NCBI GenBank assembly: GCA_963827205.1
Contig: CAWHAH010000002.1
Coordinates: 194,433 to 258,432, forward strand
DNA: 64,000 nucleotides
DNA from: an uncultured Verrucomicrobiae bacterium
Lineage (GTDB): Bacteria; Verrucomicrobiota; Verrucomicrobiia; Limisphaerales; UBA11358
Direction of reading: 5' to 3'
Position numbers and translations under genes: made by a program. Below the pieces are notes generated by a model, which saw only the letters and a list, made by a program, of their open reading frames with translations, was not told the DNA's origin and did not search any database. This document shows positions 1-64,000 of the stretch, piece after piece; the first letter of the stretch is position 1; the number at the start of each line of letters is the position of its first letter.

Positions 1-163
1 TCCGACGATGTCCCAGTATCAGGCGTTGGCGTGGTGAAGCCGACAAATAGCGCGCGTTCCGAGCGAAACGACGTGGAGTTAGTCCCACCGAGCGACTGGA
101 GAATTCGAGGCGGTTTCTCTTTCTGGTATTCTTCGGGACTGCACTTGGACGACAAAAGGCGCG

Positions 164-907
164 TCAAATTTCGATCACGCCGATTCCAAAACCGCCTAAG
201 TGCGGATTCTCAATGTATTCCCACGTTTTGTAGCGCGACCGGATCTCGCTCCAAAACCGGTCCACGTGGCAGTCCATTTCCGGCGGATGGGCACAAATAT
301 CGTGCAAAACCACCAAACCACCCCGGCGCACAAGCGGTGAATACAATTCGAAATCAGTTTTCACCCCATTGTAAGTGTGGTCTCCGTCAATGAATAGAAA
401 ATCAATTCCATCGGGCGGCAGGATGGCCTTTAAATTGTCACGGGTGCCCGGTTGATGCGAATCCGCACGGAGCAAATGCAACGATTGCTCCGACTGGGCG
501 AAATGACGGTAAACCAGCGTTTTCCAATAAGGATAGCCGCCGCCGTGAATTCCACCTGGTAGATCAATGCTGATGATCACCGCCTTGGGGTCTGCCAGTG
601 CGCACCAGATGGATAAAGTTCCACCGTTGGCCGTGCCGATTTCGACAACCCCGCGCGGCTTCCTTTGCCGGACCAATTCGGCCAACTGGAGGATCTCGGA
701 TCGAACTTGTCCTGGATATATCAGTCTCCCGGGTGTATTGAAACTGAAATCCACAACTTCGGCTGGTGGCGCGCCATGCGGCATACGCGTTACCAAAAAA
801 CGCGGTGCGCAAAGCAGTTGACGAAAATAAAGGAAGATTTTTATCAAGAGCGGCTTGACGCCTTCTTTTCGCAGGGTCTTAATGGTAATCTTTAATTCGT
901 AGATCAT
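164..907 (-). CDS. class I SAM-dependent methyltransferase (Methyltransf_24 / CmcI-like)
   Basis: 247-aa ORF; SAM motif VVEIGTANGG and FLFIDGDH..GGLVVLHD typical of this family. Confidence 0.75.
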   Translation of the reverse strand: MIYELKITIKTLRKEGVKPLLIKIFLYFRQLLCAPRFLVTRMPHGAPPAEVVDFSFNTPGRLIYPGQVRSEILQLAELVRQRKPRGVVEIGTANGGTLSIWCALADPKAVIISIDLPGGIHGGGYPYWKTLVYRHFAQSEQSLHLLRADSHQPGTRDNLKAILPPDGIDFLFIDGDHTYNGVKTDFELYSPLVRRGGLVVLHDICAHPPEMDCHVDRFWSEIRSRYKTWEYIENPHLGGFGIGVIEI

Positions 908-976
908 TTGCAGGTTTTGAAAAAATCTAAATTTGGTAGTCCTTTCCCATCACGTTGCTGGAACCGTTGTCACCTG

Positions 977-1999
977 TCAGGGATGTAATACCGGCGCGAG
1001 TTTTACCTGATCAAAAACAAGGCCTGCGCTTGTCCGATCATCAGGAGTAGTGTTTATGAAACTGACGGTTGCGTCTTGAATGCCGTCAGGCAGGGCGAAT
1101 TTTAATTTGTGGTGGCGGAAACCGAATTTGCCATGAAGTGAGCCAATACTTTTTTGCGTGTAGCTCCGCCGGGTTATTTGTCTCCCGTCAGCGCCGACGA
1201 CCACGTCCCAAGTCGCGCGGGAAGGCGAGTTGGTGCCCGCGTAACTTGCACTGTCGAAATCAAGCCGGTAAAGGCCTGGCTGGGGACAGTTAAATATTTG
1301 TGAAAGAACCGCTCCGGTCGAGCCTTCCCTGCCGAGGCTGGCGGAAAAATACCCGTCCGTGCCAATGGGTCTGTCGGGTTTGTGGCCAACAATTGAACAA
1401 TCGTCATCTGCATTCCACCCATCCCATTTGCGCTCGAAGCTGGAGTTTATAAGGCAATTCCCATCGCGGCGCAGCGGGCGAACACCCGCGTGATCCAATC
1501 CGGTATCCACGTGTAAGCCGCCACCGGGTGTCGTGTCAGTGAAACTGACCGTGGCGGTGGTGGTAGCCGGCCCGGTGTGAAACCTGACCGATCGCGGCAC
1601 AAATCCGAAATTGCCCGCCGGTTGCCCGACATTTTTCTGGGAACAGGACTTTTCTGCGAGCACCGTGTCACCGTCGGCGATTTTAACCTGCCATTGGGTG
1701 ATTTGGGTCAGATCATCACCCGCGTTGCAGACGCTATCAAATGTCAGGAGGTAATCGGTGTCCGGTTCGCAATTGAAAGTCTGTGACAACACCGCGCCGG
1801 CGATGTCACCCCCGCTCAGATCCGCACACACCTGACCGTGTGTGCCAATCGGCTCTGTTCCGGGATGGCCGATGATAAAACAACCGGGAGTTGTTTTCCA
1901 ACCGGCGAAGCCATTTTCAAAGCTGCCATTGACAATTTGCGAAAATGAATCAACAGCAACCACGCAGGCTAACGTCATCGGCAGCCATGTTTTTTTCAT
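977..1999 (-). CDS. secreted protein with two tandem beta-sandwich (DUF642/CBM-like) repeats
   Basis: ORF 977..2101 trimmed to ATG 1999 (MKKTWLPMTLACVVAV signal-like). Two ~150-aa internal repeats share NGSFE/NSSFE, GAVLSQxFNC and ATVSFxxTTP. Confidence 0.6.
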   Translation of the reverse strand: MKKTWLPMTLACVVAVDSFSQIVNGSFENGFAGWKTTPGCFIIGHPGTEPIGTHGQVCADLSGGDIAGAVLSQTFNCEPDTDYLLTFDSVCNAGDDLTQITQWQVKIADGDTVLAEKSCSQKNVGQPAGNFGFVPRSVRFHTGPATTTATVSFTDTTPGGGLHVDTGLDHAGVRPLRRDGNCLINSSFERKWDGWNADDDCSIVGHKPDRPIGTDGYFSASLGREGSTGAVLSQIFNCPQPGLYRLDFDSASYAGTNSPSRATWDVVVGADGRQITRRSYTQKSIGSLHGKFGFRHHKLKFALPDGIQDATVSFINTTPDDRTSAGLVFDQVKLAPVLHP

Positions 2000-2205
2000 A
2001 GGCAGAACATGGAGAAGGATAGACTTCTTAACTTTGGCAGCCAACTGGAAAGAACACGACGGGGTTGCCAACGGGCGCAAAAACAGCCTCTTCCATTCCA
2101 CGCCCGCTCATGTGAAGTTCTGCCTTGTCAAGGCGGCATTGGCTCGCTTGACAAAATCATTGGCAGACCTCCCGCCGTTTGCTAATTTGAACCAAAGCCG
2201 GAATT

Positions 2206-3486
2206 ATGAAGCGTTGGATTTCCCTCGCAACCGCCGGGTTGGTTCTTGGCGCGGCCCCGGAAACGTTCGGGGCGCAAGTCGGGCTGATTAAAATTGACGG
2301 GGCCATCGGCCCGGCCACGGCCAGTTACGTTGGCCGCGCCCTGGAGGTAGCCGCGGCGCAGCACGATGAGTGCCTCATCCTCCAGCTCAACACGCCCGGC
2401 GGCCTGCTGGATTCGGCGTCCGAAATCGTCCGGGATTTCTACGACTCGAAGGTGCCGACGGTGGTTTATGTGGCGCCGGCGCCGGCGCGGGCGGGCAGCG
2501 CCGGCGTGTTCATCACCATGGCGGCCGACGTGGCGGCAATGGCACCCTCCACGCGCATCGGCGCGGCGCATCCGGTGGAATTGGGCACCGGCGGCGAGGT
2601 CGAAAACCCCGGCAAGACGATGGAAACGAAGATCGAGAACGACACGGCCATTTTCGCGAAAACCATCGCCGAGAAACGGCACCGCAACGCCAACTGGGCC
2701 ATGGCCTCCGTGCGCGAAAGCGTTTCCACCAATGCCGAGGCGGCACTTCAGTTGAACGTCATTGACCTGATCGCGAACGACCTGCCCGATTTGCTCAAGA
2801 AACTGGATGGCCGCAAGGTCGGCGACAAAATCCTTCACACCGCCAACGCGACGGTTGTCGAAATTCCCATGAACGCTTGGGAACAGTTTTCCCGCTTGTT
2901 TCTGCGGCCAGAAGTCATGTTCATCCTGATGTTGGTGGTGATTTACGGCTTCATCGGCGAGTTGAGCAGCCCGGGCGCCATCCTGCCGGGCATCGCCGGC
3001 GCCATCGCCCTCCTGCTCGTGCTTTACATGTCGTCCATCCTGCCCGTCAACGTCACCGGACTCGTATTGATCGGGCTGGCGATTACATTGTTCATCGTGG
3101 ACATCTTTGCGCCAACGCACGGTATCTTGACCGCGGGCGGCATCGTGGCTTTTTTCCTCGGCGCGATGATGCTGTTCAGCCAGGCCGGGCCGGGCTTCGG
3201 ATTGTCTCCCGCCTACGTCATTCCGGCGACAATCCTCACGGCGGCGTTTTTCATTTTCGTCGTCGGCAAGGGAATTCGCGCCCAGTTCAGACCCGTCCAG
3301 TCTGGCAAGGAAACGATGCTCGGCCGGACGGTGAAGGCGCTGTCGCGGATTGACTCACAGGGCGGCAAGGTGTTTATCGAAGGCGAAAACTGGAACGCCG
3401 TGAGCGAAACACCGGTGGAAGCCGGGCAACCGGTCGAAGTGACCGGCATCGAAGGCCTGACGTTGAAAGTGAAACCCAAAATGTAG
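2206..3486 (+). CDS. NfeD-family membrane-bound ClpP-class serine protease
   Basis: 426-aa ORF with signal peptide, protease domain (NTPGGLLDSA, GSAGVFI), multiple TM helices and a C-terminal NfeD OB-like domain; lies directly upstream of a stomatin gene. Confidence 0.85.
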   Translation: MKRWISLATAGLVLGAAPETFGAQVGLIKIDGAIGPATASYVGRALEVAAAQHDECLILQLNTPGGLLDSASEIVRDFYDSKVPTVVYVAPAPARAGSAGVFITMAADVAAMAPSTRIGAAHPVELGTGGEVENPGKTMETKIENDTAIFAKTIAEKRHRNANWAMASVRESVSTNAEAALQLNVIDLIANDLPDLLKKLDGRKVGDKILHTANATVVEIPMNAWEQFSRLFLRPEVMFILMLVVIYGFIGELSSPGAILPGIAGAIALLLVLYMSSILPVNVTGLVLIGLAITLFIVDIFAPTHGILTAGGIVAFFLGAMMLFSQAGPGFGLSPAYVIPATILTAAFFIFVVGKGIRAQFRPVQSGKETMLGRTVKALSRIDSQGGKVFIEGENWNAVSETPVEAGQPVEVTGIEGLTLKVKPKM

Positions 3487-3500
3487 AAACGGAGAAAATT

Positions 3501-4274
3501 ATGAACGACCTCATCATTAACATAGTGCACACCCTCGGAGCGTGGGTGGTCATCGCCATCGTGCTGGCAGTCATCATTTTGCCGCAGGCGCTGCGCATCC
3601 TGCGCGAATACGAGCGCGGCGTCATTTTCCGGCTTGGCAAACTGCTCCGCGCCAAGGGGCCGGGGCTGATCTTTCTCATTCCCATCGTGGACAAGATGGT
3701 GCGGATGGATTTGCGCGTCGTGACCATTGACGTTTCCAAGCAGGAAATCATGACCAAGGACAACGTGCCGGCCACGGTGGACGCGGTGGTTTATTTCCGC
3801 GTGATCAACCCGACCGACGCGGTGATCAAGGTGGAAAATTTCTGGAAAGCGACCTCACTCATCGCGCAAACGACGCTGCGCAGCGTGCTCGGCCAGGCGC
3901 CGCTGGACGACTTGCTCTCGCAACGCGACGTGATCAACCAGAAGTTGCAGGAAATCATTGACCGCCAGACCGAGCCGTGGGGCATCAAGGTTACTGCGGT
4001 CGAGGTAAAAGACGTGGCGCTGCCGGACAGCATGAAGCGCGCGATGGCCAAACAGGCCGAGGCCGAGCGCGAACGCCGCGCAAAAATCACCAACGCGGAA
4101 GGCGAATTTCAGGCCGCCGAAAAAATGGTGCAGGCCGCCGCCTTGATCAGCAAGGAACCGATTGCGCTGCAATTGCGCTATCTCCAGACCATGCGCGAAA
4201 TGGCCAGCGAACACAACACGACCACCTTCCTGCCACTGCCAATAGATCTGTTCAGCGCGTTTTTGAAGAAGTAA
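3501..4274 (+). CDS. SPFH/band-7 (stomatin-like, slipin) protein
   Basis: 257-aa ORF with N-terminal TM helix and SPFH core (REYERGVIFRLGK, VDAVVYFRV, AMAKQAEAERERRAKI). Confidence 0.9.
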   Translation: MNDLIINIVHTLGAWVVIAIVLAVIILPQALRILREYERGVIFRLGKLLRAKGPGLIFLIPIVDKMVRMDLRVVTIDVSKQEIMTKDNVPATVDAVVYFRVINPTDAVIKVENFWKATSLIAQTTLRSVLGQAPLDDLLSQRDVINQKLQEIIDRQTEPWGIKVTAVEVKDVALPDSMKRAMAKQAEAERERRAKITNAEGEFQAAEKMVQAAALISKEPIALQLRYLQTMREMASEHNTTTFLPLPIDLFSAFLKK

Positions 4275-4312
4275 AAATCGGCTCCGCAAATTTCGCGCTG
4301 TTTCGGGTTGAG

Positions 4313-4337
4313 CAACCGGGAGTCTCTCCCGGTGTTG
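4313..4337 (+). terminator. candidate stem-loop after the stomatin gene
   Basis: caaCCGGGAGtctCTCCCGGtgttg: 7-bp perfect GC stem, 3-nt loop, weak T tract, 11 nt before the next ATG. Confidence 0.25.
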
Positions 4338-4347
4338 GAATTCCAAT

Positions 4348-5112
4348 ATGAACTCGCGCCGACAGTTTATCCTCGAAGGTTTGAAACAAGCCGGCTGGAT
4401 ATTCGGAGCGTTCTTGTTGTTGGGTGTTATCGGCTGGATTGGCCTATACACCGTCAGGGCATTTCACAATCATGTGGTCTTGGTTTTGTTCGGTTTAACG
4501 ACTGTTTGTAGCGCAAGCGTCTTAATCGGCCCAGTTCCCACGCTACTGAGTTTGTTCGACATTAGCGACAAACAACTTCTAGTATTGTCGTGCGTGCTCA
4601 TAATTCCATATTGGGCTTGTCTTGGAACAATCACCGGACTCCTTCAATGGCCAAATCAAAGTTTAGATGCAAATCAGCAACACAATTTGTCCGCGAGACA
4701 AACAGCAAAACAGATTCGTTGGACAATAGGAATTGCTGCTTTTGTTATCGCAGCTATCTTTTTTGTGAAAGGACCGATCGCCGGACCAAAATACGTCTCG
4801 AACGGTCGTTATTCTGCCGGTGCATTTAAATACGCTGTCATCAATAATCTCCGGCAGGTTGATGCCGCTAAGAACGAATTCATCTTGGAAAAGAATCCAC
4901 CGACCAATTACGTTCCGACGGAAGCCGACTTGACACCTTATATCAAATTGAACGCAGAAGGGAAAATTCCGCATGTTGGACCGGAGCGTTACGTTTTGAA
5001 TCCCTTAAACCAGCCGGTTTATGCCATACTTGATTCGGATTGGAGAATCCGCAGACGCGGCTGGCATGAGGGATTTATGTTTACAAACGGCACTGTTTTC
5101 CAACTTCCTTGA
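4348..5112 (+). CDS. hypothetical membrane protein
   Basis: 254-aa ORF with several hydrophobic helices; no family recognised; visibly AT-richer than its neighbours. Confidence 0.5.
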   Translation: MNSRRQFILEGLKQAGWIFGAFLLLGVIGWIGLYTVRAFHNHVVLVLFGLTTVCSASVLIGPVPTLLSLFDISDKQLLVLSCVLIIPYWACLGTITGLLQWPNQSLDANQQHNLSARQTAKQIRWTIGIAAFVIAAIFFVKGPIAGPKYVSNGRYSAGAFKYAVINNLRQVDAAKNEFILEKNPPTNYVPTEADLTPYIKLNAEGKIPHVGPERYVLNPLNQPVYAILDSDWRIRRRGWHEGFMFTNGTVFQLP

Positions 5113-5165
5113 AATATTTGTAACTTCCTGCAAAATTGATCTTGGATTTTGGTTGAAGCGAAATC

Positions 5166-5411
5166 ATGCCTCTTTACGAATACGAGTTGTGCGAAGGCGA
5201 GTGCAAGGTGTGCGGCGGCAAGTTCACCCTGCGCCGGCCGTTGAGCGCGCCGGAGTTGACGAAATGTCCGGCTTGCAAAAAGCCGGTGCGCAAAATCTTC
5301 TCCGCCTTCAGCACGCCGCACAAGCTCAAGCCGCTCTCCATCACCGACGCCAAAAAAGCCGGGTTTACCGTGCTCAAACGGCTCGGCAAAGGGGAATATG
5401 AGAAACAGTGA
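5166..5411 (+). CDS. FmdB-family zinc-ribbon protein
   Basis: 81-aa ORF starting MPLYEYELC with CKVCG...CPAC (CxxC_CxxC_SSSS signature). Confidence 0.8.
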   Translation: MPLYEYELCEGECKVCGGKFTLRRPLSAPELTKCPACKKPVRKIFSAFSTPHKLKPLSITDAKKAGFTVLKRLGKGEYEKQ

Positions 5412-5488
5412 AAGTGGAAGATTGACAAGAATAAGATAAAACGAATTTTGACGCGGAGTGTCTATTACATTAGCATATCACCCTGACA

Positions 5489-6547
5489 ATGAGTTTTCGT
5501 CGGGCAAATTTCAGAATGCCGCTGTTGGCCAGCGCATTGGCGGCGGTGGTTTTGTCCGCCGCGGCGCAGAAAGACGCGCCGCCCTCGAGCAAGCCCATCA
5601 TTTTTTCCGCGCCTGCGGGGGAGAATGCCGTTTCCAATGCGCCGTTGCTTTTGCCGCGACTTTCAGAGCCGCCGAATTTCGGCAACGAAGTGCGGGCGCC
5701 GGTGTCAATTTTCGACGCCCAAACCCCGGACCTGCCATTGCCCGTTTCCCCACCGGCGCCCGCGCTTTCGCGCGCCGACGTGCGGCGGCTGCAAAAGATG
5801 CTGGATGAGCGGGAAAACTGGGCGCTGCTGACGCCGGAGGAAATTCTTGGTGTGGACACATCCAGGAATACGCTCCGAACGCCGGAGCAGGAAGCCGCCG
5901 ATGATCAAAAAAAACTGACCGTCGTCGGGCGTTTTTTGGAACGACAACAGCAATTGCACACGGCGGCCACCAACGAAAACTATGGCGGCAATTCTTCATC
6001 AGGCTGGGATTTTTCACGGAACCGGGGCGGCGTGACAAACGGCAGTGCATCCGATCCCGGGCGCATCGGGTCGCCGACCGCGGCGCAAATTTTGGATCGG
6101 TTTTTCAATGGCACGTCGGCCAACAATCAGTTCGGGGGACCGGACGGAAACCGAAGCGCGGGCTGGTTCAAATCGCTCGGCCTGCCCCCGCAGCCGGCAC
6201 CGCCAACTCCCGAACAACTGGCGGAGCGGGCCCGGTTCAGCCAATTGCTGGATCCAAGCTCGTACTCCGACACGGGGGCGAAATCCTCGCCGGACGACAA
6301 ATTCCTCTCCGTACTGCAGCCATTGTCGGACACGACACCCAATCAAGAACCGACAGCGAGTCCGGTAGGCGCTTCGTTCGCACCGTTGAGCAGTGGGATT
6401 GGCCGGCCGATGGGTTTGACGCCCTTGCCGGGCATTGCCGGAGCTACCAACTGGCAATCGTCCGCCGCCCCGGCTTGGGCGCCGCAACCGCCTCCGTGGT
6501 TGGTGCAAGCACCTCAGCCTTTCACCATACCACAGCGGAAATTCTGA
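5489..6547 (+). CDS. secreted Pro/Ser/Gly-rich hypothetical protein
   Basis: 352-aa ORF with signal peptide MSFRRANFRMPLLASALAAVVLSAAAQ; low-complexity body. Confidence 0.55.
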   Translation: MSFRRANFRMPLLASALAAVVLSAAAQKDAPPSSKPIIFSAPAGENAVSNAPLLLPRLSEPPNFGNEVRAPVSIFDAQTPDLPLPVSPPAPALSRADVRRLQKMLDERENWALLTPEEILGVDTSRNTLRTPEQEAADDQKKLTVVGRFLERQQQLHTAATNENYGGNSSSGWDFSRNRGGVTNGSASDPGRIGSPTAAQILDRFFNGTSANNQFGGPDGNRSAGWFKSLGLPPQPAPPTPEQLAERARFSQLLDPSSYSDTGAKSSPDDKFLSVLQPLSDTTPNQEPTASPVGASFAPLSSGIGRPMGLTPLPGIAGATNWQSSAAPAWAPQPPPWLVQAPQPFTIPQRKF

Positions 6548-6553
6548 GCGCAG

Positions 6554-8293
6554 TCAGTGCGCCGAGGTAATCAACAAAACCTGTTCCAACGTGGAAACGC
6601 CCTCGCGCGCGCGATCGAGGCCGATCATGCGGAGCGTGCGCATTCCTTGGCTGATGGCGACCTTGGCCATTTCGCGGCTGCTGGCGCGGGCGATGATGAG
6701 TTTGCGAATCTGATCGGTGATGGTCATGGCCTCAATGATCGCGAAGCGGCCGGCATAACCGGAATTCTTGCAGCGCTCGCAGCCGCGTCCCCGGTAAAGT
6801 TGCACGCCGTTGAACATGGCGATGTCAATGCCGAGGTCTTCATACATTTTGGGCGGATACGTCACCGGTTCGCGACAATGCGAACAAACGCGGCGCATGA
6901 GGCGTTGCGCGCAGGCGAGAATCACCGAAGAGGAAATGAGGAAGGGCGCAATGCCCATGTCGTCAAGGCGCGCGATGGCACCCGGCGCGTCGTTGCAGTG
7001 CAGTGTGCTGAGCACCTGGTGGCCGGTGAGCGCCGCTTCAATGGCAATCTCCGCGGTCTCGGTGTCACGGATTTCACCGATCATGATGATGTCCGGGTCC
7101 TGGCGCAGGATGGACCGCAGCGCATTGGCAAAAGTGAGGCCGATTTCCTTTTTGGTCGGCACCTGGTTAATGCCGGGAATTTGATATTCCACAGGGTCCT
7201 CGACCGTAACGATGTTATAAATTGGATTGTTGAGTTCATTCAACGCGGAGTAGAGCGTCGTGGTTTTTCCCGAACCGGTCGGCCCCGTGACCAGAATAAG
7301 TCCGTGCGGCGCGTCAATGGCCGCCTTGAACTGCCGGAAGGTGTCGGGATCCAAACCGAGTTTGTCAACACTCGCGGAGAGAGAGCTCTTGTCGAGGACG
7401 CGGAGAACGATTTTCTCGCCGTGAACGGTGGGCAGGACGGAAACACGCAGGTCGTAATCCTTGCCACTGACACGCACGCGCATGCGACCGTCCTGCGGCA
7501 GGCGGCGCTCGGCGATGTCGAGGCTGCTCATGATTTTGAAGCGCGAGGCGAGCGCCAGTTGCAGTTGTTTGGGTGGCGGCGTCGCGTCCAGCAGCGCGCC
7601 GTCAACGCGATAGCGCAGCCGCATGCTTTTCTCGAACGGCTCCAGATGCACGTCGCTGGCGTGGTCTTTGATGGCTTGGACGATGATGAGGTTTGCGAGC
7701 TTGATAACGGGCACTTCTTCGCTGGAAGCGGCGAGCTTGTCGAGGTTGACCTCTTCGAGAGCTTCCCGGACGGTTTCGATACTATCGGCGTCTGCATCCG
7801 CCTCGCTTTTTTTCTGCGCGTCTTGAATGATGTCTTCCATCGAGCCGCTTTTGGCGGCGTCAAGGGCGTTGAGTTTGTCAATGATGGCCTTTTCGGACGC
7901 GATCAGCGGCGTGATTTCGAGCTTGGTCATCCGCTTCACGTCGTCCAGGGCGAGGACGTTCAACGGGTCGGCCATCGCCAGGAACAATTTGTTTTCCAGC
8001 CTCGAAATGGGAATGACCTTGTGGTTGTGCGCGGTGTCATGCGGCAGCAGTTCAACGATCTCCGGCAGAATGTTCACGCGGGCGATGTTAATCGGCAGGA
8101 CATTGAGCACACGGCCCATCGAAACCGCCAGGTCCTGTTCGCTGACATAGGCTTTATCAACGATGAGCTTGACGAGACGCGCGCCTTCCTTCTTTTGCTG
8201 TTCAAGCAGTTCCTGCACTTGGGCCGCGCTCAACAATCCGTCCTCGACGAGGGCGTCGGCGATGCGTTCTCCGAATGATTTGACTTTGGCCAT
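6554..8293 (-). CDS. GspE/PilB-family type II/IV secretion ATPase with N-terminal MshEN-type domain
   Basis: 579-aa ORF with Walker A GPTGSGKTT, Asp/His boxes, tetracysteine CSHC..CERC and an N-terminal T2SSE_N domain. Confidence 0.9.
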   Translation of the reverse strand: MAKVKSFGERIADALVEDGLLSAAQVQELLEQQKKEGARLVKLIVDKAYVSEQDLAVSMGRVLNVLPINIARVNILPEIVELLPHDTAHNHKVIPISRLENKLFLAMADPLNVLALDDVKRMTKLEITPLIASEKAIIDKLNALDAAKSGSMEDIIQDAQKKSEADADADSIETVREALEEVNLDKLAASSEEVPVIKLANLIIVQAIKDHASDVHLEPFEKSMRLRYRVDGALLDATPPPKQLQLALASRFKIMSSLDIAERRLPQDGRMRVRVSGKDYDLRVSVLPTVHGEKIVLRVLDKSSLSASVDKLGLDPDTFRQFKAAIDAPHGLILVTGPTGSGKTTTLYSALNELNNPIYNIVTVEDPVEYQIPGINQVPTKKEIGLTFANALRSILRQDPDIIMIGEIRDTETAEIAIEAALTGHQVLSTLHCNDAPGAIARLDDMGIAPFLISSSVILACAQRLMRRVCSHCREPVTYPPKMYEDLGIDIAMFNGVQLYRGRGCERCKNSGYAGRFAIIEAMTITDQIRKLIIARASSREMAKVAISQGMRTLRMIGLDRAREGVSTLEQVLLITSAH

Positions 8294-8296
8294 GGC

Positions 8297-9148
8297 TTAA
8301 CGAAACGCTTTGCGGAGGTTCACAATTAATTCCGTCGGCGCGGCCAGATACCACAACAGCCGGTGTGAGGTGGCTTCGGCCAGTTCCTTGGCCGCCTGCT
8401 GGTTGAACGGGTTGGCCGTTGCCACCAGAATCGCCTTGCTCATCCGGTCAAACGGCAGCACGCACCAGCGCCGGCAAACTTCCGCCGGAAAACCCCGCGT
8501 CAAGTCAATGTCCACGTCATAACGATCCAGTGGCATGAACGCCGTGCGCGACTTGTCGCTCAACAGCTTGAGTGATTTTTCAATATGGAACAGGTTTTTT
8601 TCGTGCAGCATGTGGATGAACGGTTCGCACACGTCCGGCAGCGCCACCGTCAAGTCCGGCGTGCGCCAGCACAAGTCAAAATCCCCCGCGCTGATGAGCT
8701 TGCTGTCAACGAAAATCTTTTGCATCGCCTGACGGCCATCATTGATTTCCGCCGCCTCCGCCGTGCGCGCCTTTTTGCGCAGTTTCGTCTCTTCGGCCGG
8801 GGCCGCCAGCGCCGCCGGCTCCACGCCCGCCGCCTCCACCGCCACGTTACTGGCCCGGTCTTCAATTTGCTTGAGCGCCGCCTGCACGTCCGCGTCGTCC
8901 GGGCGGCGTTGCAACACCGTCTCGTATTCCAGGATCGCCGACGAGAGCTGGCCTTGCTGCATGTACGCCTGCGCAATCCGCTTGGACGTGTTGATCACGT
9001 CCTGCTCGCGACCCAGCTTCGAGTAAGCCTCCTTGAGAATTTCCAGTGACTGGCAATCGTTCGGCTGCGATTGCACAATAACCTCGAACATCTCAATCGT
9101 TTGCAATAATTGAGCTTCTTCGCCCTGCGTTTGTGTCAGCGTTGCCAT
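8297..9148 (-). CDS. TPR-repeat protein with C-terminal T2SSE_N-like domain
   Basis: 283-aa ORF ending 3 nt before the ATPase start. N-terminal TPR-like helices; C-terminal ~110 aa (CVLPFDRMSKAILVATANPFN) resembles the GspE N-terminal domain. Confidence 0.65.
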   Translation of the reverse strand: MATLTQTQGEEAQLLQTIEMFEVIVQSQPNDCQSLEILKEAYSKLGREQDVINTSKRIAQAYMQQGQLSSAILEYETVLQRRPDDADVQAALKQIEDRASNVAVEAAGVEPAALAAPAEETKLRKKARTAEAAEINDGRQAMQKIFVDSKLISAGDFDLCWRTPDLTVALPDVCEPFIHMLHEKNLFHIEKSLKLLSDKSRTAFMPLDRYDVDIDLTRGFPAEVCRRWCVLPFDRMSKAILVATANPFNQQAAKELAEATSHRLLWYLAAPTELIVNLRKAFR

Positions 9149-9287
9149 GTTGTTGGATTCCCCCGCGCAGAGGGATTAATAGCAATCTTTGCGCCATTTT
9201 TAGGCGTTTTTTCCTGCAAACTAGCGTTGCTTTCCGCCTGTGTCTGCGGAATCGTAACACCGTCCGGCAGTCAACCCCGGAGTTAAA

Positions 9288-12200
9288 ATGGCGTATCCGA
9301 CACTCGTTATGGCACCGGCACCCGGCGAACGCCTCCTGCGCTTCGTCGGTGACCGCGTTCGCTTCTCCGTCCGCGGTGCGGGCGCGTTCTCCGCCCGGCG
9401 CACCCTGCTGCGCACCAATCTCGGCCGCGCCGCCGCGCGCCGCCGCGAAATCATCGCCGCCCACGCGGGTGGTGCCGCTCACGCCGGGGCCTCCTGGCGC
9501 GATGTGCCAATGCAAAAAACCGGCAACGGCTGGGAAATCGAATTGCCGCTGGCTGAAGTTGGTTTCTTCAAGGCCAAGGCTTATCTGCTGGACGAAAAAA
9601 ACTGGCAGCATTGGCCGGAAGGCCCGGATGTTGGCATCAGTGTTCATCCGGATTTTGCCCGCACCGCCAACACCATTTACTGCGCCTTCACGCGGTTGTT
9701 CGGTGCAACAAGGACTCTGGCTGCCACGCGCGACGAGAAACTCGAAGCGCAAATCAAATCGCTCGACAGGAAAAACTTCACCGTCATCCCGCCCTCCGGC
9801 AAACTGCGCGACCTCGCACGCCGGCTGCCGCACATCATTCACACTCTCGGCTGCCGCATCGTTCACCTGCTGCCGGTGCAGCCCGTGCCAACGACGTTCG
9901 CGCGGTTTGGCCGCTTCGGCAGCCCGTATGCGAGTCTCGATTTGACGGCGATTGACCCGGCGCTGGTCGAATTAGACCGCCGCACCACCGGCGTGGAGCA
10001 GTTTTGCGAATTGGCCTGCGCCGCGCATTCGCTCGGCGCGCGGGTTTTCCTCGACATTGTCACCAACCACACCGGCTGGGGTTCGTCCTTGCAGGAAAAT
10101 CATCCCGGATTTTTCGTGCGCCAGCCCGACGGCACCTCCGCCAGCCCCGGCGCGTGGGGAACCACCTGGGAAGACCTGGTCGAACTGAAGCAGGGCAGCG
10201 TCGCGCTTTGGGACAAAATCGCCGATGCGCTTTTGATCTGGTGCCGGCGAGGCGTGGATGGTTTCCGGTGTGATGCCGGATACAAGATTCCCGTGCCCGC
10301 GTGGCAATACATCATTGCCTGCGTGCAGGATGAATTTCCCGAAACCATTTTCCTGCTCGAAGGCCTGGGCGGCTCGTGGGAAACCACCGAAGCGCTGTTG
10401 ACCGACGGAGGCATGCAGTGGGCTTATTCGGAACTTTTCCAAAATTATTCCGGTCGCCAGGTCGCCGATTACCTCGATTACGTAAACCGCCAGAGTTCGC
10501 GCGTCGGTACTTACATTCATTACTCCGAAACGCACGACAACGACCGCCTCGCTGAAAAGGGCCGTGCGTGGTCGCTGCTGCGAAATCGTCTTTGCGCGTT
10601 GGCCAGCGCCAATGGCGGATTCGGCTTCACCGGCGGTGTCGAATGGCTGGCCGCCGAAAAAATCCGCGTCCATGGCTGCACCGGACTGAATTGGGACAGC
10701 CGCGATAACATCATTCCCGAACTCGCACAACTGAATAAACTGCTCGCCGACCATCCATGCTTCTTCGATGGCGCAAAGCTCACACGCCTGAGCGCGCCCG
10801 ACTCGGTGGTCTATGCACTGCTCCGCGAATCCGCCGAGGGCAAAGATTCCGTTCTCGTCCTCGTCAACACGGACGTTGGGGAGGGAAATTTAATCACGAT
10901 TTCCAATTCCGAATTCCGAATTCCGAACTCCGAAATTGATTTGCTCGGCCAGCCGTTGCCAGAACCGTCTGCCGAAAACGACAAAATCACCTTTAAGCTC
11001 GCACCCGGTGCCTGTCATTGCCTCGCGCCGACGGCGGAACCGCGCGGTTTGAGCGGCGATGCCTACCGCCGCGCCCGCGCGCAGGCCGCGTTTGCGATTC
11101 AGGCGTTGAACCAAATTTTGCCGATTGAAAACGTTGACGGCTTGGATTGGCGCTGGCTCGCGGAACAGGTCGAAGCCTCGCCCTCAAATTTCCTCGCTGC
11201 CGCCAGCGCATTTGCCGCGCAGGGAGCAAAGAGTTCGCTGGCCGAACTGTTGCGCAAGGGTGCACAAGGAGAAAATTTCCCCCGCGTTGTCACTTGGACC
11301 TTGCTCGACCATCGCCGGGTCACGCTCGTACCGCCAGGTCACTGGCTGCTGATTCAAGATTCGACGCCATTCCGCGCCACGCTCTCTCCCCGGACGCCGG
11401 ACGTCAAACCCCGGAACCCGATCCATGTCCAGTCCATGCCTGTCCGCGACGGCCACGTCGCCTGCTTCGCGCCGCGCGAAATCGCGGCGGATGCCGAATT
11501 GGTTTTGGAACGCTATGCCACCATCTCGCAAAAAGTTTCTGCGACCATTCGCTTTCTTTCCACCCTTCCGAACTCCGAACTCCGGACTCCGAGCTCCGAC
11601 GCCCTCGTCCTGCTCACGAACGGACGCGGCGGCATGGCGCGGATTGGCGTGGACTTGGGCCGCGTGAATTCCAAATACGACTGCGTGCTCGGCGCCAATC
11701 TCGATGCAAACCTTCCCGTGGACCGTCACATCTTCGTCAAACGCCTCCGCGTCTGGGTCAACGCCGACGGTTTTCTCTCGCCGCTCGATTTCGAAAATCT
11801 CGCGGGCTTCAACGTCGGCCCGTCTGCGCACTGGCGGTTCGTCGCCAACGCTGGCGATGGCCGCACGGTGGAAATAGAACTGCGAGCTGAAATGCTTGAA
11901 GGCAAAAATACGACGGTCTTGCGCTTCAGCCGTCCGGACGCCGACCACGCCGCCGGTAAACAATTGCCCGCCGATGCCGACGTGCGCCTGACGGTGCGTT
12001 TCGACATTGAAGACCGGAATTTCCATTGGGAAACGAAACGCAACGGGGGCGCGGACTATCATTTTTCAACGAACACGCACAAATTCCCGGACCCCGGACC
12101 CAAGCGCCAGGACTCGATTTGCGGTTTTGACTTCAACCCCGCGCCGGATCGCCAGCTTCGCGTCTTTGCCGATAGCGGCGAATACCATCCGCAACCGGAA

Positions 12201-13721
12201 TGGTGTGAGAACATTCCGCACCCGGTCGAGCAAAGTCGCGGGCAGACCGGCAGCGGCGACGCGTACAGTCCCGGCTGGTTTGAATTGCCTTTGCCGAAAG
12301 GCGCAAGCGTCACCCTGGTCGCAACGGCGGAGGCAGTGGATTCGTGCTCCCTCACCCCGGTCCTCTCCCCGGAGGAGAGGGAGAATCGTCGTCAGTCGGT
12401 TGGCGAATCGGGTGGGGCTGGAACTGACGCGGGACGAACTTTGCTGTTCCCTCTCCCCGAGGGAGAGGGTCAGGGTGAGGGGAAACCGGCTGGTAATTTC
12501 TTTGAAGCGCAGTTAATTCGCGGCGCCAAACAATTTGTCGTCCGCCGTGACGAAGGCAAAACTGTCATTGCCGGTTATCCGTGGTTTCTGGATTGGGGGC
12601 GTGACACGTTCATTTGCGCGCGCGGTTTGCTGGCCGCGGGGATGGTCGAGGAGGTGAAGCAAATTCTGCTCACGTTCGCAAAATTTGAAAAGGATGGCAC
12701 ACTGCCGAATGCAATTCACGGCCAGGATGCCTCCAACCGCGACACGTCCGACGCGTCGCTGTGGTTCGCGCTTGCGTGTGAAGAATTTTCACGCGCCGCG
12801 CAACGCGATTTTTACTCAGCGCCCGTTGATTCCAACCGCACCATTCGTGATGTGCTGACAAGCATCGCGGAAAATTACGCACGCGGCGCGCCCAATGGCA
12901 TCCGCCTGGACGCGGATTCAGCGTTGATCTGGAGTCCGGCTCATTTCACCTGGATGGACACAAACCATCCCGCCGGCACGCCGCGCGAAGGGTATCCGAT
13001 TGAAATTCAGGCGCTGTGGGTCCGCCTGCTGCGGTTGCTTGAAAAAATCGGCGCCGCCGCCGACCAAAAAAGATGGCGCGACCTCACCAACCATTCGCTG
13101 GCTTCGCTGGAAAAATATTTCTGGCTCGAAGAGAAAGGCTGGTTCGCCGATGTGCTGCTGGCCGAACCCGGTGTCACTGCGCGTGAAGCCAAACCCGATG
13201 ATGCGTTACGCAGCAATTATCTGTTTGCCGTCAGTCTCGGCCTGGTGACCGGCGAACGCGCCAAACGCTGCGTCACCGCCGCGCAAAAATACCTCGTCGT
13301 GCCCGGCGCGTTGCGTTCGCTGGCGCCGCTGCCGGTTTCCGTTCCGCTGCCGGTTTACGGCAACGACGGCCGGCTTTTGAACAATCCGGTCGAACCGTAT
13401 TGGCCGCGGTACGAAGGCGACGAGGACACACACCGCAAACCCGCGTATCACAACGGCACGGCGTGGACATGGACTTTCCCCGGTTTTTGCGAAGCACTGG
13501 CCCGGGCTTGGGATTTTCACCCCGACGCGGTGGCGGCAGCAAAGGCGTACCTCGGCAGCATGGAACAGTTGATAAACGCGGGCTGTCTCGGCCAAATCCC
13601 GGAAATTCTCGACGGCGATGAACCACACACCCAGCGCGGTTGTGACGCGCAAGCTTGGGGAGTGACGGAAGCGCTGCGTGTCTGGAAATTGCTGTCGGGA
13701 AAGCAGGAAATCATCCCTTGA
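9288..13721 (+). CDS. GH13 alpha-amylase-family domain fused to glycogen debranching enzyme (amylo-alpha-1,6-glucosidase, GDE_C)
   Basis: 1477-aa uninterrupted ORF. GH13 regions DIVTNH, GFRCDAGYK, LLEGLG, YSETHDN. C-terminal GYPWFLDWGRDT and HNGTAWTW match the (alpha/alpha)6 GDE fold. Confidence 0.85.
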   Translation: MAYPTLVMAPAPGERLLRFVGDRVRFSVRGAGAFSARRTLLRTNLGRAAARRREIIAAHAGGAAHAGASWRDVPMQKTGNGWEIELPLAEVGFFKAKAYLLDEKNWQHWPEGPDVGISVHPDFARTANTIYCAFTRLFGATRTLAATRDEKLEAQIKSLDRKNFTVIPPSGKLRDLARRLPHIIHTLGCRIVHLLPVQPVPTTFARFGRFGSPYASLDLTAIDPALVELDRRTTGVEQFCELACAAHSLGARVFLDIVTNHTGWGSSLQENHPGFFVRQPDGTSASPGAWGTTWEDLVELKQGSVALWDKIADALLIWCRRGVDGFRCDAGYKIPVPAWQYIIACVQDEFPETIFLLEGLGGSWETTEALLTDGGMQWAYSELFQNYSGRQVADYLDYVNRQSSRVGTYIHYSETHDNDRLAEKGRAWSLLRNRLCALASANGGFGFTGGVEWLAAEKIRVHGCTGLNWDSRDNIIPELAQLNKLLADHPCFFDGAKLTRLSAPDSVVYALLRESAEGKDSVLVLVNTDVGEGNLITISNSEFRIPNSEIDLLGQPLPEPSAENDKITFKLAPGACHCLAPTAEPRGLSGDAYRRARAQAAFAIQALNQILPIENVDGLDWRWLAEQVEASPSNFLAAASAFAAQGAKSSLAELLRKGAQGENFPRVVTWTLLDHRRVTLVPPGHWLLIQDSTPFRATLSPRTPDVKPRNPIHVQSMPVRDGHVACFAPREIAADAELVLERYATISQKVSATIRFLSTLPNSELRTPSSDALVLLTNGRGGMARIGVDLGRVNSKYDCVLGANLDANLPVDRHIFVKRLRVWVNADGFLSPLDFENLAGFNVGPSAHWRFVANAGDGRTVEIELRAEMLEGKNTTVLRFSRPDADHAAGKQLPADADVRLTVRFDIEDRNFHWETKRNGGADYHFSTNTHKFPDPGPKRQDSICGFDFNPAPDRQLRVFADSGEYHPQPEWCENIPHPVEQSRGQTGSGDAYSPGWFELPLPKGASVTLVATAEAVDSCSLTPVLSPEERENRRQSVGESGGAGTDAGRTLLFPLPEGEGQGEGKPAGNFFEAQLIRGAKQFVVRRDEGKTVIAGYPWFLDWGRDTFICARGLLAAGMVEEVKQILLTFAKFEKDGTLPNAIHGQDASNRDTSDASLWFALACEEFSRAAQRDFYSAPVDSNRTIRDVLTSIAENYARGAPNGIRLDADSALIWSPAHFTWMDTNHPAGTPREGYPIEIQALWVRLLRLLEKIGAAADQKRWRDLTNHSLASLEKYFWLEEKGWFADVLLAEPGVTAREAKPDDALRSNYLFAVSLGLVTGERAKRCVTAAQKYLVVPGALRSLAPLPVSVPLPVYGNDGRLLNNPVEPYWPRYEGDEDTHRKPAYHNGTAWTWTFPGFCEALARAWDFHPDAVAAAKAYLGSMEQLINAGCLGQIPEILDGDEPHTQRGCDAQAWGVTEALRVWKLLSGKQEIIP
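10901..10934 (+). repeat. in-frame heptamer array (TTCCGAA)x5 inside the GH13-GDE gene
   Basis: ttccaa ttccgaa ttccgaa ttccgaa ctccgaa; translates ISNSEFRIPNSEI; palindromic around GAATTC. Confidence 0.85.
11566..11600 (+). repeat. in-frame heptamer array (YTCCGRN)x5 inside the GH13-GDE gene
   Basis: ttccgaa ctccgaa ctccgga ctccgag ctccgac; translates LPNSELRTPSSD. Confidence 0.85.
12349..12481 (+). repeat. ~133-bp palindromic (MITE/REP-like) element inserted in frame in the GH13-GDE gene
   Basis: Left end ccctcaccccggtcctctccccggaggagaggga matches the reverse complement of right end tccctctccccgagggagagggtcagggtgaggg (about 27/34). Each end also contains its own small hairpin. Translates LTPVLSPEERE...PLPEGEGQGEG. 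Confidence 0.75.
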
Positions 13722-13728
13722 GCGCACC

Positions 13729-14859
13729 GTGCACATTCTGATCGCCCCCAACGCCTTTAAAAACAGCTTGGACGCTACTGCCGTGACCGAGGCCATCCGC
13801 AAGGGATTGCAACGGAGCAAACTGAAATGTACCTGCGAATGTTTCCCAATCGGTGACGGGGGCGATGGCACGGCAAGCCTGTTAATCCAAAGATGCCGTG
13901 GCAAAGTTGTGCCCGCCCAAGTCCACGATCCGCTCGGAAGAAAAATCCGCGTCAGGTTCGGATTGATTGACAGTGGCGCCACGGCGGTGATTGAAATGGC
14001 CGACGCCTCCGGCTTGCGGTTGCTGCGCCGTGAAGAGTTTGATCCGTTGCATGCCAACACCTTTGGCACCGGCGAGCTGATAAAATGTGCGCTGGACCGG
14101 GGCGTCAATAAAATCATCATCGGAATTGGTGGCAGCGCCACGGTGGATGGCGCCACCGGTATCTTGCAGGCATTGGGCGTGCGTTTTCTAGATGCCGGCG
14201 GAAAAAATTTATCGAACCTGCCGGCAGACCTTGCTGACTTGGAATCCATTGATCTGTCCGGCTTGGACCAAAGGATATCGCATTGTGCCCTGACCATTCT
14301 TTGTGACGTGGAGAATTTTCTGCTGGGTGAAGAAGGCGCGGCAAAAGTTTTCGGCCCGCAAAAAGGAGCAAGCAGACTGGTCATAAAAAGGCTGGAAGCC
14401 GCCCTCACAAAATTGCGTGACGTCGTGTTGCGGCAAACCGGCAAAGATCTCGCCGCGATTAAACATGGAGGCGCGGCTGGCGGCGTGGCCGCCGGATTAC
14501 ACGGATTTCTGAACGCAAAGCTGGTAAAGGGAATAGACTATTTCCTGGATGTCACCGGTTTTGAGGATGCTTTGCAAAAAGCCGACCTCGTCATCACGGG
14601 TGAAGGGCGCTTGGACAAACAAACGTTGCGCGGCAAGGGACCGTTCGGGGTTGCGTTGAGAGCCAGCGGAAAAAATATTCCGGTGATTGGCCTGGCCGGC
14701 CAGGTGGCGCTGGCGGCGAATGCACCATTGCGACAATATTTTGTCCAGTTGTTGGCCATCGGCCATGCGTCCGTTGAATTGGACAAAGCCATGAAGAATA
14801 CCGCGCAAGACCTGCGGCGGACGGCGATGGAACTGGGGAACCGGCTGGCTGTGAAATAA
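13729..14859 (+). CDS. glycerate kinase
   Basis: ORF from 13678 trimmed to in-frame GTG 13729 (upstream gene stops at 13721). Family signatures ILIAPNAFKNSL, FPIGDGGDGT, ITGEGRLDKQTL. Confidence 0.85.
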   Translation: MHILIAPNAFKNSLDATAVTEAIRKGLQRSKLKCTCECFPIGDGGDGTASLLIQRCRGKVVPAQVHDPLGRKIRVRFGLIDSGATAVIEMADASGLRLLRREEFDPLHANTFGTGELIKCALDRGVNKIIIGIGGSATVDGATGILQALGVRFLDAGGKNLSNLPADLADLESIDLSGLDQRISHCALTILCDVENFLLGEEGAAKVFGPQKGASRLVIKRLEAALTKLRDVVLRQTGKDLAAIKHGGAAGGVAAGLHGFLNAKLVKGIDYFLDVTGFEDALQKADLVITGEGRLDKQTLRGKGPFGVALRASGKNIPVIGLAGQVALAANAPLRQYFVQLLAIGHASVELDKAMKNTAQDLRRTAMELGNRLAVK

Positions 14860-15041
14860 GTCTGGTCACCTCGTCTCCGACATAAATAACGGATGGTAGA
14901 GCGGGCACTCCGTTGCCTGCCGATGGGTTGCGAATGGACAACGGCGCGCACGGACTGCCGCGCCCTGACAAGTAACAGCGAGGGTGGATCTGTCGCGCCG
15001 TAGCCGGGCGAACGCGGAAGGGAACTCTTTTCCTGAAATCA

Positions 15042-16778
15042 TTATCCTAATTTGTGTAGCTGCTGCTGTGCAAAGGCGACCTCGTTGTTTTGGGGTGGTG
15101 CCACTGCGATGTAATTACGGTAACTCTGTCTCGCTTCCCGTAAACGTCCGAGAGTCTGTTCTGTTTTTGCTTTCCACAACCAGGCATTGGCGTAGTGCGG
15201 ATTTATTACCAAAGCGTTATCGAGGCATCTAATCGCCTCACGATCCCGGCGAAGCTTAAGCAAAGCGTTGGCTTTTTGGAACCAAGAGATAGCGTTTCTG
15301 GGGTCGAGTGCTAAAGCCTTGTCGAAATTGGTAATTGCCTCGTCTAGCCGGCCAAGCTCGCAGAGCGTCACTCCGCGGTTACTCCACACGGCGAAGTCCT
15401 TTGGATTGATTGCGAGTGCCTTATCATAACACCGAATTGCCTCCTTGTGCGTTCTGAAGCGGGAATAGCAGTCACCCATTCCACTCCAAGCTTGAGCGAA
15501 ATTTGCATCAAATCCCAGTGCTTTCTGGAAGCAAGCTCCTGCTTCCTTGTAACGCCCCAATTTATAAAGAGCGCTGCCTTTGTTATACCAGTTATCCGCC
15601 GCTAATGGCTCGATTGCCAAAACCCTGTCGAAACATGCGATTGCCTCATCCGCCCGGCCGAGGGCGACGAGAGAGCACCCCTTGTGGTTCCAGAAAATGA
15701 CTGACTCTGTGTCCGTTACCGGCGCTTGAACTGTTCTTCCGGTTCGTTCGCGTAGTATCTTTTCGAGGTCAGAACGCAAATCGCGAAAACCGCCATAGCG
15801 CTGCGATGGTTCCGCTTGGAGGCACTTTCCAATTACCGACCGCAGCGGCCCATTAACACGAGGCAATAGGCCAGACATCTGCTGTCTGTAAATAACCTCC
15901 AGATAGTTTTCGATTTCTGGACAATGTTGACCAGCAAAGGGAGGTGCGGGACTTCCGTTAGCCATTTGCGCAAGGACAAGCCCAAAACTGTAAACGTCAC
16001 TTCTTTCATCTGCAGATTCTCCACGATAAACTTCTGGAGCTATGTAACCCGGCGTGCCGCAGACCTGCCTCCCGCCCACTTGAACCAAACTCAAGCCGAA
16101 CTCGCCTTCCTTGCCGCTGGTAGCGAAGGAATCGCCTCCGGCTCCTTGTGCATGCTTAGCCATCGCCGCACCAGCGGCGAGCCCAAAATCAGCAATTTTG
16201 ACCGTTCCCTTGCCTGTAATTAAGATGTTCGCGGGTTTGATGTCTTGATGGCACCTGACTCCGAGGGCGCTGGCATGCTCCATGCCAAAGCAGAACTGAA
16301 TTGCCCAGTCCAAGCTCTGATTTGTATCCAAAGGACAGTTACTCCGCTTCAAGTGGTCTCGAAGGCTTATCCGTCCGTTCTGATCAACGACACACTCCAT
16401 CTCCACGAACAATCGTCCGGAGTATTCAAAAACTTTATACGCTTCTAAGATGTTGGGGTGTTTCCCCAAACTCACCCGGACCGATAATTCCCGCTTAAAT
16501 GCTTCGCGCGTGGCAGCACTTGCCAGAAATTCATCACGGAACGTCTTAAGTGCGTAAAATTGCTGGTCCGATAGGCGTAAGACGAGATACACGACGCCAC
16601 CACCCCCTTTTCCTAGCATGCCGACAACTTCGTACCCACCGCCGATACGATCTCCCGCTTGGTAGATTGCCCCAGGCTCACATGGAAATATTTCTCCAAG
16701 CCCCTTCTTCAGATTGGGTTTCTTGGCGTCTTCCCTGCCACCGAAAACGTTGCCAAAGAATTTCTGGAAACCTTCCAT
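15042..16778 (-). CDS. Ser/Thr protein kinase with C-terminal TPR repeats
   Basis: 578-aa ORF with Hanks motifs (YALKTF, HQDIKPANILI, KIADFGLA, GTPGYIAPE) followed by about 6 TPR units. Confidence 0.85.
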   Translation of the reverse strand: MEGFQKFFGNVFGGREDAKKPNLKKGLGEIFPCEPGAIYQAGDRIGGGYEVVGMLGKGGGGVVYLVLRLSDQQFYALKTFRDEFLASAATREAFKRELSVRVSLGKHPNILEAYKVFEYSGRLFVEMECVVDQNGRISLRDHLKRSNCPLDTNQSLDWAIQFCFGMEHASALGVRCHQDIKPANILITGKGTVKIADFGLAAGAAMAKHAQGAGGDSFATSGKEGEFGLSLVQVGGRQVCGTPGYIAPEVYRGESADERSDVYSFGLVLAQMANGSPAPPFAGQHCPEIENYLEVIYRQQMSGLLPRVNGPLRSVIGKCLQAEPSQRYGGFRDLRSDLEKILRERTGRTVQAPVTDTESVIFWNHKGCSLVALGRADEAIACFDRVLAIEPLAADNWYNKGSALYKLGRYKEAGACFQKALGFDANFAQAWSGMGDCYSRFRTHKEAIRCYDKALAINPKDFAVWSNRGVTLCELGRLDEAITNFDKALALDPRNAISWFQKANALLKLRRDREAIRCLDNALVINPHYANAWLWKAKTEQTLGRLREARQSYRNYIAVAPPQNNEVAFAQQQLHKLG

Positions 16779-16838
16779 ACAAAATTGATAGGTAGCATGA
16801 AAGCTGCCCGAATCGCAAGCAAGTTACCGTGTTGTCGC

Positions 16839-17385
16839 TCAACCGTAAGGTTTCCTGTGAAACGCGTCCTGGCAATGCGCACCCCACACGTCCGAGGGGT
16901 ATAGGCCGATGAGCCGCGCGGCCCCATAAGCATCGAAATCCGTGTGGTCCGCCACCCAAATCTCAGCGAAACCAGCGGATACAAAATCACCGGCAAGACA
17001 CTGCTCCGAGAACCAGCGCAGCGATCCAAATGTGTAATCAACCAGCTTAACAACCAAAATGGTGTTCGCCAGCAGTCGCCAGTGGCCGCGCAGCCGCTTT
17101 CGTGCTTTCTGGGCGACTATGCGTGAATGCATCGGGAAGATCATAGGTATCCATCGCCATGCTCTCTGCCCAAATGCGGTCCCGCGTCGCTATCTCGTAA
17201 TCATGTTGCGGTCGGGTTAGCTCGACACCAACAAGCTCTCCCGTGGGTCGCCTGCAAATGAAGTCCGGACGCTCTCCACACCCAACGACCTCCAGCGCTT
17301 GGCCGGTAACTTCCGCGTATGCGTCTAGAAAGTGATATAAATCCTCTTCCTCAACCATTTTCTGTCCAATATATTGGTCTGACAT
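16839..17385 (-). pseudogene. possible frameshifted hypothetical gene (PD-(D/E)xK-like N-terminal part?)
   Basis: ORF from ATG 17385 (MSDQYIG..GERPDFICRR..VGVELT) stops at 17047. A second frame is open from about 17175 to 16839. Together they would give roughly 180 aa. Confidence 0.3.
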
Positions 17386-17492
17386 TTTCGTACTTTCTGC
17401 CGACGAACCTAAACCTAAACTCGGAAAAATCCACCCCATCCTCACGTTGTCACAGATCAACGCGCTCTTTGAAGGGGTCAGTCGGTGGTGTC

Positions 17493-17846
17493 CTAACTCA
17501 CTATTGCTGTTAATTTGACATTCTCTTCTTTTAGGCGGTGAATTTCCGCAATCAATTCTGGAATGTCTGTCCGAGAGTGTGCTATAAGTTCGCAAGTCCT
17601 TTCGAACCGTTTGCCAATGTCAGCCTCCGAGCATGAGATCACGTATCCATTATCATCTCGAACAATCAATTCACTGATTCGCTGGTGTTTTTCTGGCGGC
17701 AAAAGCTCCGGCAAAATTCGCACTACAGATTCATCATGCGTGGCAATTACAATCCGACCGTTTTTCCCTATACCAACCATCCACGGCCCACGCTGCGCAG
17801 TATTACAACGACTTTCGATTTCTTCGAGTTTAGCTTCAGTCAACAT
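17493..17846 (-). CDS. hypothetical protein (small phage-associated Ea22-like type?)
   Basis: 117-aa ORF. PW motif near the N-terminus and AHSRTDIPELIAEIHRLKEEN near the C-terminus recall small prophage proteins; assigned from memory only. Confidence 0.45.
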   Translation of the reverse strand: MLTEAKLEEIESRCNTAQRGPWMVGIGKNGRIVIATHDESVVRILPELLPPEKHQRISELIVRDDNGYVISCSEADIGKRFERTCELIAHSRTDIPELIAEIHRLKEENVKLTAIVS

Positions 17847-18064
17847 AACTTTACCTTGTTTTGGAACATGCCCCGACTGGCTTGGTAGGAGCTGCCAGTC
17901 TCACCCTCCGCCGGACGTATCAGCCTACGTTGCCCTTGCGGGGGATGGAGAAATAAAACACAAAATTCGCAATAGTCAAACTACCCGCCCGGAGTTGTCG
18001 GCAATGGTATCGGACAATACGCCCGCAAAATGCGGAGCAAATAATAGGTATTCGGCGGTAGAGC

Positions 18065-18370
18065 ATGCACAACGGCTTGCACAGTTGTTTTCGCCGTGGT
18101 CTTTGTGAGCATAAATTTATGAAAACAAATTTGCGAATTTCATTCAGGAGTTATTGCCGGAACAAGCCGAATGCGTCGGCGGCGCTGGCGGCGAGCGGAG
18201 CGTTGCCGGAGAATGTGAATTACGCGGTCAAGAGCAGTTTTCTGTTGAGTTTCCTCGAGTCTGTCCCAGACGTGGCAAACAAGCTGAAAGCGCCAGTCAC
18301 GGTTGACCGGAAGTTTGAAGACGTGGTGAAGTCGGCGCAGGATGCGGCAGTGCTGGTGCTGGTGTATTGA
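18065..18370 (+). pseudogene. 3-prime remnant of a larger gene (trypsin-like/TPR protein C-terminus?)
   Basis: Only the last ~65 codons (NVNYAVKSSFLLSFLE...AAVLVLVY) look protein-like; no credible N-terminal domain or start. Confidence 0.3.
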
Positions 18371-18510
18371 AGATTTTTGCCGCAAAAGAACGCAAAGAAC
18401 ACATAGAAAAGAGGATTCACAAAATTACAACCAAGTTCTTCTCTTTGCGCTCTCTGCGTTCTCTTGCGGCTCAATTTTTTCGTGTAGTTCGTGTGTTTCG
18501 TGGTTTAATT
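18371..18510. repeat. palindromic intergenic repeat (ttgccgcaaaagaacgcaaagaac hairpin plus ttcgtgtgtttcgtggtt unit)
   Basis: 18377-18415 pairs imperfectly with 18437-18474. 18481-18508 carries cgtgtagttcgtgtgtttcgtggtt, whose reverse complement recurs at 19066-19090. Confidence 0.7.
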
Positions 18511-18578
18511 CTTTTTACTGCATCTTTGCTGTTTTCAAAATCGTTGCCAAGTGGCGGCGGGTGGACAAGAATTGCGCC

Positions 18579-19064
18579 GTGCATTTCCGCGACAAAATCA
18601 TTGCCTGGGACAAATTAGCAGCCTGGCGTGCGACGTTTCGTGCGACCGGCAAAAAACTGGTCGTGACCAACGGTTGCTTCGACATTCTGCACTTGGGCCA
18701 CGTGAGTTATCTGGAATCGGCACGCAACCTCGGTGACGCGCTGCTCGTTGGCATCAATGGCGATGCCGCAACGCGGCAGTTGAAAGGCCCGGGGCGCCCG
18801 GTGAATTCCGAGGCCGACCGCGCCGCCGTGCTCGCCGCGCTGGCGAGCGTGGACGGTGTCTGCATTTTCGCGGACAAGACGGCGACGGAATTCCTTTCGG
18901 CGGCCAGGCCCGATATTTATGTCAAAGGTGGCGATTACACCCCGGACACGTTGAACCATGCGGAGCGCCGCTCGGTCGAATCGGCGGGCGGAAAAATAGT
19001 GATTCTTCCGCTGGTCCCCGGCAAATCCACAACGGCGATGCTGGAGAAAATTTCGCGATTGTGA
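18579..19064 (+). CDS. hldC: D-glycero-beta-D-manno-heptose 1-phosphate adenylyltransferase (RfaE domain II type)
   Basis: ORF from 18342 trimmed to GTG 18579 (GTG 18561 is an alternative). Cytidylyltransferase motif NGCFDILHLGHVSYL; about 160 aa. Confidence 0.8.
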   Translation: MHFRDKIIAWDKLAAWRATFRATGKKLVVTNGCFDILHLGHVSYLESARNLGDALLVGINGDAATRQLKGPGRPVNSEADRAAVLAALASVDGVCIFADKTATEFLSAARPDIYVKGGDYTPDTLNHAERRSVESAGGKIVILPLVPGKSTTAMLEKISRL

Positions 19065-19065
19065 G

Positions 19066-19162
19066 GAACCACGAAACACACGAAATGACACGAAAAAACG
19101 CCGCGCTGGCAATTATGTCTTTTGTATTCCGTTTGTGTGTTTAGTGTATTTCGTGGTTTCAT
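19066..19162. repeat. palindromic intergenic repeat (aaccacgaaacacacgaa family)
   Basis: ggaaccacgaaacacacgaaatgacacgaaaaa pairs imperfectly with ccgtttgtgtgtttagtgtatttcgtggtttc. Confidence 0.7.
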
Positions 19163-19166
19163 CTGA

Positions 19167-20252
19167 ATGAAAATTCTGGTCATTTCCCTGGCGGGCATCG
19201 GCGACGCGCTGCTGGCCACGCCGCTCATCCACGAGCTGCGCGCGAATTTTCCTGACGCAACGGTTGACGCGCTGGTATTGTGGGCGGGATCGCGGGACCT
19301 GCTGGAAAACAATCCGCACCTCAACCACATCCACCAGAAGAACCTCGTCACTGCTGGCAAATTGGACACCGCCGGCAAGCTGAAAGCGCTGCGATTTTTC
19401 TGGTCGCTGCGGCGCGAGCGTTACGACGTCTCGATCAACACGCACCCGCAGAGTCAGAGGCTTTACCGCATGGCGGCACGCATCGTCGGCGCCCCCACGC
19501 GCATCAGCCACGAATACGAATGTTTCGGCGCCCCCGACCGGCGGCTCGTGAACCGCACGTTGCCGCAGGATTATACGCGGCACTCGATTGAAAATAATTT
19601 TGATGCGCTGCCTCTGCTCGGCGCGCAAAAAAAACTGCCGGCGCACGAAATCGAAATTTTCCTGACACCGGAGGAGGAGGAGTGGTCGGGCAATTTTCTG
19701 GTAAACCATAAATTGACGGGACAAAAACTGCTGGGCGTTCACGTCGGTTCCGGCGGCACAAAAAACCTGCCGCTCAAGCGTTGGCCGCTGAAAAATTACA
19801 TTGGACTGGTCCGGCGCTTGAACCGGGAGCGGCGCGACATCAGCGTCCTGCTTTTTGGCGGCCCGGATGAAGCCGTGGATCATGAGGTGATTTTGGCGCA
19901 AACCGACCGCGACCGTGTATTTCAAGTCGGGGCGAAAAATCTTCGCCAGGCAGCGGCGTTGATAAAGCGTTGTCATTCCTTTCTCAGTGTGGACACGGCG
20001 TTGATGCATCTCGCGGCGGCGGTGAAAACACCCGCACAGATTGTCATCGAAGCGCCGACCCTGAATGTGACGAATCTCCCGTATGGCAATCCTTTCACGC
20101 TCGTGAAAAATCCGGTCGTGAACGGGCGCGGGCTGGATTTTTACCGTTACGATGGCGGCGACATCAAGGGCACGCGCGAGGAACTGCTGGCGTGCATGGC
20201 AGCGGTAAAAGTTGAGGATGTGTTTGCGACAGTGACAACGCTGATCAAATGA
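19167..20252 (+). CDS. glycosyltransferase family 9 (LPS heptosyltransferase)
   Basis: 361-aa ORF with MKILVISLAGIGDALLATP N-terminus and overall GT9 pattern. Confidence 0.85.
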   Translation: MKILVISLAGIGDALLATPLIHELRANFPDATVDALVLWAGSRDLLENNPHLNHIHQKNLVTAGKLDTAGKLKALRFFWSLRRERYDVSINTHPQSQRLYRMAARIVGAPTRISHEYECFGAPDRRLVNRTLPQDYTRHSIENNFDALPLLGAQKKLPAHEIEIFLTPEEEEWSGNFLVNHKLTGQKLLGVHVGSGGTKNLPLKRWPLKNYIGLVRRLNRERRDISVLLFGGPDEAVDHEVILAQTDRDRVFQVGAKNLRQAAALIKRCHSFLSVDTALMHLAAAVKTPAQIVIEAPTLNVTNLPYGNPFTLVKNPVVNGRGLDFYRYDGGDIKGTREELLACMAAVKVEDVFATVTTLIK

Positions 20253-20385
20253 CTAAACCACAATGACGAATGACTAAAAAATTCCGAATAACGAATGACC
20301 CAATTCCAATTCAAGCGGCGGGTCGCGCATTTGTCATTCGGGCTTCGTCATTCTTTAGTCATTAGGTTTTAGTCATTCGTCATTA
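20248..20385. repeat. ~135-bp palindromic GTCATT-rich repeat, copy 1 (reverse orientation relative to copy 2)
   Basis: Its reverse complement aatgacgaatgactaaaacctaatgactaaagaatgacgaagcccgaatgacaaatg... aligns with 21709 onward. Confidence 0.8.
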
Positions 20386-21102
20386 CAGTGAAAATCCTGC
20401 CGCCTTCGCGTCCGCGGCAAACATTTTCACCGTGTCGAGCGACATCTCCTTCAAGCCAATCCCCGCAAGCTTGAAGGCCTTGTTCAGGATGTCGTGCGTA
20501 ACGGTCACGATGTCGCAGCCGCAGGCATCAGCCTGAAAAATGTTCAGCACCTCGCGCACGCTGGCCCAAAGCAGCTCGGCTTCCGGCAGGCCAGCCAGCT
20601 TCTTTTTGGCCTCGCGCATGTGGGGCATCGGGTCCACGCCGGTATCAGCGATGCGTCCGGCGAACACGGACACGACGGCGGGCACCTTGGAGTTGAGCGC
20701 CTGCGCGACACCGGCGATCTGCTCCTGCGTCAGAATGGCCGTGACATTGATTTTTACGCCCTCCTGCGTCAGATCGCGCACCAGCGGCAATGACGATTCG
20801 CCGCGTGTGTTGGTGATGGGAATCTTGACATAGACGTTTTTCGCCCAGCCGTTGATTTTGAGTGCCTGCCGCCGCATTTCGGGAAATTCATCGGAAAACA
20901 CCTCAAACGAGATTGGCTTCACGGTGATGGTTTGCAGAATGTCCTTGGCGAACGCCTCAAAATCCGTCAGCCCGGCTTTGCGCATGAGCGTGGGATTGGT
21001 GGTCATGCCTTTGATGAGCGGATTGGCGTTCAATTGGAGCATCCCCGCCCGGTCCGCGCCGTCGGCGAAAAGTTTTACTTTTAAGTCTTTCAATGTACTC
21101 AT
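20383..21102 (-). CDS. tal: transaldolase-family protein (short Tal/FSA type)
   Basis: 239-aa ORF with LFADGAD, TTNPTLM and VYVKIPIT (Schiff-base Lys). Confidence 0.8.
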   Translation of the reverse strand: MSTLKDLKVKLFADGADRAGMLQLNANPLIKGMTTNPTLMRKAGLTDFEAFAKDILQTITVKPISFEVFSDEFPEMRRQALKINGWAKNVYVKIPITNTRGESSLPLVRDLTQEGVKINVTAILTQEQIAGVAQALNSKVPAVVSVFAGRIADTGVDPMPHMREAKKKLAGLPEAELLWASVREVLNIFQADACGCDIVTVTHDILNKAFKLAGIGLKEMSLDTVKMFAADAKAAGFSL

Positions 21103-21124
21103 GATTCAAAGCAGCCGGTGAACT

Positions 21125-21706
21125 TCAGTGATTTTTCGATTCGCGCAAGATAATGTCCGCAGCCTGGGCCAGATTGCCAGCCGAAAAGTGCGGTTTTTGC
21201 CGTAGTTCCTCCGCGTAACCGCGATCAATGAAAATCGTCCGGCACCCGGCGGCGTGCCCGCAATCCACGTCGCGCCAGCGGTCGCCGACCATCCAGCTTT
21301 GCGCCAAATCAATATGCAGTTCGCGCGCGGCGCGCAGCAACATGCCGGGTTTGGGCTTGCGGCAATCACAATCCGATTGCCCCTGGCCGGGGTGGTAACA
21401 GACCTCCACCCGGTCAATCGGAAGCCGGCGGCACATTTCGGCATGAATCGTTTCCACCGTTTCCCTTTTGAGCGTGCCGCGGCCTACATCCGGCTGATTG
21501 GTCGCCACGACCAGCGAAAAGCCGGCCTGCTTGAGCCTGGCGCACGCAGTGGCAACGCCGGGCAAAATACAAAATTCGCTCAAATTCCCCGGCGGATACG
21601 GCTTGCCGTCGCGCTCCAACGCACGGTTGATGACGCCGTCGCGGTCGAGGAAAACCGCGCGGGCCAGCTTGGACGATTTTTCCGAATATGGGGGCACGGG
21701 TGGCAA
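21125..21706 (-). CDS. gmhB: D-glycero-D-manno-heptose 1,7-bisphosphate phosphatase (HAD-IIIA)
   Basis: 193-aa ORF (TTG start). FLDRDGVIN, VVATNQ, and CYH..C.C Zn site followed by RKPKPGM. Confidence 0.8.
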   Translation of the reverse strand: MPPVPPYSEKSSKLARAVFLDRDGVINRALERDGKPYPPGNLSEFCILPGVATACARLKQAGFSLVVATNQPDVGRGTLKRETVETIHAEMCRRLPIDRVEVCYHPGQGQSDCDCRKPKPGMLLRAARELHIDLAQSWMVGDRWRDVDCGHAAGCRTIFIDRGYAEELRQKPHFSAGNLAQAADIILRESKNH

Positions 21707-21836
21707 TGACTAATGACTAAAACCTAATGACGAAAGAATGACGAAGCTCGAATGACAAATGTGCGCGCCGCCCAATTGGAGTTTTTGTCATTTGGAATTC
21801 TTTAGTCATTAGGATTTAGGAATCAGGGTTTCCTCC
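21705..21836. repeat. ~130-bp palindromic GTCATT-rich repeat, copy 2
   Basis: aatgactaatgactaaaacctaatgacgaaagaatgacgaagctcgaatgacaaatg...tttgtcatttggaattctttagtcattaggatttagg; fills the gmhB to four-helix-bundle gap. Confidence 0.8.
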
Positions 21837-22220
21837 TCATGATTTTCTCCATATAGCGGCAAAAATAAGATGCAATTCCTTCGCTTTCTGCCAAAGTCTG
21901 CGCGCTTCAATTTTTAATTCCGGTTCGGCGGTCGCAAGCATTCGCAGCCATAATTTGGTTTCGCGAGATTCCTTGCGGCAAGTTCCGATCTTGTTTTTGA
22001 AATCCTTTTTTGAGACTGCATCATCCGCCTCGCAGTAATTTGCTGCTACGCTCGTTCCAGAACGGACGATTTGATCAATCAGCGGCAATGTGACCGGATT
22101 CCTGGGGATCGTTTTTGCAAAATGAACCACAGCCTCTCCGAACATCGCAGTCCGCTCCTCCAAATCGAATGATGCCCGGCTATTGGATTCGCCATTCGGA
22201 TTTAGAAATTCGTTAGTCAT
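21837..22220 (-). CDS. four-helix-bundle protein (23S rRNA intervening-sequence protein family)
   Basis: 127-aa ORF; SVAANYCEA and KDFKNKIGTCRKESRETKLWL match the TIGR02436-type family. The N-terminus MTNEFLNPNGESN is encoded by repeat-like DNA. Confidence 0.85.
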   Translation of the reverse strand: MTNEFLNPNGESNSRASFDLEERTAMFGEAVVHFAKTIPRNPVTLPLIDQIVRSGTSVAANYCEADDAVSKKDFKNKIGTCRKESRETKLWLRMLATAEPELKIEARRLWQKAKELHLIFAAIWRKS

Positions 22221-22237
22221 TAGGGTTTAGAAATTAG

Positions 22238-22861
22238 TCATTTCGTAGATTCCCATTTCGTCTGGCCGACCTTCAATTTCGGATGCGACACGAGCAGATG
22301 CCAGATGACGGCCTGAAATGCTTCGCTATGCGGCGTCACGTGCGCTGGATTTACTGTCGGCACGATGACGCAAGCGGTCGCTTCCTTTGCAGTATAGCCG
22401 CCGTCGCGCCCGACGATGCCGATGATTGCGGCGCCAGCTTTTTGGGCGAGCTGAATGGCACTGACGAGATTCGGACTGACATTCTTTTCCAGATTGCCGC
22501 CGCCGACGGAGAAAATAAGCAGGCCGTCCTTCGCGTTGAGCCGGCTGCCTTTGAGCCACTCGGCAAAAATCGTCGCCCAGCCTTCGTCGTTCGTGCGCGC
22601 GGTCAATTCGGAAACGTTGTCGGTGGGCGCGTAGGCTTCGAACCCGCAGATTTTGCGGAAATCATTGACGGCGTGGCTGGCGTTGGCCGCACTGCCGCCG
22701 ACGCCGAGGATGAACAGCCGTCCGCCGCGTTCGCGCACGCGCGCCAGTTCATCCGCTGCCTTTTCGATGGCGTCGGAATTCAGTTGCGCAACCAGTTTTT
22801 GGACTTCGTCGAGGAATTGTTTGGCAAAACTCATGGTTTGTTGTGGCGTGAATGAAAACAC
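22238..22861 (-). CDS. gmhA: phosphoheptose isomerase (SIS domain)
   Basis: 207-aa ORF with LFILGVGGSAANASHAVNDF and IFSVGGG; the start may be ATG 22834. Confidence 0.8.
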   Translation of the reverse strand: MFSFTPQQTMSFAKQFLDEVQKLVAQLNSDAIEKAADELARVRERGGRLFILGVGGSAANASHAVNDFRKICGFEAYAPTDNVSELTARTNDEGWATIFAEWLKGSRLNAKDGLLIFSVGGGNLEKNVSPNLVSAIQLAQKAGAAIIGIVGRDGGYTAKEATACVIVPTVNPAHVTPHSEAFQAVIWHLLVSHPKLKVGQTKWESTK

Positions 22862-22995
22862 AGTTGCGGGAAAAATGAAACCCTAATTCCTAAATCCTAG
22901 TGACTAAATAATGACCAAATCTGAATAACGAACAAAAGGCGACGGTTGTTTTGGGGATTTTGTCATTGGGGATTATTTAGTCATTCGGATTTGTG
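22862..22995. repeat. GTCATT-rich palindromic repeat, degenerate copy 3
   Basis: cctaaatcctagtgactaaataatgaccaaat...ttttgtcattggggattatttagtcattcggatttgtggtttagtcatt; its right end encodes the C-terminal tail (MTKPQIRMTK) of the next gene. Confidence 0.65.
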
Positions 22996-23752
22996 GTTTA
23001 GTCATTCCGGCTGTTCCACCCTGAAGTAATTTCTCAAGCTCGGTCAAGCCGGCCGGCGAGCCGATTTCATAAAAGCGTTCGCACACTTCATAACCGGCCA
23101 GTTGTCTTTCATGGACGAGCCTGCCCATGACTTCGGCCAGATCAAAAGGCTGGCCGGCCGGGTATGCGTCAAACGCAGTGGCTTGGAACAGACTCAAGCC
23201 GTAATCAATATGGTGCATTTCCGGCAGGCGGTTCTTTTTGTCATAAACCACGATGCTGCCGTCGCGGAAAACGACGTTGCTGGTGTCGTAGCGGCCTTCG
23301 TTGCGGTAAACGGTCATGCAGCCGAGCTTGCCGCTGCGCCGGAAAAATTCCGCGATGGGACGATACTCAATCGGCAAATACGAATCGCCGTAGAGCACAA
23401 AAAATTCCATGCCGAGCAACGGCAACGCGCGCTTGAGCGCGCCGCCGGTGCCGAGCAATTGGGGGCCGTCCGCCTCCGCTGCGCTACGGCGCGACGAGTC
23501 GAAGGAATAATCCAGCTTCACGCCAAAGGCACTGCCATCGCCAAATTCGCGCTGAACCATTTCGCCGAGGTACCCGACGCAGAGCACAACGCGGCGGATG
23601 CCGCGCGAACGGAGCAATTCAAGTTGATGCGCCAGAAACGGTTTGCCGGCGACGGGGATGAGTGATTTTGGAATTTTTTCGGTGATGGGACGCAGCCGCG
23701 TGGCGAGTCCGCCGGCGAGGACGGCAACGGGAATTTCCAGCGGCGCACTCAC
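22973..23752 (-). CDS. hddC: sugar-1-phosphate nucleotidyltransferase, probable D-glycero-alpha-D-manno-heptose 1-phosphate guanylyltransferase
   Basis: 259-aa ORF with NTP-transferase N-terminus VAVLAGGLATRLRPITEKIPK; overlaps the GHMP kinase gene by 4 nt; sits in a gmhA/gmhB context. Confidence 0.7.
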   Translation of the reverse strand: MSAPLEIPVAVLAGGLATRLRPITEKIPKSLIPVAGKPFLAHQLELLRSRGIRRVVLCVGYLGEMVQREFGDGSAFGVKLDYSFDSSRRSAAEADGPQLLGTGGALKRALPLLGMEFFVLYGDSYLPIEYRPIAEFFRRSGKLGCMTVYRNEGRYDTSNVVFRDGSIVVYDKKNRLPEMHHIDYGLSLFQATAFDAYPAGQPFDLAEVMGRLVHERQLAGYEVCERFYEIGSPAGLTELEKLLQGGTAGMTKPQIRMTK

Positions 23753-24729
23753 GAAATCACCAGCTTTGTGCCCTCGAAATCGAACCGGAACCGGACTTCC
23801 TTAAGCCCGGCCTGTCGCATGGCGTGGCGGAGCTTGGCCTTGTCCTCGGCGTAAAACATGAGAAAACCGCCGCCGCCCGCGCCGATGAGCTTGCCGCCCA
23901 GTGCGCCATTAGTCATTGCAAGGTCATACCATTCGTTAATCTTCGGGTTGCTCATGCCACCGCTGCGCTGTTTTTTGCGCTGCCAGTGCACGTCCATGAG
24001 GCGCGCGAATTCGCGGAGGTCCCCGTTTTCGAGCGCGTGTTGGCTTTGCCGCCCGAGCTCTTTGACAAAGTGCAGATTCTCAATCATGGACTGGTCGTCC
24101 TGTTTCGATTTCTGATCCTGTTCCTTCAAAATGGCGGAGGCCGAGCGTGAATAACCGGTGAAAAACAGCAGCAGATTGTCTTCCAGACTGTCCCGCGTTT
24201 CCCGGGAAAGCTTGAGCGGCCAGGCCTCGACTTTCCCGTTCTCCAGGAATTTAAAGCAGGTGATACCGCCGTAGGCGGCAATGTATTGGTCCTGCTTGCC
24301 GATCGGCTCCTTCAGCCGGCCGAGTTCAATCTCGCAGGCTTGTGCCGCAAGGTCGGCGGGATGAACGAGACTGTTTTGGTGGGTATGTAATGCCTTAAGC
24401 AGGGCGGTCGTGAAACTGCCGGATGAACCCAGCCCGGTGCCCGCCGGAATGTCGGCCATCGAGGCCAGCTCCAGCCCGCGACCGTCCATGTCGAGCAGCG
24501 CAAACGCTTCACGGATGATCGGGTGTTCAAGTTTGCCGGCCTCGCTCACGCGCTCCAGTCGCGAATATTTCACAATCAAGTCGGGCGTGAAATTCTCATG
24601 CAGCGTGATATAGACATACCGGTCAATCGCTGCGGCGATGAGGAATCCGCCGAATTTTTCGTAATACGACGGCAAATCCGTGCCGCCGCCGCCCAAAGTA
24701 ACGCGCAAAGGTGAACGAACAATAATCAT
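23749..24729 (-). CDS. hddA: GHMP kinase, probable D-glycero-alpha-D-manno-heptose 7-phosphate kinase
   Basis: 326-aa ORF with GHMP motif PAGTGLGSSGSFTTALLKAL; operon context. Confidence 0.7.
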   Translation of the reverse strand: MIIVRSPLRVTLGGGGTDLPSYYEKFGGFLIAAAIDRYVYITLHENFTPDLIVKYSRLERVSEAGKLEHPIIREAFALLDMDGRGLELASMADIPAGTGLGSSGSFTTALLKALHTHQNSLVHPADLAAQACEIELGRLKEPIGKQDQYIAAYGGITCFKFLENGKVEAWPLKLSRETRDSLEDNLLLFFTGYSRSASAILKEQDQKSKQDDQSMIENLHFVKELGRQSQHALENGDLREFARLMDVHWQRKKQRSGGMSNPKINEWYDLAMTNGALGGKLIGAGGGGFLMFYAEDKAKLRHAMRQAGLKEVRFRFDFEGTKLVIS

Positions 24730-24743
24730 TTCGATTCCCGGAT

Positions 24744-25751
24744 TTAGGATTTCGGCCGCGCGGAGTCAAAGTGAAATCCGCATTTTCGGTAAATTTTTTC
24801 CACGACCCGCAGCGCGGCGCGGACTTCCTTCAGACCCGTACCGGGTTTCCGTTTCAATTGAATATCCTTTTCGAACTCAATCATCTCGTTTCGCCACGAT
24901 TCATCCGGGCCGGGAAATTCATATAACTTCGTGTCCGGCGGCCCCATTTCCGGCTTCATCTGGTAATGATAAAGTTTCTCGACCCCGTAACTGCCGCCCA
25001 AGCCTTCAATGTGCAGCTTGGCATTGCGCCCGTAAATTTCAAACGAGAACAGATTCTTCCATTCCGTGCAACTGACGTGCAGCCACGCCGTCTTTCCTTT
25101 GGCCGTGCGCAACTCCAGGAAGGCATTGTCGTCCACCGGCATGTTCCAAAAAAAGGTTGCCGCATGGCCGTTGACCTTTGTGAAGCGGCCCAGAAACCAA
25201 CTGGCAAGATCAATCAAGTGAACCCCTTGGTCAATCAGTTCCCCGCCGCCGGAGAGTTTCGGATCGGCGCGCCATTCCTGGTCGTAGCCCACGCGTCCAC
25301 CGTGGCCGTAACGCGCACGAATGAACATCAAATCGCCCATCACGCCGGATTCGAAAATCTCCCGCGCCTTCCGGAAGGCGGGATGATAACGATGATTGAA
25401 ACCGGCCCGGACACAAACGCCGTGTTCTTTGGCAAGCGCGATCAATTCGTCAATCTGGCGGACGGAAACACCCGCCGGTTTTTCCACCAGCACGGGTTTG
25501 CCCGCGCGAATCGCCGCAGCCGAAACTTCCGCCAGCGCCGCGTTGACTGTGGCCACGATCACCGCGTTCACTTGCGGATCGGCGACGGCCTGCCGGTGAT
25601 CGGCAACCGCACGCCCAGACCCGGCCAGTTTCACGAGTTCTTCGGCGCGCGCCAGGTTTGTGTCGCAGGCCAGGGCGAGTTTTGAACCGGCGGGCAGGCC
25701 CGCCAGCCGCTTTTTTCCAATCAGTCCGCAACCGATGATGGCGTAATTCAT
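24744..25751 (-). CDS. Gfo/Idh/MocA-family oxidoreductase
   Basis: ORF trimmed to MNYAIIGCGLIGKKR (Rossmann fold); its ATG overlaps the upstream stop (ATGA at 25748-25751). Confidence 0.8.
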   Translation of the reverse strand: MNYAIIGCGLIGKKRLAGLPAGSKLALACDTNLARAEELVKLAGSGRAVADHRQAVADPQVNAVIVATVNAALAEVSAAAIRAGKPVLVEKPAGVSVRQIDELIALAKEHGVCVRAGFNHRYHPAFRKAREIFESGVMGDLMFIRARYGHGGRVGYDQEWRADPKLSGGGELIDQGVHLIDLASWFLGRFTKVNGHAATFFWNMPVDDNAFLELRTAKGKTAWLHVSCTEWKNLFSFEIYGRNAKLHIEGLGGSYGVEKLYHYQMKPEMGPPDTKLYEFPGPDESWRNEMIEFEKDIQLKRKPGTGLKEVRAALRVVEKIYRKCGFHFDSARPKS

Positions 25752-26551
25752 TTGTCTCCCCATGTCTTTCCGCGATCCTTGGGCACGATGCGGCGCAGCG
25801 TGTAGATGTCACTGTCCAGGTCCTTCTTGAATTGGTGAAGTTTTTCCCAAGGGTCCCAGACCGCGCTGATGAGTTTGCCGGTGATGCCGTCACTTTTTGA
25901 TGACAAAAGAAACTCGATCAACCCCAGAACCTTCTCGAGTTGCGTGTCCTTGTCGCGCGATTGTCTGGCGGCGCGCTCAAATTCAATCTTGCCGGCCGCC
26001 GCCGCCCCGCGCGCCAGAACCTGCTCGGTCATGCGGGTGAAAATGGCGCCGGGGGCCACGGCATTGATGTCCAGCGGCTGGTCCTGCCATTCAGCGGCGA
26101 GCGTTTCCACTAATCGCACGACGCCGGCTTTGGACACGCCGTAAGCCGCAAAATTCGGACGCGGCCTCGTCGCGCCACCGCCTGAAAAACAAACGATTTT
26201 TGCGCGCCGGTTCGTTTTGCGCAGCAACGGATAGAACGCGCGGATGGCGAAGAACGTGCCGTCGAGATTCGCCGCCAGCGTGGGACGCCAGGCGGCCGGA
26301 TCAATCTCCATGGCCGGCCCGATGGGTTCCTGAATGGCGGCGCAACAAATCAATCCGTCCACCGCCCGCCATTTTCGCGCCGCGCTTTTCGCGCAATTTT
26401 GCAGCGCCAGCCAGTCGGCGACATCGCATTGGAAGCTGAATCCATCCTGCGGCGAGCGCGCGAGGCGGCACACCGCATGGCCTTTGGCCGCCAGCGAGTC
26501 CGCGAGGAATTTGCCGATGCCACTGCTGCTGCCCGTGATGACGAGGTTCAT
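25748..26551 (-). CDS. SDR-family oxidoreductase
   Basis: ORF trimmed to MNLVITGSSSGIGKFLA (TGxxxGxG); ATGA overlap with the upstream gene at 26548-26551. Confidence 0.8.
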   Translation of the reverse strand: MNLVITGSSSGIGKFLADSLAAKGHAVCRLARSPQDGFSFQCDVADWLALQNCAKSAARKWRAVDGLICCAAIQEPIGPAMEIDPAAWRPTLAANLDGTFFAIRAFYPLLRKTNRRAKIVCFSGGGATRPRPNFAAYGVSKAGVVRLVETLAAEWQDQPLDINAVAPGAIFTRMTEQVLARGAAAAGKIEFERAARQSRDKDTQLEKVLGLIEFLLSSKSDGITGKLISAVWDPWEKLHQFKKDLDSDIYTLRRIVPKDRGKTWGDK

Positions 26552-27519
26552 CGGCGTTGGAGAACCCACTGGTTTTTTTGGAGCCATTGGAGCGTGCGAA
26601 TGATGGATTGCTCGATGGTGAGCGTCGTCTTCCAGCCGGTCGCGCGGATTTTTTGGGTATCCAGGAAGATGAATGGATTGTCGCCCACCCAGCCTTTGTT
26701 GCCGCCGGTATATTCCAGTTCCGGTTTCACCCCAAGCGCGCGGCAGATAAATTTCACCGACTCGTTGACTTCTACGTATTCGTCCGTGCCAAGGTTGTAG
26801 GTCTCGACATTATGCCCGGCTTGCCTGGCCGTGGTGCGATTGACCACGTGCAACATCGCGTCGAGGCAATCGCCGATATAAAGATAGGATTTCCGCTGGG
26901 TGCCGTCGCCGAGCACTTTCAAACGGTCGGGATGAGCGAGCAGTTGTTTGTAAAAATCCAGCACGTGGCCGTGGGTGTAGCGTTCACCGAGAATGGAAAC
27001 AAACCGGAAAATGTAACCCTCGAAGCCGTAGCCCTCGCAATAGGCGTGGATGAAGCCCTCGCCGGCGAGTTTCGAGGCCGCATACAACGAAGTTTGCACC
27101 GGGAACGGATGATTTTCCGGCGTCGGGATGATTTCCGCCTCGCCATAAACACTGCCGGTGGAGCTGAAGGCGATGCGTTTGATGCCGTTGTCGCGCATGG
27201 CCTCGAGCACATTGAACGTGGCGACGGCGTTTTGCTGGAAATCCTTGTGCGGATGATCCAAACCGAAGCGGACGTCCGCGTTGGCGGCCAGATGAAAAAC
27301 GAAATCGCATCCCGCCATCGCGCGAATCAGGGCGGACAAATCCAAGCAATCGCCCTCGACCAATTTGAAGTTCGGGTGCTTCAGCGCCGATTCCAGGAAT
27401 TCACGCTGGCCGGTGGAAAAACTGTCCCAACCTACAACATGCTGGCCGTCGGCGAGAAGCCGGTCCACGAGGTTGCTGCCAATGAATCCGGCGGCGCCGG
27501 TCACGAAGATTGTGTTCAT
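26548..27519 (-). CDS. NAD-dependent epimerase/dehydratase (extended SDR)
   Basis: ORF trimmed to MNTIFVTGAAGFIGSNLV; YAASK catalytic motif. Confidence 0.85.
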   Translation of the reverse strand: MNTIFVTGAAGFIGSNLVDRLLADGQHVVGWDSFSTGQREFLESALKHPNFKLVEGDCLDLSALIRAMAGCDFVFHLAANADVRFGLDHPHKDFQQNAVATFNVLEAMRDNGIKRIAFSSTGSVYGEAEIIPTPENHPFPVQTSLYAASKLAGEGFIHAYCEGYGFEGYIFRFVSILGERYTHGHVLDFYKQLLAHPDRLKVLGDGTQRKSYLYIGDCLDAMLHVVNRTTARQAGHNVETYNLGTDEYVEVNESVKFICRALGVKPELEYTGGNKGWVGDNPFIFLDTQKIRATGWKTTLTIEQSIIRTLQWLQKNQWVLQRR

Positions 27520-27672
27520 CTGTGAAGGCGGAGTGTAGCCGCCATCGCCGGCCATCGCCAGCAATTACTGCCCCACCAACTGCACTTGCGCGGCGGGCGT
27601 ATCACCCGGACATGTCAAAAAGTGGATTGACCGTGCCGGGGGTTCGCTGTCAGCGTTGGGGTGGTTTGCCCG

Positions 27673-28329
27673 ATGAATGCATACCTGCCAACCCACATGA
27701 CGGTTGACGATCCCGACGCGGAACTCGTGCGCCGCGCCAAGGCCGGTGAACTGGCCGCTTTTGAAACTTTGACCACCCGTTACGAACAGCGGGTCTATTC
27801 CCTGGCCATGCGCATGTTGCGGCAGGAACAGGATGCCGAGGATGTCACCCAGCAAACCTTTCTCAGCGCCTTGGAAAATCTGAACCGATTTCGCGGCGAA
27901 GCCAGCTTTGCCACTTGGCTGCTGCGCATTGCTACTCACGCGGCGCTCAAAGTCATCCGCAAGCACAAAGGGCTGAAAACTATTTCACTGGAGGAGGCCA
28001 CTGAAGAAACGGACCGGGTTGATTCCGTTCCTCACCCCGACTTCATTGCAGACTGGCGGCAATCCCCCGAGCAACTGGTGCCAAAACGCGAAATCCAACG
28101 GTTGCTGGACGAGGCGCTGGCCAGACTGGACGAAAAACACCGGCTCGTCTTCCTGTTGCGCGACGTTGAAGGATTGTCGGTAAAGGAGACGGCCGAGGCC
28201 TTGGGCCTTAGCGAGGCCAACACCAAGGTGCGCCTGTTGCGGGCCCGGCTCCAGTTGCGCGAGCAATTGACCCGCACCCTTGGCGACCCGGACAAACGAG
28301 TGGCGCAGAAACGTGACCATGCGCATTGA
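27673..28329 (+). CDS. ECF (group IV) RNA polymerase sigma factor
   Basis: About 218 aa with region 2 (FETLTTRYEQRVYSLAMRML, DAEDVTQQTFL) and region 4 (LSVKETAEALGLSEANTKVRLLRAR). GTG 27661 is an alternative start. Confidence 0.85.
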   Translation: MNAYLPTHMTVDDPDAELVRRAKAGELAAFETLTTRYEQRVYSLAMRMLRQEQDAEDVTQQTFLSALENLNRFRGEASFATWLLRIATHAALKVIRKHKGLKTISLEEATEETDRVDSVPHPDFIADWRQSPEQLVPKREIQRLLDEALARLDEKHRLVFLLRDVEGLSVKETAEALGLSEANTKVRLLRARLQLREQLTRTLGDPDKRVAQKRDHAH

Positions 28330-28437
28330 ACCATCATCCGCATGAACCCGGAGAACATCCAACATTCAACATCGAACGCCCGGCACCCAATGCTGATCCG
28401 GATGGAACCCTTGGGATGTTCGATGTTTACCAGCTTT

Positions 28438-28465
28438 GTAACTTTCTTGGAGCTGACGGCTCAAA
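28438..28465 (+). promoter_or_regulatory. ECF-type promoter P0 (GTAACTT-N13-GGCTCAAA) upstream of the anti-sigma gene
   Basis: One of five sites with the same -35/-10-like boxes and an identical 13-nt spacer; 19 nt upstream of ATG 28485. Confidence 0.6.
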
Positions 28466-28484
28466 AGAATCAATACGACACACC

Positions 28485-28742
28485 ATGAAGTGCGAGGAAC
28501 TGTTGGCGATGCTGAATGAATACGTGGACGGCACGATTGATCCTGCCGTCTGCGAAGATTTTGAGAAGCACATGGCCGGATGCAATCCCTGCCAGGTGGT
28601 CGTGGACAACATTCGCAAGACCATTACGCTTTACAAGGCCGGCAAACCCTACGAATTGCCGGTGCAGTTCCGCGAACGGCTCCACAATGTCCTGCGGCAG
28701 CGTTGGAAGGAAACCCATGCCAGGCCAAAGCACGGAAAATAA
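28485..28742 (+). CDS. zinc-binding (ZAS, HxxxCxxC) anti-sigma factor, cytoplasmic
   Basis: 85 aa from ATG 28485 (MKCEELLAMLNEYVDG); HMAGCNPC = H-x3-C-x2-C; no TM segment. A TTG at 28326 would add 53 aa. Confidence 0.7.
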   Translation: MKCEELLAMLNEYVDGTIDPAVCEDFEKHMAGCNPCQVVVDNIRKTITLYKAGKPYELPVQFRERLHNVLRQRWKETHARPKHGK

Positions 28743-28747
28743 CAGCC

Positions 28748-29125
28748 ATGCACTGGGGTTTTATATTGATTGCCGGGTTGGTGGTGGCGGCGACACTGGC
28801 GCTGAAACGTGTGGGATTGGTTTCGGCGGAAACGGCCCGGGCTTATCTGAAACAAGGTGCGCTCGTCGTGGACGTGCGCAGCACTGAAGAATTCAAAGCC
28901 GGACACCTGTCCAGCGCAATCAACATGCCGCTGAACGAATTGCAAACCAGCGCCATCCGCCGCGTGCCGGATCAAGACCAGGTTCTACTGTTGCACTGTC
29001 TGAGCGGGACACGCAGTGGTTTAGCGAAACGGAGGCTCAAGGGCATGGGCTACAACAACGTCTTCAATCTCGGCTCGCTCACTCGTGCTCGGAAAATCGC
29101 CGGCACCAGCAGCGGTGTCGCGTAA
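28748..29125 (+). CDS. rhodanese-domain sulfurtransferase with N-terminal TM helix
   Basis: 125 aa from ATG 28748; active-site loop HCLSGTR (CxxxxR). Confidence 0.8.
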   Translation: MHWGFILIAGLVVAATLALKRVGLVSAETARAYLKQGALVVDVRSTEEFKAGHLSSAINMPLNELQTSAIRRVPDQDQVLLLHCLSGTRSGLAKRRLKGMGYNNVFNLGSLTRARKIAGTSSGVA

Positions 29126-29137
29126 AATGGAGTCACA

Positions 29138-29737
29138 ATGGACGCCGCCTTTTGGAACAACCGCTACGCCGTCGCCAGCCATGTTTATGGTGAGACGCCT
29201 AATGCTTTCGTGGCGGAAGTCGCGCCGGAAATTCCCGCCGGGCCGGTGTTGTGCCTGGCCGAAGGCGAGGGACGCAATGCCGTTCATCTTGCCACTCTTG
29301 GCCACCGTGTGACCGCCGTGGACCAGTCAGAGGTCGGACTGACCAAAGCGCGGCGGCTGGCCAAAACGCGCGGCGTGAAAATCGAAACGGTGATGACTGA
29401 TCTGGCCGATTACACCATCGCCGCCAGCGCCTGGGCGGGCATCGTCGCAACGTTTGCGCATCTGCCGCCGGCCTTGCGACGACGGGTTCATCGCGACGCG
29501 GTGGCGGGGCTGCAGCCCGGCGGCGTGTTCATCCTCGAAGCCTACACGCCGGCGCAACTGGCGTTCGGCACTGGCGGACCGAAATCACCCGAATTGCTCA
29601 TGACCCTGGCCGGTCTCCGCGACGAACTTTCAGGATTGGACTTGCTGATTGGACGCGAGATTGAACGCGAAGTCATCGAAGGCGGCGGGCATACCGGCCG
29701 CGGCGCGGTAGTGCAAATTCTCGCCCGGCGGCTTTGA
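29138..29737 (+). CDS. class I SAM-dependent methyltransferase (TehB/TPMT-like)
   Basis: 199-aa ORF; LCLAEGEGRNAVHLA motif I and GGVFILE post-I motif. Confidence 0.75.
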   Translation: MDAAFWNNRYAVASHVYGETPNAFVAEVAPEIPAGPVLCLAEGEGRNAVHLATLGHRVTAVDQSEVGLTKARRLAKTRGVKIETVMTDLADYTIAASAWAGIVATFAHLPPALRRRVHRDAVAGLQPGGVFILEAYTPAQLAFGTGGPKSPELLMTLAGLRDELSGLDLLIGREIEREVIEGGGHTGRGAVVQILARRL

Positions 29738-29787
29738 AGGCAGCCGCTTTCGGGCTGATTCTCATCAAACCGCAATTTGAACGCCGC

Positions 29788-30630
29788 TTAACGCTCAAAT
29801 TCAAACCGGCGGCCCACGCCGGGTGCGGCGCAGCGTCCGGGAAAACTTTCCCACAACCGCGCGACAGCCGCTGCGCCGGTGCAGTGCGCCGGCACGAGCA
29901 GCGGAATCTTCCGTTGTTGCAGCGCCTCGACCGTTGCGGCCAGCCGTTCCGGCGAAGCGTTAAGCAGGTGCAGGCCGCCCAGCACGGCGCGAACCGGCCG
30001 GCCGGGATGGAATCCCTGAATATAATCGAGCGTGTTGACCACGCCGGCATGGGCGCAACCCAGCAACACCACGACGCCGTCGGACGTGTCAAAAAACACC
30101 GCCTGATCGTCCCGCACCAGATCGGGCTGCGTGGCGCGTTCGTCCAGAAAGAAGCGTCCGCCCGGATCCTCGTAAGGTGTGTGGCGGGGAATTTCTCCAG
30201 TGACGAACAAGCCTTTGACCACCTCCGTGCAGGTTCGCGTTTCAATAATCCGCGCTTGATGGTGCATGAGAAAAGCGTGGCTGGCTTCGGGCAGACCGAT
30301 AAAACGCGGCGTGCCATCGGGTTGAAGGCTGAATTTCGGTTCCCGCGCCGCCGGGTGCAGGAAAACCGGAGGACACGACGAAGCTGCGACCACTGCCGCC
30401 AGACCGCCAGTGTGGTCGTAATGGCCGTGGCTCAAGACGATGGCGTCGAGCCGGTCCAGGCCAATGCCGAGCTGGCGGGCGTTTTCGACCAGCAAATTCG
30501 TCTGCCCGGTATCGAACAAGACCTGATGCGATCCGAATTGAATGTGCCAGGCCAGTCCGTGTTCGGCCTTGAGGCCGCGCTCGTGGACCGAATTTTCCAC
30601 CAGAACGGTGATGCTGATTTTTTGGCTCAT
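29788..30630 (-). CDS. MBL-fold metallo-hydrolase
   Basis: 280-aa ORF with HGHYDHTGG metal motif; N-terminus ITVLVEN..GLKAEHGLA is typical of the family found beside NifX-like genes. Confidence 0.8.
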   Translation of the reverse strand: MSQKISITVLVENSVHERGLKAEHGLAWHIQFGSHQVLFDTGQTNLLVENARQLGIGLDRLDAIVLSHGHYDHTGGLAAVVAASSCPPVFLHPAAREPKFSLQPDGTPRFIGLPEASHAFLMHHQARIIETRTCTEVVKGLFVTGEIPRHTPYEDPGGRFFLDERATQPDLVRDDQAVFFDTSDGVVVLLGCAHAGVVNTLDYIQGFHPGRPVRAVLGGLHLLNASPERLAATVEALQQRKIPLLVPAHCTGAAAVARLWESFPGRCAAPGVGRRFEFER

Positions 30631-31067
30631 GCGGGTTTCATGAATTTGCCGGTGGCACTCGCCTTGACCGTGCCGCCCTGCGAGAGTTTGGCGTGCAATT
30701 GAAACAGCCCTTGAGAGTCATCCTCCACCCAAGCCCGCAGCAGCGACTCTTCAGCAGCGACAACGCCGGCATGGTAACGGACTTTTAATTCTACGGTCAA
30801 ACCGCGAATTCCCCGCGCGAAGAGGCAGTTGGTCATTGCGCCGTCGAGCAACGCAGCAATCACGCCTCCGTGCAGTAAACCCGGATACCCCTCCAGCGCG
30901 CAGTGGCCAAGAAAATTTGCGCTCACGCTGCCGTCCGGCTGTGGCGTGTAGCGCAGCGCCAGCCCCATCGGATTCGACCCGCTGCACACAAAACAAAACG
31001 GATGCGCCTCCGCTTGCATGTTTTGGAAGCGGGTTTGAATGCTGTCGGGTGCAGGCGAGTTCGTCAT
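30627..31067 (-). CDS. PaaI-family (hotdog) thioesterase
   Basis: CFVCSGSNPMGLAL and LHGGVIAALLD motifs; ATG 31019 is an alternative start; 4-nt overlap with the MBL gene. Confidence 0.7.
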   Translation of the reverse strand: MTNSPAPDSIQTRFQNMQAEAHPFCFVCSGSNPMGLALRYTPQPDGSVSANFLGHCALEGYPGLLHGGVIAALLDGAMTNCLFARGIRGLTVELKVRYHAGVVAAEESLLRAWVEDDSQGLFQLHAKLSQGGTVKASATGKFMKPA

Positions 31068-31078
31068 GGGGTTGAGCA

Positions 31079-31094
31079 AAGCAGCGGCAATGCC
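31079..31094 (-). promoter_or_regulatory. candidate sigma-54 promoter (TGGCAT-N5-CTGCT) for the thioesterase/MBL operon
   Basis: Minus strand reads TGGCATtgccgCTGCT with canonical GG-N10-GC spacing. It is divergent from the sigma-54 activator gene, and the shared 12-nt motif lies ~125 nt upstream. Confidence 0.5.
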
Positions 31095-31192
31095 ATCGGT
31101 GCAAAACCGTTGTTGCCCGTTGAAAACCCGCCATTTCGCACAAACTGCGGCATGGTTAAGCGTGCAAGACCCCACGATTTCCCCGACTGACC

Positions 31193-31204
31193 GTGGCAAA
31201 ATGC
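31193..31204. promoter_or_regulatory. candidate enhancer (UAS) site GTGGCAAAATGC, inside palindrome TGGCA-N3-TGCCA
   Basis: Exact 12-mer shared with 32949..32960, in the same orientation and at a similar distance relative to each sigma-54 promoter candidate. Confidence 0.45.
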
Positions 31205-31230
31205 CATTGCGAACCCGGCCCCGATGGCGG

Positions 31231-32586
31231 ATGATGGAATGGCGGATTCGCCTCCGCGCCCAAATGCAGGAAACGCTTCATAACCAGTTGCTCGATTCGG
31301 TGCCCGACGGTGTGTTCACCGTGGACGCCGATTGGCGCGTCACCTTTTTCAATCGCGCCGCCGAGCAGATCACCGGCATCCGCCAGCAAGAGGCGCTGGG
31401 CCGGCGCTGTTGTGGTGTGTTCCGCGCCTCCATCTGCGAAACCGCCTGCGCGTTGAAGCAAACGCTGGCCACCCGCCGGCCCGTGGCCAACAAGGTCGTC
31501 TATATTGTGAACGCGCGGGGCGAGCGCATCCCGATCAGCATCTCCACCGCCGCACTCACGGATGCGCGCGGCAAAACCATCGGCGGCGTGGAGAGTTTCC
31601 GCGACCTGCGATTGGTGAACGAACTGCGCCACGAAGCCGAGCAACAGGATTCGTTTTCGGACATCATCGGGCGCAGCGCAGCGATGCGGCAATTGTTTGA
31701 TCTGCTGCCGCCCGTGGCCGAGAGCGACAGCACGGTGCTCGTGGAAGGCCCCAGCGGCACGGGCAAGGAACTGTTTGCCCGGGCCATCCATCAGCTTTCG
31801 CGTCGGCACGCGAAGAAGTTCATCGCTCTCAACTGTGGCGCGCTGCCGGACACCTTGCTGGAAAGCGAATTGTTCGGCTACAAAGCCGGCGCGTTCACTG
31901 ACGCACGCAAGGACAAACCTGGCCGCTTCGCGCTGGCCGAGGGCGGAACCATCTTTCTGGACGAAATCGGCGACATCTCGCCGGCCATGCAAACACGGTT
32001 GTTACGCGTATTGCAGGAGCGCGTTTATGAACCGCTCGGCGGCGTGGAAACCCTGCGCTGCAACGTGCGGGTGATCGCCGCATCGAACAAGCCGCTCCAG
32101 GAGCTGGTGAAGGAGGGAAAGTTTCGTGAAGACCTGTTTTATCGCGTGCATGTGGTCCGGCTGGAACTGCCGCCGCTGCGCGAGCGCCGCGAGGATATCC
32201 CCCTGTTGGTTGACCACTTCGTAGCACGATACAACCGCCTCAAGGGACGGGACGTTGCCGGTGTGTCCGATGCCGCCCTCGCGCGGCTGATGGAACATGA
32301 TTTTCCCGGCAATATTCGCGAACTGGAGAACATCATCGAACACGCCTTCGTGCTCTGTCGCAGCGGCCTGATTGAGTTGTCGCACCTGCCGCCGCATCTG
32401 CGCGGCGCGGAAGACGAAGTCCGCTCCGGGCTGCCGTCCGGCCTGACGCTGGTGGCGATGGAAAAGCTGCTCATCCGCGACGCATTGCGGCGGCACGAAG
32501 GAAATCGTGCCGCTGCCGCCCGCGAACTGGGCATTGACGTGAGCACGCTGTTTCGGAAAATCAAGGCGCTGAAATTAAAAGGCTGA
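31231..32586 (+). CDS. sigma-54-dependent Fis-family transcriptional activator with N-terminal PAS domain
   Basis: PAS (VPDGVFTVDADWRVTFFNRAAEQITG), AAA+ Walker A GPSGTGKE, GAFTDA loop, C-terminal HTH AAARELGIDVSTLFRKI. Start is ambiguous (31201, 31231 or 31264). Confidence 0.85.
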   Translation: MMEWRIRLRAQMQETLHNQLLDSVPDGVFTVDADWRVTFFNRAAEQITGIRQQEALGRRCCGVFRASICETACALKQTLATRRPVANKVVYIVNARGERIPISISTAALTDARGKTIGGVESFRDLRLVNELRHEAEQQDSFSDIIGRSAAMRQLFDLLPPVAESDSTVLVEGPSGTGKELFARAIHQLSRRHAKKFIALNCGALPDTLLESELFGYKAGAFTDARKDKPGRFALAEGGTIFLDEIGDISPAMQTRLLRVLQERVYEPLGGVETLRCNVRVIAASNKPLQELVKEGKFREDLFYRVHVVRLELPPLRERREDIPLLVDHFVARYNRLKGRDVAGVSDAALARLMEHDFPGNIRELENIIEHAFVLCRSGLIELSHLPPHLRGAEDEVRSGLPSGLTLVAMEKLLIRDALRRHEGNRAAAARELGIDVSTLFRKIKALKLKG

Positions 32587-32613
32587 AAGCCCAAAAGATG
32601 ATAACATAGAACC

Positions 32614-32889
32614 ATGCTGAACGAGCACGACCAGGATCTTCTTCTGCGTTGCCGCCGCCTCGGCCACGAGGTGACTTTCGGCTATTGCCCGCGAGAAACA
32701 GGCGGAAAGCCCTGCCGCCTGATTCTGGACTGCTGGTGGGAACAATTTGACGTGCGCTCCTTCCTGCAGGCGCATCTGTCGAAGGAGGACATGGCCCAAG
32801 TCGAGCGCCGCCAGCGCCTCTCCCCCTCCCAGCAAGATGTTGAGCCTGGTGGAGATAATCCAGCAGGCAAAGGATCGGCTGAAGCGTAA
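32614..32889 (+). CDS. small Cys-containing hypothetical protein
   Basis: 91-aa ORF 27 nt after the activator stop; Cys pattern C-x12-C-x9-C-x6-C followed by WW; no family recognised. Confidence 0.45.
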   Translation: MLNEHDQDLLLRCRRLGHEVTFGYCPRETGGKPCRLILDCWWEQFDVRSFLQAHLSKEDMAQVERRQRLSPSQQDVEPGGDNPAGKGSAEA

Positions 32890-32948
32890 ACCATGACACT
32901 CCCCCCGGCGGTGACGCAGATTGCGCTGGATCGCTCCCGTTACCCGTT

Positions 32949-32960
32949 GCATTTTGCCAC
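32949..32960. promoter_or_regulatory. candidate enhancer (UAS) site GCATTTTGCCAC
   Basis: Exact reverse complement of 31193..31204; ~120 nt upstream of the predicted start of the 33049 promoter candidate. Confidence 0.45.
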
Positions 32961-33048
32961 TAAGCACACTCTCTCTGCTTGGATCAATAATTACAGTCCC
33001 CCCTGATTTCAAAGGAAATTTCGATTTGTCTGCCAGCCAATTGGGGGC

Positions 33049-33064
33049 TGGCATGAATCCCGCA
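33049..33064 (+). promoter_or_regulatory. candidate sigma-54 promoter (TGGCAT-N5-CCGCA) for the NifX-like/def/radical-SAM operon
   Basis: GG-N10-GC spacing is correct but the -12 box is weak, and the predicted start falls within 1-2 nt of GTG 33076. Overlaps palindrome TGCCAGCC-N7-GGCTGGCA. Confidence 0.4.
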
Positions 33065-33075
33065 CTACGGCAAGT

Positions 33076-33504
33076 GTGCTGATTGCCATTCCCGTTTTGC
33101 AGGAACGCATTTCGCCGGTGCTCGACGCTGCGGCGCGGTTGCTTTTGGTTACCCACCGGCGCGGGAAGGAAGTGGCGCGGCGCGAATTTGTTCTTGGTCC
33201 GCTTACGCCGGAAGGACTGGCGCGGAGCGTAGCGGAATTGCGCGTGGATGTGCTGCTCTGCGCCGCACTGTCCAAACAGTTGCTGCGGGCTTTGGAACGG
33301 CGCGGCGTGCGGGTCAAACCGCATCTCTGCGGCGAGGTGGAGTCGGTCTTGCGCGCCTTCGACTGCGGCCATCTCCAGCGGGATGAATTCCGCATGCCGG
33401 GCTGCTGGGGACAACATTCGCACGGCAAATACTGCCGTCATCAGCGTGTTGCTCAGAACGGTAAGCCCAGTGGGAAAGAAACACGAACCCAAATTTCGGC
33501 ATGA
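33076..33504 (+). CDS. NifB/NifX-family (dinitrogenase FeMo-cofactor-binding fold) protein 1
   Basis: 142-aa ORF, GTG start. The (M)LIAIPV N-terminus and VDVLLCAALS match the family; Cys/His-rich C-terminus. Confidence 0.7.
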   Translation: MLIAIPVLQERISPVLDAAARLLLVTHRRGKEVARREFVLGPLTPEGLARSVAELRVDVLLCAALSKQLLRALERRGVRVKPHLCGEVESVLRAFDCGHLQRDEFRMPGCWGQHSHGKYCRHQRVAQNGKPSGKETRTQISA

Positions 33505-33707
33505 CAGCATCACCATCAAATCATCGGCCTGCTGGAAAGCGCAAGGTTCGCAGCGGCAAACGCCACCGGTTCCAAATCACCGGATTGCCCGGCTGGAAAC
33601 GCGCGCAACTGGGTGGGCCCGCGTTTGGCGAAGCAAACTGCAATCTTCCTCCGAAATCACGGAACGCCGAACTCCGGCCCGGCGCGAATGTGTCCGTTGA
33701 ACCATGA
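33501..33707 (+). CDS. small basic hypothetical protein (68 aa)
   Basis: ATGA overlaps with both neighbours (33501-33504 and 33704-33707) argue for translation; pI clearly basic (K/R-rich). Confidence 0.5.
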   Translation: MTASPSNHRPAGKRKVRSGKRHRFQITGLPGWKRAQLGGPAFGEANCNLPPKSRNAELRPGANVSVEP

Positions 33708-34306
33708 ACTCGCCCCAGCCCAACCTCACTTCCAAAGCGGACCCGCCGTCCGAAGGCCGCATATCCCGGCACCGGCTGCATCCGTTGACCCTTGTGCATT
33801 ACCCGGACCCGATGTTGCGGAAGGAGTGCGTGCCGGTGGAACGGTTCGACAGCACGCTGCGGGACATCGCGGACGAGATGACTGCGCTAATGCAGTCCCA
33901 TTCCGGAATCGGCCTGGCCGCGCCGCAGGTTGGACTCGAACAACGGCTGCTGGTGTGCGGCATCGAAACCCAGCTCATTGCCCTGGCCAACGTGCAGATT
34001 CAAGAAGGCACCCAGACGGGGGAATTCGTGGAAGGCTGTCTAAGCCTGCCCGGCATCAAGGTCAACGTCTGGCGTCCGGAGCGCATCCGCGTGAGCGGTT
34101 ATGACGTTCAGGGGCACCGGAGGAGCTTCGCCGCAACCGGCCTGTGGGCGCGGGTGATTCAACACGAACTGGATCACTTGAACGGCGTGCTGATTTGTGA
34201 TTATGGGCATCCGTTGGCCGAAGGCTGCGGGGAATGCCCGCTCACGTTGCCAGCGGTGCTGTTGGAAGAGCGCAAGCACCGGTCACGCCCCTCCCGTTCA
34301 CATTAA
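33704..34306 (+). CDS. def: peptide deformylase paralog with N- and Cys-containing C-terminal extensions
   Basis: All three catalytic motifs are present: GIGLAAPQ, EGCLS, QHELDH. Confidence 0.85.
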   Translation: MNSPQPNLTSKADPPSEGRISRHRLHPLTLVHYPDPMLRKECVPVERFDSTLRDIADEMTALMQSHSGIGLAAPQVGLEQRLLVCGIETQLIALANVQIQEGTQTGEFVEGCLSLPGIKVNVWRPERIRVSGYDVQGHRRSFAATGLWARVIQHELDHLNGVLICDYGHPLAEGCGECPLTLPAVLLEERKHRSRPSRSH

Positions 34307-34316
34307 CGCAACTGCT

Positions 34317-34961
34317 ATGACCAATTCACAAATCGAGAGCCGCCGAAACCATCGCTTGATGAAACAGCGCGAGGCGTTGTTCCGACGCTTCGGCTACGAT
34401 TCGGTGGCAAGCCGCAAGTTCGTTCTTAAGAAAGTCATGCCGTTGCCTGGGCACGTGCTCGAAATCGGCACCGGCAAAGGCCGCTTTCTCGCCGTGCTGG
34501 CGAAGCACGCGGATCGTATCACGACGTTGGACGCGGACGCGAAACAGCAACGCGCGGCAAAGCTGCACATCCGTCAGACGCGGGCTGGCCACCGGATTCG
34601 ATTTATCGTCCATGATGCCGAACATCTGCCTTGGCCTGACGCCAGTTTCGACACCGTGGTCACTGTGAACACTTTTCATCATCTGGCGCGCCCGATGCGG
34701 GTGTTCAAGGAGATGTTGCGGGTGTTAAAGCCGGGCGGGAAACTTGTCTTGAGCGATTTTTCTCCGCGCGGCTTTCAAATTTTCGACAGGATTCACCAAT
34801 TTGAAGGCGGAACGCATCCCCGCCTGAAAAATGGTTTGGCTGGGTTCGCGCACCGGCTTGGCCGGCCCGGCTGGAAAACCAGACGATTTAAAGGATGCAA
34901 TCAAGAGATTCTGGTGGCGACGGCGCCACCCGTCCCAACGAAAGGCAAAAAGCACACATGA
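34317..34961 (+). CDS. class I SAM-dependent methyltransferase (Methyltransf_11 type)
   Basis: 214 aa from ATG 34317; VLEIGTGKGRF motif I and LKPGGKLVLSDF. Confidence 0.8.
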   Translation: MTNSQIESRRNHRLMKQREALFRRFGYDSVASRKFVLKKVMPLPGHVLEIGTGKGRFLAVLAKHADRITTLDADAKQQRAAKLHIRQTRAGHRIRFIVHDAEHLPWPDASFDTVVTVNTFHHLARPMRVFKEMLRVLKPGGKLVLSDFSPRGFQIFDRIHQFEGGTHPRLKNGLAGFAHRLGRPGWKTRRFKGCNQEILVATAPPVPTKGKKHT

Positions 34962-35395
34962 TTACCATCGCAATTCCCTCAGCCGAAGGCCGGCTTCACG
35001 GACACTTTGGCGGCTGCCGGGAATTCACGCTCGTGCAAGCGGACCCCGAGCACCGAACAATTGTCAGCATCCGGCCAGTGACACCGCCGCCGCACGCGCC
35101 GGGACTTTTCCCGCGCTGGCTGCGCGAGCAGGGCGCGAACGTTATTATTGTGGGTGGCATTGGCCAGCGTGCGCTGGCCATCTTCGCCCAGGAAGGCATC
35201 GAGGTTCGCGCCGGACTTCCAGACGCGCCGGTGGAACAGTTGGCAACCGCTTATTTGAACGGCCAGTTGACCGCGACGCCGGAAGGCTGCGAACACCACG
35301 GCCATCGGCACGACCATGAGCATGGTCATCATCACCATCGCGAGCATGATCACGACCATGAAGGTTGTGACCACGGAGCCGAAACGGGGCATTGA
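34958..35395 (+). CDS. NifB/NifX-family protein 2 with His-rich C-terminal tail
   Basis: MITIAIPSAEGRLHGHFGGC and ANVIIVGGIGQRA match the family; tail EGCEHHGHRHDHEHGHHHHREHDHDHEGCDHG; ATGA overlap with the upstream gene. Confidence 0.8.
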   Translation: MITIAIPSAEGRLHGHFGGCREFTLVQADPEHRTIVSIRPVTPPPHAPGLFPRWLREQGANVIIVGGIGQRALAIFAQEGIEVRAGLPDAPVEQLATAYLNGQLTATPEGCEHHGHRHDHEHGHHHHREHDHDHEGCDHGAETGH

Positions 35396-35398
35396 GCG

Positions 35399-36292
35399 AT
35401 GAAAAGCGCCTTGGATTGCCTGCCTTGTTTCGTGTCGCAAGGACTGAACGTCGCGCGCATGGCGACTTCGGACCCGCGCGTTCAGGAACAGATTCTGCGC
35501 GAAGTGCTGCGCCGCGCCAGTCAGTCGGATTTGGCCAAGTCGCCGCCGCTGTTTGGCCGGAGCCTTCACCAGTGGGTGCGCGAGCTTGCGGGCCAGGCAG
35601 ATCCGTATTTGGCCGTCAAACAGGAATCAAACCGGCTCGCGCTGGCGCTGTTGCCCGCCTGGCGCGAGCGGCTGCGGACGGCGGAAAACCCGCGCCAGAC
35701 CGCCGTGAAAATGGCCATTGCCAGCAACGTCATTGACTATGGCATCAAGGGCGATCTTACGGCGGAAATAATTCCCGCTGCGCTGGAAAGGTCTTTTGCC
35801 GGGCCGTTCATGGGCGACGTGGACGGATTTTTCGCGGCGGCGGAGCGCGCGACCGAGATTCTTTTTCTGGCGGACAACGCGGGGGAACTGGTCTTTGACC
35901 GGCTACTCCTCGAATTGCTGCCGCGCGAAAAAATCACCGTCGTGGTCAAAGGCGGCCCGGCCATCAACGACGCCTTGCGCGCGGACGCCACGGTGGCCGG
36001 CCTCGACGGCTGGGTGGCGGTGACGGACACCGGCTGCGACGGCGCGGGCATTGAGCTGGCAGCGTGCAGCCCGGAGTTTCAGCGGCGGTTTGCGCGGGCC
36101 GATCTGATCATCGCCAAGGGACAGGCGAATTTCGAGTCGCTGGACGGCTGTGGGCAAAACATTTTTTTCATGTTCAAGGTCAAGTGTTCCGTCGTGGCCC
36201 GGCATATCGGCCACGCGGTCGGGAGCCTGGTCTTGCACCGCAATGTTCCCGAGGCGGCGGAACTGGTCCTCGCCAAAACAACAAAAGCTTGA
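35399..36292 (+). CDS. DUF89-family protein (damage-control phosphatase ARMT1-like)
   Basis: 297-aa ORF; CLPCF N-terminus, LADNAGELVFD metal motif, IAKGQANFESL. Confidence 0.8.
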   Translation: MKSALDCLPCFVSQGLNVARMATSDPRVQEQILREVLRRASQSDLAKSPPLFGRSLHQWVRELAGQADPYLAVKQESNRLALALLPAWRERLRTAENPRQTAVKMAIASNVIDYGIKGDLTAEIIPAALERSFAGPFMGDVDGFFAAAERATEILFLADNAGELVFDRLLLELLPREKITVVVKGGPAINDALRADATVAGLDGWVAVTDTGCDGAGIELAACSPEFQRRFARADLIIAKGQANFESLDGCGQNIFFMFKVKCSVVARHIGHAVGSLVLHRNVPEAAELVLAKTTKA

Positions 36293-36318
36293 GCCATAAA
36301 CAGGCAACGAATGACACC

Positions 36319-36729
36319 ATGAAAAAGAATCAACCAACAAATGCTGCCTCTACTACCGACGGCCTGAATCTCGTCGCCCAAGCATGGGAGAACCGCGAAG
36401 GACCGGCGGTATTCGCGACCGTGGACGCGGCGAAAACGCCCAACGCCATTTACGTCGGCGAAATCCGCCACGTTCCCGGCGAAGGGTTCATTGTGGCGGA
36501 CAATTATTTCTGCAAAACCCGCGCCAACATCAAGAGCGGGACAAAAGGCGCCGTTTTGTTGCTGACGAAGGACCGGAAGTCGTTTCAGGTGAAAGGTCCG
36601 CTGACCTATCACACTCAAGGCCCCGTCTTCGATAACATGCGGTCTTGGCATCATTCGAAACTTCCAGGCGCGGCGGCGACGCTCCTGCGGGTTGAAGAGG
36701 TTTACAGCGGCGCAGAAAAATTGTATTGA
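36319..36729 (+). CDS. pyridoxamine 5-phosphate oxidase-like FMN-binding split-barrel protein
   Basis: 136 aa from ATG 36319; pattern AVFATVDAAKTPNAIYV...FCKTRANIKSGTKGAVLL fits the PNPOx-like fold (by eye). Confidence 0.6.
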   Translation: MKKNQPTNAASTTDGLNLVAQAWENREGPAVFATVDAAKTPNAIYVGEIRHVPGEGFIVADNYFCKTRANIKSGTKGAVLLLTKDRKSFQVKGPLTYHTQGPVFDNMRSWHHSKLPGAAATLLRVEEVYSGAEKLY

Positions 36730-37742
36730 TGCATTCGACATCCCAACCGCGCGGCCATGTTTTCGGCCCGGTGCCCTCCCGCCGCCTCGGGCGTTCGCTG
36801 GGCGTGGACCTGGTGCCGCTCAAGACCTGCACCTTCGATTGTATTTACTGCCAGTTGGGCCGTACGACGAAAAAAACCGTTGAACGCAAGGAATGGACGC
36901 CGACGAACGCGGTGCTGGATGAGTTGAAACGCAAGCTCGCCTGCCGGCCGGACTACATCACCTTAAGCGGCTCGGGTGAACCGACACTGCACTCGGGCCT
37001 CGGCGACATCATCGAGCATATCCAGGCCTTGACGGACGTGCCGGTGGCGGTATTGACAAACGGGTCGCTGCTGTGGCAGCCGCAGGTGCGCGCCGAACTG
37101 GCCCTGGCCGACGTGGTTCTGCCCTCGCTCGATGCCGGCGATGCCTTCAAATTCGAGTTCATCAACCGGCCGCACGCCAGTCTTTCGTTTGACCAGGTGG
37201 TCGGGGGCTTGGTCGCGTTCCGACGCGAATTCCCGGGGCAGTATTGGCTGGAAGTGTTCCTCTTGGCGGGTTGCACAGCCATCCTCGCCGACGTGGATCG
37301 CATCGCCGCGTTGGTCAAAAAAATCAGGCCTGACCGCGTGCAACTGAACACCGTCGCGCGTCCGCCAGCGGAGGAATTTGCCCTGAGCGTGGCGCCGGCG
37401 GAACTGGCCCGTTGGGCGCGCCGGTTCTCTCCTCGCGCCGAAGTGGTGGCCGAGCGGCCCTCGCGGCTGGCCCACAAGTCGCGGACGCTGGACGCGCGCA
37501 CCGTGCTCGACCTGCTATTGCGGCGTCCCTGCACCGCCGAGGACATCGCGCGGGGCTTGGGCGCGAACCGGCTGGAGATTCTCAAGCGGCTGGAGGCGCT
37601 CGTTGCGCGAGGCGCACTCGAAATATCCCGCCATGAAGGTGAAATTTATTATCGCGCCAGTGCGATCCCATCCGGTCATCCACCGGAGGGTTCATTCCGC
37701 TGCTCGAAGAAACGAACAACCAAACAAAAGAATCATGAATAA
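36729..37742 (+). CDS. radical SAM protein (COG0731-like) with C-terminal winged-helix-like region
   Basis: GPVPSRRLGRSLGVDL then CTFDCIYC (CxxxCxxC); its ATG shares one nt with the upstream TGA. Confidence 0.85.
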   Translation: MHSTSQPRGHVFGPVPSRRLGRSLGVDLVPLKTCTFDCIYCQLGRTTKKTVERKEWTPTNAVLDELKRKLACRPDYITLSGSGEPTLHSGLGDIIEHIQALTDVPVAVLTNGSLLWQPQVRAELALADVVLPSLDAGDAFKFEFINRPHASLSFDQVVGGLVAFRREFPGQYWLEVFLLAGCTAILADVDRIAALVKKIRPDRVQLNTVARPPAEEFALSVAPAELARWARRFSPRAEVVAERPSRLAHKSRTLDARTVLDLLLRRPCTAEDIARGLGANRLEILKRLEALVARGALEISRHEGEIYYRASAIPSGHPPEGSFRCSKKRTTKQKNHE

Positions 37743-38154
37743 AGACAAATTGATCCAAGGATTAAACCAAGATCTCGCTGCCGAACTCGGCACCGTCATC
37801 CGTTACACCTATCAAGCCGCTAAATGCTACGGCCTGTTGGCGGCGGAATTGCGCGAACTGCTGGCGAAGGAAGCACAGGACGAACTGGGCCATGCCGCCT
37901 TTCTGATGGACGTCATTCAAGACCTGGGCGGCGAACCTGCCACCACGCCAAAGCCGTTCGAGAAGCCCGCCGACCTCAAAGGAATGCTCGAACTGGACGT
38001 GAAGATGGAGGCGGAGGACGTGGCCAACTATCTGGCGCACGCCAAACTGGCGGAACAGCTCAACCTTCCCGAACTCAAGATGAAGCTGGAAGAGATGGCC
38101 GCCGACGAGGCGGGTCATGGCCGCGAGCTGCGCCGACTCGTGAAAGGACTCTAA
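37735..38154 (+). CDS. ferritin-like (bacterioferritin/Dps-fold) di-iron protein
   Basis: 139 aa from ATG 37735; two ExxH motifs (QDELGHA, ADEAGHG); 8-nt overlap with the radical SAM gene. Confidence 0.7.
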   Translation: MNKDKLIQGLNQDLAAELGTVIRYTYQAAKCYGLLAAELRELLAKEAQDELGHAAFLMDVIQDLGGEPATTPKPFEKPADLKGMLELDVKMEAEDVANYLAHAKLAEQLNLPELKMKLEEMAADEAGHGRELRRLVKGL

Positions 38155-38158
38155 AGAC

Positions 38159-38686
38159 ATGAACAGTGGAGACAAACCTCTAGCCGGCCAGCGCATTGGC
38201 ATGTTCGGCCGCGGTGAACACAGCGACACCCTCCGGCAGAAAGACTATTTCAAGAAAAACAGGTTTGACCGCGACCTGCTCGCCCAACTGCCGCCGGGCA
38301 ACTTCACCGTCGCCGTGCGCGGCGCTCCGGTGCTCAATGGCGCCACGCTGGCGGACGCCGAGTGGGCGGGTTTGGCCGGGTTTTGCGAGATCATCACCAA
38401 CGGCTCGGACGCGCCGGGCACGCTGCTCGGAGATTGTTCACCGGAATTTCGCGCGCGGTTTGCGGCGGCGGACGTGGTCATTGCCAAGGGCCAGGTGAAT
38501 TACGAATCGCTGGCCGGCGTCAACCAGAACATTTTCTTTCTGCTCAAGGTCAAATGCCCGGTAATCGCGGAGCGGTTGCAATGTCCGGTTGGTGGCCTTG
38601 TGTTACACCATTTATTGCCGACCACGCTGCTCGAAGAAAAGAAACGCCGGGCACAGGATTCAGGTTCAAAGAAAGGCAAGTTTTGA
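38159..38686 (+). CDS. truncated DUF89 paralog (C-terminal half only) with an unrelated 38-aa N-terminus
   Basis: Residues ~39-150 align by eye with the C-half of 35399..36292 (CSPEF.RRFA.AD..IAKGQ.N.ESL....QNIFF..KVKC.V). The N-terminus includes the 66-bp repeat. May be a pseudogene. Confidence 0.5.
   Translation: MNSGDKPLAGQRIGMFGRGEHSDTLRQKDYFKKNRFDRDLLAQLPPGNFTVAVRGAPVLNGATLADAEWAGLAGFCEIITNGSDAPGTLLGDCSPEFRARFAAADVVIAKGQVNYESLAGVNQNIFFLLKVKCPVIAERLQCPVGGLVLHHLLPTTLLEEKKRRAQDSGSKKGKF
38207..38272 (+). repeat. 66-bp direct repeat, copy 1
   Basis: ggccgcggtgaacacagcgacaccctccggcagaaagactatttcaagaaaaacaggtttgaccgc; 64/66 identical to 40990..41055. Confidence 0.9.
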
Positions 38687-38732
38687 TGACCAACTCATTC
38701 TCCATTTCGGTCAAAAAAGGAAAACACAAACT

Positions 38733-40448
38733 ATGAAGCCCACTCGCATTCTCATCATCGGCGGCGTGGCCGCCGGCGCCAAGGCAGCGGCCCGCGCCCG
38801 ACGCCGCGACCCGCACGCGGACATCACCCTCGTCGAACGGGGACGGCTGTTGTCCTACGCCGGTTGCGGCATGCCCTATTATATCCAAGGCCAAGTCCAC
38901 GATTTTCACGAACTCATGTCCACGCCCGTGGGCGTGATCCGCGACGGGACGTTCTTCCAGAACGTGAAAGCCATCCGCGTGCTCAACCAGACGCTCGCGG
39001 AGAAGATTGATCGCGCCGGCAAAACGCTCAACACCGTCAATGTTGCCACCGGCGAAAAGACCGATCTGCCCTACGACAAACTCGTGCTGGCCACGGGCGG
39101 CATTCCGGTCGAACCGCGCATGGAAGGCGCGGACCTCAATCGCGTGTTTCGCCTGAATTCGCCCGACGACGCGCTGGCGATTCGCGAGGCCACCGAGCAT
39201 GGCAATGTCAAACGGGCCGTGCTGATCGGCGGCGGGTTGATCGGTTTGGAAACCGCCGAGGCGTTTGTCGCCCGCGGCATTCAAGTCACCATCGTCGAGA
39301 TGTTGGACCAATTGCTGCCTGCCTTGCTGGACTGGGAAGTGGCGGCGTTCCTGGAAAAGTATCTGCGCGGACGCGGCCTTGACATCCGGCTCGGCCAGAA
39401 GGTTACGCGGCTGGAAGGCGATGCGGACGGCAACGTCGCGCGCGTGCAGGCCACGGCCGGCACAATCGAGGCGCAAATGGTGTTGATCGCCATCGGCGTC
39501 CGCCCGAACGTCCAGCTCGCCAAAGACGCCGGTCTGGCCCTCGGCACGACTGGCGCGATTGCCGTCAACGACCAGCTTCAGACGAGCGACCCGGACATTT
39601 ACGCTGGCGGCGACTGCGTGGAATGCACGCATTTGCTCACCGGGCAGAAGGTGTTCGTGCCGCTCGGCTCGACGGCCAACAAACATGGCCACGTCATCGG
39701 CGACAATATCACCGGCGGCCAGTCCCGTTTCCCCGGCATCCTCGGCACGACGGTGTTCAAGGTGCTCGATTACAATCTCGCGCGCACCGGCCTGACCGAA
39801 AAGCAAGCGCGTCAACTGGGTTACAATGCGCTGACCGCGCTGGTGCCTGGCCCCGACCGCGCCCACTACTATCCGACGGCGGCCACCTTGCTGGTGAAAC
39901 TTGTCGCCGACGCCGCCAACGGACGCTTGCTAGGTGCGCAGGCTCTTGGCCCCGGCGACGCGGTGAAACGCATTGATGTGTTGGCGACCGCGCTGACGTT
40001 CGGCGCAACGATTGATCACTTGCCGGACTTGGACCTCGGCTACGCCCCGCCATATTCGTCGGCCGTTGACCCGCTGGCTCATGCCGCCAACGTGTTGCGC
40101 AACAAACGCGACGGCTTGGCCAAGGCGCTCACGCCGCAAGAACTGAAAGCCAAACTCGACACTAACGCTCCCGTCGTGCTGCTGGATGTGCGCACGCCGC
40201 CGGAGCGCGACCAGGGGCAACTGCGCGACCCGCGCGTGGTCTGGATTCCGCTGGGCCAGTTGCGAAACCGGCTGGCCGAACTGCCGCGCGACAGGGAGAT
40301 CGTCTGTTTCTGCAAAGTCAGCCAGCGCGGTTACGAAGCGCAGCGGGTGCTGGATGGCGAAGGATTTGCCAACGCCAAGTTTCTCGATGGCGGCCTGGTC
40401 GCATGGCCGTATCCGCTTCAAGCCGGCAACCACAAAGAAAGGCAGTGA
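38733..40448 (+). CDS. CoA-disulfide reductase-type FAD oxidoreductase fused to a C-terminal rhodanese domain (persulfide-reductase type)
   Basis: 571 aa from ATG 38733. GGVAAGAKAA FAD motif, single active Cys in SYAGCGMPY, second Rossmann GGGLIGLE, rhodanese loop CKVSQR. Confidence 0.85.
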   Translation: MKPTRILIIGGVAAGAKAAARARRRDPHADITLVERGRLLSYAGCGMPYYIQGQVHDFHELMSTPVGVIRDGTFFQNVKAIRVLNQTLAEKIDRAGKTLNTVNVATGEKTDLPYDKLVLATGGIPVEPRMEGADLNRVFRLNSPDDALAIREATEHGNVKRAVLIGGGLIGLETAEAFVARGIQVTIVEMLDQLLPALLDWEVAAFLEKYLRGRGLDIRLGQKVTRLEGDADGNVARVQATAGTIEAQMVLIAIGVRPNVQLAKDAGLALGTTGAIAVNDQLQTSDPDIYAGGDCVECTHLLTGQKVFVPLGSTANKHGHVIGDNITGGQSRFPGILGTTVFKVLDYNLARTGLTEKQARQLGYNALTALVPGPDRAHYYPTAATLLVKLVADAANGRLLGAQALGPGDAVKRIDVLATALTFGATIDHLPDLDLGYAPPYSSAVDPLAHAANVLRNKRDGLAKALTPQELKAKLDTNAPVVLLDVRTPPERDQGQLRDPRVVWIPLGQLRNRLAELPRDREIVCFCKVSQRGYEAQRVLDGEGFANAKFLDGGLVAWPYPLQAGNHKERQ

Positions 40449-40451
40449 GTT

Positions 40452-40913
40452 ATGGGAGAATACAGCCTCTCTACACTCGTGGAATTGCCCTTCGAGCGGG
40501 CACTCCGCGAAACGCGCCAGGCATTGGAACAGGAAGGTTTCGTCCTCATCACTGAAATTGATCTACAAGCGCAGTTGGCGGTGAAATTGAACCGGCAGAT
40601 TCGTCCCTACACCATCCTGGGCGTGTGGGTGCCCGCGTGGGAATACGAGGCATTGAGTCGCGAACCGGACATCGGGCTGCTCATGCCCAGCCACGTCTGC
40701 CTGTGGGACAACGGAGATGGCACTTGCACGTTGGCCACCGCCGACCTCAAACACCTGTGCCACACGGAAAAGAACCCGCCTCTGGCCGAAGCCGCCCGCG
40801 CCGTCAACGCCCGGCTGCGGGCAGTCGTGGCTTCGGTGCAGTTTGCCCGGACGACGGACACGCCCCAGCCGTCTTCGCCCGCTGAACGTTCGGACACCGA
40901 ATACAACAAATGA
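40452..40913 (+). CDS. DUF302-domain protein
   Basis: 153-aa ORF; FVLITEIDLQA...YTILGVW...LLMPSHVCLW matches the DUF302 pattern. Confidence 0.75.
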   Translation: MGEYSLSTLVELPFERALRETRQALEQEGFVLITEIDLQAQLAVKLNRQIRPYTILGVWVPAWEYEALSREPDIGLLMPSHVCLWDNGDGTCTLATADLKHLCHTEKNPPLAEAARAVNARLRAVVASVQFARTTDTPQPSSPAERSDTEYNK

Positions 40914-41128
40914 AACTGAAATTCACACCCATCGGTCTGATTCATTCGCCGCATCGTCAGGCGGAAGGCACCCCGATTCAACCGCGCTGGGCGGCGGTGA
41001 GCACAGCGACACCCTCCGGCAGAAAGACTATTTCAAGAAAAACAGGTTTGACCGCATCCCCGCTCTGTTTGAGGAATGAATTCTTTGACCACGGTATAAC
41101 CCATCGAAGCGCCGTGGCTCAGCAATAA
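40910..41128 (+). pseudogene. TrmO/TsaA N-terminal fragment (about 28 codons) truncated at the 66-bp repeat
   Basis: MKLKFTPIGLIHSPHRQAEGTPIQPRWAA compares with the intact paralog MKLELTPIGLIHSPHHQAAGTPIQPPWAA (42283). Homology ends where repeat copy 2 begins. Confidence 0.65.
40990..41055 (+). repeat. 66-bp direct repeat, copy 2
   Basis: ggcggcggtgagcacagcgacaccctccggcagaaagactatttcaagaaaaacaggtttgaccgc. Confidence 0.9.
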
Positions 41129-41141
41129 AAGGCACGTGCTT

Positions 41142-41552
41142 ATGAATAACGTGATTGAAATCCCGGGCGCGCAGTTTGAGCTTGAAATGCGAACTGCGAC
41201 GCAGCCTGTGTTGGTGCATTTCTACACTTCGTCGTCAGGTCAATGTCGCATTCTGGCTCAGTCACTGGAAACGCTCGCCAGCGAGCTTGCCGGCGGACTG
41301 AGCATTCGCCAGGCAAACCTGGATGACCACGCTGAACTGGCGCGGCGTTACAGCATCACTGATGTTTCGACGTTGATTCTGTTCGACAACGGCGCGCCGA
41401 TCGCGTGCTTTGCCGGGTCAATCTGTCCACGCGAGCTAAAGGCGCATTTGCATGGCCTGCTTGCGGACTATGCGCCGCCGCGCGGGAGGGGGCAGCGGCA
41501 CCTGGGACGCGCGGCCCCGCAATTAACAGATGACGCGGCCAGAACCGGCTGA
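41142..41552 (+). CDS. thioredoxin-fold protein with monothiol SxxC site
   Basis: VLVHFYTSSSGQCRIL replaces the WCGPC motif; the rest (ITDVSTLILFDNG) is Trx-like. Confidence 0.6.
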   Translation: MNNVIEIPGAQFELEMRTATQPVLVHFYTSSSGQCRILAQSLETLASELAGGLSIRQANLDDHAELARRYSITDVSTLILFDNGAPIACFAGSICPRELKAHLHGLLADYAPPRGRGQRHLGRAAPQLTDDAARTG

Positions 41553-41580
41553 CGCTGCTTGAGCAACTGAAGGTGCATCT

Positions 41581-42276
41581 ATGAAAGTGATTGGACTGAT
41601 TGGCGGAATGAGTTGGGAATCTACGGTCGAATACTACCGCCTGATGAACGAATCCGTGAAAGAGAAGCTGGGTGGGCTGCATTCTGTCAAGTGCGTTCTT
41701 TACTCGGTTGACTTTGCCGAAGTGGAGGGGTTGCAACGCCGGGGGCAGTGGGCGAAGGCGGCTCAACTCCTGGTGGACGCCGCCCAAAACGTGGAGAGAG
41801 CCGGTGCTGACCTGGCGCTCATTTGCACCAACACGATGCATAAGCTGGCCGACACGGTTCAAGCCGCCATCGGTATTCCCCTGTTGCACATCGCCGACGC
41901 CACAGCGGAAAAGGTCAAGCAGGCTGGAATTCAGCGAGTCGGGTTGCTGGGCACTCGATTCACGATGGAAGAAGATTTCTACCGGGGCCGCTTGACCGAT
42001 CAATTTGGTTTGGAAGTGGTGATTCCCGACCCCGAGGACCGGGAAACGGTGCATCGCATCATTTACGAGGAACTCTGCGTCGGCACGATCCGGCCCGAGT
42101 CGAAAGCGCGGGTTGCCGGCATCATGAGCCGACTGGTTGAGATGGGCGCCCAAGGAATCATCCTGGGATGCACGGAACTGGGTCTGCTACTCGATGCCCA
42201 GGACAGCCGCGTGCCGCTCTTTGACACGACGCGCGTGCATGCGATGGCCGCCGTGGAACTCGCGTTCAAATCATAG
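41581..42276 (+). CDS. aspartate/glutamate-family racemase (aspartate racemase type)
   Basis: 231-aa ORF; IGLIGGMSWEST, CTNTMH and GCTELG catalytic Cys motifs. Confidence 0.85.
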   Translation: MKVIGLIGGMSWESTVEYYRLMNESVKEKLGGLHSVKCVLYSVDFAEVEGLQRRGQWAKAAQLLVDAAQNVERAGADLALICTNTMHKLADTVQAAIGIPLLHIADATAEKVKQAGIQRVGLLGTRFTMEEDFYRGRLTDQFGLEVVIPDPEDRETVHRIIYEELCVGTIRPESKARVAGIMSRLVEMGAQGIILGCTELGLLLDAQDSRVPLFDTTRVHAMAAVELAFKS

Positions 42277-42282
42277 TCACCC

Positions 42283-42777
42283 ATGAAGCTCGAACTCACA
42301 CCCATTGGTCTGATCCACTCGCCGCATCATCAGGCAGCAGGCACGCCGATCCAACCGCCATGGGCGGCAGGCATCGAAGGCACGGTGGTTTTACTCCCTG
42401 AATTCGCGCCGGGCTTGCGCGACCTCGCCGGCTTTGACCGCGTCTGGTTGATCTACTGGTTCGACCGGGCGCGCGCGGCGCAACTTGAAGTCGTCCCCTA
42501 CCTCGACACGCAGACACGCGGAGTCTTTGCCACGCGCGCCCCGAGCCGGCCCAATCCCATCGGGCTTTCCTGCGTGCGGCTCTTGGCCGTCGAAGGGTTG
42601 CTGCTCCGCGTGGCGGATCTGGACGTGCTGGACGGCACGCCGCTGTTGGACATCAAGCCTTACGTGCCGGATTTCGACATGTTTCTGACCGAACGGATTG
42701 GATGGTATGCCCGCGCTCGCGGAACGCGGATCGCCGACGGACGCTTCGCGAAAGGTGCAAAGAACCAATCAACATGA
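42283..42777 (+). CDS. trmO: tRNA m6t6A37 methyltransferase TrmO (TsaA/YaeB family)
   Basis: 164-aa ORF; PIGLIHSP, FATRAPSRPNPIG and DGTPLLDIKPY signatures. Confidence 0.85.
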   Translation: MKLELTPIGLIHSPHHQAAGTPIQPPWAAGIEGTVVLLPEFAPGLRDLAGFDRVWLIYWFDRARAAQLEVVPYLDTQTRGVFATRAPSRPNPIGLSCVRLLAVEGLLLRVADLDVLDGTPLLDIKPYVPDFDMFLTERIGWYARARGTRIADGRFAKGAKNQST

Positions 42778-43010
42778 GCACCCGGAAAGCATCCTCATTC
42801 GACAAGGCCCTGGCCAGGGTCTGCGCGAACTGCCCAGTCGGCCGGCGCGCCCGAAAGCGGCAACTCGGCCTCGCCTTCTGGCTGGTGAAGCACGTCGAAG
42901 CCAGGCTGTGCCCCTTCTGCCGCGCATACGAACGGGTCTATGGACGCCCGGCACACGAGGCGTCAACAAGTCATCAATCATCCCCGCAGGCCAAAACTCC
43001 AACACCATGA
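42774..43010 (+). CDS. small Cys4 (CxxC...CxxC) hypothetical protein
   Basis: 78 aa; ATGA overlaps with trmO (42774-42777) and psd (43007-43010); CANC...CPFC. Confidence 0.5.
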   Translation: MSTRKASSFDKALARVCANCPVGRRARKRQLGLAFWLVKHVEARLCPFCRAYERVYGRPAHEASTSHQSSPQAKTPTP

Positions 43011-43738
43011 AAGAAAACTCCAAAGCCTTGGCGGCGGGGCGGCGCATCGTTGGGCGCGCGCTGGGGTGGCTGCTGATCTGGCTCGCCGGCGCAGGTCTGG
43101 CGTTATGGTTGAAGTCGTCGTTTATCGCCGTCGCACTGGCAGTTGCCGGCATGTGGATTCTGTTTTCAGCGTTCACGTTTTACTTCTTCCGCGATCCGGA
43201 ACCGCGCGTGCCCATCGCCCCGGAAGCAGTGATTGCTCCGGCGCATGGTTTGGTGGATTGCCTGGACGAAACGACGGAGCCGGAGTTTCTGAACGGCCCA
43301 TGCCGCCGGATTTCGATTTTTCTCTCGGTATTGGACGTGCATGTGCAAAACGCGCCTGTGGCCGGCAAAATTGTCTTTGTCAAACATCGTCCCGGCCGGT
43401 TTCTGAGTGCTCTGAAAACCGAGTCGGCAGAATTTAACGAGAGCGTGCTTATTGGGATTGAATCGCTCGAACAGCCCGGCGAGCGAATGGCCGTGCGCCA
43501 GATTGCCGGCGTGATTGCCCGGCGGATTGTGTCCTGGGTTGGCGTTGGCGACACGGTCGCGCGCGGCCAAAGGCTGGGATTGATTCAATTCGGCTCGCGC
43601 TGCGATTTATATCTTCCGTTGACCGCGCGAATCCAGGTCAAGCGGGGCGACCGTGTGGTCGGTGGTGAAACTGTGGTGGCCACGTGCGGCGGCGCAAAGG
43701 CCCTCTCAACCGACCCGACGCTTCTTTGCGATTTCTGA
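43007..43738 (+). CDS. psd: phosphatidylserine decarboxylase-family proenzyme (short, membrane-anchored type)
   Basis: 243 aa from ATG 43007; two TM helices, FFRDPEP, self-cleavage-type FGSR motif. Confidence 0.75.
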   Translation: MKENSKALAAGRRIVGRALGWLLIWLAGAGLALWLKSSFIAVALAVAGMWILFSAFTFYFFRDPEPRVPIAPEAVIAPAHGLVDCLDETTEPEFLNGPCRRISIFLSVLDVHVQNAPVAGKIVFVKHRPGRFLSALKTESAEFNESVLIGIESLEQPGERMAVRQIAGVIARRIVSWVGVGDTVARGQRLGLIQFGSRCDLYLPLTARIQVKRGDRVVGGETVVATCGGAKALSTDPTLLCDF

Positions 43739-43745
43739 CACTCCT

Positions 43746-44129
43746 ATGACTTCCCCAAATACGCTCATCGAAGTCACCGACAGTTCATTTGATGAACAGG
43801 TCATTCAATCCAAGACACCGGTTTTCCTGGCGTTTTGCGCCGACGGCTGTCCCGCCAGCCAAAGGCTTTTGGCGATGTTGGCGAGTGCGGTTCCGCGTTG
43901 CCGTGGCTTGGTAACATTTGCGAAAGCCAGCCCCGCCAAAGCTCCCGGACTGGGCGCCCAACTCGGTGTCGCGTCAGCCCCCAGCCTCCTGTTATTGCGT
44001 GGTGGCGCAGTCAGTTTCCAATTTGTCGGCGATTTGTCCCCGCGCGAGTTGGACGATTTGCTGGCTCACGCCGCTGGAGAAAATTTCATGAACCATAACC
44101 ATGCTATAACTGCCAAGCCATGCTCCTGA
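43746..44129 (+). CDS. thioredoxin-fold protein with atypical CxxxC site
   Basis: PVFLAFCADGCPAS replaces WCGPC; C-terminal LLLLRGG..FVG is Trx-like. Confidence 0.55.
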   Translation: MTSPNTLIEVTDSSFDEQVIQSKTPVFLAFCADGCPASQRLLAMLASAVPRCRGLVTFAKASPAKAPGLGAQLGVASAPSLLLLRGGAVSFQFVGDLSPRELDDLLAHAAGENFMNHNHAITAKPCS

Positions 44130-44542
44130 AAATTGCCATCCCGGTGCTCGATGGCCAGTTGCTCAGCCATTTGGGGGAAACCAGACATTTCGCGTTGGTG
44201 GACGCGGATTCCGGAAACCGCGTCATGTTCCGCACGCAAATCGTCGCCGCGCCGCCGCACGAACCGGGTTCGTTCCCGCGCTGGTTGCGCGAACAGGGCG
44301 TTCAAGTTCTCATTGCCGCCCGCAACGGCAGTGGCCAGCGCGCGCTCGACAATTTGGTTCATCACGGCATTGAGGTGCGCGCCGGGCGGCCCGGTTTGCC
44401 GGTTGCAGCACTCGTGGTCGCCTGTTTGGCAGGACAGTTGCCTCCGATACGGGAAGGCTGCGATCACCGGCACGATTCAACCGCCGGGAAGCACGAGTGC
44501 CAACTCGCCGGCTACTTGAAGGGACAAACGTCCGTTCGCTGA
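44120..44542 (+). CDS. NifB/NifX-family protein 3
   Basis: MLLKIAIPVLDGQL...FPRWLREQGVQVLIA parallels protein 2 (FPRWLREQGANVIIV). Confidence 0.75.
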   Translation: MLLKIAIPVLDGQLLSHLGETRHFALVDADSGNRVMFRTQIVAAPPHEPGSFPRWLREQGVQVLIAARNGSGQRALDNLVHHGIEVRAGRPGLPVAALVVACLAGQLPPIREGCDHRHDSTAGKHECQLAGYLKGQTSVR

Positions 44543-44626
44543 ACCCGCCGCTATGAGATTCGTCAGCGCTATTTTGGTTGGCTTGCCACCGGTGAAAACA
44601 GTCGGCGAGCCGGCATGGGACAGATT

Positions 44627-45427
44627 ATGAGCATGAATTTGAGCGCCTGCGAGTTGTTGGAAAAGGTGCGCCGGGTCAGCCCAGTGGTGCATCACTTGAC
44701 CAACTGGGTGACGATTTACGATTGCGCCCAAATCGTTAAAACCCTTGGCGCGTCACCCATCATGGCCCATGCGCCGGAGGAAGCAGCCGAGATGGCCGGG
44801 ATTGCCTCGGCACTCGTGCTCAATATAGGGACGTTGACCGTCGGCATGGTGGAAGCGATGAAGCTGGCAGCGGCCCGCGCGAATCAGAAGGGCATCCCGG
44901 TGGTTCTGGACGTGTGCGGCGCGGGCGCCACGGAATTCCGCGACCGCAAGGCGTTTGAGCTGCTGGATCAGGCCAAAATCAACATCATCAAGGGAAACAC
45001 TTCCGAAATTGCCCGCGTCAGCGGAGCCAAAATCCGAACCAAAGGCGTTGATGCCACTGAAGTCACGGCGGATTTGGAGACGCTGGCTCAAGCACTTGCC
45101 GTTCGCCGCCAAACCACGGTAGTGATCACGGGCCAAGTGGACATTGTGGCCGATGAGCAAGGAATTTATCGCGTCAAAAACGGGGATGCACTGATGACGC
45201 GCGTCGTTGGCACGGGCTGCATGGCCACGTCCATCATCGGCGCTTTCGCCGCCGTTGAGCCTGATTGCAGCAAAGCCGCCGCCTGCGGTTTGGCCTGTTA
45301 CGGGATTGCGGCTGAACTGGCCGCGAAAAAATCGCGCGGCCCGGCGTCATTCAAAGCCGCGTTGTTTGACTGCCTCTACAACCTTGACCCGCCAACCATC
45401 GAAAGGATGCAGCGCATCGAATCATGA
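44627..45427 (+). CDS. thiM: hydroxyethylthiazole kinase
   Basis: VHHLTNWVT, GASPIMA, NIGTL and VVGTGC motifs; ATG 44615 is an alternative start. Confidence 0.85.
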   Translation: MSMNLSACELLEKVRRVSPVVHHLTNWVTIYDCAQIVKTLGASPIMAHAPEEAAEMAGIASALVLNIGTLTVGMVEAMKLAAARANQKGIPVVLDVCGAGATEFRDRKAFELLDQAKINIIKGNTSEIARVSGAKIRTKGVDATEVTADLETLAQALAVRRQTTVVITGQVDIVADEQGIYRVKNGDALMTRVVGTGCMATSIIGAFAAVEPDCSKAAACGLACYGIAAELAAKKSRGPASFKAALFDCLYNLDPPTIERMQRIES

Positions 45428-45915
45428 AGGAGGTATCCGCATTGACCAGCCATTTGCGAGAGCAGATGTGCAAAGTCACTGGCCCGCGTCTGGCGATTCT
45501 GAAAATTCTGCGGCAACATCCGCATCCGCTCGCAAACCGGGACATTCTCTGCCTTCTGCCCAAGGGTCTGTGCGACTTGGCTACGATTTACCGCACGTTG
45601 CATCTGCTGGAGAGAATGGGCATGGTGAAGCGGTTTGATTTCAGTGATGGCGTGGCGCGGTATGAATTGCTGGGCGAGGGCGACGACGGTCATCATCATC
45701 ACCTGGTTTGCACGCACTGCGGCAAGGTGGTTAGAATTGAAGAATGTTTCGTGCGGGAAATGGAAGCCCGTATTGCCGCCGCCAGCGGTTTCGCCGCCGT
45801 GACGCACAAGTTGGAATTTTTCGGGCTATGTCCGCGTTGCCAACTGAAATGGCCGTCATGCCGAAAAGACGTAAGAGGTGAGAAAAACGCTTGCGCGAGA
45901 ATTAGCCAGGACTGA
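45424..45915 (+). CDS. Fur-family metalloregulator (Fur/Zur/PerR; subtype not resolvable)
   Basis: 163-aa ORF; wHTH TIYRTLHLLERMGMV, HHHHLVCTHCG and CPRC Zn site; ATGA overlap with thiM. Confidence 0.85.
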   Translation: MKEVSALTSHLREQMCKVTGPRLAILKILRQHPHPLANRDILCLLPKGLCDLATIYRTLHLLERMGMVKRFDFSDGVARYELLGEGDDGHHHHLVCTHCGKVVRIEECFVREMEARIAAASGFAAVTHKLEFFGLCPRCQLKWPSCRKDVRGEKNACARISQD

Positions 45916-45971
45916 AAACCCTGGCACTTATCCCGGCCGACACATTCCGTAGCCGACTAAAGGGCCATCTT

Positions 45972-45999
45972 GTAACTTTTCCCACCCACGGGGCTCAAT
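45972..45999 (+). promoter_or_regulatory. ECF-type promoter P1 (GTAACTT-N13-GGCTCAAT)
   Basis: 11 nt upstream of ATG 46011; same boxes and spacing as the other four sites. Confidence 0.6.
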
Positions 46000-46010
46000 T
46001 AAGACATAAC

Positions 46011-46169
46011 ATGGAAAGCTTAATCTGGATTTTGGCAGGCGCACTGATAGTCATCAGTGTCTGGCCGGCACAATGCGTCAGTCAATGGTGGCGGTTGTTT
46101 ACGATCCTTGTTGGTGGATCCTTGGTTGTGTCGGGCTTCACTGGCTTTTGTCCGGTGAAGAGTTTTTAA
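46011..46169 (+). CDS. DUF2892 (YgaP-like TM domain) mini-protein, 52 aa
   Basis: Not in the ORF track (under 60 aa); read by hand as MESLIWILAGAL...VVSGFTGFCPVKSF. The GF(T)GFCP motif is typical of DUF2892. Confidence 0.6.
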   Translation: MESLIWILAGALIVISVWPAQCVSQWWRLFTILVGGSLVVSGFTGFCPVKSF

Positions 46170-46193
46170 AGAAAATGCTTGGCGAAAAGGAGG

Positions 46194-46745
46194 ATGATCG
46201 TGAAGTCATTGATGATTAGTGTGCTGATTGGCGGCGGATTGGGAGCGCTGCTCGGCCATTTCGGCAAATGTTCGTCCGGGACTTGTCCGCTGACTTCGAC
46301 GTGGTGGCGCGGTGCCATTTACGGGGCATTGTTGGGCGGCTTGTTTTATTATGTCTCCAGCGGAAGCAGTCCCGCTTCCCTGAATAAATCCACGGCGAAC
46401 GTGAAACTCATCACGGAAGGCCAGTTTGACGCGGAAGTCATCCAGTCGCCTTCGCCCGTCGTGGCGGATTTTTACGCGCCATGGTGTGGGCCATGCAAAA
46501 TCCTGTCGCCCATGCTGGATGAACTGGCGGGAACGCTGACCAATAAAATCAAATTCGTCAAAATCAACGTGGACGAGGCACCCCGGTTGGCACAACGCTT
46601 CAATATTCAGGGCATTCCCACGCTCTTGTTTTTCAAGCACGGCAAGGTCATGGATAGTTTGGTCGGATTACCTCCGGCTGATACGTTGAAAACGCGACTG
46701 GAATCCTTTGCGGGACCAGACACTCCTGCCAAAAACTCTGGTTGA
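46194..46745 (+). CDS. thioredoxin with N-terminal DUF6132-like membrane module (GxCxxGxCPLTS)
   Basis: WCGPC thioredoxin C-domain. The N-domain is homologous to the stand-alone 52007..52174 product. An aaggagg SD favours ATG 46194 or GTG 46200. Confidence 0.8.
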   Translation: MIVKSLMISVLIGGGLGALLGHFGKCSSGTCPLTSTWWRGAIYGALLGGLFYYVSSGSSPASLNKSTANVKLITEGQFDAEVIQSPSPVVADFYAPWCGPCKILSPMLDELAGTLTNKIKFVKINVDEAPRLAQRFNIQGIPTLLFFKHGKVMDSLVGLPPADTLKTRLESFAGPDTPAKNSG

Positions 46746-46802
46746 ATGGCAAGAACCGGGTAAAGTCAGCGTGCCGTTGGTGCAGCCAGCACCGCGGCTG
46801 TT

Positions 46803-47267
46803 ATGAGCAGCAATTTCATCCAACGCGGCGGGCTGTGGGTCGCAGGCCAGAGCGGGCTTCTGTTCGCGGTTATTATTCTCGGCGTGGTCTTCCACGGCGG
46901 CGGAAAGAACCTTCCGATCATGGCCTGCGGCGCGGGTTTTTTCGCGATAGCCCTTGGCTGCGGCCTCGCGGGTGCCGTTGCGTTGGGCCGCAACCTTACC
47001 CCTTTTCCCAAACCATTCACGCACACGCAATTGGTTCAAGGCGGCATCTACGGTCTGATGCGCCACCCGCTTTACACCGCGGTGTTTTGTGGATCGGTCG
47101 GCTGGGCGCTGGTCTGGCAAAGCTGGCCGGCCTTGGTCACTTCATTGGCGCTGGGTGCGTTCTTCGACGCCAAGGCCCGACACGAAGAGCGTTGGTTGCG
47201 GCAGCAATTCCCCGATTATGACGGTTACGCGCAAAAAGTTTGTCGTTTCATTCCCTGGGTTTATTGA
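46803..47267 (+). CDS. isoprenylcysteine carboxyl methyltransferase (ICMT/PEMT)-family membrane methyltransferase
   Basis: 154-aa ORF; GGIYGLMRHPLYTAVF and HEERWLRQQFPDY signatures. Confidence 0.75.
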   Translation: MSSNFIQRGGLWVAGQSGLLFAVIILGVVFHGGGKNLPIMACGAGFFAIALGCGLAGAVALGRNLTPFPKPFTHTQLVQGGIYGLMRHPLYTAVFCGSVGWALVWQSWPALVTSLALGAFFDAKARHEERWLRQQFPDYDGYAQKVCRFIPWVY

Positions 47268-47307
47268 TGGTGCGCGGAGTTGAATTGTCCGGCGGGCCAG
47301 ATGGCTT

Positions 47308-47335
47308 GTAACTTTTCGGAGTCTGGCGGCTCGGA
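47308..47335 (+). promoter_or_regulatory. ECF-type promoter P2 (GTAACTT-N13-GGCTCGGA)
   Basis: 39 nt upstream of ATG 47375. Confidence 0.5.
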
Positions 47336-47374
47336 ATACAGTGAAGCGCCCATGAAAAACGAAGAATAAAACTT

Positions 47375-48268
47375 ATGAAAACACCAACGGCCTTTCATCC
47401 CGCCAGCATTCTCTGCCCCGTAGATTTCAGCGAGCTTTCCGATCTCGCCTTGAAATATGCCGCCGCTGGCGCGCGGGTGTTTGACGCCACGCTCGTGGTG
47501 TTTCACTCGGCGCGGTTCGAGTTGCCTGCCTACTTCACCAGTGCGCAGTCGGAGGCGTTGAAGCGACAACATCGGGAGCAACAAAAGCACGTGAAAGACT
47601 TCCTGCGTCGCCACGCCCGGAAAGTGCTCGGCCAGGCAGCCAGCCGGATTCACCTTCAGTTCGACACGAACGACACGCATCCGGTGGACGCCACCCTGGC
47701 CGCCGCCAGGAAGAGCAAGGCTGGCTTGATTGTGATGGGCACACATGGCCGTGATGGCGCCAAGCGGCTCTGGCTTGGCTCGGTCGCAGAAAATGTGGTC
47801 CGTCAGGCGGATGTCCCGGTATTTATCGTGCGGCAGAAACAGCACGAATTAATCAACCCCTCTGATCCGCAGTCCGCTCCCGGTTTGGCAACCATTCTGT
47901 GCCCGGTCAATTTCAGCGAAACGTCGCGTTCTGCCCTTTGGCACGCCGTGTCCCTGGTCCAACAGTTCAAAGCGCGGTTGATCACCCCGTGCGTCATTGA
48001 ACCCGACGATGAACGGGGTCTTGCCGAAGCCAAACGTGAATTGGCCGCGTGGCTGGATGAAACAACCGCCGGAAAGTGTGATGCTCAAATCGTGACGAAG
48101 CGAGGGCAGGCCGCCGAACAAATCGTGTTGCTTGCGGCCAAAACGAAAGCCGATCTGGTGGTCATGGGCGCACAACGCCGCGCTTCACTTCAGACCTGGC
48201 TTTCAGGTGACACCACGGAATCGGTACTGCGTCACGCCCCGGCCCCGGTGCTCGTCGTGCCGCATTGA
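47375..48268 (+). CDS. tandem universal stress protein (2x UspA domain)
   Basis: 297-aa ORF; two repeats each ending ..GSV(A/T)E.V.R.A..PV..V. Confidence 0.85.
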   Translation: MKTPTAFHPASILCPVDFSELSDLALKYAAAGARVFDATLVVFHSARFELPAYFTSAQSEALKRQHREQQKHVKDFLRRHARKVLGQAASRIHLQFDTNDTHPVDATLAAARKSKAGLIVMGTHGRDGAKRLWLGSVAENVVRQADVPVFIVRQKQHELINPSDPQSAPGLATILCPVNFSETSRSALWHAVSLVQQFKARLITPCVIEPDDERGLAEAKRELAAWLDETTAGKCDAQIVTKRGQAAEQIVLLAAKTKADLVVMGAQRRASLQTWLSGDTTESVLRHAPAPVLVVPH

Positions 48269-48333
48269 ACTCATGTTCGGTTTGACAACCCGAAGAAAGA
48301 ACCGGCAGCAGGCGTGATGCGGTGAATCAGTTT

Positions 48334-49266
48334 TCATGCAGCCGCGCCCGGCGGACGGGGAGTTCGCGCGTTCAACACCTCCAGAAATTTTGCCAGCGCC
48401 GGGCTTTGGCTCCGACCGCGGATGCGCTGCAAATGGAGCGGACGCTGGATGGTCAAATCTTTAAGCGGGAGGGTGCTCAAAGAGCCGGCCTGCAATTCCA
48501 AGGCGACAATCAGTCGCGACACAATGGCGATGCCGGCTCCGGCGGCGACCAGATTCTTGATTGCTTCCGGGCTGGCGAGCGACAGCAGCGGCTTGATCTT
48601 GAGGCCATGCCGGCGCAAGGCCCGCTCCACCACCGCGCGCGTGCCGGAACCTTCCTCGCGCAAAATAAACGGCTCGCGGCAAATTTCCCGGACGGTCACG
48701 CGGCGTTTTTTGAGCAGCGGATGGCCGGCGGGCGCGATGGCCACCAATTCGTCCTTGAAAAACACCGTGGATTCCAGTTCCTCGGATTCCACCGGCCCCT
48801 CGGTCATGCCCAGTTCAATCGTGCCGGCCAGCAACGCTTTCTGAATGTGCCCGGTGTTGGCCATTTCGATTTGCAATTCGATTTCGGGAAACCTCCGGTG
48901 AAACTCCGCGAGCACGCCGGGCAGCAGATAGCCGCCAATCGTCAGGCTCGCGCCGATGGCCAGCCGTCCGCGTTTCAAGCCGCGATACTCCTCAATCGCC
49001 CGCGCCGCGTCGTTTTCCAGCGAGCGCCAGCGTTGCGCGTAGTCCGCCAGGATTTTTCCCGCCTCGGTCAGCCGGCAGCCGCGCGGCAGGCGTTCCAGCA
49101 GGCGCACGCCCAGCGCGTCCTCCAATTCGGCGATTTGTTTGGACACCGCCGGCTGGCTCACGCGCGCCGCCTCGGCGCCGCGACTGATCCCGCCAGCTTG
49201 GGCAACCACGTGAAACAAGGCCAGATGATTTCGATTCATGGCATAATTATAAAGTATGGCTGGCAT
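48334..49266 (-). CDS. LysR-family transcriptional regulator
   Basis: 310-aa ORF; N-terminal HTH LALFHVVAQAGGISRGAEAARVSQPAVSKQI; divergent from the rhodanese-DUF2892 gene. Confidence 0.9.
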   Translation of the reverse strand: MPAILYNYAMNRNHLALFHVVAQAGGISRGAEAARVSQPAVSKQIAELEDALGVRLLERLPRGCRLTEAGKILADYAQRWRSLENDAARAIEEYRGLKRGRLAIGASLTIGGYLLPGVLAEFHRRFPEIELQIEMANTGHIQKALLAGTIELGMTEGPVESEELESTVFFKDELVAIAPAGHPLLKKRRVTVREICREPFILREEGSGTRAVVERALRRHGLKIKPLLSLASPEAIKNLVAAGAGIAIVSRLIVALELQAGSLSTLPLKDLTIQRPLHLQRIRGRSQSPALAKFLEVLNARTPRPPGAAA

Positions 49267-49317
49267 ATAAACAATGTATTTGTGCTATGTATAAGACCGG
49301 CTACCTTTGACCGCAAT

Positions 49318-49905
49318 ATGAAGGTTTCACTTACGATCAACGCCAACAACGTGACGCCGCACGAACTCTACGAACTGCTCGACGAAAACGCCGATGTCGA
49401 GCTGCTCGATGTCCGCACCCCCGGCGAACACGCCGCCGCCCATGTGCCGGGCGCAAGGCTCCTGCCGCTCGACGATCTCCACCCGCCGGCCTTTTTGAAT
49501 CAGCGACGCGCGCCGGAGAAACCCATTTATGTGATTTGCCAGACTACCCGGCGTGCGCGCAAAGCCATCAAAAAATTTCAGAGCGCGGGTTTTGACCGCT
49601 GCGTGCTGGTCGAAGGCGGGACGCAGGCGTGGCTGGCCGCCGGCCTGCCGGTGAATCGCGGCGCCAGCACGGTGCTGCCGCTGATGCGCCAGGTGCATAT
49701 CGCCGTCGGCCTGATTTCCGGCACGGGTGCGGTGCTGGCGCTCACGGTGAATCCGCATTTTGCATTCGTGCCGCTGTTCACGGGCTACGGATTGCTGGTG
49801 GCAGGCTTGACTGGTTTCTGCGGACTGGCACTGTTGCTGGCCAAAATGCCGTGGAACCGTTTGGGCAAGGCGCGCGCCAATGCCGGCTGTGAACCGAAAC
49901 GCTGA
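49318..49905 (+). CDS. rhodanese fused to DUF2892 membrane domain (YgaP-like sulfurtransferase)
   Basis: 195 aa from ATG 49318; active loop CQTTRR; C-terminal LVAGLTGFCGLA. Confidence 0.8.
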   Translation: MKVSLTINANNVTPHELYELLDENADVELLDVRTPGEHAAAHVPGARLLPLDDLHPPAFLNQRRAPEKPIYVICQTTRRARKAIKKFQSAGFDRCVLVEGGTQAWLAAGLPVNRGASTVLPLMRQVHIAVGLISGTGAVLALTVNPHFAFVPLFTGYGLLVAGLTGFCGLALLLAKMPWNRLGKARANAGCEPKR

Positions 49906-49944
49906 CAATTCCAAGCAATCGCGTTTCGTCGCGCCATTGAATTT

Positions 49945-50700
49945 ATGTTCAGCCTTGCGCTTGTTTTGGCGGCGTTGATCGGTCTTTCGCTGGGACTGCT
50001 CGGCAGCGGTGGCTCGATCATCACCCTGCCGGTGCTCGTTTATGTCGCAAAAGTCCCCGCGCAACAAGCTGTCGGCATGTCGCTGGTCATCGTGGGCGGC
50101 ACGAGCGCGCTTGGCACGCTGCTCAATTTGCGGCAAGGCGCTTTCGATTGGCGGGCGGGGGCGTTCTTTTCCGTGAGCGGAATGGCCGGCGCATTCGTCG
50201 GCGCAAAATTCACCCATCTGGTTTCCGCGCCGATGCTGATGTTTCTCTTTGGCGCGCTGATGCTCGTCGTCGGCATCCGGCTGTTGCGAAAAGGCGAGGT
50301 GAAGGCGGCGGCGCAGGAATGTCGTCCATTGCGCTGTCTCGCGGTCGGCATCGCCGTGGGCGTGCTGACGGGATTTCTCGGCGTTGGCGGCGGGTTTCTC
50401 ATTTTGCCCGCGCTCGTTTTGTTTGCCGGGCTGGAAATGAAGCCGGCCATCGGCACGTCGCTGGCCATCATCGCCATTAATTGCGTTGGTGGTCTGGTCG
50501 GCCAACTGCGCTATGCAAACTTTGACTGGCGACTCACGCTCGGATTTCTGCTGGTGGCGATGGCGGGAATGATTGCCGGTGCGGCGCTCACAAAAAAATT
50601 ATCCGCCGCCGTCTTGCGGCAGGGCTTCGCCTGGTGTGTGGTGCTGCTGGGCGTCGCGCTGGTCGCGTGGAACTGGCTGGCTTTGATCGGCGCGCGTTAA
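49945..50700 (+). CDS. TauE/SafE-family sulfite/organosulfonate exporter
   Basis: 251-aa ORF, 7-8 TM helices, two GxGGG(F/S) repeats (GSGGSIITLPVLVY, GVGGGFLILP). Confidence 0.85.
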   Translation: MFSLALVLAALIGLSLGLLGSGGSIITLPVLVYVAKVPAQQAVGMSLVIVGGTSALGTLLNLRQGAFDWRAGAFFSVSGMAGAFVGAKFTHLVSAPMLMFLFGALMLVVGIRLLRKGEVKAAAQECRPLRCLAVGIAVGVLTGFLGVGGGFLILPALVLFAGLEMKPAIGTSLAIIAINCVGGLVGQLRYANFDWRLTLGFLLVAMAGMIAGAALTKKLSAAVLRQGFAWCVVLLGVALVAWNWLALIGAR

Positions 50701-50736
50701 GTCCTTCAGAAGGCGCCGACACGCGTTCACAGTCTA

Positions 50737-50764
50737 GTAACTTTCTCGGCCCTCCCGGCTCAAT
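50737..50764 (+). promoter_or_regulatory. ECF-type promoter P3 (GTAACTT-N13-GGCTCAAT)
   Basis: 17 nt upstream of the 50782 start. Confidence 0.55.
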
Positions 50765-50781
50765 ACAATCGAAGCGACAAA

Positions 50782-51468
50782 TTGCTCGCAGCCATGAAAT
50801 CAATTCGTCCACTTTTGTGGTTTTTGTGGATGGCCGCAGTGCTGGCTTTGAAGGCGGCTGATCCGGCGGTTCAATCGCCGCCAGTTGATTCGCTGTCCCC
50901 AATCTTGTCCGCACCGGAACCTTCACGTGCCGACATCTGGCAGGGCGGAATTGGCGAGGGATTTCGATCCACAACGCAGACCATAAACTTCATTGCCGGG
51001 GCCAGTCAGGGGGTGGCCGCTTTCGGCAGCCGACTTCAGCATGACCTCGTCCTGGTCAGCCTTTCCTATGGTCATATGTTCGGTCCGGTGAGGGGCGAGG
51101 GCCACTGGTATCGCGGAAATTGGGAATGGCGCGGGGAGCTTTTCACCGGCGCCGAATTCTCGCCCGGCACGACTTGGGGCGTGGGGCTGACGCCGCATCT
51201 GCGCTATGATTTCGCCACCGGCACACGCTGGATTCCGTTTGCCGACATCGGCGCGGGTGTGACGGCGACCGGCGAGCGCCCGCCGGATTTGGGCGGCGCG
51301 TTTGAATTCAATCTCCAGGCCGCCACGGGCGTGCAATGGTTTATTCGGGACAACGTGGCCGTAACGGTTGAAGCTCGCTACCTGCACGTGTCCAGCGCCA
51401 GCATCTACACGCCAAACTTGGGCTTAAACACCATTGCCGGACTGGTCGGCGTCACGTGGTTTTTTTAA
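50782..51468 (+). CDS. acyloxyacyl hydrolase / PagL-like outer-membrane beta-barrel (lipid A deacylase family)
   Basis: 228-aa ORF with signal peptide, alternating beta pattern, terminal VGVTWFF, and HVSSA (His..Ser) motif near the C-terminus. Confidence 0.65.
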   Translation: MLAAMKSIRPLLWFLWMAAVLALKAADPAVQSPPVDSLSPILSAPEPSRADIWQGGIGEGFRSTTQTINFIAGASQGVAAFGSRLQHDLVLVSLSYGHMFGPVRGEGHWYRGNWEWRGELFTGAEFSPGTTWGVGLTPHLRYDFATGTRWIPFADIGAGVTATGERPPDLGGAFEFNLQAATGVQWFIRDNVAVTVEARYLHVSSASIYTPNLGLNTIAGLVGVTWFF

Positions 51469-51589
51469 CGTGGAAAGCTTGCCCTTCCGCCCTGTTCCGG
51501 TTCCCACTGCCGGCTTCCGCGTTTTATCGCAGCCGGGGAAGAAGAGATGCCCAACCTTTTCAAGCCGGTTTAGCTCGCGCACATACTGT

Positions 51590-51617
51590 GTAACTTTTCC
51601 GGCTCTCGCGGTTCAGT
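51590..51617 (+). promoter_or_regulatory. ECF-type promoter P4 (GTAACTT-N13-GGTTCAGT)
   Basis: 13 nt upstream of the trxA ATG at 51631. Confidence 0.55.
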
Positions 51618-51630
51618 AAAAATAGCAACG

Positions 51631-51987
51631 ATGGAATCTGCCATGAAAAACATCATCGAACTGACGGAAAAAAGTTTTGAAACAGAAGTGTTGAAAGCCA
51701 CCGGCCCGGTGCTGGTGGATTTTTACGCGCCGTGGTGCGGGCCGTGTAAAATGCTCGCGCCATTGCTTGAACAACTGGCGGGAGAATTCGCCGGCAAGGT
51801 GAAGTTCGTGAAGTTGAACGTGGACGATGCGCCGGAATTGTCTGCCGACCACGAGATTACCGGGGTACCGACGCTGATGTTGTTTTGCGGCGGCAAGGTG
51901 GTTGACCAAGTTGTGGGGTTCCCCGGGCCACGTCTGCTTAAAGCGTGGCTGGACAAAGCGGTCGGCCCGGCAGTTTCAACCAAATGA
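51631..51987 (+). CDS. trxA: thioredoxin
   Basis: 118-aa ORF; canonical VDFYAPWCGPCKMLAP and GVPTLMLF. Confidence 0.9.
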   Translation: MESAMKNIIELTEKSFETEVLKATGPVLVDFYAPWCGPCKMLAPLLEQLAGEFAGKVKFVKLNVDDAPELSADHEITGVPTLMLFCGGKVVDQVVGFPGPRLLKAWLDKAVGPAVSTK

Positions 51988-52006
51988 TCCAATGAAAGGA
52001 AGGACC

Positions 52007-52174
52007 ATGATCTTGCGTATTCTCATCGGAGCAATAGTTGGAGCCGGACTCGGTTTCGGCTGGTATAAACTCGTGGGTTGTCCCACCGGTGCCTGTCCGC
52101 TCACCAGTCATCCTGTCATCACTATGATTTATGGCGCGGTTTTTGGCGTGCTGGTTACGGCCAGTTTTCACTAA
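52007..52174 (+). CDS. DUF6132-like membrane mini-protein (GCPTGACPLTS)
   Basis: 55 aa from ATG 52007 (ggaagg SD); homologous to the N-domain of 46194..46745. Confidence 0.6.
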   Translation: MILRILIGAIVGAGLGFGWYKLVGCPTGACPLTSHPVITMIYGAVFGVLVTASFH

Positions 52175-52194
52175 AAATCCAAAACGCAAACTAT

Positions 52195-52428
52195 ATGAAA
52201 ATGCACATGCTCATCCGCCGGTTCGCCGGCACGTTTATCCTCATCAGCCTGCTGCTCGCGCATTATTACAGCCCAAACTGGCTCTGGTTCACCGCGTTTG
52301 TCGGCTTCAACCTGCTGCAATCGTCGTTCACGAACTTTTGTCCGTTGGAAATGGTGTTGAAGAAAATGGGCGTCGGCGGGTCTTGCTGCGCCACTGAAAA
52401 ATCAGGAGACTCCTGCTGCACCAAATGA
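52195..52428 (+). CDS. DUF2892 (YgaP-like) membrane protein with CC..CC tail
   Basis: 77 aa from ATG 52195; SFTNFCPLEMVLKKMG motif; C-terminal GGSCCATEKSGDSCC. Confidence 0.65.
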   Translation: MKMHMLIRRFAGTFILISLLLAHYYSPNWLWFTAFVGFNLLQSSFTNFCPLEMVLKKMGVGGSCCATEKSGDSCCTK

Positions 52429-53735
52429 AACTGTGTTTGGGAATTCTTGCGCTGTCGCTGGCCTTTGCGCGGACGGTCATTGCGGATGAACCGTGGACGC
52501 TTGAGCGCGCCTTGGATTATGCACAATCCCACAACCCGGACGCACGCATCGCACAACAGCGCATCGCGGCCGCCCAAGCCGGGTTGGAACAGGCCGATTC
52601 GGCCTTCTGGCCGCAGTTGCAGGTCCAGTCCGGCTACACGCGCACCGACAACCCGATGATGGTCTTTGGCGATATTCTGGCCCAGCGCGCCTATAACTAC
52701 GCTTCGCCACCGGATTTCAACAACCTGCCCGACGTGGATGATGCCAACGTGCAGGGCCTCGTCACCGTGCCGCTCTACGCAGGCGGGCGCAATGCGGCGA
52801 ACCGGCAGGCCGCCAAGGCGAACGCCGAGGCGGCGAAGCTGGACAGCGCGGCCGTCCGCAATGCGCTGGGCTTTGAGGTTTCACGGGCATTTTTCACCGT
52901 GTTGAAGGCGCGGCAATTTGTTCAGGCGGCCGAGGCGTCGGTTAATTCATTTCAGACCAATTTGGTTGTCGCCCGGAAGCGACTGGATGGCGGCACGCTG
53001 CTGAAATCCGATGTGCTGGACATTGAAGTCCGGCTAGCGCAAGCGCAAGAAGACCTGGTTCGCGCCCGCAATGCCAACACGCTGGCCGAACGCGCCCTGC
53101 GCAATCTGCTTGGCATCGAGGACGGCGACTTCACCGTAGCCGACACCGCACCCGTCGTCCGCGCTCCGTATGCGGACGATTTTTCGCAACGCCCGGAACT
53201 GGCCGCCGCGCGCGATCGCGAAAGCGCGGCGCAGGCGCAGGTCCGGGGCGCAAAGAGCGGCTACCAGCCGCGCGTCAGCGCCTTCGGAAGTCTGGACCGT
53301 GACTACGGCTGGGTGACGGGCGGAAATGGAAACAGTTACACCGCCGGCGTGATGTTGCAGTGGGATTTGTGGGACGGCTTTTCCACCCGCGCCAAGAAAC
53401 GCGAGGCCGAGGCCAATTTGGAATCCGCCCGCGAGGCGCAGCGCAAGTTGCGGCTGGCGCTGGATTTGGAAGTGGAACAGGCCCGGCTCGATCTCAACGC
53501 GGCGGACGAGCGCCTGGCCGTCACCAGCAAAACCGTGGAGCAGGCGGAGGAAAGCGCGAGCCTCACCCGCAACCGTTTCGCGCAGGGACTGGCCCTCTCG
53601 ACGCAACTGATTGATTCCGAAGCCGCGCTGGTCGCGGCCCGCGTGCGCCGTGCGGAAGCCGAGTCGGACCGGCAAATCGCCATTGCCGCGTTGCGCAAGG
53701 CGCTCGCGCTGCCGCAACTGGATTCTGGCAAATGA
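52425..53735 (+). CDS. TolC-family outer membrane efflux protein
   Basis: 436-aa ORF with signal peptide and two coiled-coil/barrel repeats; ATGA overlaps on both sides. Confidence 0.85.
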   Translation: MKLCLGILALSLAFARTVIADEPWTLERALDYAQSHNPDARIAQQRIAAAQAGLEQADSAFWPQLQVQSGYTRTDNPMMVFGDILAQRAYNYASPPDFNNLPDVDDANVQGLVTVPLYAGGRNAANRQAAKANAEAAKLDSAAVRNALGFEVSRAFFTVLKARQFVQAAEASVNSFQTNLVVARKRLDGGTLLKSDVLDIEVRLAQAQEDLVRARNANTLAERALRNLLGIEDGDFTVADTAPVVRAPYADDFSQRPELAAARDRESAAQAQVRGAKSGYQPRVSAFGSLDRDYGWVTGGNGNSYTAGVMLQWDLWDGFSTRAKKREAEANLESAREAQRKLRLALDLEVEQARLDLNAADERLAVTSKTVEQAEESASLTRNRFAQGLALSTQLIDSEAALVAARVRRAEAESDRQIAIAALRKALALPQLDSGK

Positions 53736-54940
53736 TTATGAAATGCACGTTCAAAAGCAATTTATCCGCTCCGTTCCAGCACCGTCTGAACTGCCGGCAG
53801 GTTTTGGACTGCGCCAGCCCGCTAGCGCTTTGGGCGGGTGGTCAGTCGTGGCCAAAGCGGTGGAGGGCCACCGCAGTCCAAGACGCTATCGCGCCAGCAC
53901 CAGCCCCTTTCATTGCGCAAGCCTTGTTGCTCGCGCTCCTGCCGTTCGCAATTTTATTGGCTGGCTGCGGCGCGAAACACGAAAAAGAGAATGCTGCCAC
54001 TCTTCCGACGGCCCGGGTCCGCGTGCAGACCGTTGAAAACAAATCGCGAATGGTGGCCAACGACGAGGTGGGCACCGTGCGCGCAAAACTGCACGCGACG
54101 CTCGAAGCCCGGTTGAGCGGACGCATCGCGGAGCTGCCGGTGACGCTCGGCGAGACGGTTCAGCAAGGCCAGTTGATCGCCCGTTTGGACGCCGCCGAAG
54201 TGGCCGCGCGGCTGGCACAGGCGCAAGCGTCGCTGGAGGAAGCCGACCGGGATTGGAAACGCACTTCCGCCCTGTTCGCCCAGCAGAGTGCGACCCGCGC
54301 CGAATACGATTCCGCGCAGTCTCGCCAACAGATTGCCCAAAGCGCCGTCGCCGAGGCCCAGGCCATGATGAGCTACGTGGAAATCAGGGCGCCGTTTGCC
54401 GGCGTGGTCACGAAGAAGTGGGCCGACGTGGGCGATCTCGCCGCGCCGGGCAAGCCGTTGGTGAACCTCGAAGATCCTTCCGCGCTGCAATTGTGGGCCG
54501 ACGTGCCGGACGCGCTCGGTGGAAATGTGAAATCGGGTGACCGATTGGCCGTGCGCATTGGCACCGCGACGAATGAAGTGGAAGGCACCGTCGCTGAAGT
54601 TTCGCCCGCCGCCGACCCGGACAGCCGCACGTTTTTGATGAAGCTGGATTTGCCGTCCGCGCCGGGGTTGCGCTCGGGTCAGTTCGGTCGCGTCGCCGTG
54701 CCGGTGGGTGAGGCGAACGCGATCCGCGTTCCTCTCACTTCGGTGATCCAGCGTGGACAGATGGAGCTGGTTTTCGTCGTCGCAAATGGCCGTGCGGAAT
54801 TGCGTCTCGTCAAAACCGGCGATCGCGTCGGCGATGAAGTCGAGGTGGTCTCCGGCTTGAATTCCGGGGAGCAGGTCGTGACCGAGGGCGCGACCGACTT
54901 GGTGGACGGGCAACCGGTTTCAATTCAAAATGCAAAATGA
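53732..54940 (+). CDS. RND efflux periplasmic adaptor (MFP)
   Basis: Lipobox LLAGC, then coiled-coil, lipoyl and beta-barrel pattern. The 60-aa stretch before the lipobox is encoded largely by a palindromic repeat, so the start is uncertain. Confidence 0.8.
   Translation: MIMKCTFKSNLSAPFQHRLNCRQVLDCASPLALWAGGQSWPKRWRATAVQDAIAPAPAPFIAQALLLALLPFAILLAGCGAKHEKENAATLPTARVRVQTVENKSRMVANDEVGTVRAKLHATLEARLSGRIAELPVTLGETVQQGQLIARLDAAEVAARLAQAQASLEEADRDWKRTSALFAQQSATRAEYDSAQSRQQIAQSAVAEAQAMMSYVEIRAPFAGVVTKKWADVGDLAAPGKPLVNLEDPSALQLWADVPDALGGNVKSGDRLAVRIGTATNEVEGTVAEVSPAADPDSRTFLMKLDLPSAPGLRSGQFGRVAVPVGEANAIRVPLTSVIQRGQMELVFVVANGRAELRLVKTGDRVGDEVEVVSGLNSGEQVVTEGATDLVDGQPVSIQNAK
53804..53881. repeat. 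78-bp palindromic element (translates PPQSKTL / GLRQPS.ALG in other frames)
   Basis: ttggactgcg (53804-53813) pairs with cgcagtccaa (53872-53881); inner hairpin gtggcc..ggccac at 53849-53872. Confidence 0.7.
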
Positions 54941-54995
54941 AAAATTAAAAATGAAGTCATTGGCGCGCGTCGGCTATTTTTTAATTTTGCATTTT
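54927..54995. repeat. AT-rich inverted repeat between the MFP and RND genes
   Basis: aaaatgcaaaat (54927-54938) and attttgcatttt (54984-54995) are perfect 12-bp inverted repeats inside an AT-rich 80-bp patch. Confidence 0.7.
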
Positions 54996-55009
54996 TATTT
55001 TTAATTTCC

Positions 55010-58000
55010 GTGAAAAATTCACCTAACCAGCCAGATCAAACGCCGCCCGGCATCGCGGGCCGCATCGCGCATGCGTTCATTGATTCCAAATTGACGTTGC
55101 TCATCGTGATCGCGTCGCTGCTGCTGGGCGTGTTCGCCGTGATGATGCTGCCGCGCGAGGAGGAGCCGCAGATCAAGGTGCCGATGGTGGACGTAATGGT
55201 TTCCATGCCCGGCGCCGGCGCGAAGGAGGTCGAGGACCGCGTCACCCGCCCGATGGAAAAACTGCTCTGGGAAATTCCCGGCGTGGAATACATCTACTCC
55301 ACCTCCCGCGAAGGCGAGTCGCTGGCGATCGTGCGATTCAAGGTGGGCGAGGACATGCAGACCAGTCTGGTGCGGCTGAACCAGAAGCTCCAATCCAACT
55401 ACGACAAGATTCCGCACGGCGTTTCACCGCCGCTCATCAAGGCGTGGTCCATTGACGACGTGCCGATTCTTTCCCTGACGTTTCACAGCGCGCATTACGA
55501 TCATCTCATGTTGCGCCGGCTCGTTGCGCAGGTGGATGACGCGGTGAAACAGGTGCCGCTGGTCGCCGGGACGACCATTATCGGCGGCGAACACCGGCAG
55601 ATACGGGTGCTGCTCGACCCCGTGAAACTCGCGTCGCGCGGCCTTTCCGCCGTCGGCCTGGTGCCGATCATCCAGCAGGCGAACCGCCAGAATTTCGCCG
55701 GCGATCTGACCGGCGACAACCACGAGGTGATCGTGGAAACCGGCGCGTTTCTGCGCAATGCCGAGGACGTGGGCAACGTGGTCGTGGGCGTTTACGTCGG
55801 CAAGCCGGTTTATCTCCGCGATGTCGCGACCATTGTGGATGGCGGCGAGGAGCCGAGCCAGTATGTGTTCTTCGGCTCGGGCGCGGCGAACGGAATTTCC
55901 GCCGATCAGCCGGCCGTCACGCTTGCCATCGCCAAGCGGCCGGGGGCGAATGCCATCACGGTGGCCGATGAGGTGCTGAAGAAACTGGACACGCTCAAAG
56001 GTTATATCATCCCGTCCGATGTTCAGGTGACGGTCACGCGCAACTACGGCCGCACCGCGGAGGAAAAATCCAACGAGCTGCTCTGGCACATGCTGCTTGC
56101 CGTCGTGAGCGTGTCGTTCCTGATCCTGCTGGCGCTCGGCTGGCGTGAGTCGCTCATCGTGCTGCTGGCGATTCCCGCGACGCTCTCACTGACGCTGCTG
56201 GTGTTTTATCTCTACGGCTTCACGCTGAACCGCATCACGCTCTTCGCGCTGATCTTCTCCATCGGCATCCTCGTGGACGACGCGATCGTGGTGGTGGAAA
56301 ACATCGTCCGCCATTTTCATCTGCCGAAAAATGCCGGGCGCAGCCGCATTGCCGTGGCGGTCGAGGCTGTTGGCGAGGTCGGTAACCCAACTATCCTGGC
56401 GACCTTCGCCGTGATCGCCGCCGTGCTGCCGATGGCGTTCGTCGGCGGACTGATGGGGCCGTATATGCGCCCGATTCCGATCGGCGCGAGCGCGGCAATG
56501 GCTTTCTCGCTGGCCATTTCCTTCATCGTCACGCCGTGGGCGGCGGTCCGCGTTCTGCAATGGCGAAAGAAAATTCATGCCGCCGCTGACCACACGCCCG
56601 ACCGCGAGGCGGCCAGTGAGAATTTCTTTGGCCGCATGTATCGCGGCTTGATGAACCCGCTGATCGCCCATGCGAAACGGCGTTACATATTTCTCGCAGC
56701 GCTCGTCGTGCTATTGCTCGGCTCAATGGCGCTCGTCGGCGTCGGCTGGGTGAAGGTGAAAATGCTGCCGTTCGACAACAAGAGCGAATTCCAGATCATT
56801 CTCAACATGCCGGAAGGCACTTCGCTGGAACGCACCGCCCAATGCGCGCGCGAAATCGCCGCCGCCGTCCGCACCGAACCGGAAGTGACGGACTATGAAA
56901 TTTACGCCGGCGTCGCGTCGCCGTTCAATTTCAACGGCCTCGTGCGCCATTACTTCCTGCGGCGCGGCGCGAACGTGGCGGATTTGCAAATCAACCTGGT
57001 GCCGAAAGGCGAACGCAAGGCGCAGAGCCACGACATCGCCAAGCGCGTGCGACCGCGCGTGGCGGAGATTGCCGCTAAATATGGTGCGCGGGTGGCCGTG
57101 GCCGAAGTGCCGCCCGGCCCGCCGGTGTTGCAGACGCTGGTCGCCGAGATTTACGGGACGACCGAGCAGGACCGCCTCGCGCTCGCGCACAAGGTCATTG
57201 ATATTTTTCACAACACACCCGGCGTCGTGGACACCGACTGGTATATCGAAGCCGACCAGCCAAAGGTGGAATTCGTGATTGATAAGGAAAAGGCGGCGCT
57301 GAACGGCATCAGTGCGGCGACGATTGCGCAGACGCTCCAGATCGCCGTGGGCGGCGACTCGGTGGATCTGCTGCATGTGCCACGCGAGCGCGAGGACGTG
57401 AACATCGTCCTGCAACTGCCGCAATCCAGCCGCAGCAACCCCGAGGAATTGCTCGCGCTGCGGGTGCGTTCCGGCAACAACCCCAACGCGCCGCTCGTGC
57501 CCTTGCGCGAACTCGTTACGCTCAAGCACACCATCATTGACAAGAGCATCTACCACAAAAACCTCATGCCCGTCACCTACGTCATCGGCGATGTCGCGGG
57601 CGTGGTGGAAAGTCCGGTGTATGCGATTCTAAAAATGGACAAGCCGCTGGCGAAGCTCGACACCAAACAATTCGGCGGCGACGGCTCGCCGTTGAAAATT
57701 TTGAACTATGACATGCCGTTCACCGATCATCAGCCGCTGTTGAAATGGGACGGCGAATGGCACATCACCATCCGGGTGTTCCGGGATTTGGGCATGGCGT
57801 TCGCCGCCGTGCTGGTGCTGATTTACATTTTGATGGTTGGCTGGTTCAGGTCGTTCCTCACGCCGTTGATTGTCATGGTGGTGATTCCCTTTTCGCTCAT
57901 CGGCGTTTTGCCGGCACACGGAATCTTGCACGCCTTTTTCACCGCCACTTCCATGATTGGCTTCATGGCCGGTGCAGGTATTGTCGTTCGCAATTCCATT

Positions 58001-58264
58001 ATTCTCGTGGACTTCATTGAAATGCGGCTGGCGGAAGGGCATCCACTCGCCGAAGCGGTGGTTGAGGCGGGCATGGTTCGTTTCCGCCCCATCATGCTCA
58101 CGGCGCTGGCGGTCGTGGCGGGTGCTAGCGTGATCCTAAGCGACCCGATTTTCCAAGGTCTGGCGATTTCGCTGATGGCCGGCAGTTTGATTTCCATGTT
58201 CAGCGCGCCGGTGGCCGTGCCATTGCTTTACTTCATGGCTTACGGACGGAAGAAGAAAGCTTGA
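55010..58264 (+). CDS. RND efflux permease (AcrB/CzcA superfamily)
   Basis: 1084-aa ORF (GTG start); 12-TM architecture; [10 protein letters not shown] motif. Confidence 0.9.
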
Positions 58265-58880
58265 CAAACCGCAACTTGGAGTGCGGACCTATCCCCGCTT
58301 CCACACGCGCATCCAGCGGCTGGAAGCTCACGCCGATCGCATCGGCTGGGGCTACGGGGATTATCTGCGGGCGCAGGTTGGATTCCTCGAAAACGAACTG
58401 GGGGCCGAATCGCAATAAATCCCATTCCGCCCAGGTTTCTGGCCAAAGCCTTCCGGGGGAGTTGTGGCCACGTTTCTCAGGCAAACTTGGAAAGCGCGGA
58501 AAAATTTCTGAATCCAATGGAGACGACAATTTATGGCCGACAGCACCTATCTCGGGCAAGCGGTTGATCCGGCTATTTTTCCATTCCATACACCAGGATC
58601 TTGAACGTGCCCGGGACCATCCTCGGCTGTCATAGACCCGGCCGGCGTCCTTCACACCCGCGCTGCTGGCCAAAGCCTTCCAGGGAGAATCATGAGCGCG
58701 CCCATGTCGGCGCGCGGTCCCGCTTCCCGGGACCGCTTCACCGTCCGAACCGCGAACCGCCCCCTGTTTTTTTCCGGCGCCCAGGAACATTGCACATTGA
58801 AGCGGAATATATTCCGCGCTCCGAACGGCACGTTGGCAAAACTTTTTGACACCATGGAGATCAGCCTTTAACTTTGAGCC

Positions 58881-59129
58881 ATGAAAGTTTTGCTCACGCC
58901 GCATCAGCGGAAATTCGTCGGCCAAAAGATGAAGGGCGGCGGCTACCTTTCCGAAGACGAGGTGGTCCGCGAGGCATTGCGGGTGTATGAACTGGTCGAG
59001 CAGGAGGACAACGATCCGCGGCTGGAAGCGGCGTTGCGTCATTCTCTCCGCAGTCCGCTGAAGAAATACAAACGCGGCCACTTCGCCGCGCTGGCCACCC
59101 GCAACGGTCGTCGCGCCCTCGCCGCGTGA
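58881..59129 (+). CDS. parD: ParD-family (RHH) antitoxin
   Basis: 82-aa ORF; GGGYLSEDEVVREALRVYE matches the ParD/COG3609 signature. Confidence 0.75.
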   Translation: MKVLLTPHQRKFVGQKMKGGGYLSEDEVVREALRVYELVEQEDNDPRLEAALRHSLRSPLKKYKRGHFAALATRNGRRALAA

Positions 59130-59134
59130 ACCGG

Positions 59135-59447
59135 ATGGAAATTTTTGTCCGGCACGACGCCGAGTTGGAGGCCTTCGGTTACTTCCAGCGCATCTTGGAA
59201 CACAACCCCGCCGCGGCCACCCGTTTTTTTGGAAGCGATTGACCTGACGATTGAGGGACTCGTGCGGCATCCGCTCAAAGGCCGGTTGCGAACATTTCGC
59301 GGCAGGGATTTGAAAAACATCCGCTCGTGGCGCGTGGATGATTTTGAGAACTACCTGATCTTTTATCGTTTCAACGGAATGCGATTGGAAATCCTCCGCC
59401 TCAAGCACGGCGCAATGGATTTCCCCCAAGCATTACGGCAAGATTAA
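59135..59447 (+). pseudogene. parE: ParE/RelE-family toxin disrupted by +1 frameshift in a T7 run
   Basis: ATG 59135 frame reads MEIFVRHDAELE..NPAAATRFFGSD*. The next frame continues LEAIDLTIEGLVRHPLKGR...YLIFYRF..LEILRLKHGAMD. The junction is at T7 (59224-59230). Confidence 0.65.
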
Positions 59448-59548
59448 CCCGGCAGCAGCCCGGGTCAGCAAGCAAGACTTGCCATGCCTCGCGTTTCACC
59501 AAAGCAGATTAGGGCGATTCTGATTCCGTTGCCGTCACGCGGTAAATC

Positions 59549-62500
59549 TTATTCGGGCAACCCGTTGGACCGGCGAGGGTTCGCATCTGTTGGGCGGCGA
59601 AATTTTTCAAATGAGCGCAGGATGTAATAGGCCACCGGCGTCGCCACGAGTGATAGCAGCACGGAAATACACAACGCGCCGATGACGGCAACCGCCAGCG
59701 GCCGGAGCATGTCCGCCCCCGCGCCGATGCCGTAGGCCAGCGGCAACATGCCCAGTGCGGCGGCCAACGATGTCATCAGCACCGGGCGCAGACGGCGGTG
59801 GCCGGCACGCACGAGCGCTTCTACCAACTCCACGCCGGTGTCCTGCAAATGGCGGGAAAAATCCAGCATGAGGATGCCATTCTTGGCGACGATGCCGACA
59901 CCGATGATGGCGCCGAGGTAAGAAACAATGTTCAGCGTGATGCCGGTGAGCCATAACGCGGCGACGGCGCCGAACAGCGCCAGCACCGAGCCGAAGACAA
60001 TTGCCACCGGCTCGTAGAACGAACGGAATTCAATCACCAGCACGCTAAAGACCAGGAGGATGGCGGCGGCAAGAACCACCACGAGGTTGCGGAACGATTC
60101 CTGTTGCAACTGGTAATGCCCGCCGTATTCCACCGTGCCGGGTGGCAGCGATTTGTCCCGGCTCAGTTTCGCCTGGATGTCCTTCATTACGCTGCCGAGG
60201 TCGCGGCCCTCGAGTGCTGCGGACACGATGATGTCCTGCCGCAAATCGTCGCGGACCAGCTCGACTTGACTGGGTTCCACGCTCACCTCGGCCACCTGAT
60301 CCAGCCGCACCACCGCGCCATCGGGCGCACGCAGCGGCAATTCGCGCAACTTGGCGACGCTGTTGACGGACGATGGCTCGCCCAGCACGCGAATGCTGAC
60401 CACGCGGTCGCCTTCGAGCATGGACGACGCGACGTTACCCAACAGTGCGGTGTTGGCGGCCTCAGCGATGTCCTGTGCGGTGAGGCCGAACCGCTCGGCG
60501 TCGGCAGGGCGGACGTGGACATTGATGGAAGGGCCGGTTTCGGTGAGGCCATCGAACGTGTCCACGACGCCGGGGACGTTCGTGATTTCGTTCTGAACGC
60601 GCGGCGCGGCCTGTTGTAGCCATTTCAAGTCCGGCGAAAACAATTTGATTTCAATCGGATTGGGCGCCAGTTGCAAATCGCCGATGACATCGGTAAGAAT
60701 GCCAGGGAATTCCCAGCGCATCATCGGAAAGCGTCCGGCGAATTCATGGCGCAATTCCGCGATGACTTCGTCTGTGGAATGTTTTCGGTTGGGCTTGAGC
60801 TTGACCGCGAAGTCACCTACATACGGCTCGGTGATGAACATGCCCATTTCCGCGCCGAGCCGCCGGGAATAACCCTCGACATCCGGGTTGGCGCGGAGAA
60901 TGTCCTCGGCTTCGTTGAGAATGCGCGACGTTTCGGTGAGGCTCGTGCCGGGCGGAGCCCAGTAATCAATAATAAAACCGCCTTCGTCGAAGTCGGGCAG
61001 GAAATCGGATTGCAGGTTTTGGTAAATGAAAATACCGGCGGCAAAAACCAGTCCGCATGCCAGCAGCGTCAGCCAGCAATGCCGCAACGCCACGCGCACA
61101 ACGCGTTCATAAATCCGGATGACCCGCGTCAGCAGAAATCCGCCTTCCAATCCCGTGGGCGTGTGGCCGTGCTCCATTTTTTCGCGATCGCGGATGAACC
61201 ACGCCGCCAGCGACGGCGTCAGCGTGAGCGCGAGGACGAGCGACACGAGCAGCGACACGACCATTGTCAGCGCCAGCGCGCGGAAAAACACGCCGGCGAC
61301 GCCGGTCAAAAACGCAAGCGGGATGAACACCACCACCGGCGTCAGGGTCGAGCCGATGAGTGGATAAAAAATTTCGCCGATGGCCTCCTGGATGCCCGCC
61401 AGTCGCGGCGGCCGGTGGCAATTTTCACGCACATTGCCTCCACGACGACGATGGCGTTGTCAATAATGAGACCGATGCACGCGGCGATGCCGCCGAGTGT
61501 CATCATGTTGAAAGTCATGTGCGCCAGTTTCATGGCGACGAACGTGATGAGCACGGTGATGGGAATGGTGACGATGGCGGTCCACACGCTGCCCCAGTTT
61601 TTCAGGAAGAAATACAAAATGAACACCGACAGGATGAGGCCGAAGAGAATGGCGTCCCAGACGCTGCCGACCGAGTCGCGCACGAATTGCGATTGGTCGT
61701 AGTAAAACGAGAGGTGCATGTCCAGCGGCAATTCCTGCCGGAGCTGCTGCATCTTCGCCTTCAGCGCGGTGGCAATGTCCAGCGTGCTGCCGTCCGGCTG
61801 GCTCTGAATGTTCAACAAAACCGCCTTCTGGCCCTGCGCGGTAATGTCAGTGAAGGCTGGCGCCGGCCCACGCTCGACGCGCGCCACGTCCCGGATGCAA
61901 ATCGGATGGCTGTCGCGGACGGCAATCACTACATGGCCGATGTCGTCCGGCGAATGGACGCGCCCATCCACCGTGGTCAGGTAAAGATGATAATTTTCCT
62001 CGATCATGCCGGCAGGCGCGACAAGGTTGTTTTTCGTTAGCGCGTCGCTCACGTCCGGCAAGCCAAGGCCGGCAGCCTGCAATTTCAGCGGGTTCACGAT
62101 GACGTGATATTCCGGCACGTGGCCGCCGAGGATTTCCACCTTCGCAACGCCGGGGATTTGCAGGAAGAGCGGCTTCAATTCGTAATACGCCGTCTCCCAC
62201 AAATCCATGAGGTCGCGGTTCGAGCTGGTGAGGCTGATGCCGATGATGGGAAACGCCGAGAACGTCACGCGCTCGACTTCGGTGCCGGCGGTCGCGGGCA
62301 AATCGCCGCGGATTTGCGACAACCGGCCCAGCACGTAAAGTTCCGAGCGCTCCATGTCCACGTGCCAGTTGAAGAAAATGTTGATTTGGGCCGAGCCGCG
62401 CTTGGTCGCCGAGCGCACGGACACCGCGCCCGGAATGTCCTTCATCGCCTCCTCGATGGGCCGCGTGACCGTGGCCATCATTTCGTCGGCGGGCATGATA

Positions 62501-62673
62501 CCGTTGTCCACGAGAATGACGATGCGCGGAAAATCCGTTTGCGGAAAAACCGACGACGGCGTGTGCAGCGCCGCGAGAACGCCCGCCAGGCACAACGCCA
62601 CCGCAATGAACGTGATGGACAGCGCGTGCCGCGTGGCGAACCGGCCCAGAGGCGAGGAGGGAGTGGCGGTCAT
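59549..62673 (-). pseudogene. RND efflux permease split by a frameshift (443-aa N-part plus 627-aa C-part)
   Basis: ORFs 61342..62673 and 59549..61432 overlap by 91 nt in different frames and together equal one full-length pump. The frame switch lies near DNAIVVVEAM..RLAGIQEAIGEI (about 61395-61425). Confidence 0.75.
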
Positions 62674-62699
62674 TGAAATTTTACCGGGAATGAACCAAC

Positions 62700-62835
62700 T
62701 GAACTCGAGGAATGACTAATGACGAGAGAATGACGAAGCCCGAATGGCGAATGGCAGTTTGAGCAGCGAAATTCCATTCGGCATCTGTCATTCGGCATTG
62801 GAAATTCTTTAGTCATTCGGAATTCGGAATCAGTC
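62700..62835. repeat. GTCATT-rich palindromic repeat, copy 4
   Basis: ggaatgactaatgacgagagaatgacgaagcccgaatggcgaatgg...tgtcattcggcattggaaattctttagtcattcggaattcggaatcagtcat aligns with 21709-21835. Confidence 0.8.
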
Positions 62836-63874
62836 ATTTTTGCTCGCCGCCATTTGGGTTAACCACGTTAATTTTTGTCTTTTCCGGCAACCCGTAGGCG
62901 CCCGTTGTCACGACCGACGCGCCTTCTTTGAGTCCGGCGCCCGCAACTTCCACCCAGCCGTTCTCGCGCAAACCGGTCTGCACTGGCGTTTGCGTGGCTT
63001 CATCGCCGTGTACCAGCGCGATGACACTTTTGCCGCTTTCGTCGGTCACCACGCTCTCCGCCGGCGCGGCCAGGCAATTTGTGTGGACCGCCGTGACAAT
63101 TTTCAATTGCACAAATTGGCCGGGCCGCAGCCCGCTGTCCGCCGGCAACAGCGCCCACGTCAGGACCGTGCCGTTCTTCGCATCCATCGCCGGACTGACG
63201 AACGACAACGTCGCCGTCACCAGCGTTTCACTTTGCACCTGCACCTCCTCGCCGATTTTCAAAGCCGCCGCCTCCACCGCCGGAACATCCGCGCTGACGG
63301 CGAGCCGGGTCAAATCAATGACCTCCGCGACCGGCATATTCACGTCCACCGCCTCACCCGGCTTGACGGCAAGCCGCGTGACGGTGCCGGACAAAGGCGC
63401 GACAATTTCAAGCGCGGCCAGTTGCGCCTCGGCGTCCTGCAAACTTTTCAGCGACGTGTTGTTTTGCGCGAACAATTTTTCCTGGCGTTCGGCTTCGGCC
63501 TGCGCGGAATCAAACGTCGTCACGCCGGAATTCAATTCCACCAGCGTATCGCCTTTCTGAACCTGCTGGTCGGCGATGACGTTGAGTTTGGCCACCACGC
63601 CGGCTGCCGGTGCGGCCAGTTGCGCGCCCGCCGCCGGCGCGTCCGCCGTGGCCGGCGCGGCTTCGACTGTGCCATAGCCGCTGACGTAGCGGCGCAATGT
63701 CATTTGTTTGAGCGCGCCGACCTGGACAGCGACGACGGACGGCACATTTTCCGCCGGTCCGCCTTCTTCGTCCGAGTCCGATGACGCCGCGTGGGGCGAT
63801 TTAATAATCGCGTAAATGCCAAGCCCAAGAGCAACGATAATCACGCCGCCGATGATGATTTGTTTGCGCTTCAT
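62834..63874 (-). CDS. RND efflux periplasmic adaptor (MFP)
   Basis: 346-aa ORF with N-terminal TM/signal anchor and lipoyl, coiled-coil and barrel pattern. Confidence 0.85.
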   Translation of the reverse strand: MKRKQIIIGGVIIVALGLGIYAIIKSPHAASSDSDEEGGPAENVPSVVAVQVGALKQMTLRRYVSGYGTVEAAPATADAPAAGAQLAAPAAGVVAKLNVIADQQVQKGDTLVELNSGVTTFDSAQAEAERQEKLFAQNNTSLKSLQDAEAQLAALEIVAPLSGTVTRLAVKPGEAVDVNMPVAEVIDLTRLAVSADVPAVEAAALKIGEEVQVQSETLVTATLSFVSPAMDAKNGTVLTWALLPADSGLRPGQFVQLKIVTAVHTNCLAAPAESVVTDESGKSVIALVHGDEATQTPVQTGLRENGWVEVAGAGLKEGASVVTTGAYGLPEKTKINVVNPNGGEQK

Positions 63875-64000
63875 TTTTCAGTTTTGGAAAGATTGTTTTG
63901 CGCCGCGTCGAGCGTTTCCGCCGGCAGCGTCAACGGGCTTTGGACGGCGTCCTCCAACTGGCCGAGCGCCTGCCGGGCTTGGACCAGTGCGTTGAGGCGG
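63871..64000 (-). CDS. C-terminal end of an upstream gene, probably a TolC-family protein (partial, runs off the window)
   Basis: Hand translation ..RLNALVQARQALGQLEDAVQSPLTLPAETLDAAQNNLSKTEK*; its stop overlaps the MFP ATG (ATGA); mirrors the gene order at 52425. Confidence 0.45.
   Translation of the reverse strand, partial: RLNALVQARQALGQLEDAVQSPLTLPAETLDAAQNNLSKTEK

Follow-up and report, generated by a model that had tools for sequence, protein, structure and literature searches.

A direct repeat around a gene block of an uncultured Verrucomicrobium as a possible scar of microhomology-mediated rearrangement

In a 64-kb window of DNA from an uncultured Verrucomicrobium (by window we mean the whole stretch that was analysed), a 66-bp direct repeat brackets a small block of genes, and both of its copies adjoin truncated genes. 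We propose that a single microhomology-mediated rearrangement with two template switches left the repeat as its scar, and that the repeat is not an element; on the available sequences we give this reading an even chance. One copy is found in its original place upstream of a thioredoxin gene, where related bacteria also carry it, while the other stands at a novel junction between the remains of two genes whose intact forms are found in relatives. In its final form the sequence fits equally well a single event with two switches or two successive events, and these two possibilities are weighed below.

The repeat pair and the region upstream of Trx1

The two copies, R1 (38207-38272) and R2 (40990-41055), lie on the plus strand, as do all the features described here. 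They are identical at 64 of 66 bases, with mismatches at repeat positions 4 and 12 and no difference in the final 54 nt; a realignment confirmed the coordinates and the identity reported in an earlier sequence-only reading of the window. A 54-mer from the repeat and a 21-mer within it each occur twice in the 64-kb window, and neither was matched in 100 shuffles. Eight further contigs of this species, at 98.5-100% identity, carry the pair with the same two mismatches; they belong to at least six assemblies, and some reach 160 kb or more. Both copies are spanned by, among others, contigs of 160 kb, 59 kb and 45 kb.

The bracketed segment and its borders contain what the sequence-only reading had described, namely a CoADR-rhodanese gene, a DUF302 gene and, directly before R2, the first ~28 codons of a TrmO gene, with no recombinase nearby. 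Pfam identifies an intact CoA-disulfide-reductase-like flavoprotein with a C-terminal rhodanese domain (CoADR, 38733-40448), sharing 77-90% amino acid identity with homologs in Verrucomicrobiia MAGs, and DUF302 (40452-40913), whose stop codon overlaps the ATG of the TrmO fragment (TrmO', 40910-40999); the same overlap between DUF302 and TrmO is found in locus L086. TrmO' retains the opening 28-30 codons of a TrmO paralog and is an old truncation, present in L084 too. Its positions 40910-40995 align at 84% identity with the initial 86 nt of the intact TrmO paralog, also identified by Pfam (42283-42777), and after its 28 codons it is out of frame with the repeat. No transposase homolog or IS was found in the window and no recombinase inside the segment.

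A blastn-short search with the repeat core and the spacer that follows it, run against the window and the first related loci before L082 to L085 were compared, returned only chance 11-14-mers. The repeat was later located in L082-L085, and in relatives it was always found upstream of the thioredoxin Trx1 (41142-41552, Pfam). The outgroup locus L084 is colinear with window positions 40910-42918 at 81.5% DNA identity, in the order TrmO' (28 codons), repeat, 86-nt spacer, Trx1, aspartate racemase and TrmO. In L082, L083 and L085 the repeat core and the spacer also lie upstream of Trx1, behind a different partner. Repeat core and spacer are thus a region conserved in four lineages, at a fixed distance from the Trx1 start codon, and the portion between R2 and that codon (41056-41141) has a mean column identity of 84%. 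We consider this region non-coding because it carries a 2-nt indel in L082 and because its amino acid identity is no higher than expected from neutral drift. It matched no Rfam family (E up to 1), no sigma-70 promoter was recognized in a sigma-70/terminator scan and alignment folding gave no covariation, so that it is the conservation of the region that suggests a regulatory role; inspection of the spacer by eye revealed no convincing sigma-54 -24/-12 motif.

From these alignments it is evident that R2 forms the original 5' border of a non-coding stretch of ~135-150 nt, conserved upstream of Trx1, from which the repeat was supplied. Because L084 is colinear across them, we take the junctions between TrmO' and R2 and between R2 and the rest of the Trx1-upstream region as ancestral, and only the two junctions flanking R1 as new.

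The derived copy and its junctions

R1 derives from the R2 of its own lineage, because the two copies have derived bases in common at repeat positions 16, 30 and 36, against all three outgroups. With regard to which copy served as template, R2 is found in ancestral context and R1 at a novel junction. R1 itself can be divided into three parts: positions 1-10 (38207-38216, GGCCGCGGTG) double as codons 17-20 of an ATPase gene; positions 11-60 (38217-38266) are templated filler, identical at 49 of 50 bases to R2, 2.7 kb downstream; and positions 57-66 (GTTTGACCGC) overlap the VFDR codons of a DUF89 gene. The one filler mismatch, at position 12, where R1 has A while R2 and L084 have G, has to be explained by a point mutation that came later or by an error of synthesis.

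The sequence-only reading had noticed a truncated gene at each copy and correctly named the DUF89 partner of copy 1, which begins directly after the repeat, but the left partner, a truncated P-loop ATPase gene, had escaped it. This 5' remnant of a CbiA/ParA-type ATPase (38159-38216, 19 codons, MNSGDKPLAGQRIGMFGRG), found by tblastn and ORF analysis, occupies the 57 nt before and into R1, whereas the full gene encodes ~300 aa, and it is broken within the Walker A motif GRGGSGKST. Intact homologs of 297-330 aa are present in L010, L011, L086 and L090, and no ATPase remnant beyond codons 1-19 was found in the window. A ferritin-like gene (37735-38154, Pfam) ends 4 nt upstream of the remnant, and the gap between ferritin and the intact ATPase in L090 is also 4 nt. 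We also considered the repeat core as decayed ATPase sequence, AGCACA resembling the K-S-T codons, and dropped this idea since L084, L082 and L085 show that the core is Trx1-upstream DNA.

On the other side, the C-terminal half of a DUF89/ARMT1 protein (38267-38686) starts from the VFDR codons, and its Pfam match is limited to profile positions 189-309 of 311. It shares 74-79% amino acid identity with the full-length DUF89 proteins of L009, L078, L088 and L090, and 81% nucleotide identity with that of L009. The intact DUF89 paralog of the window (35399-36292, profile positions 4-310) was ruled out as the source of the truncated copy, being of a different clade: it is only 41-47% identical in amino acids to full-length proteins of the truncated type in L078, L082, L086, L088 and L090.

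ATPase remnant, repeat and DUF89 half are read as one in-frame chimeric ORF of 175 aa (38159-38686), made of the ATPase N-terminus (19 aa), a linker encoded by the repeat and the DUF89 C-terminal half. The same ORF is present in the eight other contigs, without any SNP among strains in its DUF89 part, and the arrangement was found in no other species. In all full-length relatives, as well as in PDB 2g8l and 2ffj, a DNAGE motif lies directly upstream of the breakpoint, and it is absent from the truncated copy. In DUF89/ARMT1 damage-control phosphatases an Asp-Asn pair has a conserved role in metal binding and as nucleophile (PMC9062747), and the DN of DNAGE would be this pair. Judged against the full domain with its Asp-Asn pair, the 175-aa ORF falls short, and lacking this motif it probably has no activity as a DUF89 enzyme.

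The two new junctions read GGC[C/G]GCGGTG and GTT[T/C]GACCGC; 9/10 bases match in each, with 6 perfect bases in a row, and at each of them both parental sequences natively hold the junction string. The hexamer GCGGTG occurs in the ATPase homologs of L010 and L090 (GCGGCG in L011) and in the repeat of L084; GACCGC occurs in the repeats of the window and of L085, with GGCCGC in L084 and AGCCGC in L082. At the DUF89 site all six relatives read GT(G/C)/TTG TTC GA(C/T) CG(C/T) GA(C/T), and five of the six have GACCGC exactly. The sequence-only reading had pointed to tttgaccg in the intact DUF89 gene of the window, where we found it at the VFDR codons (GTC TTT GAC CGG), and had suspected microhomology at the junction; this is now seen at both new junctions, and its view that the repeat event is much younger than the paralog duplications is supported as well. 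Another microhomology junction at the repeat connects codon 43 of a NifX fragment (NifX') with repeat position ~17 in L082, L083 and L085. A tract of ~15% divergence among strains (37865-38201) stops within 15 nt of the ATPase/repeat junction, as would be expected if the donor lineages were homologous only up to that point.

The proposed event and its alternatives

In the event that we propose, the ancestral order would have been, roughly, ferritin, P-loop ATPase, possibly a radical-SAM gene, DUF89, CoADR-rhodanese, DUF302, TrmO', repeat and Trx1. A nascent end in the Walker A codons of the ATPase, ending in GCGGTG, would have left its template and re-annealed several kb downstream, at the GCGGTG of the TrmO'/repeat boundary. 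About 50 nt would then have been copied from the Trx1-upstream region before an exit at GACCGC; the end would have returned 2.7 kb upstream to anneal with the same hexamer in the VFDR codons of DUF89, and synthesis would have resumed normally along DUF89. The predicted loss begins with codon 20 of the ATPase and ends near codon 166 of DUF89, with a 50-nt templated filler spanning the junction; the Trx1-upstream segment would then have been present twice, in direct orientation, on either side of a block made of the DUF89 C-terminal half, CoADR, DUF302 and TrmO', and the fusion would be in frame by chance. L090 has such genes in a row, beginning with ferritin and followed by an intact ATPase, radical SAM and an intact DUF89 of the type that is truncated in the window. 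The single event with two switches is a reconstruction, and so is the deleted content, since no genome was found with the exact order before the event (ATPase ... DUF89-CoADR) or with the locus devoid of copy 1. The adjacency of DUF89 and CoADR is documented in this species alone, because in the sampled relatives, about 15 related loci, DUF89 was never next to CoADR and adjoins TrmO, NifX or aspartate racemase instead.

Two successive microhomology events would have produced the four flanks and both microhomologies just as well, a possibility that we regard as serious though doubtful. A 2.78-kb unit (DUF89 C-terminal half, CoADR, DUF302, TrmO' and repeat) would first have been duplicated in tandem, joined at GTT[T/C]GACCGC, and a later deletion, joined at GGC[C/G]GCGGTG, would have removed the DNA from ATPase codon 19 to the TrmO'/repeat boundary of the first unit, leaving an identical end sequence. 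Footprints of a cycle of duplication and deletion were among the options of the sequence-only reading, which in this respect was essentially right. Independent microhomology deletions are found at this locus in L082 and L085, and the old TrmO'/repeat junction may itself be read as the junction of a tandem duplication, with a unit that extends from the repeat past Trx1 as far as DUF302 and the TrmO 5' end, if the gene orders of L085 and L086 are considered. Two rare events are needed here, however, and the unstable 2.78-kb duplication must have lasted until the second of them, while the intermediate with two full units is absent from all nine assemblies of the species.

Readings in which the segment or the repeat is mobile have much less in their favor. 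A segment flanked by direct repeats is a classic signature of integration, and if the DNA between the copies is removed an in-frame ORF of 45 aa appears (ATPase 5' end, repeat and IPALFEE stop), into which a captured cassette or circle of 2.8 kb could have integrated, either by Campbell-type recombination at the repeat or by an insertion that duplicated a long target. We consider this very improbable: the TrmO'/repeat junction that the circle should have brought already exists in L084, in the chromosomal context of Trx1 and with no DUF302 or CoADR upstream, the non-coding nature of the repeat-spacer region (with its indel in L082) speaks against a 45-aa target ORF, and the segment is devoid of a recombinase; a protein search with the reconstructed ORF gave no candidates, a result of little weight. 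The synteny comparison that had been recommended showed no relative with an empty site, that is with ATPase', repeat and spacer contiguous, while TrmO', repeat and spacer are contiguous and colinear in L084; with the repeat core upstream of Trx1 also in L082, L083 and L085, the suggested cassette captured by microhomology is not supported. That the 66-mer terminates some small element, mobile or repeated (MITE, REP, attC-like or IS end), seems hardly credible, even if both copies adjoin truncated genes, three genes abut the repeat across lineages (TrmO', NifX' and ATPase') and IS elements, with copies near the locus, are active in sister strains. Against it stand the count of only two copies in 64 kb, the fixed distance from Trx1 in four lineages, like that of an ordinary upstream region, and the searches: the 21-mer had no exact match in viral contigs, and neither a 24-mer nor a conserved degenerate pattern of 40 nt had one in JGI metagenome contigs, in a collection that evidently does not include the JGI contigs found by protein look-up. 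A repeat search found no inverted-repeat pair between the copies or inside either of them, no hairpin or attC-like fold was predicted (z-scores of -1.05 and 0.41, the DNA fold being no better than shuffles) and the repeat does not resemble the IS ends of L001. The small element targeting or carrying gene ends of the earlier proposal is likewise contradicted by the ends of R1, which merge into host genes by microhomology. Finally, a faulty assembly with a chimeric or collapsed join, which the sequence-only reading had named as its possible refutation, is a practically negligible explanation even for DNA of an uncultured organism, given the identical structure and mismatches in the other assemblies of the species.

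Significance and comparison with known systems

It is conceivable, though improbable in our judgement, that the 5' edge of the conserved Trx1-upstream region is a recurrent breakpoint or hotspot of template switching. Three independent junctions fall within the first ~20 nt of the repeat: TrmO' at ~5-10, NifX' at ~17-24 (L082, L083 and L085) and the copy-out that produced R1. A tightly bound regulator, or another replication barrier, could stall forks at this edge. The plainer alternative is that deletions are tolerated up to a needed promoter or leader, and not into it.

The template-switch reading would place the scar in an already known kind, that of ordinary microhomology-mediated rearrangements. 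One candidate for a new mobile element or cassette can be struck off. What is obtained is a clean case from nature, in an uncultured Verrucomicrobium, of a deletion whose junction was closed with templated filler DNA, and outgroups give it its polarity. The locus belongs to a redox/metal neighbourhood (NifX-like, DUF89, radical SAM, ferritin, P-loop ATPase, CoADR-rhodanese, DUF302, TrmO and thioredoxin genes) that is being reshuffled by short-homology deletions, duplications and IS insertions. It should be noted that the 175-aa "DUF89" ORF and a 72-aa ORF at 40910 are products of rearrangement, and their annotation as normal genes is unwarranted.

Campbell-type integrations, integron cassettes and composite transposons likewise show a direct repeat around a few cassette-like genes; here, on the contrary, one repeat copy is ancestral together with its outer and inner flanks, and the repeat has no attC-like structure, integrase or IS. 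An IS-bounded block of 4.4 kb in sister strains also differs from the repeat pair in its boundaries, which are at 36836 and 41181. For bacterial MMEJ, the part of bioRxiv 10.64898/2026.05.22.727201 that cites Chayot et al. 2010 gives microhomologies of 5-25 bp. The junctions described here are within this range, and the direct repeat around a gene block also recalls RecA-independent tandem duplication followed by deletion (MMEJ or alternative end joining), but no tandem doublet is seen and just 66 bp of the second copy are left.

The model of long-distance template switching was reportedly first proposed for amplification junctions at E. coli lac. Templated insertions by microhomology-mediated template switching have been described (PMC8421209, PMC5120786), and template switching has been discussed as a source of bacterial duplications (bioRxiv 10.64898/2026.05.22.727201). 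Compared with FoSTeS/MMBIR, the case presented here differs in being a natural event, fixed in an uncultured Verrucomicrobium and read from comparative sequence only. The likeness to scars of the FoSTeS/MMBIR type consists of breakpoints at short microhomology, of ~50 nt from a template a few kb away that sit in the junction, and of a rearrangement in which neither long homology nor a recombinase is involved.

The repeat pair and its flanks

The two copies of the repeat (copy 1, 38207-38272; copy 2, 40990-41055) are direct repeats with 64 of 66 bases equal; the mismatches fall at repeat positions 4 and 12 and the final 54 nt are identical. Allowing up to 3 mismatches, neither this 54-mer nor an internal 21-mer recurs in the window, and 100 shuffles gave no match for either. 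The observation in the sequence-only reading was thus borne out, by the 64/66 match and by Pfam, which confirmed the gene content: an intact DUF89 paralog (35399-36292), a 175-aa ORF (38159-38686) matching ARMT1/DUF89 at profile positions 189-309 of 311 only, a CoADR-type flavoprotein with a rhodanese domain (38733-40448), DUF302 (40452-40913), the thioredoxin gene Trx1 (41142-41552) and an intact TrmO (42283-42777), whose 5' end is 84% identical to 40910-40995. An assembly artefact is ruled out by the same structure on eight other contigs of this species (L001-L008, up to 160 kb). Where they overlap the window, their identity to it is 98.5-100%; each encodes the 175-aa ORF as an exact or 97%-identical allele and has the two repeat copies with both mismatches unchanged.

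The left partner of copy 1 had been noted only as "sequence"; relatives identify it as the N-terminus of a P-loop ATPase. Using tblastn and ORF inspection in related Verrucomicrobiia MAGs, we found that 38159-38216 (MNSGDKPLAGQRIGMFGRG) corresponds to the start of a protein of about 300 aa, which reads MKNTEKSLAGQRIGVFGRGGSGKST at the matching place in the related locus L010 and similarly in L011, L086 and L090; the L086 and L090 proteins have Pfam CbiA/ParA matches. In the window the gene is broken off within Walker A; nothing further of it was found there. It follows that repeat positions 1-10 of copy 1 (GGC CGC GGT G) are ATPase codons 17-20.

On the right, the closest full-length DUF89 genes (L009, L078, L088 and L090) are 74-79% identical in amino acids to the truncated one. 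Their proteins read DNAGE-I-V-F-D-R-D-L-L-A-Q-L-P, encoded after the DNAGE motif by ATC GTG TTC GAC CGC GAC CTG CTC GCC CAA CTG, and the window matches this DNA from GAC CGC on. The intact paralog at 35399 shares just 41-47% amino acid identity with the full-length DUF89C-type genes of relatives, and it belongs to a different clade from the truncated gene. The 175-aa ORF is a chimera, an in-frame fusion in which the repeat encodes the linker between the ATPase N-terminus and the C-terminal half of DUF89. DUF89 enzymes use an Asp-Asn pair for metal binding and as nucleophile (PMC9062747), a pair presumably held by DNAGE, a motif that every full-length relative has just upstream of the breakpoint position, as do PDB 2g8l and 2ffj. 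Since the chimeric ORF has no DNAGE motif, DUF89 phosphatase activity is unlikely.

Polarity of the copies and the new junctions

The polarity was settled by searching for Trx1 homologs and looking up their gene contexts. The related locus L084 is colinear with window 40910-42918 at 81.5% identity, in the order TrmO' (a 5' fragment of 28 codons), repeat, spacer, Trx1, aspartate racemase and full TrmO. Its upstream neighbour of TrmO' is a different gene from the window's, and no DUF302 match was found there. L082, L083 and L085 carry the repeat from about position 17, with the spacer, directly upstream of Trx1. Because of these contexts, the junctions of copy 2 with TrmO' and with the spacer are old, and copy 2 lies in its native place. 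Copy 1 and window copy 2 also share three derived bases (positions 16, 30 and 36) against all outgroups; copy 1 thus derives from copy 2, and the copying took place in this lineage.

Between roughly repeat position 18 and the Trx1 ATG, mean column identity across four lineages is 84%, with a 2-nt indel in L082; neither covariation, nor an Rfam match, nor a sigma-70 consensus match was found there. The region therefore behaves as a conserved non-coding upstream region. Its approximately 135 nt (41006-41141) are conserved to the same degree as the genes around them in the four lineages and have no detectable conserved structure; promoter, operator or leader are candidate functions.

At the left junction the native ATPase reads TTC GGN CGC GGT GGN and the native repeat TGG GCG GCG GTG AGC (identical in L084). 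The switch lies within GCGGTG, which accounts for the mismatch at position 4, with C from the ATPase and G from TrmO'. At the right junction the native repeat ends in AGG TTT GAC CGC, against G TTC GAC CGC in the DUF89 relatives; as the product retains the repeat's TTT, this switch lies within GACCGC. Each new junction has 6 perfect bases of microhomology (9/10) native to both parents, and repeat positions 11-60 (38217-38266) form the uniquely copied stretch. A later mutation or copying error has to be assumed only for position 12 (A vs G).

Fluidity of the surrounding locus

L082 (4587-4760), L083 (563-610) and L085 (1324-1500) show a further, independent microhomology junction at this repeat, through GACACC. 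It joins the first 43 NifX-like codons (window 34958-35085) to about repeat position 17 (41006), removing the roughly 6 kb that separate these points in the window.

Window and L001-type strains differ from L005-L008 by about 15% over 37865-38201 (about 50 SNPs in 337 nt; background 0.5-1%). This tract covers the ferritin 3' half and the ATPase remnant, ends no more than 15 nt from the ATPase-repeat junction, and looks like recombination with a donor homologous only up to that junction. The radical-SAM gene (36825-37669; L001 8469-9514) has two alleles of only about 75% DNA identity within one species, flanked by sequence 100% and 99.5% identical; the locus is a recombinant mosaic. TrmO' (40910-40997) is 92.5% identical to the 5' end of full-length TrmO in L084 (1747-1813), 89.8% to that of strain L006 (10895-10982) and just 84% to the window's own (42283-42370), which suggests allele exchange or gene conversion between fragment and full-length genes. 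Between Trx1 and aspartate racemase, L082, L085 and L086 have a gene for an MFS/TLC-like transporter of about 445 aa, absent from the window and L084. Window Trx1 (136 aa) has a C-terminal tail of about 20 aa that 116-aa homologs lack, suggesting another deletion scar at 41487-41576.

Window ~30400-46000 and L010-L015, L045, L078, L086 and L090 hold one gene set in almost every order: NifX-like, DUF89, PNPOx-like, radical SAM, ferritin, P-loop ATPase, CoADR-rhodanese, DUF302, TrmO, thioredoxins, phosphatidylserine decarboxylase and aspartate racemase, often adjoined in Verrucomicrobiia MAGs by a PAS/sigma-54 activator. The set is likely to be functionally linked; its order is very fluid. The NifX-like (Nitro_FeMo-Co) protein at 34958-35395 has a His/Asp-rich C-terminal tail (HHGHRHDHEHGHHHHREHDHDHEGCDHG), suggesting metal binding; its paralog at 44120-44542 has no such tail.

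In sister strains an IS of about 2 kb is present as two direct copies (L001 6424-8474 and 13024-13309; also L002-L004); it has a 603-aa DDE_Tnp_1 transposase and terminal inverted repeat CCGAAATTTCATGGATG. Its sites correspond to window ~36836, in the radical-SAM CxxxCxxC region, and 41181/41182, at Trx1 codon 13. The pair is a composite-transposon-like arrangement around a 4.4-kb block (truncated radical SAM, ferritin, chimeric ORF, CoADR, DUF302, TrmO' and repeat), which accounts for three contigs having a length of only 4.5 kb.

Origin of copy 1

L090 has, in a single row, ferritin, intact ATPase, radical SAM and a full-length DUF89 of the same type as the truncated one. Its ferritin is 87% identical in amino acids to the window's, and the ATPase starts 4 nt downstream, with the spacing seen in the window. 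An ancestor arranged like this row would have lost everything between ATPase codon 20 and about DUF89 codon 166, the gap being bridged by filler, a short stretch copied from a template 2.7 kb downstream, to give the window sequence. Our preferred reading is a single event with two template switches, to which we give an even chance. An identical product would come from tandem duplication of the 2.78-kb unit and a subsequent deletion, and the final sequence fits both; we regard this route as possible but less likely. As a result of the deletion, the radical SAM and ferritin genes would be followed directly by CoADR-DUF302.

The sequence-only reading had also offered a captured cassette and a small element. 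Insertion into a 45-aa ORF, Campbell-type or as a cassette, conflicts with what L084 shows, and neither repeat nor spacer is coding. Several results contradict a mobile element: the copy number in the window is just two, the place upstream of Trx1 is fixed in four lineages, neither hairpin nor terminal inverted repeat was found at the repeat, and scans of viral and metagenome collections gave zero matches to it. Involvement of a nearby IS was rejected as well: the IS is active in sister strains but with other boundaries, and the window has none. The remaining proposal of that reading, a duplication/deletion footprint with microhomology, was essentially right. The 66-bp repeat is a real feature of an ordinary kind, and both template switching and duplication/deletion belong to known kinds of RecA-independent, short-homology process (PMC8421209; PMC5120786; bioRxiv 10.64898/2026.05.22.727201).

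Follow-up and report, generated by a model that had tools for sequence, protein, structure and literature searches.

A gene set that occurs twice

Why would a soil Verrucomicrobium encode, twice in one region, a thioredoxin together with two very small cysteine-bearing membrane proteins, and with what would these proteins work? The window analyzed here is a stretch of 64,000 nucleotides (GCA_963827205.1, CAWHAH010000002.1:194433-258432). According to the original prediction it holds the set thioredoxin, DUF6132 and DUF2892 in two copies, one fused and one split. Matches to Pfam models and to TIGR01068 confirmed both copies, which consist of the following genes.

46011–46169, plus strand: DUF2892/YgaP-like transmembrane hairpin, 52 amino acids, with the FCP cysteine (PF11127, 29.5 bits; orthologues)
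46194–46745, plus strand: DUF6132 hairpin (CSSGTCP loop) fused to a WCGPC thioredoxin, 183 amino acids (Pfam, TIGR01068, AlphaFold2)
51631–51987, plus strand: thioredoxin, WCGPC (Pfam, 107 bits; TIGR01068, 114.0 bits)
52007–52174, plus strand: stand-alone DUF6132, 55 amino acids, CPTGACP loop (PF19628, 28.4 bits; pN/pS 0.34)
52195–52428, plus strand: DUF2892 hairpin, 77 amino acids, with FCP and an SCC...SCC tail predicted to be cytoplasmic (PF11127, 42.4 bits; family alignment)

The fused protein matched DUF6132 (PF19628, 78.5 bits, residues 5–54) and thioredoxin (PF00085, 103.6 bits), and passed the TIGR01068 equivalog with 113.8 bits (cut-off 96.8). Both thioredoxins are canonical, with the WCGPC active site and the cis-proline (GIPT/GVPT) readable in their sequences. 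The fused N-terminal domain and the 55-amino acid protein exceed the PF19628 gathering cut-off of 23.2 bits. The 52- and 77-amino acid proteins exceed that of PF11127 (YgaP-like_TM, formerly DUF2892), 25.3 bits, and the reading frame at 46011 had been rightly named a DUF2892 protein. The motif shared by the DUF2892 copies is (G/S)FT(G/N)FCP and not, as first given, GF.(G/N)FCP. These are the only two DUF6132 matches in the 4.5 Mb genome; PF11127 has four, three of them in the window.

The mini-ORFs proved to be conserved, as the prediction supposes. They are under constraint relative to the sister species (pN/pS about 0.3; 0.34 for both the 52-amino acid DUF2892 and the 55-amino acid DUF6132 frames), and the protein sequences are kept across orders. 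The frame at 46011 has orthologues in loci L013, L017 and L024. It ends in a run of five T residues (46162–46166), at which the C-terminal tail of the protein is shortened; in the sister species the run has six and the frame is 21 codons longer, so that either the 46011 copy is truncated or its sequence contains a homopolymer error.

A shared promoter motif and its candidate regulator

The exact promoter-like motif TGTAACTTTTC was found at 45971, 47307 and 51589, 0.6 occurrences being expected by chance. A genome scan with fixed spacing (GTAAC-N17-yTCrrw) placed it at 28438, 45972, 47308, 50737 and 51590, in agreement with the proposal that one motif precedes both operons.

27661–28329, plus strand: ECF sigma factor (Sigma70_r2, r4_2, Sigma70_ECF; TIGR02937, 118 bits)
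28438–28465, plus strand: promoter-like motif P0, GTAAC-N17-CTCAAA, before the anti-sigma gene (fixed-spacing genome scan)
28485–28742, plus strand: soluble zinc anti-sigma factor (ZAS), RsrA-like, 85 amino acids, C3...H30-x3-C34-x2-C37 (PF13490 zf-HC2, E = 7e-10)
45972–45999, plus strand: promoter-like motif P1 (exact and fixed-spacing scans)
47308–47335, plus strand: promoter-like motif P2 (exact and fixed-spacing scans)
50737–50764, plus strand: promoter-like motif P3 (fixed-spacing scan)
51590–51617, plus strand: promoter-like motif P4 (exact and fixed-spacing scans)

About nine other species have the fixed-spacing motif conserved in front of these modules. A P1-type motif lies 40–110 bp upstream of orthologous modules, and the P4 motif is conserved upstream of the thioredoxin gene in L013, L015, L016 and L019. 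Across 80 loci of other species, 14 occurrences of the motif were on the strand of the module and one was on the opposite strand; 12 of the 14 were located 40–110 bp upstream of a DUF2892, DUF6132 or thioredoxin gene.

The anti-sigma protein combines the HxxxCxxC of zf-HC2 with an N-terminal cysteine (C3, H30, C34, C37) and has no hydrophobic segment. RsrA was its sole NCBIfam match, at 33.6 bits and below the 62.5 of the equivalog TIGR03988; the protein would be RsrA-like at most, and it is not filed as an RsrA orthologue. SigR-RsrA of Streptomyces and SigH-RshA govern thiol-oxidative stress regulons that include thioredoxin genes. The window resembles them in its ECF sigma factor, in its small soluble ZAS (C...HxxxCxxC) and in the thioredoxin genes of the regulon. 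It differs from SigR-RsrA in the score of the ZAS, in that the motif precedes the anti-sigma and not the sigma gene, and in a regulon centered on an efflux pump and membrane mini-proteins; the motif, GTAAC-N17-CTCAAT, presumably also departs from the SigR consensus. Other lineages have other arrangements. In a Phycisphaerales locus (L081), sigma-ZAS-MFP-RND genes diverge from DUF2892-rhodanese-thioredoxin-DUF6132, and in at least 24 of the 80 loci a divergent ArsR-family repressor with a conserved C-x3-C, and without the CVC arsenite site, stands in place of ECF control.

Association with thioredoxin

The fused and split arrangements had been taken as Rosetta-stone evidence that both mini-proteins work with thioredoxin, an interpretation that is partly supported. 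The neighborhood sample comprised 80 loci (80 species) with 85 DUF6132 copies. Thioredoxin was fused to 24 of these and lay within 1 kb of 17 more (together 41/85; about 1% is expected by chance from the thioredoxin density of this genome), so the association of DUF6132 with thioredoxin holds beyond this genome. Both domains were present in the best 119 homologues of the fused protein (60–98% identity), one truncated entry excepted, and fusions made up about 45 of the best 150 representative clusters at 50% identity. DUF2892 was within 1 kb of 24 of the 85 DUF6132 copies, about 0.2% being expected, and of only 3 of the 24 fused ones. A pump was near six of these fused copies and far from the other 18; the fused form is often solitary, and DUF2892 goes with the pump and with DUF6132 more than with thioredoxin.

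Association with an RND efflux pump

The stop codon of the 77-amino acid DUF2892 gene overlaps the start of a TolC-like gene (ATGA), which begins the following series.

52425–53735, plus strand: TolC-like outer-membrane factor (PF02321, E = 3e-57)
53732–54940, plus strand: periplasmic adaptor lipoprotein, MFP (TIGR01730, 228 bits; invariant lipobox Cys79)
55010–58264, plus strand: RND permease of a distinct subfamily, 1084 amino acids, one cysteine (PF00873, 550 bits; orthologues)

The permease, which was absent from the earlier account, carries an HAE-1-type motif, the TM4 proton-relay D-D pair aligning with CmeB, AcrB and MexB, and aligns best with multidrug pumps. It scored 458 bits against the NCBIfam multidrug RND subfamily (cut-off 1250) and represents a divergent, highly conserved subfamily of its own; against the CusA/CzcA heavy-metal model (TIGR00914) it reached 257 bits, below the cut-off of 701. 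Its orthologues score 1480–1860 bits, compared with 244 for the best paralogue in this genome and 241 for the best solved structure.

In other species orthologues 65–80% identical adjoin DUF6132 or DUF2892, and in 38 of the 80 DUF6132 loci one is found on the same strand within 3 kb. Across 401 genomes of the phylum, the odds ratio for co-occurrence with the pump, phylogeny being ignored, was 19.8 for DUF6132 (Fisher p = 2e-22) and 10.2 for PF11127 (p = 3e-21). The genes lie within 5 kb of the pump in 36 of 50 co-occurring genomes for DUF6132 and in at least 58 of 74 for PF11127. At least four gene orders retain the same gene set, which is shuffled from order to order, and in some lineages DUF6132 starts 6–30 nt 3′ of the RND gene. 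The linkage is not obligate: a pump orthologue is absent from 13 of 63 DUF6132 genomes, and among 105 pump genomes 55 have no DUF6132 and 31 no PF11127. These results indicated that, across the phylum, both mini-proteins have their main partner in a single RND subfamily and its adaptor.

Other genes of the region

28748–29125, plus strand: membrane-anchored single-domain rhodanese, anti-sigma operon (PF00581, E = 1e-13)
29138–29737, plus strand: TehB-like SAM methyltransferase (Methyltransf_25 and TehB matches)
46803–47267, plus strand: PEMT/ICMT-family membrane methyltransferase (PF04191, E = 2.5e-12)
47375–48268, plus strand: tandem universal stress protein (PF00582, E = 1e-50)
48334–49266, minus strand: LysR-family regulator, divergent from the YgaP-like gene (HTH_1 and LysR_substrate in the identical L001 gene)
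49318–49905, plus strand: YgaP-like rhodanese (CQTTRR loop) fused to a DUF2892 hairpin (Pfam; phmmer against 2MPN)
49945–50700, plus strand: TauE/SafE-family anion exporter (PF01925, E = 5e-48)
50782–51468, plus strand: PagL-like outer-membrane beta-barrel protein (PF09411, E = 6e-18)

A PEMT/ICMT-family gene also lies 3′ of the fusion gene in L013, L015 and L070. The transmembrane domain of the 49318 protein scored 23.0 bits, just below the PF11127 cut-off, and phmmer against YgaP (2MPN) gave E = 9e-15, which upheld its description as a rhodanese-DUF2892 fusion. The leading neighbor families were rhodanese (15), Pyr_redox_2 (10), ArsR (10), MBL-fold (9), YeeE-type Sulf_transp (4) and TauE; the sulfur-related ones would fit the proposed relay of reducing equivalents or sulfane sulfur.

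Cysteines and predicted topology

DUF6132 consists of two glycine-rich helices flanking a C-x2-G-x-C-P-L loop. Among 36 homologues C26, G29 and C31 never vary, and P32 and L33 hardly do; some homologues also have CC-rich tails. An AlphaFold2 model of the fused protein has helices at residues 2–23 and 37–56 followed by a confident thioredoxin fold, the pLDDT of the hairpin being just 52–67. The cysteine of DUF2892 is conserved in 31 mini-proteins, in which the inter-helix loop is uncharged and the C-terminal tail averages 2.3 K/R. By analogy with YgaP, DUF2892 would be a hairpin with both termini in the cytoplasm, where its invariant Cys-Pro at the end of helix 2 and the usual CC tail would also lie. 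For DUF6132, too, both ends would be cytoplasmic, to judge from cysteine-rich C-terminal tails and from fusion partners of a cytoplasmic type; the C-x4-C loop would then lie in the periplasm, where a cytoplasmic thioredoxin could not reach it. Against that location speaks the charge of the loop, which is more positive than that of any other DUF6132 segment. If, as seems likely, the DUF6132 cysteines and thioredoxin are on opposite sides of the membrane, a simple thiol relay is harder to envisage.

TlpA, ResA and CcmG are membrane-tethered thioredoxins, and DsbD/CcdA are transmembrane thiol relays. A thioredoxin fold on a membrane segment and proline-flanked cysteines in or near the membrane recall these proteins. 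The DUF6132 anchor differs in being a hairpin of two helices whose connecting loop holds both cysteines, and the fused protein has neither homology to DsbD/CcdA nor a signal peptide.

Comparison with known pumps and sulfur proteins

Small accessory proteins of RND systems include AcrZ for AcrB, MmpS for MmpL, CusF for CusCBA and MexG in MexGHI-OpmD, and they are induced by stress regulators; MexGHI-OpmD is inducible by redox-active compounds. The mini-proteins resemble them in being small and encoded or co-regulated with an RND pump. The sequences are unrelated, and here there are two invariant-cysteine hairpins plus a thioredoxin, a combination of which we found no description for any pump.

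The transmembrane domain of E. coli YgaP (2MPN; ygaVP operon, with the sulfide-responsive YgaV) is a DUF2892 hairpin, and its Cys159 is the counterpart of the conserved cysteine at the end of helix 2. Both YgaP domains are matched by the 49318 protein, and the sulfur-related context and thiol-sensing regulator are also alike. Unlike YgaP, the two DUF2892 mini-proteins have no rhodanese domain. Many proteins of this kind end in a CC tail, and their genes are associated with an RND pump and with DUF6132; to our knowledge none of the CC tail, the pump link and the DUF6132 link is known for YgaP.

In the betaproteobacterium Azospira suillum PS, the DUF2892 gene Dsui_0042 rose about 10-fold with H2S, and the operon Dsui_3440-3443 (unknown protein, RND pump, SQR and MFP) was H2S-induced and affected fitness, deletion mutants having minor phenotypes only (PMC5358917). 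The likeness, at family level, is that sulfide induces a DUF2892 gene and an RND/MFP operon; neither DUF6132 nor thioredoxin is reported there. This induction may be taken as a hint, the only experimental one. RND pumps have also been named likely targets of sulfane-sulfur sensors (PMC12423496).

Possible functions of the mini-proteins

There is about an even chance, in our judgment, that DUF6132 and DUF2892 assist a stress-induced pump as thiol-active accessory proteins, with thioredoxin servicing them. The observations behind this reading are the families to which the proteins belong, a promoter motif that is common to the modules and conserved elsewhere, the frequency of fusions, and gene linkage throughout the phylum; because the mini-proteins travel across the phylum with one pump under thiol-sensing regulators, they look like accessories of an export system. 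The region would be a thiol-stress regulon in which the ECF sigma factor, held by the soluble RsrA-like ZAS, drives five promoters, two of them expressing copies of the one set of thioredoxin, DUF6132 hairpin and DUF2892 hairpin. In the second operon this set would be the front end of the TolC-adaptor-RND pump, with DUF6132 and DUF2892 as inner-membrane partners of the RND protein. Their cysteines would react with or sense the stressor, for which reactive sulfur species or other compounds that react with thiols are the likeliest candidates, and thioredoxin, soluble or tethered by DUF6132, would restore the thiols as the pump exports the compound. The first operon would repeat the set without a pump, and its DUF6132 would in addition anchor thioredoxin in the membrane. 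What we infer here is which signal induces the operons, how the mini-proteins sit in the membrane, that they touch the pump, and what their thiols do.

The same linkage data would also suit an unlikely variant, in which DUF2892 and/or DUF6132 bind the RND transmembrane domain as AcrZ binds AcrB, their cysteines forming an on/off or selectivity switch that thioredoxin resets. The tight coupling of DUF6132 to the RND gene in some lineages is consistent with it, as is a pump nearly free of cysteines, since any thiol switch must then sit on partner proteins. However, ZAS or ArsR-type sensors already control transcription, so that there would be less need for a second redox gate, and the solitary, pump-less fused copies would be left unexplained. 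It is quite improbable that the genes share operons only through a common stress, with no physical partnership, DUF6132 anchoring or localizing thioredoxin and DUF2892 being a small conduit for sulfur anions. The frequent solitude of the fused genes would agree with this, as would the unrelated stress genes (Usp, PagL) in the same operons and the proposal that the YgaP transmembrane domain binds and exports SCN- (PMC4730233). Yet a passive anchor would not need the invariant loop, and the same three or four genes persist through at least four gene orders in overlapping or near-touching frames, which is more typical of subunits. Least probable is soft-metal or metalloid handling, with the C-x4-C loop, FCP and CC tails binding Cu(I), Hg(II), Cd(II) or As(III) in the manner of MerT, MerF or CopZ and metal or metal-thiolate passing to the pump: it could account for the CC-rich tails on DUF2892 and some DUF6132 homologues, for SCO1/SenC, CusF, HMA, NicO and ArsR-ArsP near the fusion gene in two Limisphaerales relatives, for the weak CzcB/NccB similarity of the adaptor and for a Fur-family gene directly upstream, but the HAE-1 motif, the closer alignment with multidrug pumps, the low CusA/CzcA score and the missing CVC site of the ArsR partners stand against it, and no metal-specific family appeared among the 25 commonest neighbor families in any of three batches.

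The reading of thioredoxin-serviced accessory proteins can be put in a more specific form, which is possible though rather doubtful. In such a redox-assisted efflux, the hairpins would capture reactive sulfur species or compounds that react with thiols at the membrane, in the form of persulfide or mixed-disulfide adducts, thioredoxin would resolve these, and a previously unrecognized RND subfamily would expel the product. Control of this one machine would have been given to different thiol sensors in different lineages, to a ZAS/ECF pair in some and to a two-cysteine ArsR repressor in others. If this is true, DUF2892 and DUF6132 would be thiol-active micro-subunits of that RND subfamily.

Results

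The window (contig C2:194433-258432 of a 4.5-Mb draft genome whose closest named relatives are Limisphaerales, Verrucomicrobiota) was originally predicted to carry a module of thioredoxin, DUF6132-like and DUF2892 proteins twice, once fused and once split. This was borne out by family matches in both operons, and every family named in the prediction was confirmed by Pfam and NCBIfam.

Genes of the two operons and of the region between them
46011-46169: first operon, YgaP-like_TM/DUF2892 protein, 52 aa (Pfam 29.5 bits, cut-off 25.3)
46194-46745: first operon, DUF6132 fused to a canonical WCGPC thioredoxin (DUF6132 78.5 bits; TIGR01068 113.8 bits)
46803-47267: first operon, PEMT/ICMT-type membrane methyltransferase
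Between the operons: tandem Usp protein, LysR regulator, rhodanese-DUF2892 fusion, TauE exporter, PagL-like barrel
51631-51987: second operon, thioredoxin
52007-52174: second operon, DUF6132 protein, 55 aa (28.4 bits, cut-off 23.2)
52195-52428: second operon, DUF2892 protein, 77 aa, C-terminal SCC...SCC (42.4 bits)
To 58264: rest of the second operon, TolC-like gene, adaptor lipoprotein and RND permease, in this order

The stop codon of the 77-aa DUF2892 gene overlaps the start of the next gene, and the rhodanese-DUF2892 fusion has matches to the two E. coli YgaP domains of known structure. In the genome as a whole there are only two DUF6132 matches, both in the window, and four matches to PF11127 (DUF2892), three of them in the window. 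Upstream of the first operon, a Fur/PerR-like regulator with an HHHH run and CxxC pairs (45424-45915) ends about 60 bp before the promoter-like motif P1. On the minus strand at 59549-63874, an adaptor gene (62834-63874) is followed by a second RND permease, which is divided between the overlapping ORFs 61342-62673 and 59549-61432; this permease gene is frameshifted, a pseudogene or misassembled.

The three mini-ORFs are conserved, with pN/pS of 0.28-0.34 against the sister species (L013) and protein sequences kept across orders, and on sequence grounds they are regarded as real genes. Across orders, DUF6132 has an invariant C-x2-G-x-C and a near-invariant P-L between two Gly-rich helices, and the DUF2892 proteins linked to the RND pump have in common ...NLIQSAFTGFCP.E.ILKKLGVG..., in most cases with a CC tail after it. 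The 52-aa DUF2892 ORF ends at a stop within a T5 run (46162-46166). At the same spot the sister species has T6, and its frame stays open for 21 more codons, ...FLRKKHGEKENDCDVIDD, which overlap the start of the fusion gene; the window DNA after the T5 run encodes a matching tail in the next frame. Therefore, the 52-aa copy is either truncated or carries a homopolymer error; its hairpin core and FCP cysteine are intact under either reading. A 9-bp hairpin followed by a T-run (46136-46160) covers the 3' end of this ORF, and 46136-46169 may reflect an assembly error in the homopolymer, a true truncation or an attenuator. In the near-identical strains L001 (6780-8395) and L003, an IS element of about 1.3 kb, encoding a 389-aa DDE_Tnp_1/DUF4372 transposase, is inserted immediately downstream of GTGAAGA at the 3' end of the 52-aa ORF (window equivalent about 46160), between P1 with the mini-ORF and the DUF6132-thioredoxin gene. 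Another locus, L002, breaks where this element sits.

The best 119 homologues (60-98% identity) all combine DUF6132 with thioredoxin except for one truncated entry. When the 60-residue DUF6132 domain was the query of an exhaustive search, 300 representative clusters were obtained, the best 150 of which included about 45 thioredoxin fusions, one peroxiredoxin fusion and about 88 stand-alone proteins shorter than 120 aa. In the clusters P0233 and P0133, DUF6132 is fused to a Bcp-type peroxiredoxin and apparently also to the C-terminal portion of a pyridine-nucleotide disulfide oxidoreductase; in P0121, two tandem copies of the domain, both DUF6132 repeats, precede the thioredoxin domain. A scan of species-representative genomes, carried out with a 15-sequence subset alignment (a 36-sequence alignment was too diverse), found DUF6132 relatives in at least 493 species, and the best 80 were all from the Planctomycetota-Verrucomicrobiota group. 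Six-frame translations of these best 80 loci were searched with HMMs built for this analysis. Thioredoxin was fused to 24 of their 85 DUF6132 copies and lay within 1 kb of 17 more, and DUF2892 was found within 1 kb of 24 copies, in nearly all cases as the immediate neighbor on the same strand. The proportions expected by chance are about 1% for thioredoxin and 0.2% for DUF2892, at the window genome's density of 19 thioredoxin-fold and 4 DUF2892 matches per 4.5 Mb. The predicted statistical association of DUF6132 with thioredoxin thus holds outside this genome.

The partner missed by the original prediction is the RND pump. Of the 80 loci, 38 have an orthologue of the window permease (55010-58264) no more than 3 kb away and on the same strand; the corresponding counts are 27 for an adaptor and 13 for a TolC-like gene. 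These RND orthologues score 1480-1860 bits against the window protein (65-80% identity), compared with 244 bits for its best paralogue in its own genome and 241 bits for the best solved structure; judged by homology, the pump is one distinct, strongly conserved RND subfamily. It has the HAE-1 proton-relay motif, and its scores are below the NCBIfam cut-offs for the multidrug subfamily and for CusA/CzcA. Its 1084 residues include a single, non-conserved cysteine, and the only cysteine kept in the adaptor is that of the lipobox. The gene order varies by lineage and the gene set is kept (OEP, TolC-like outer-membrane factor; MFP, periplasmic adaptor; Trx, thioredoxin).

Gene order by lineage
Opitutae-like loci: DUF2892-DUF6132-OEP-MFP-RND
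Verrucomicrobiaceae: DUF2892-MFP-RND-DUF6132
Chthoniobacterales: DUF2892-MFP-Trx-DUF6132-RND
Limisphaerales: Trx-DUF6132-DUF2892-(OEP)-MFP-RND

In relatives, the Limisphaerales set is directly preceded by the fused gene, the methyltransferase and TauE, so the two operons of the window adjoin there. Pump linkage was found for 40 of the 61 stand-alone DUF6132 copies and for 6 of the 24 fused ones, only 3 of which have an adjacent DUF2892. Therefore, the trio of the first operon is rare and the set of the second is widespread. Among 401 genomes sampled across the phylum, DUF6132 was present in 63, a pump orthologue (E <= 1e-150) in 105 and both in 50 (odds ratio 19.8, Fisher p = 2e-22, ignoring phylogeny). 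The two genes were within 5 kb of each other in 36 of these 50, and in some the DUF6132 start lies 6-30 nt after the RND gene. PF11127 was found in 130 of the genomes, 74 of them with the pump (odds ratio 10.2, ignoring phylogeny), and at least 58 of the 74 pairs were within 5 kb.

Both operons do lie behind the promoter-like motif that the prediction had assigned to an ECF sigma factor. Three exact copies of TGTAACTTTTC occur within 6 kb, compared with 0.6 expected in the window, and the wider pattern GTAAC-N17-yTCrrw, with its spacing fixed, occurs at five positions of the window.

Copies of GTAAC-N17-yTCrrw and associated genes
45972: P1, first operon
47308: P2
50737: P3
51590: P4, second operon
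28438: in front of a gene for an 85-aa soluble zinc anti-sigma factor (ZAS), itself downstream of an ECF sigma gene
Downstream of the anti-sigma gene: membrane rhodanese, TehB-like methyltransferase

The anti-sigma factor has C3 and H30xxxC34xxC37, and RsrA was the only NCBIfam model that it matched, below the cut-off. A sixth motif copy (contig C32, minus strand, 27295, GTAACTTTTC...TTCGGT) is not followed by any credible gene and is not counted in the regulon. Sites resembling terminators were no commoner than in shuffled sequence (23 against 19.3), which leaves the operon ends undefined. The 80 loci from other species contain 14 copies of the motif on the strand of the module and one on the opposite strand. 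Of the 14, 12 precede a DUF2892, DUF6132 or thioredoxin gene by 40-110 bp, and these 12 are all from Limisphaerales-like genomes. Its presence near the modules is no local accident. A compact Phycisphaerales locus (L081, 1-6200) carries RND, adaptor, ZAS and ECF sigma genes on one strand and, back to back on the other, DUF2892-rhodanese-Trx-DUF6132. Outside Limisphaerales, a divergent ArsR-family repressor is directly upstream of the module in at least 24 of the 80 loci, at about 100-400 bp (L029, L046, L049, L051, L060, L066, L069, L071, L073, L080, L085, L087, L090 and others). These repressors share LC(E/D)LVC (C-x3-C) in the last helix, are without the arsenite CVC site, and look like an undescribed two-cysteine sensor subtype that would control the pump module. 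One gene set is therefore under two unrelated cysteine-based sensors, ECF/ZAS and the C-x3-C ArsR.

Discussion

Gene linkage, fusions and conserved regulation are established for this module. Their best-supported reading is a thiol-stress regulon in which the DUF2892 and DUF6132 hairpin proteins would be inner-membrane partners of a dedicated RND pump; what we infer is the inducing signal, the physical contacts and the thiol chemistry. Thioredoxin would hold the cysteines of the hairpin proteins reduced and, in the first operon, DUF6132 would double as its membrane anchor. The AlphaFold2 model of DUF6132 has two helices of 20-22 residues and a 13-residue Cys loop, at low confidence (pLDDT 52-67). 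Charge counts favor both ends of DUF2892 being cytoplasmic, as in YgaP. For DUF6132 the positive-inside rule is ambiguous, the loop being the most positively charged segment, and the cytoplasm-type fusion partners and Cys-rich C-tails suggest that both ends are cytoplasmic. That topology would place its cysteines on the periplasmic face, where they would not be direct clients of cytoplasmic thioredoxin, and this is the main difficulty for the proposed mechanism.

Published work offers hints on signal and substrate. In Azospira suillum, H2S raised a DUF2892 gene about 10-fold and also induced an operon that encodes an unknown protein, an RND pump, SQR and an adaptor; the operon affected fitness, and its deletion mutants had minor phenotypes (PMC5358917). 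In print, the control of RND pumps by sulfane-sulfur-responsive repressors is so far only considered likely (PMC12423496). For the transmembrane domain of YgaP, a dimeric hairpin whose second helix has C159 at its end, binding and export of thiocyanate have been proposed (PMC4730233). In the 80 loci the commonest other neighbors, from crude longest-ORF gene calls that undercount small genes, were rhodanese (15), pyridine-nucleotide disulfide oxidoreductases (10), ArsR (10) and MBL-fold proteins (9), followed by SAM methyltransferases, YeeE-type sulfur transporters and TauE.

Two rivals are that the hairpin proteins form a redox-gated accessory subunit of the pump, and that the mini-proteins and the pump are merely co-regulated. 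Soft-metal handling ranks low because the pump is HAE-1-like rather than CusA/CzcA-like and no metal-specific family is among the top 25 neighbors in any batch.

The original interpretation holds for the DUF6132-thioredoxin link, evident in fusions and neighborhoods, and has to be widened to the RND pump. The unit of function, controlled by a thiol sensor, most likely comprises the RND pump, adaptor, DUF2892 and DUF6132 and optionally thioredoxin and TolC, and the fused DUF6132-thioredoxin is most likely a semi-independent offshoot. A stress-induced tripartite efflux pump is of a known kind; what is new is the undescribed cysteine-bearing putative accessory proteins. Full-text searching gave a single, false hit for DUF6132 and so no literature on this family, and literature searches on DUF6132, on DUF2892 and on RND pumps with thioredoxin or anti-sigma factors found no description of the module. 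To our knowledge, DUF2892 is known only as the membrane anchor of YgaP. Both families now have a concrete context, a dedicated conserved RND subfamily with thioredoxin and thiol-sensing regulators, which spans Verrucomicrobiota and reaches Planctomycetota. Should the mini-proteins prove to be functional pump partners, they would be a new type of accessory component for RND systems and would offer a way into the question of how reactive sulfur or thiol-reactive compounds are disposed of at bacterial membranes.
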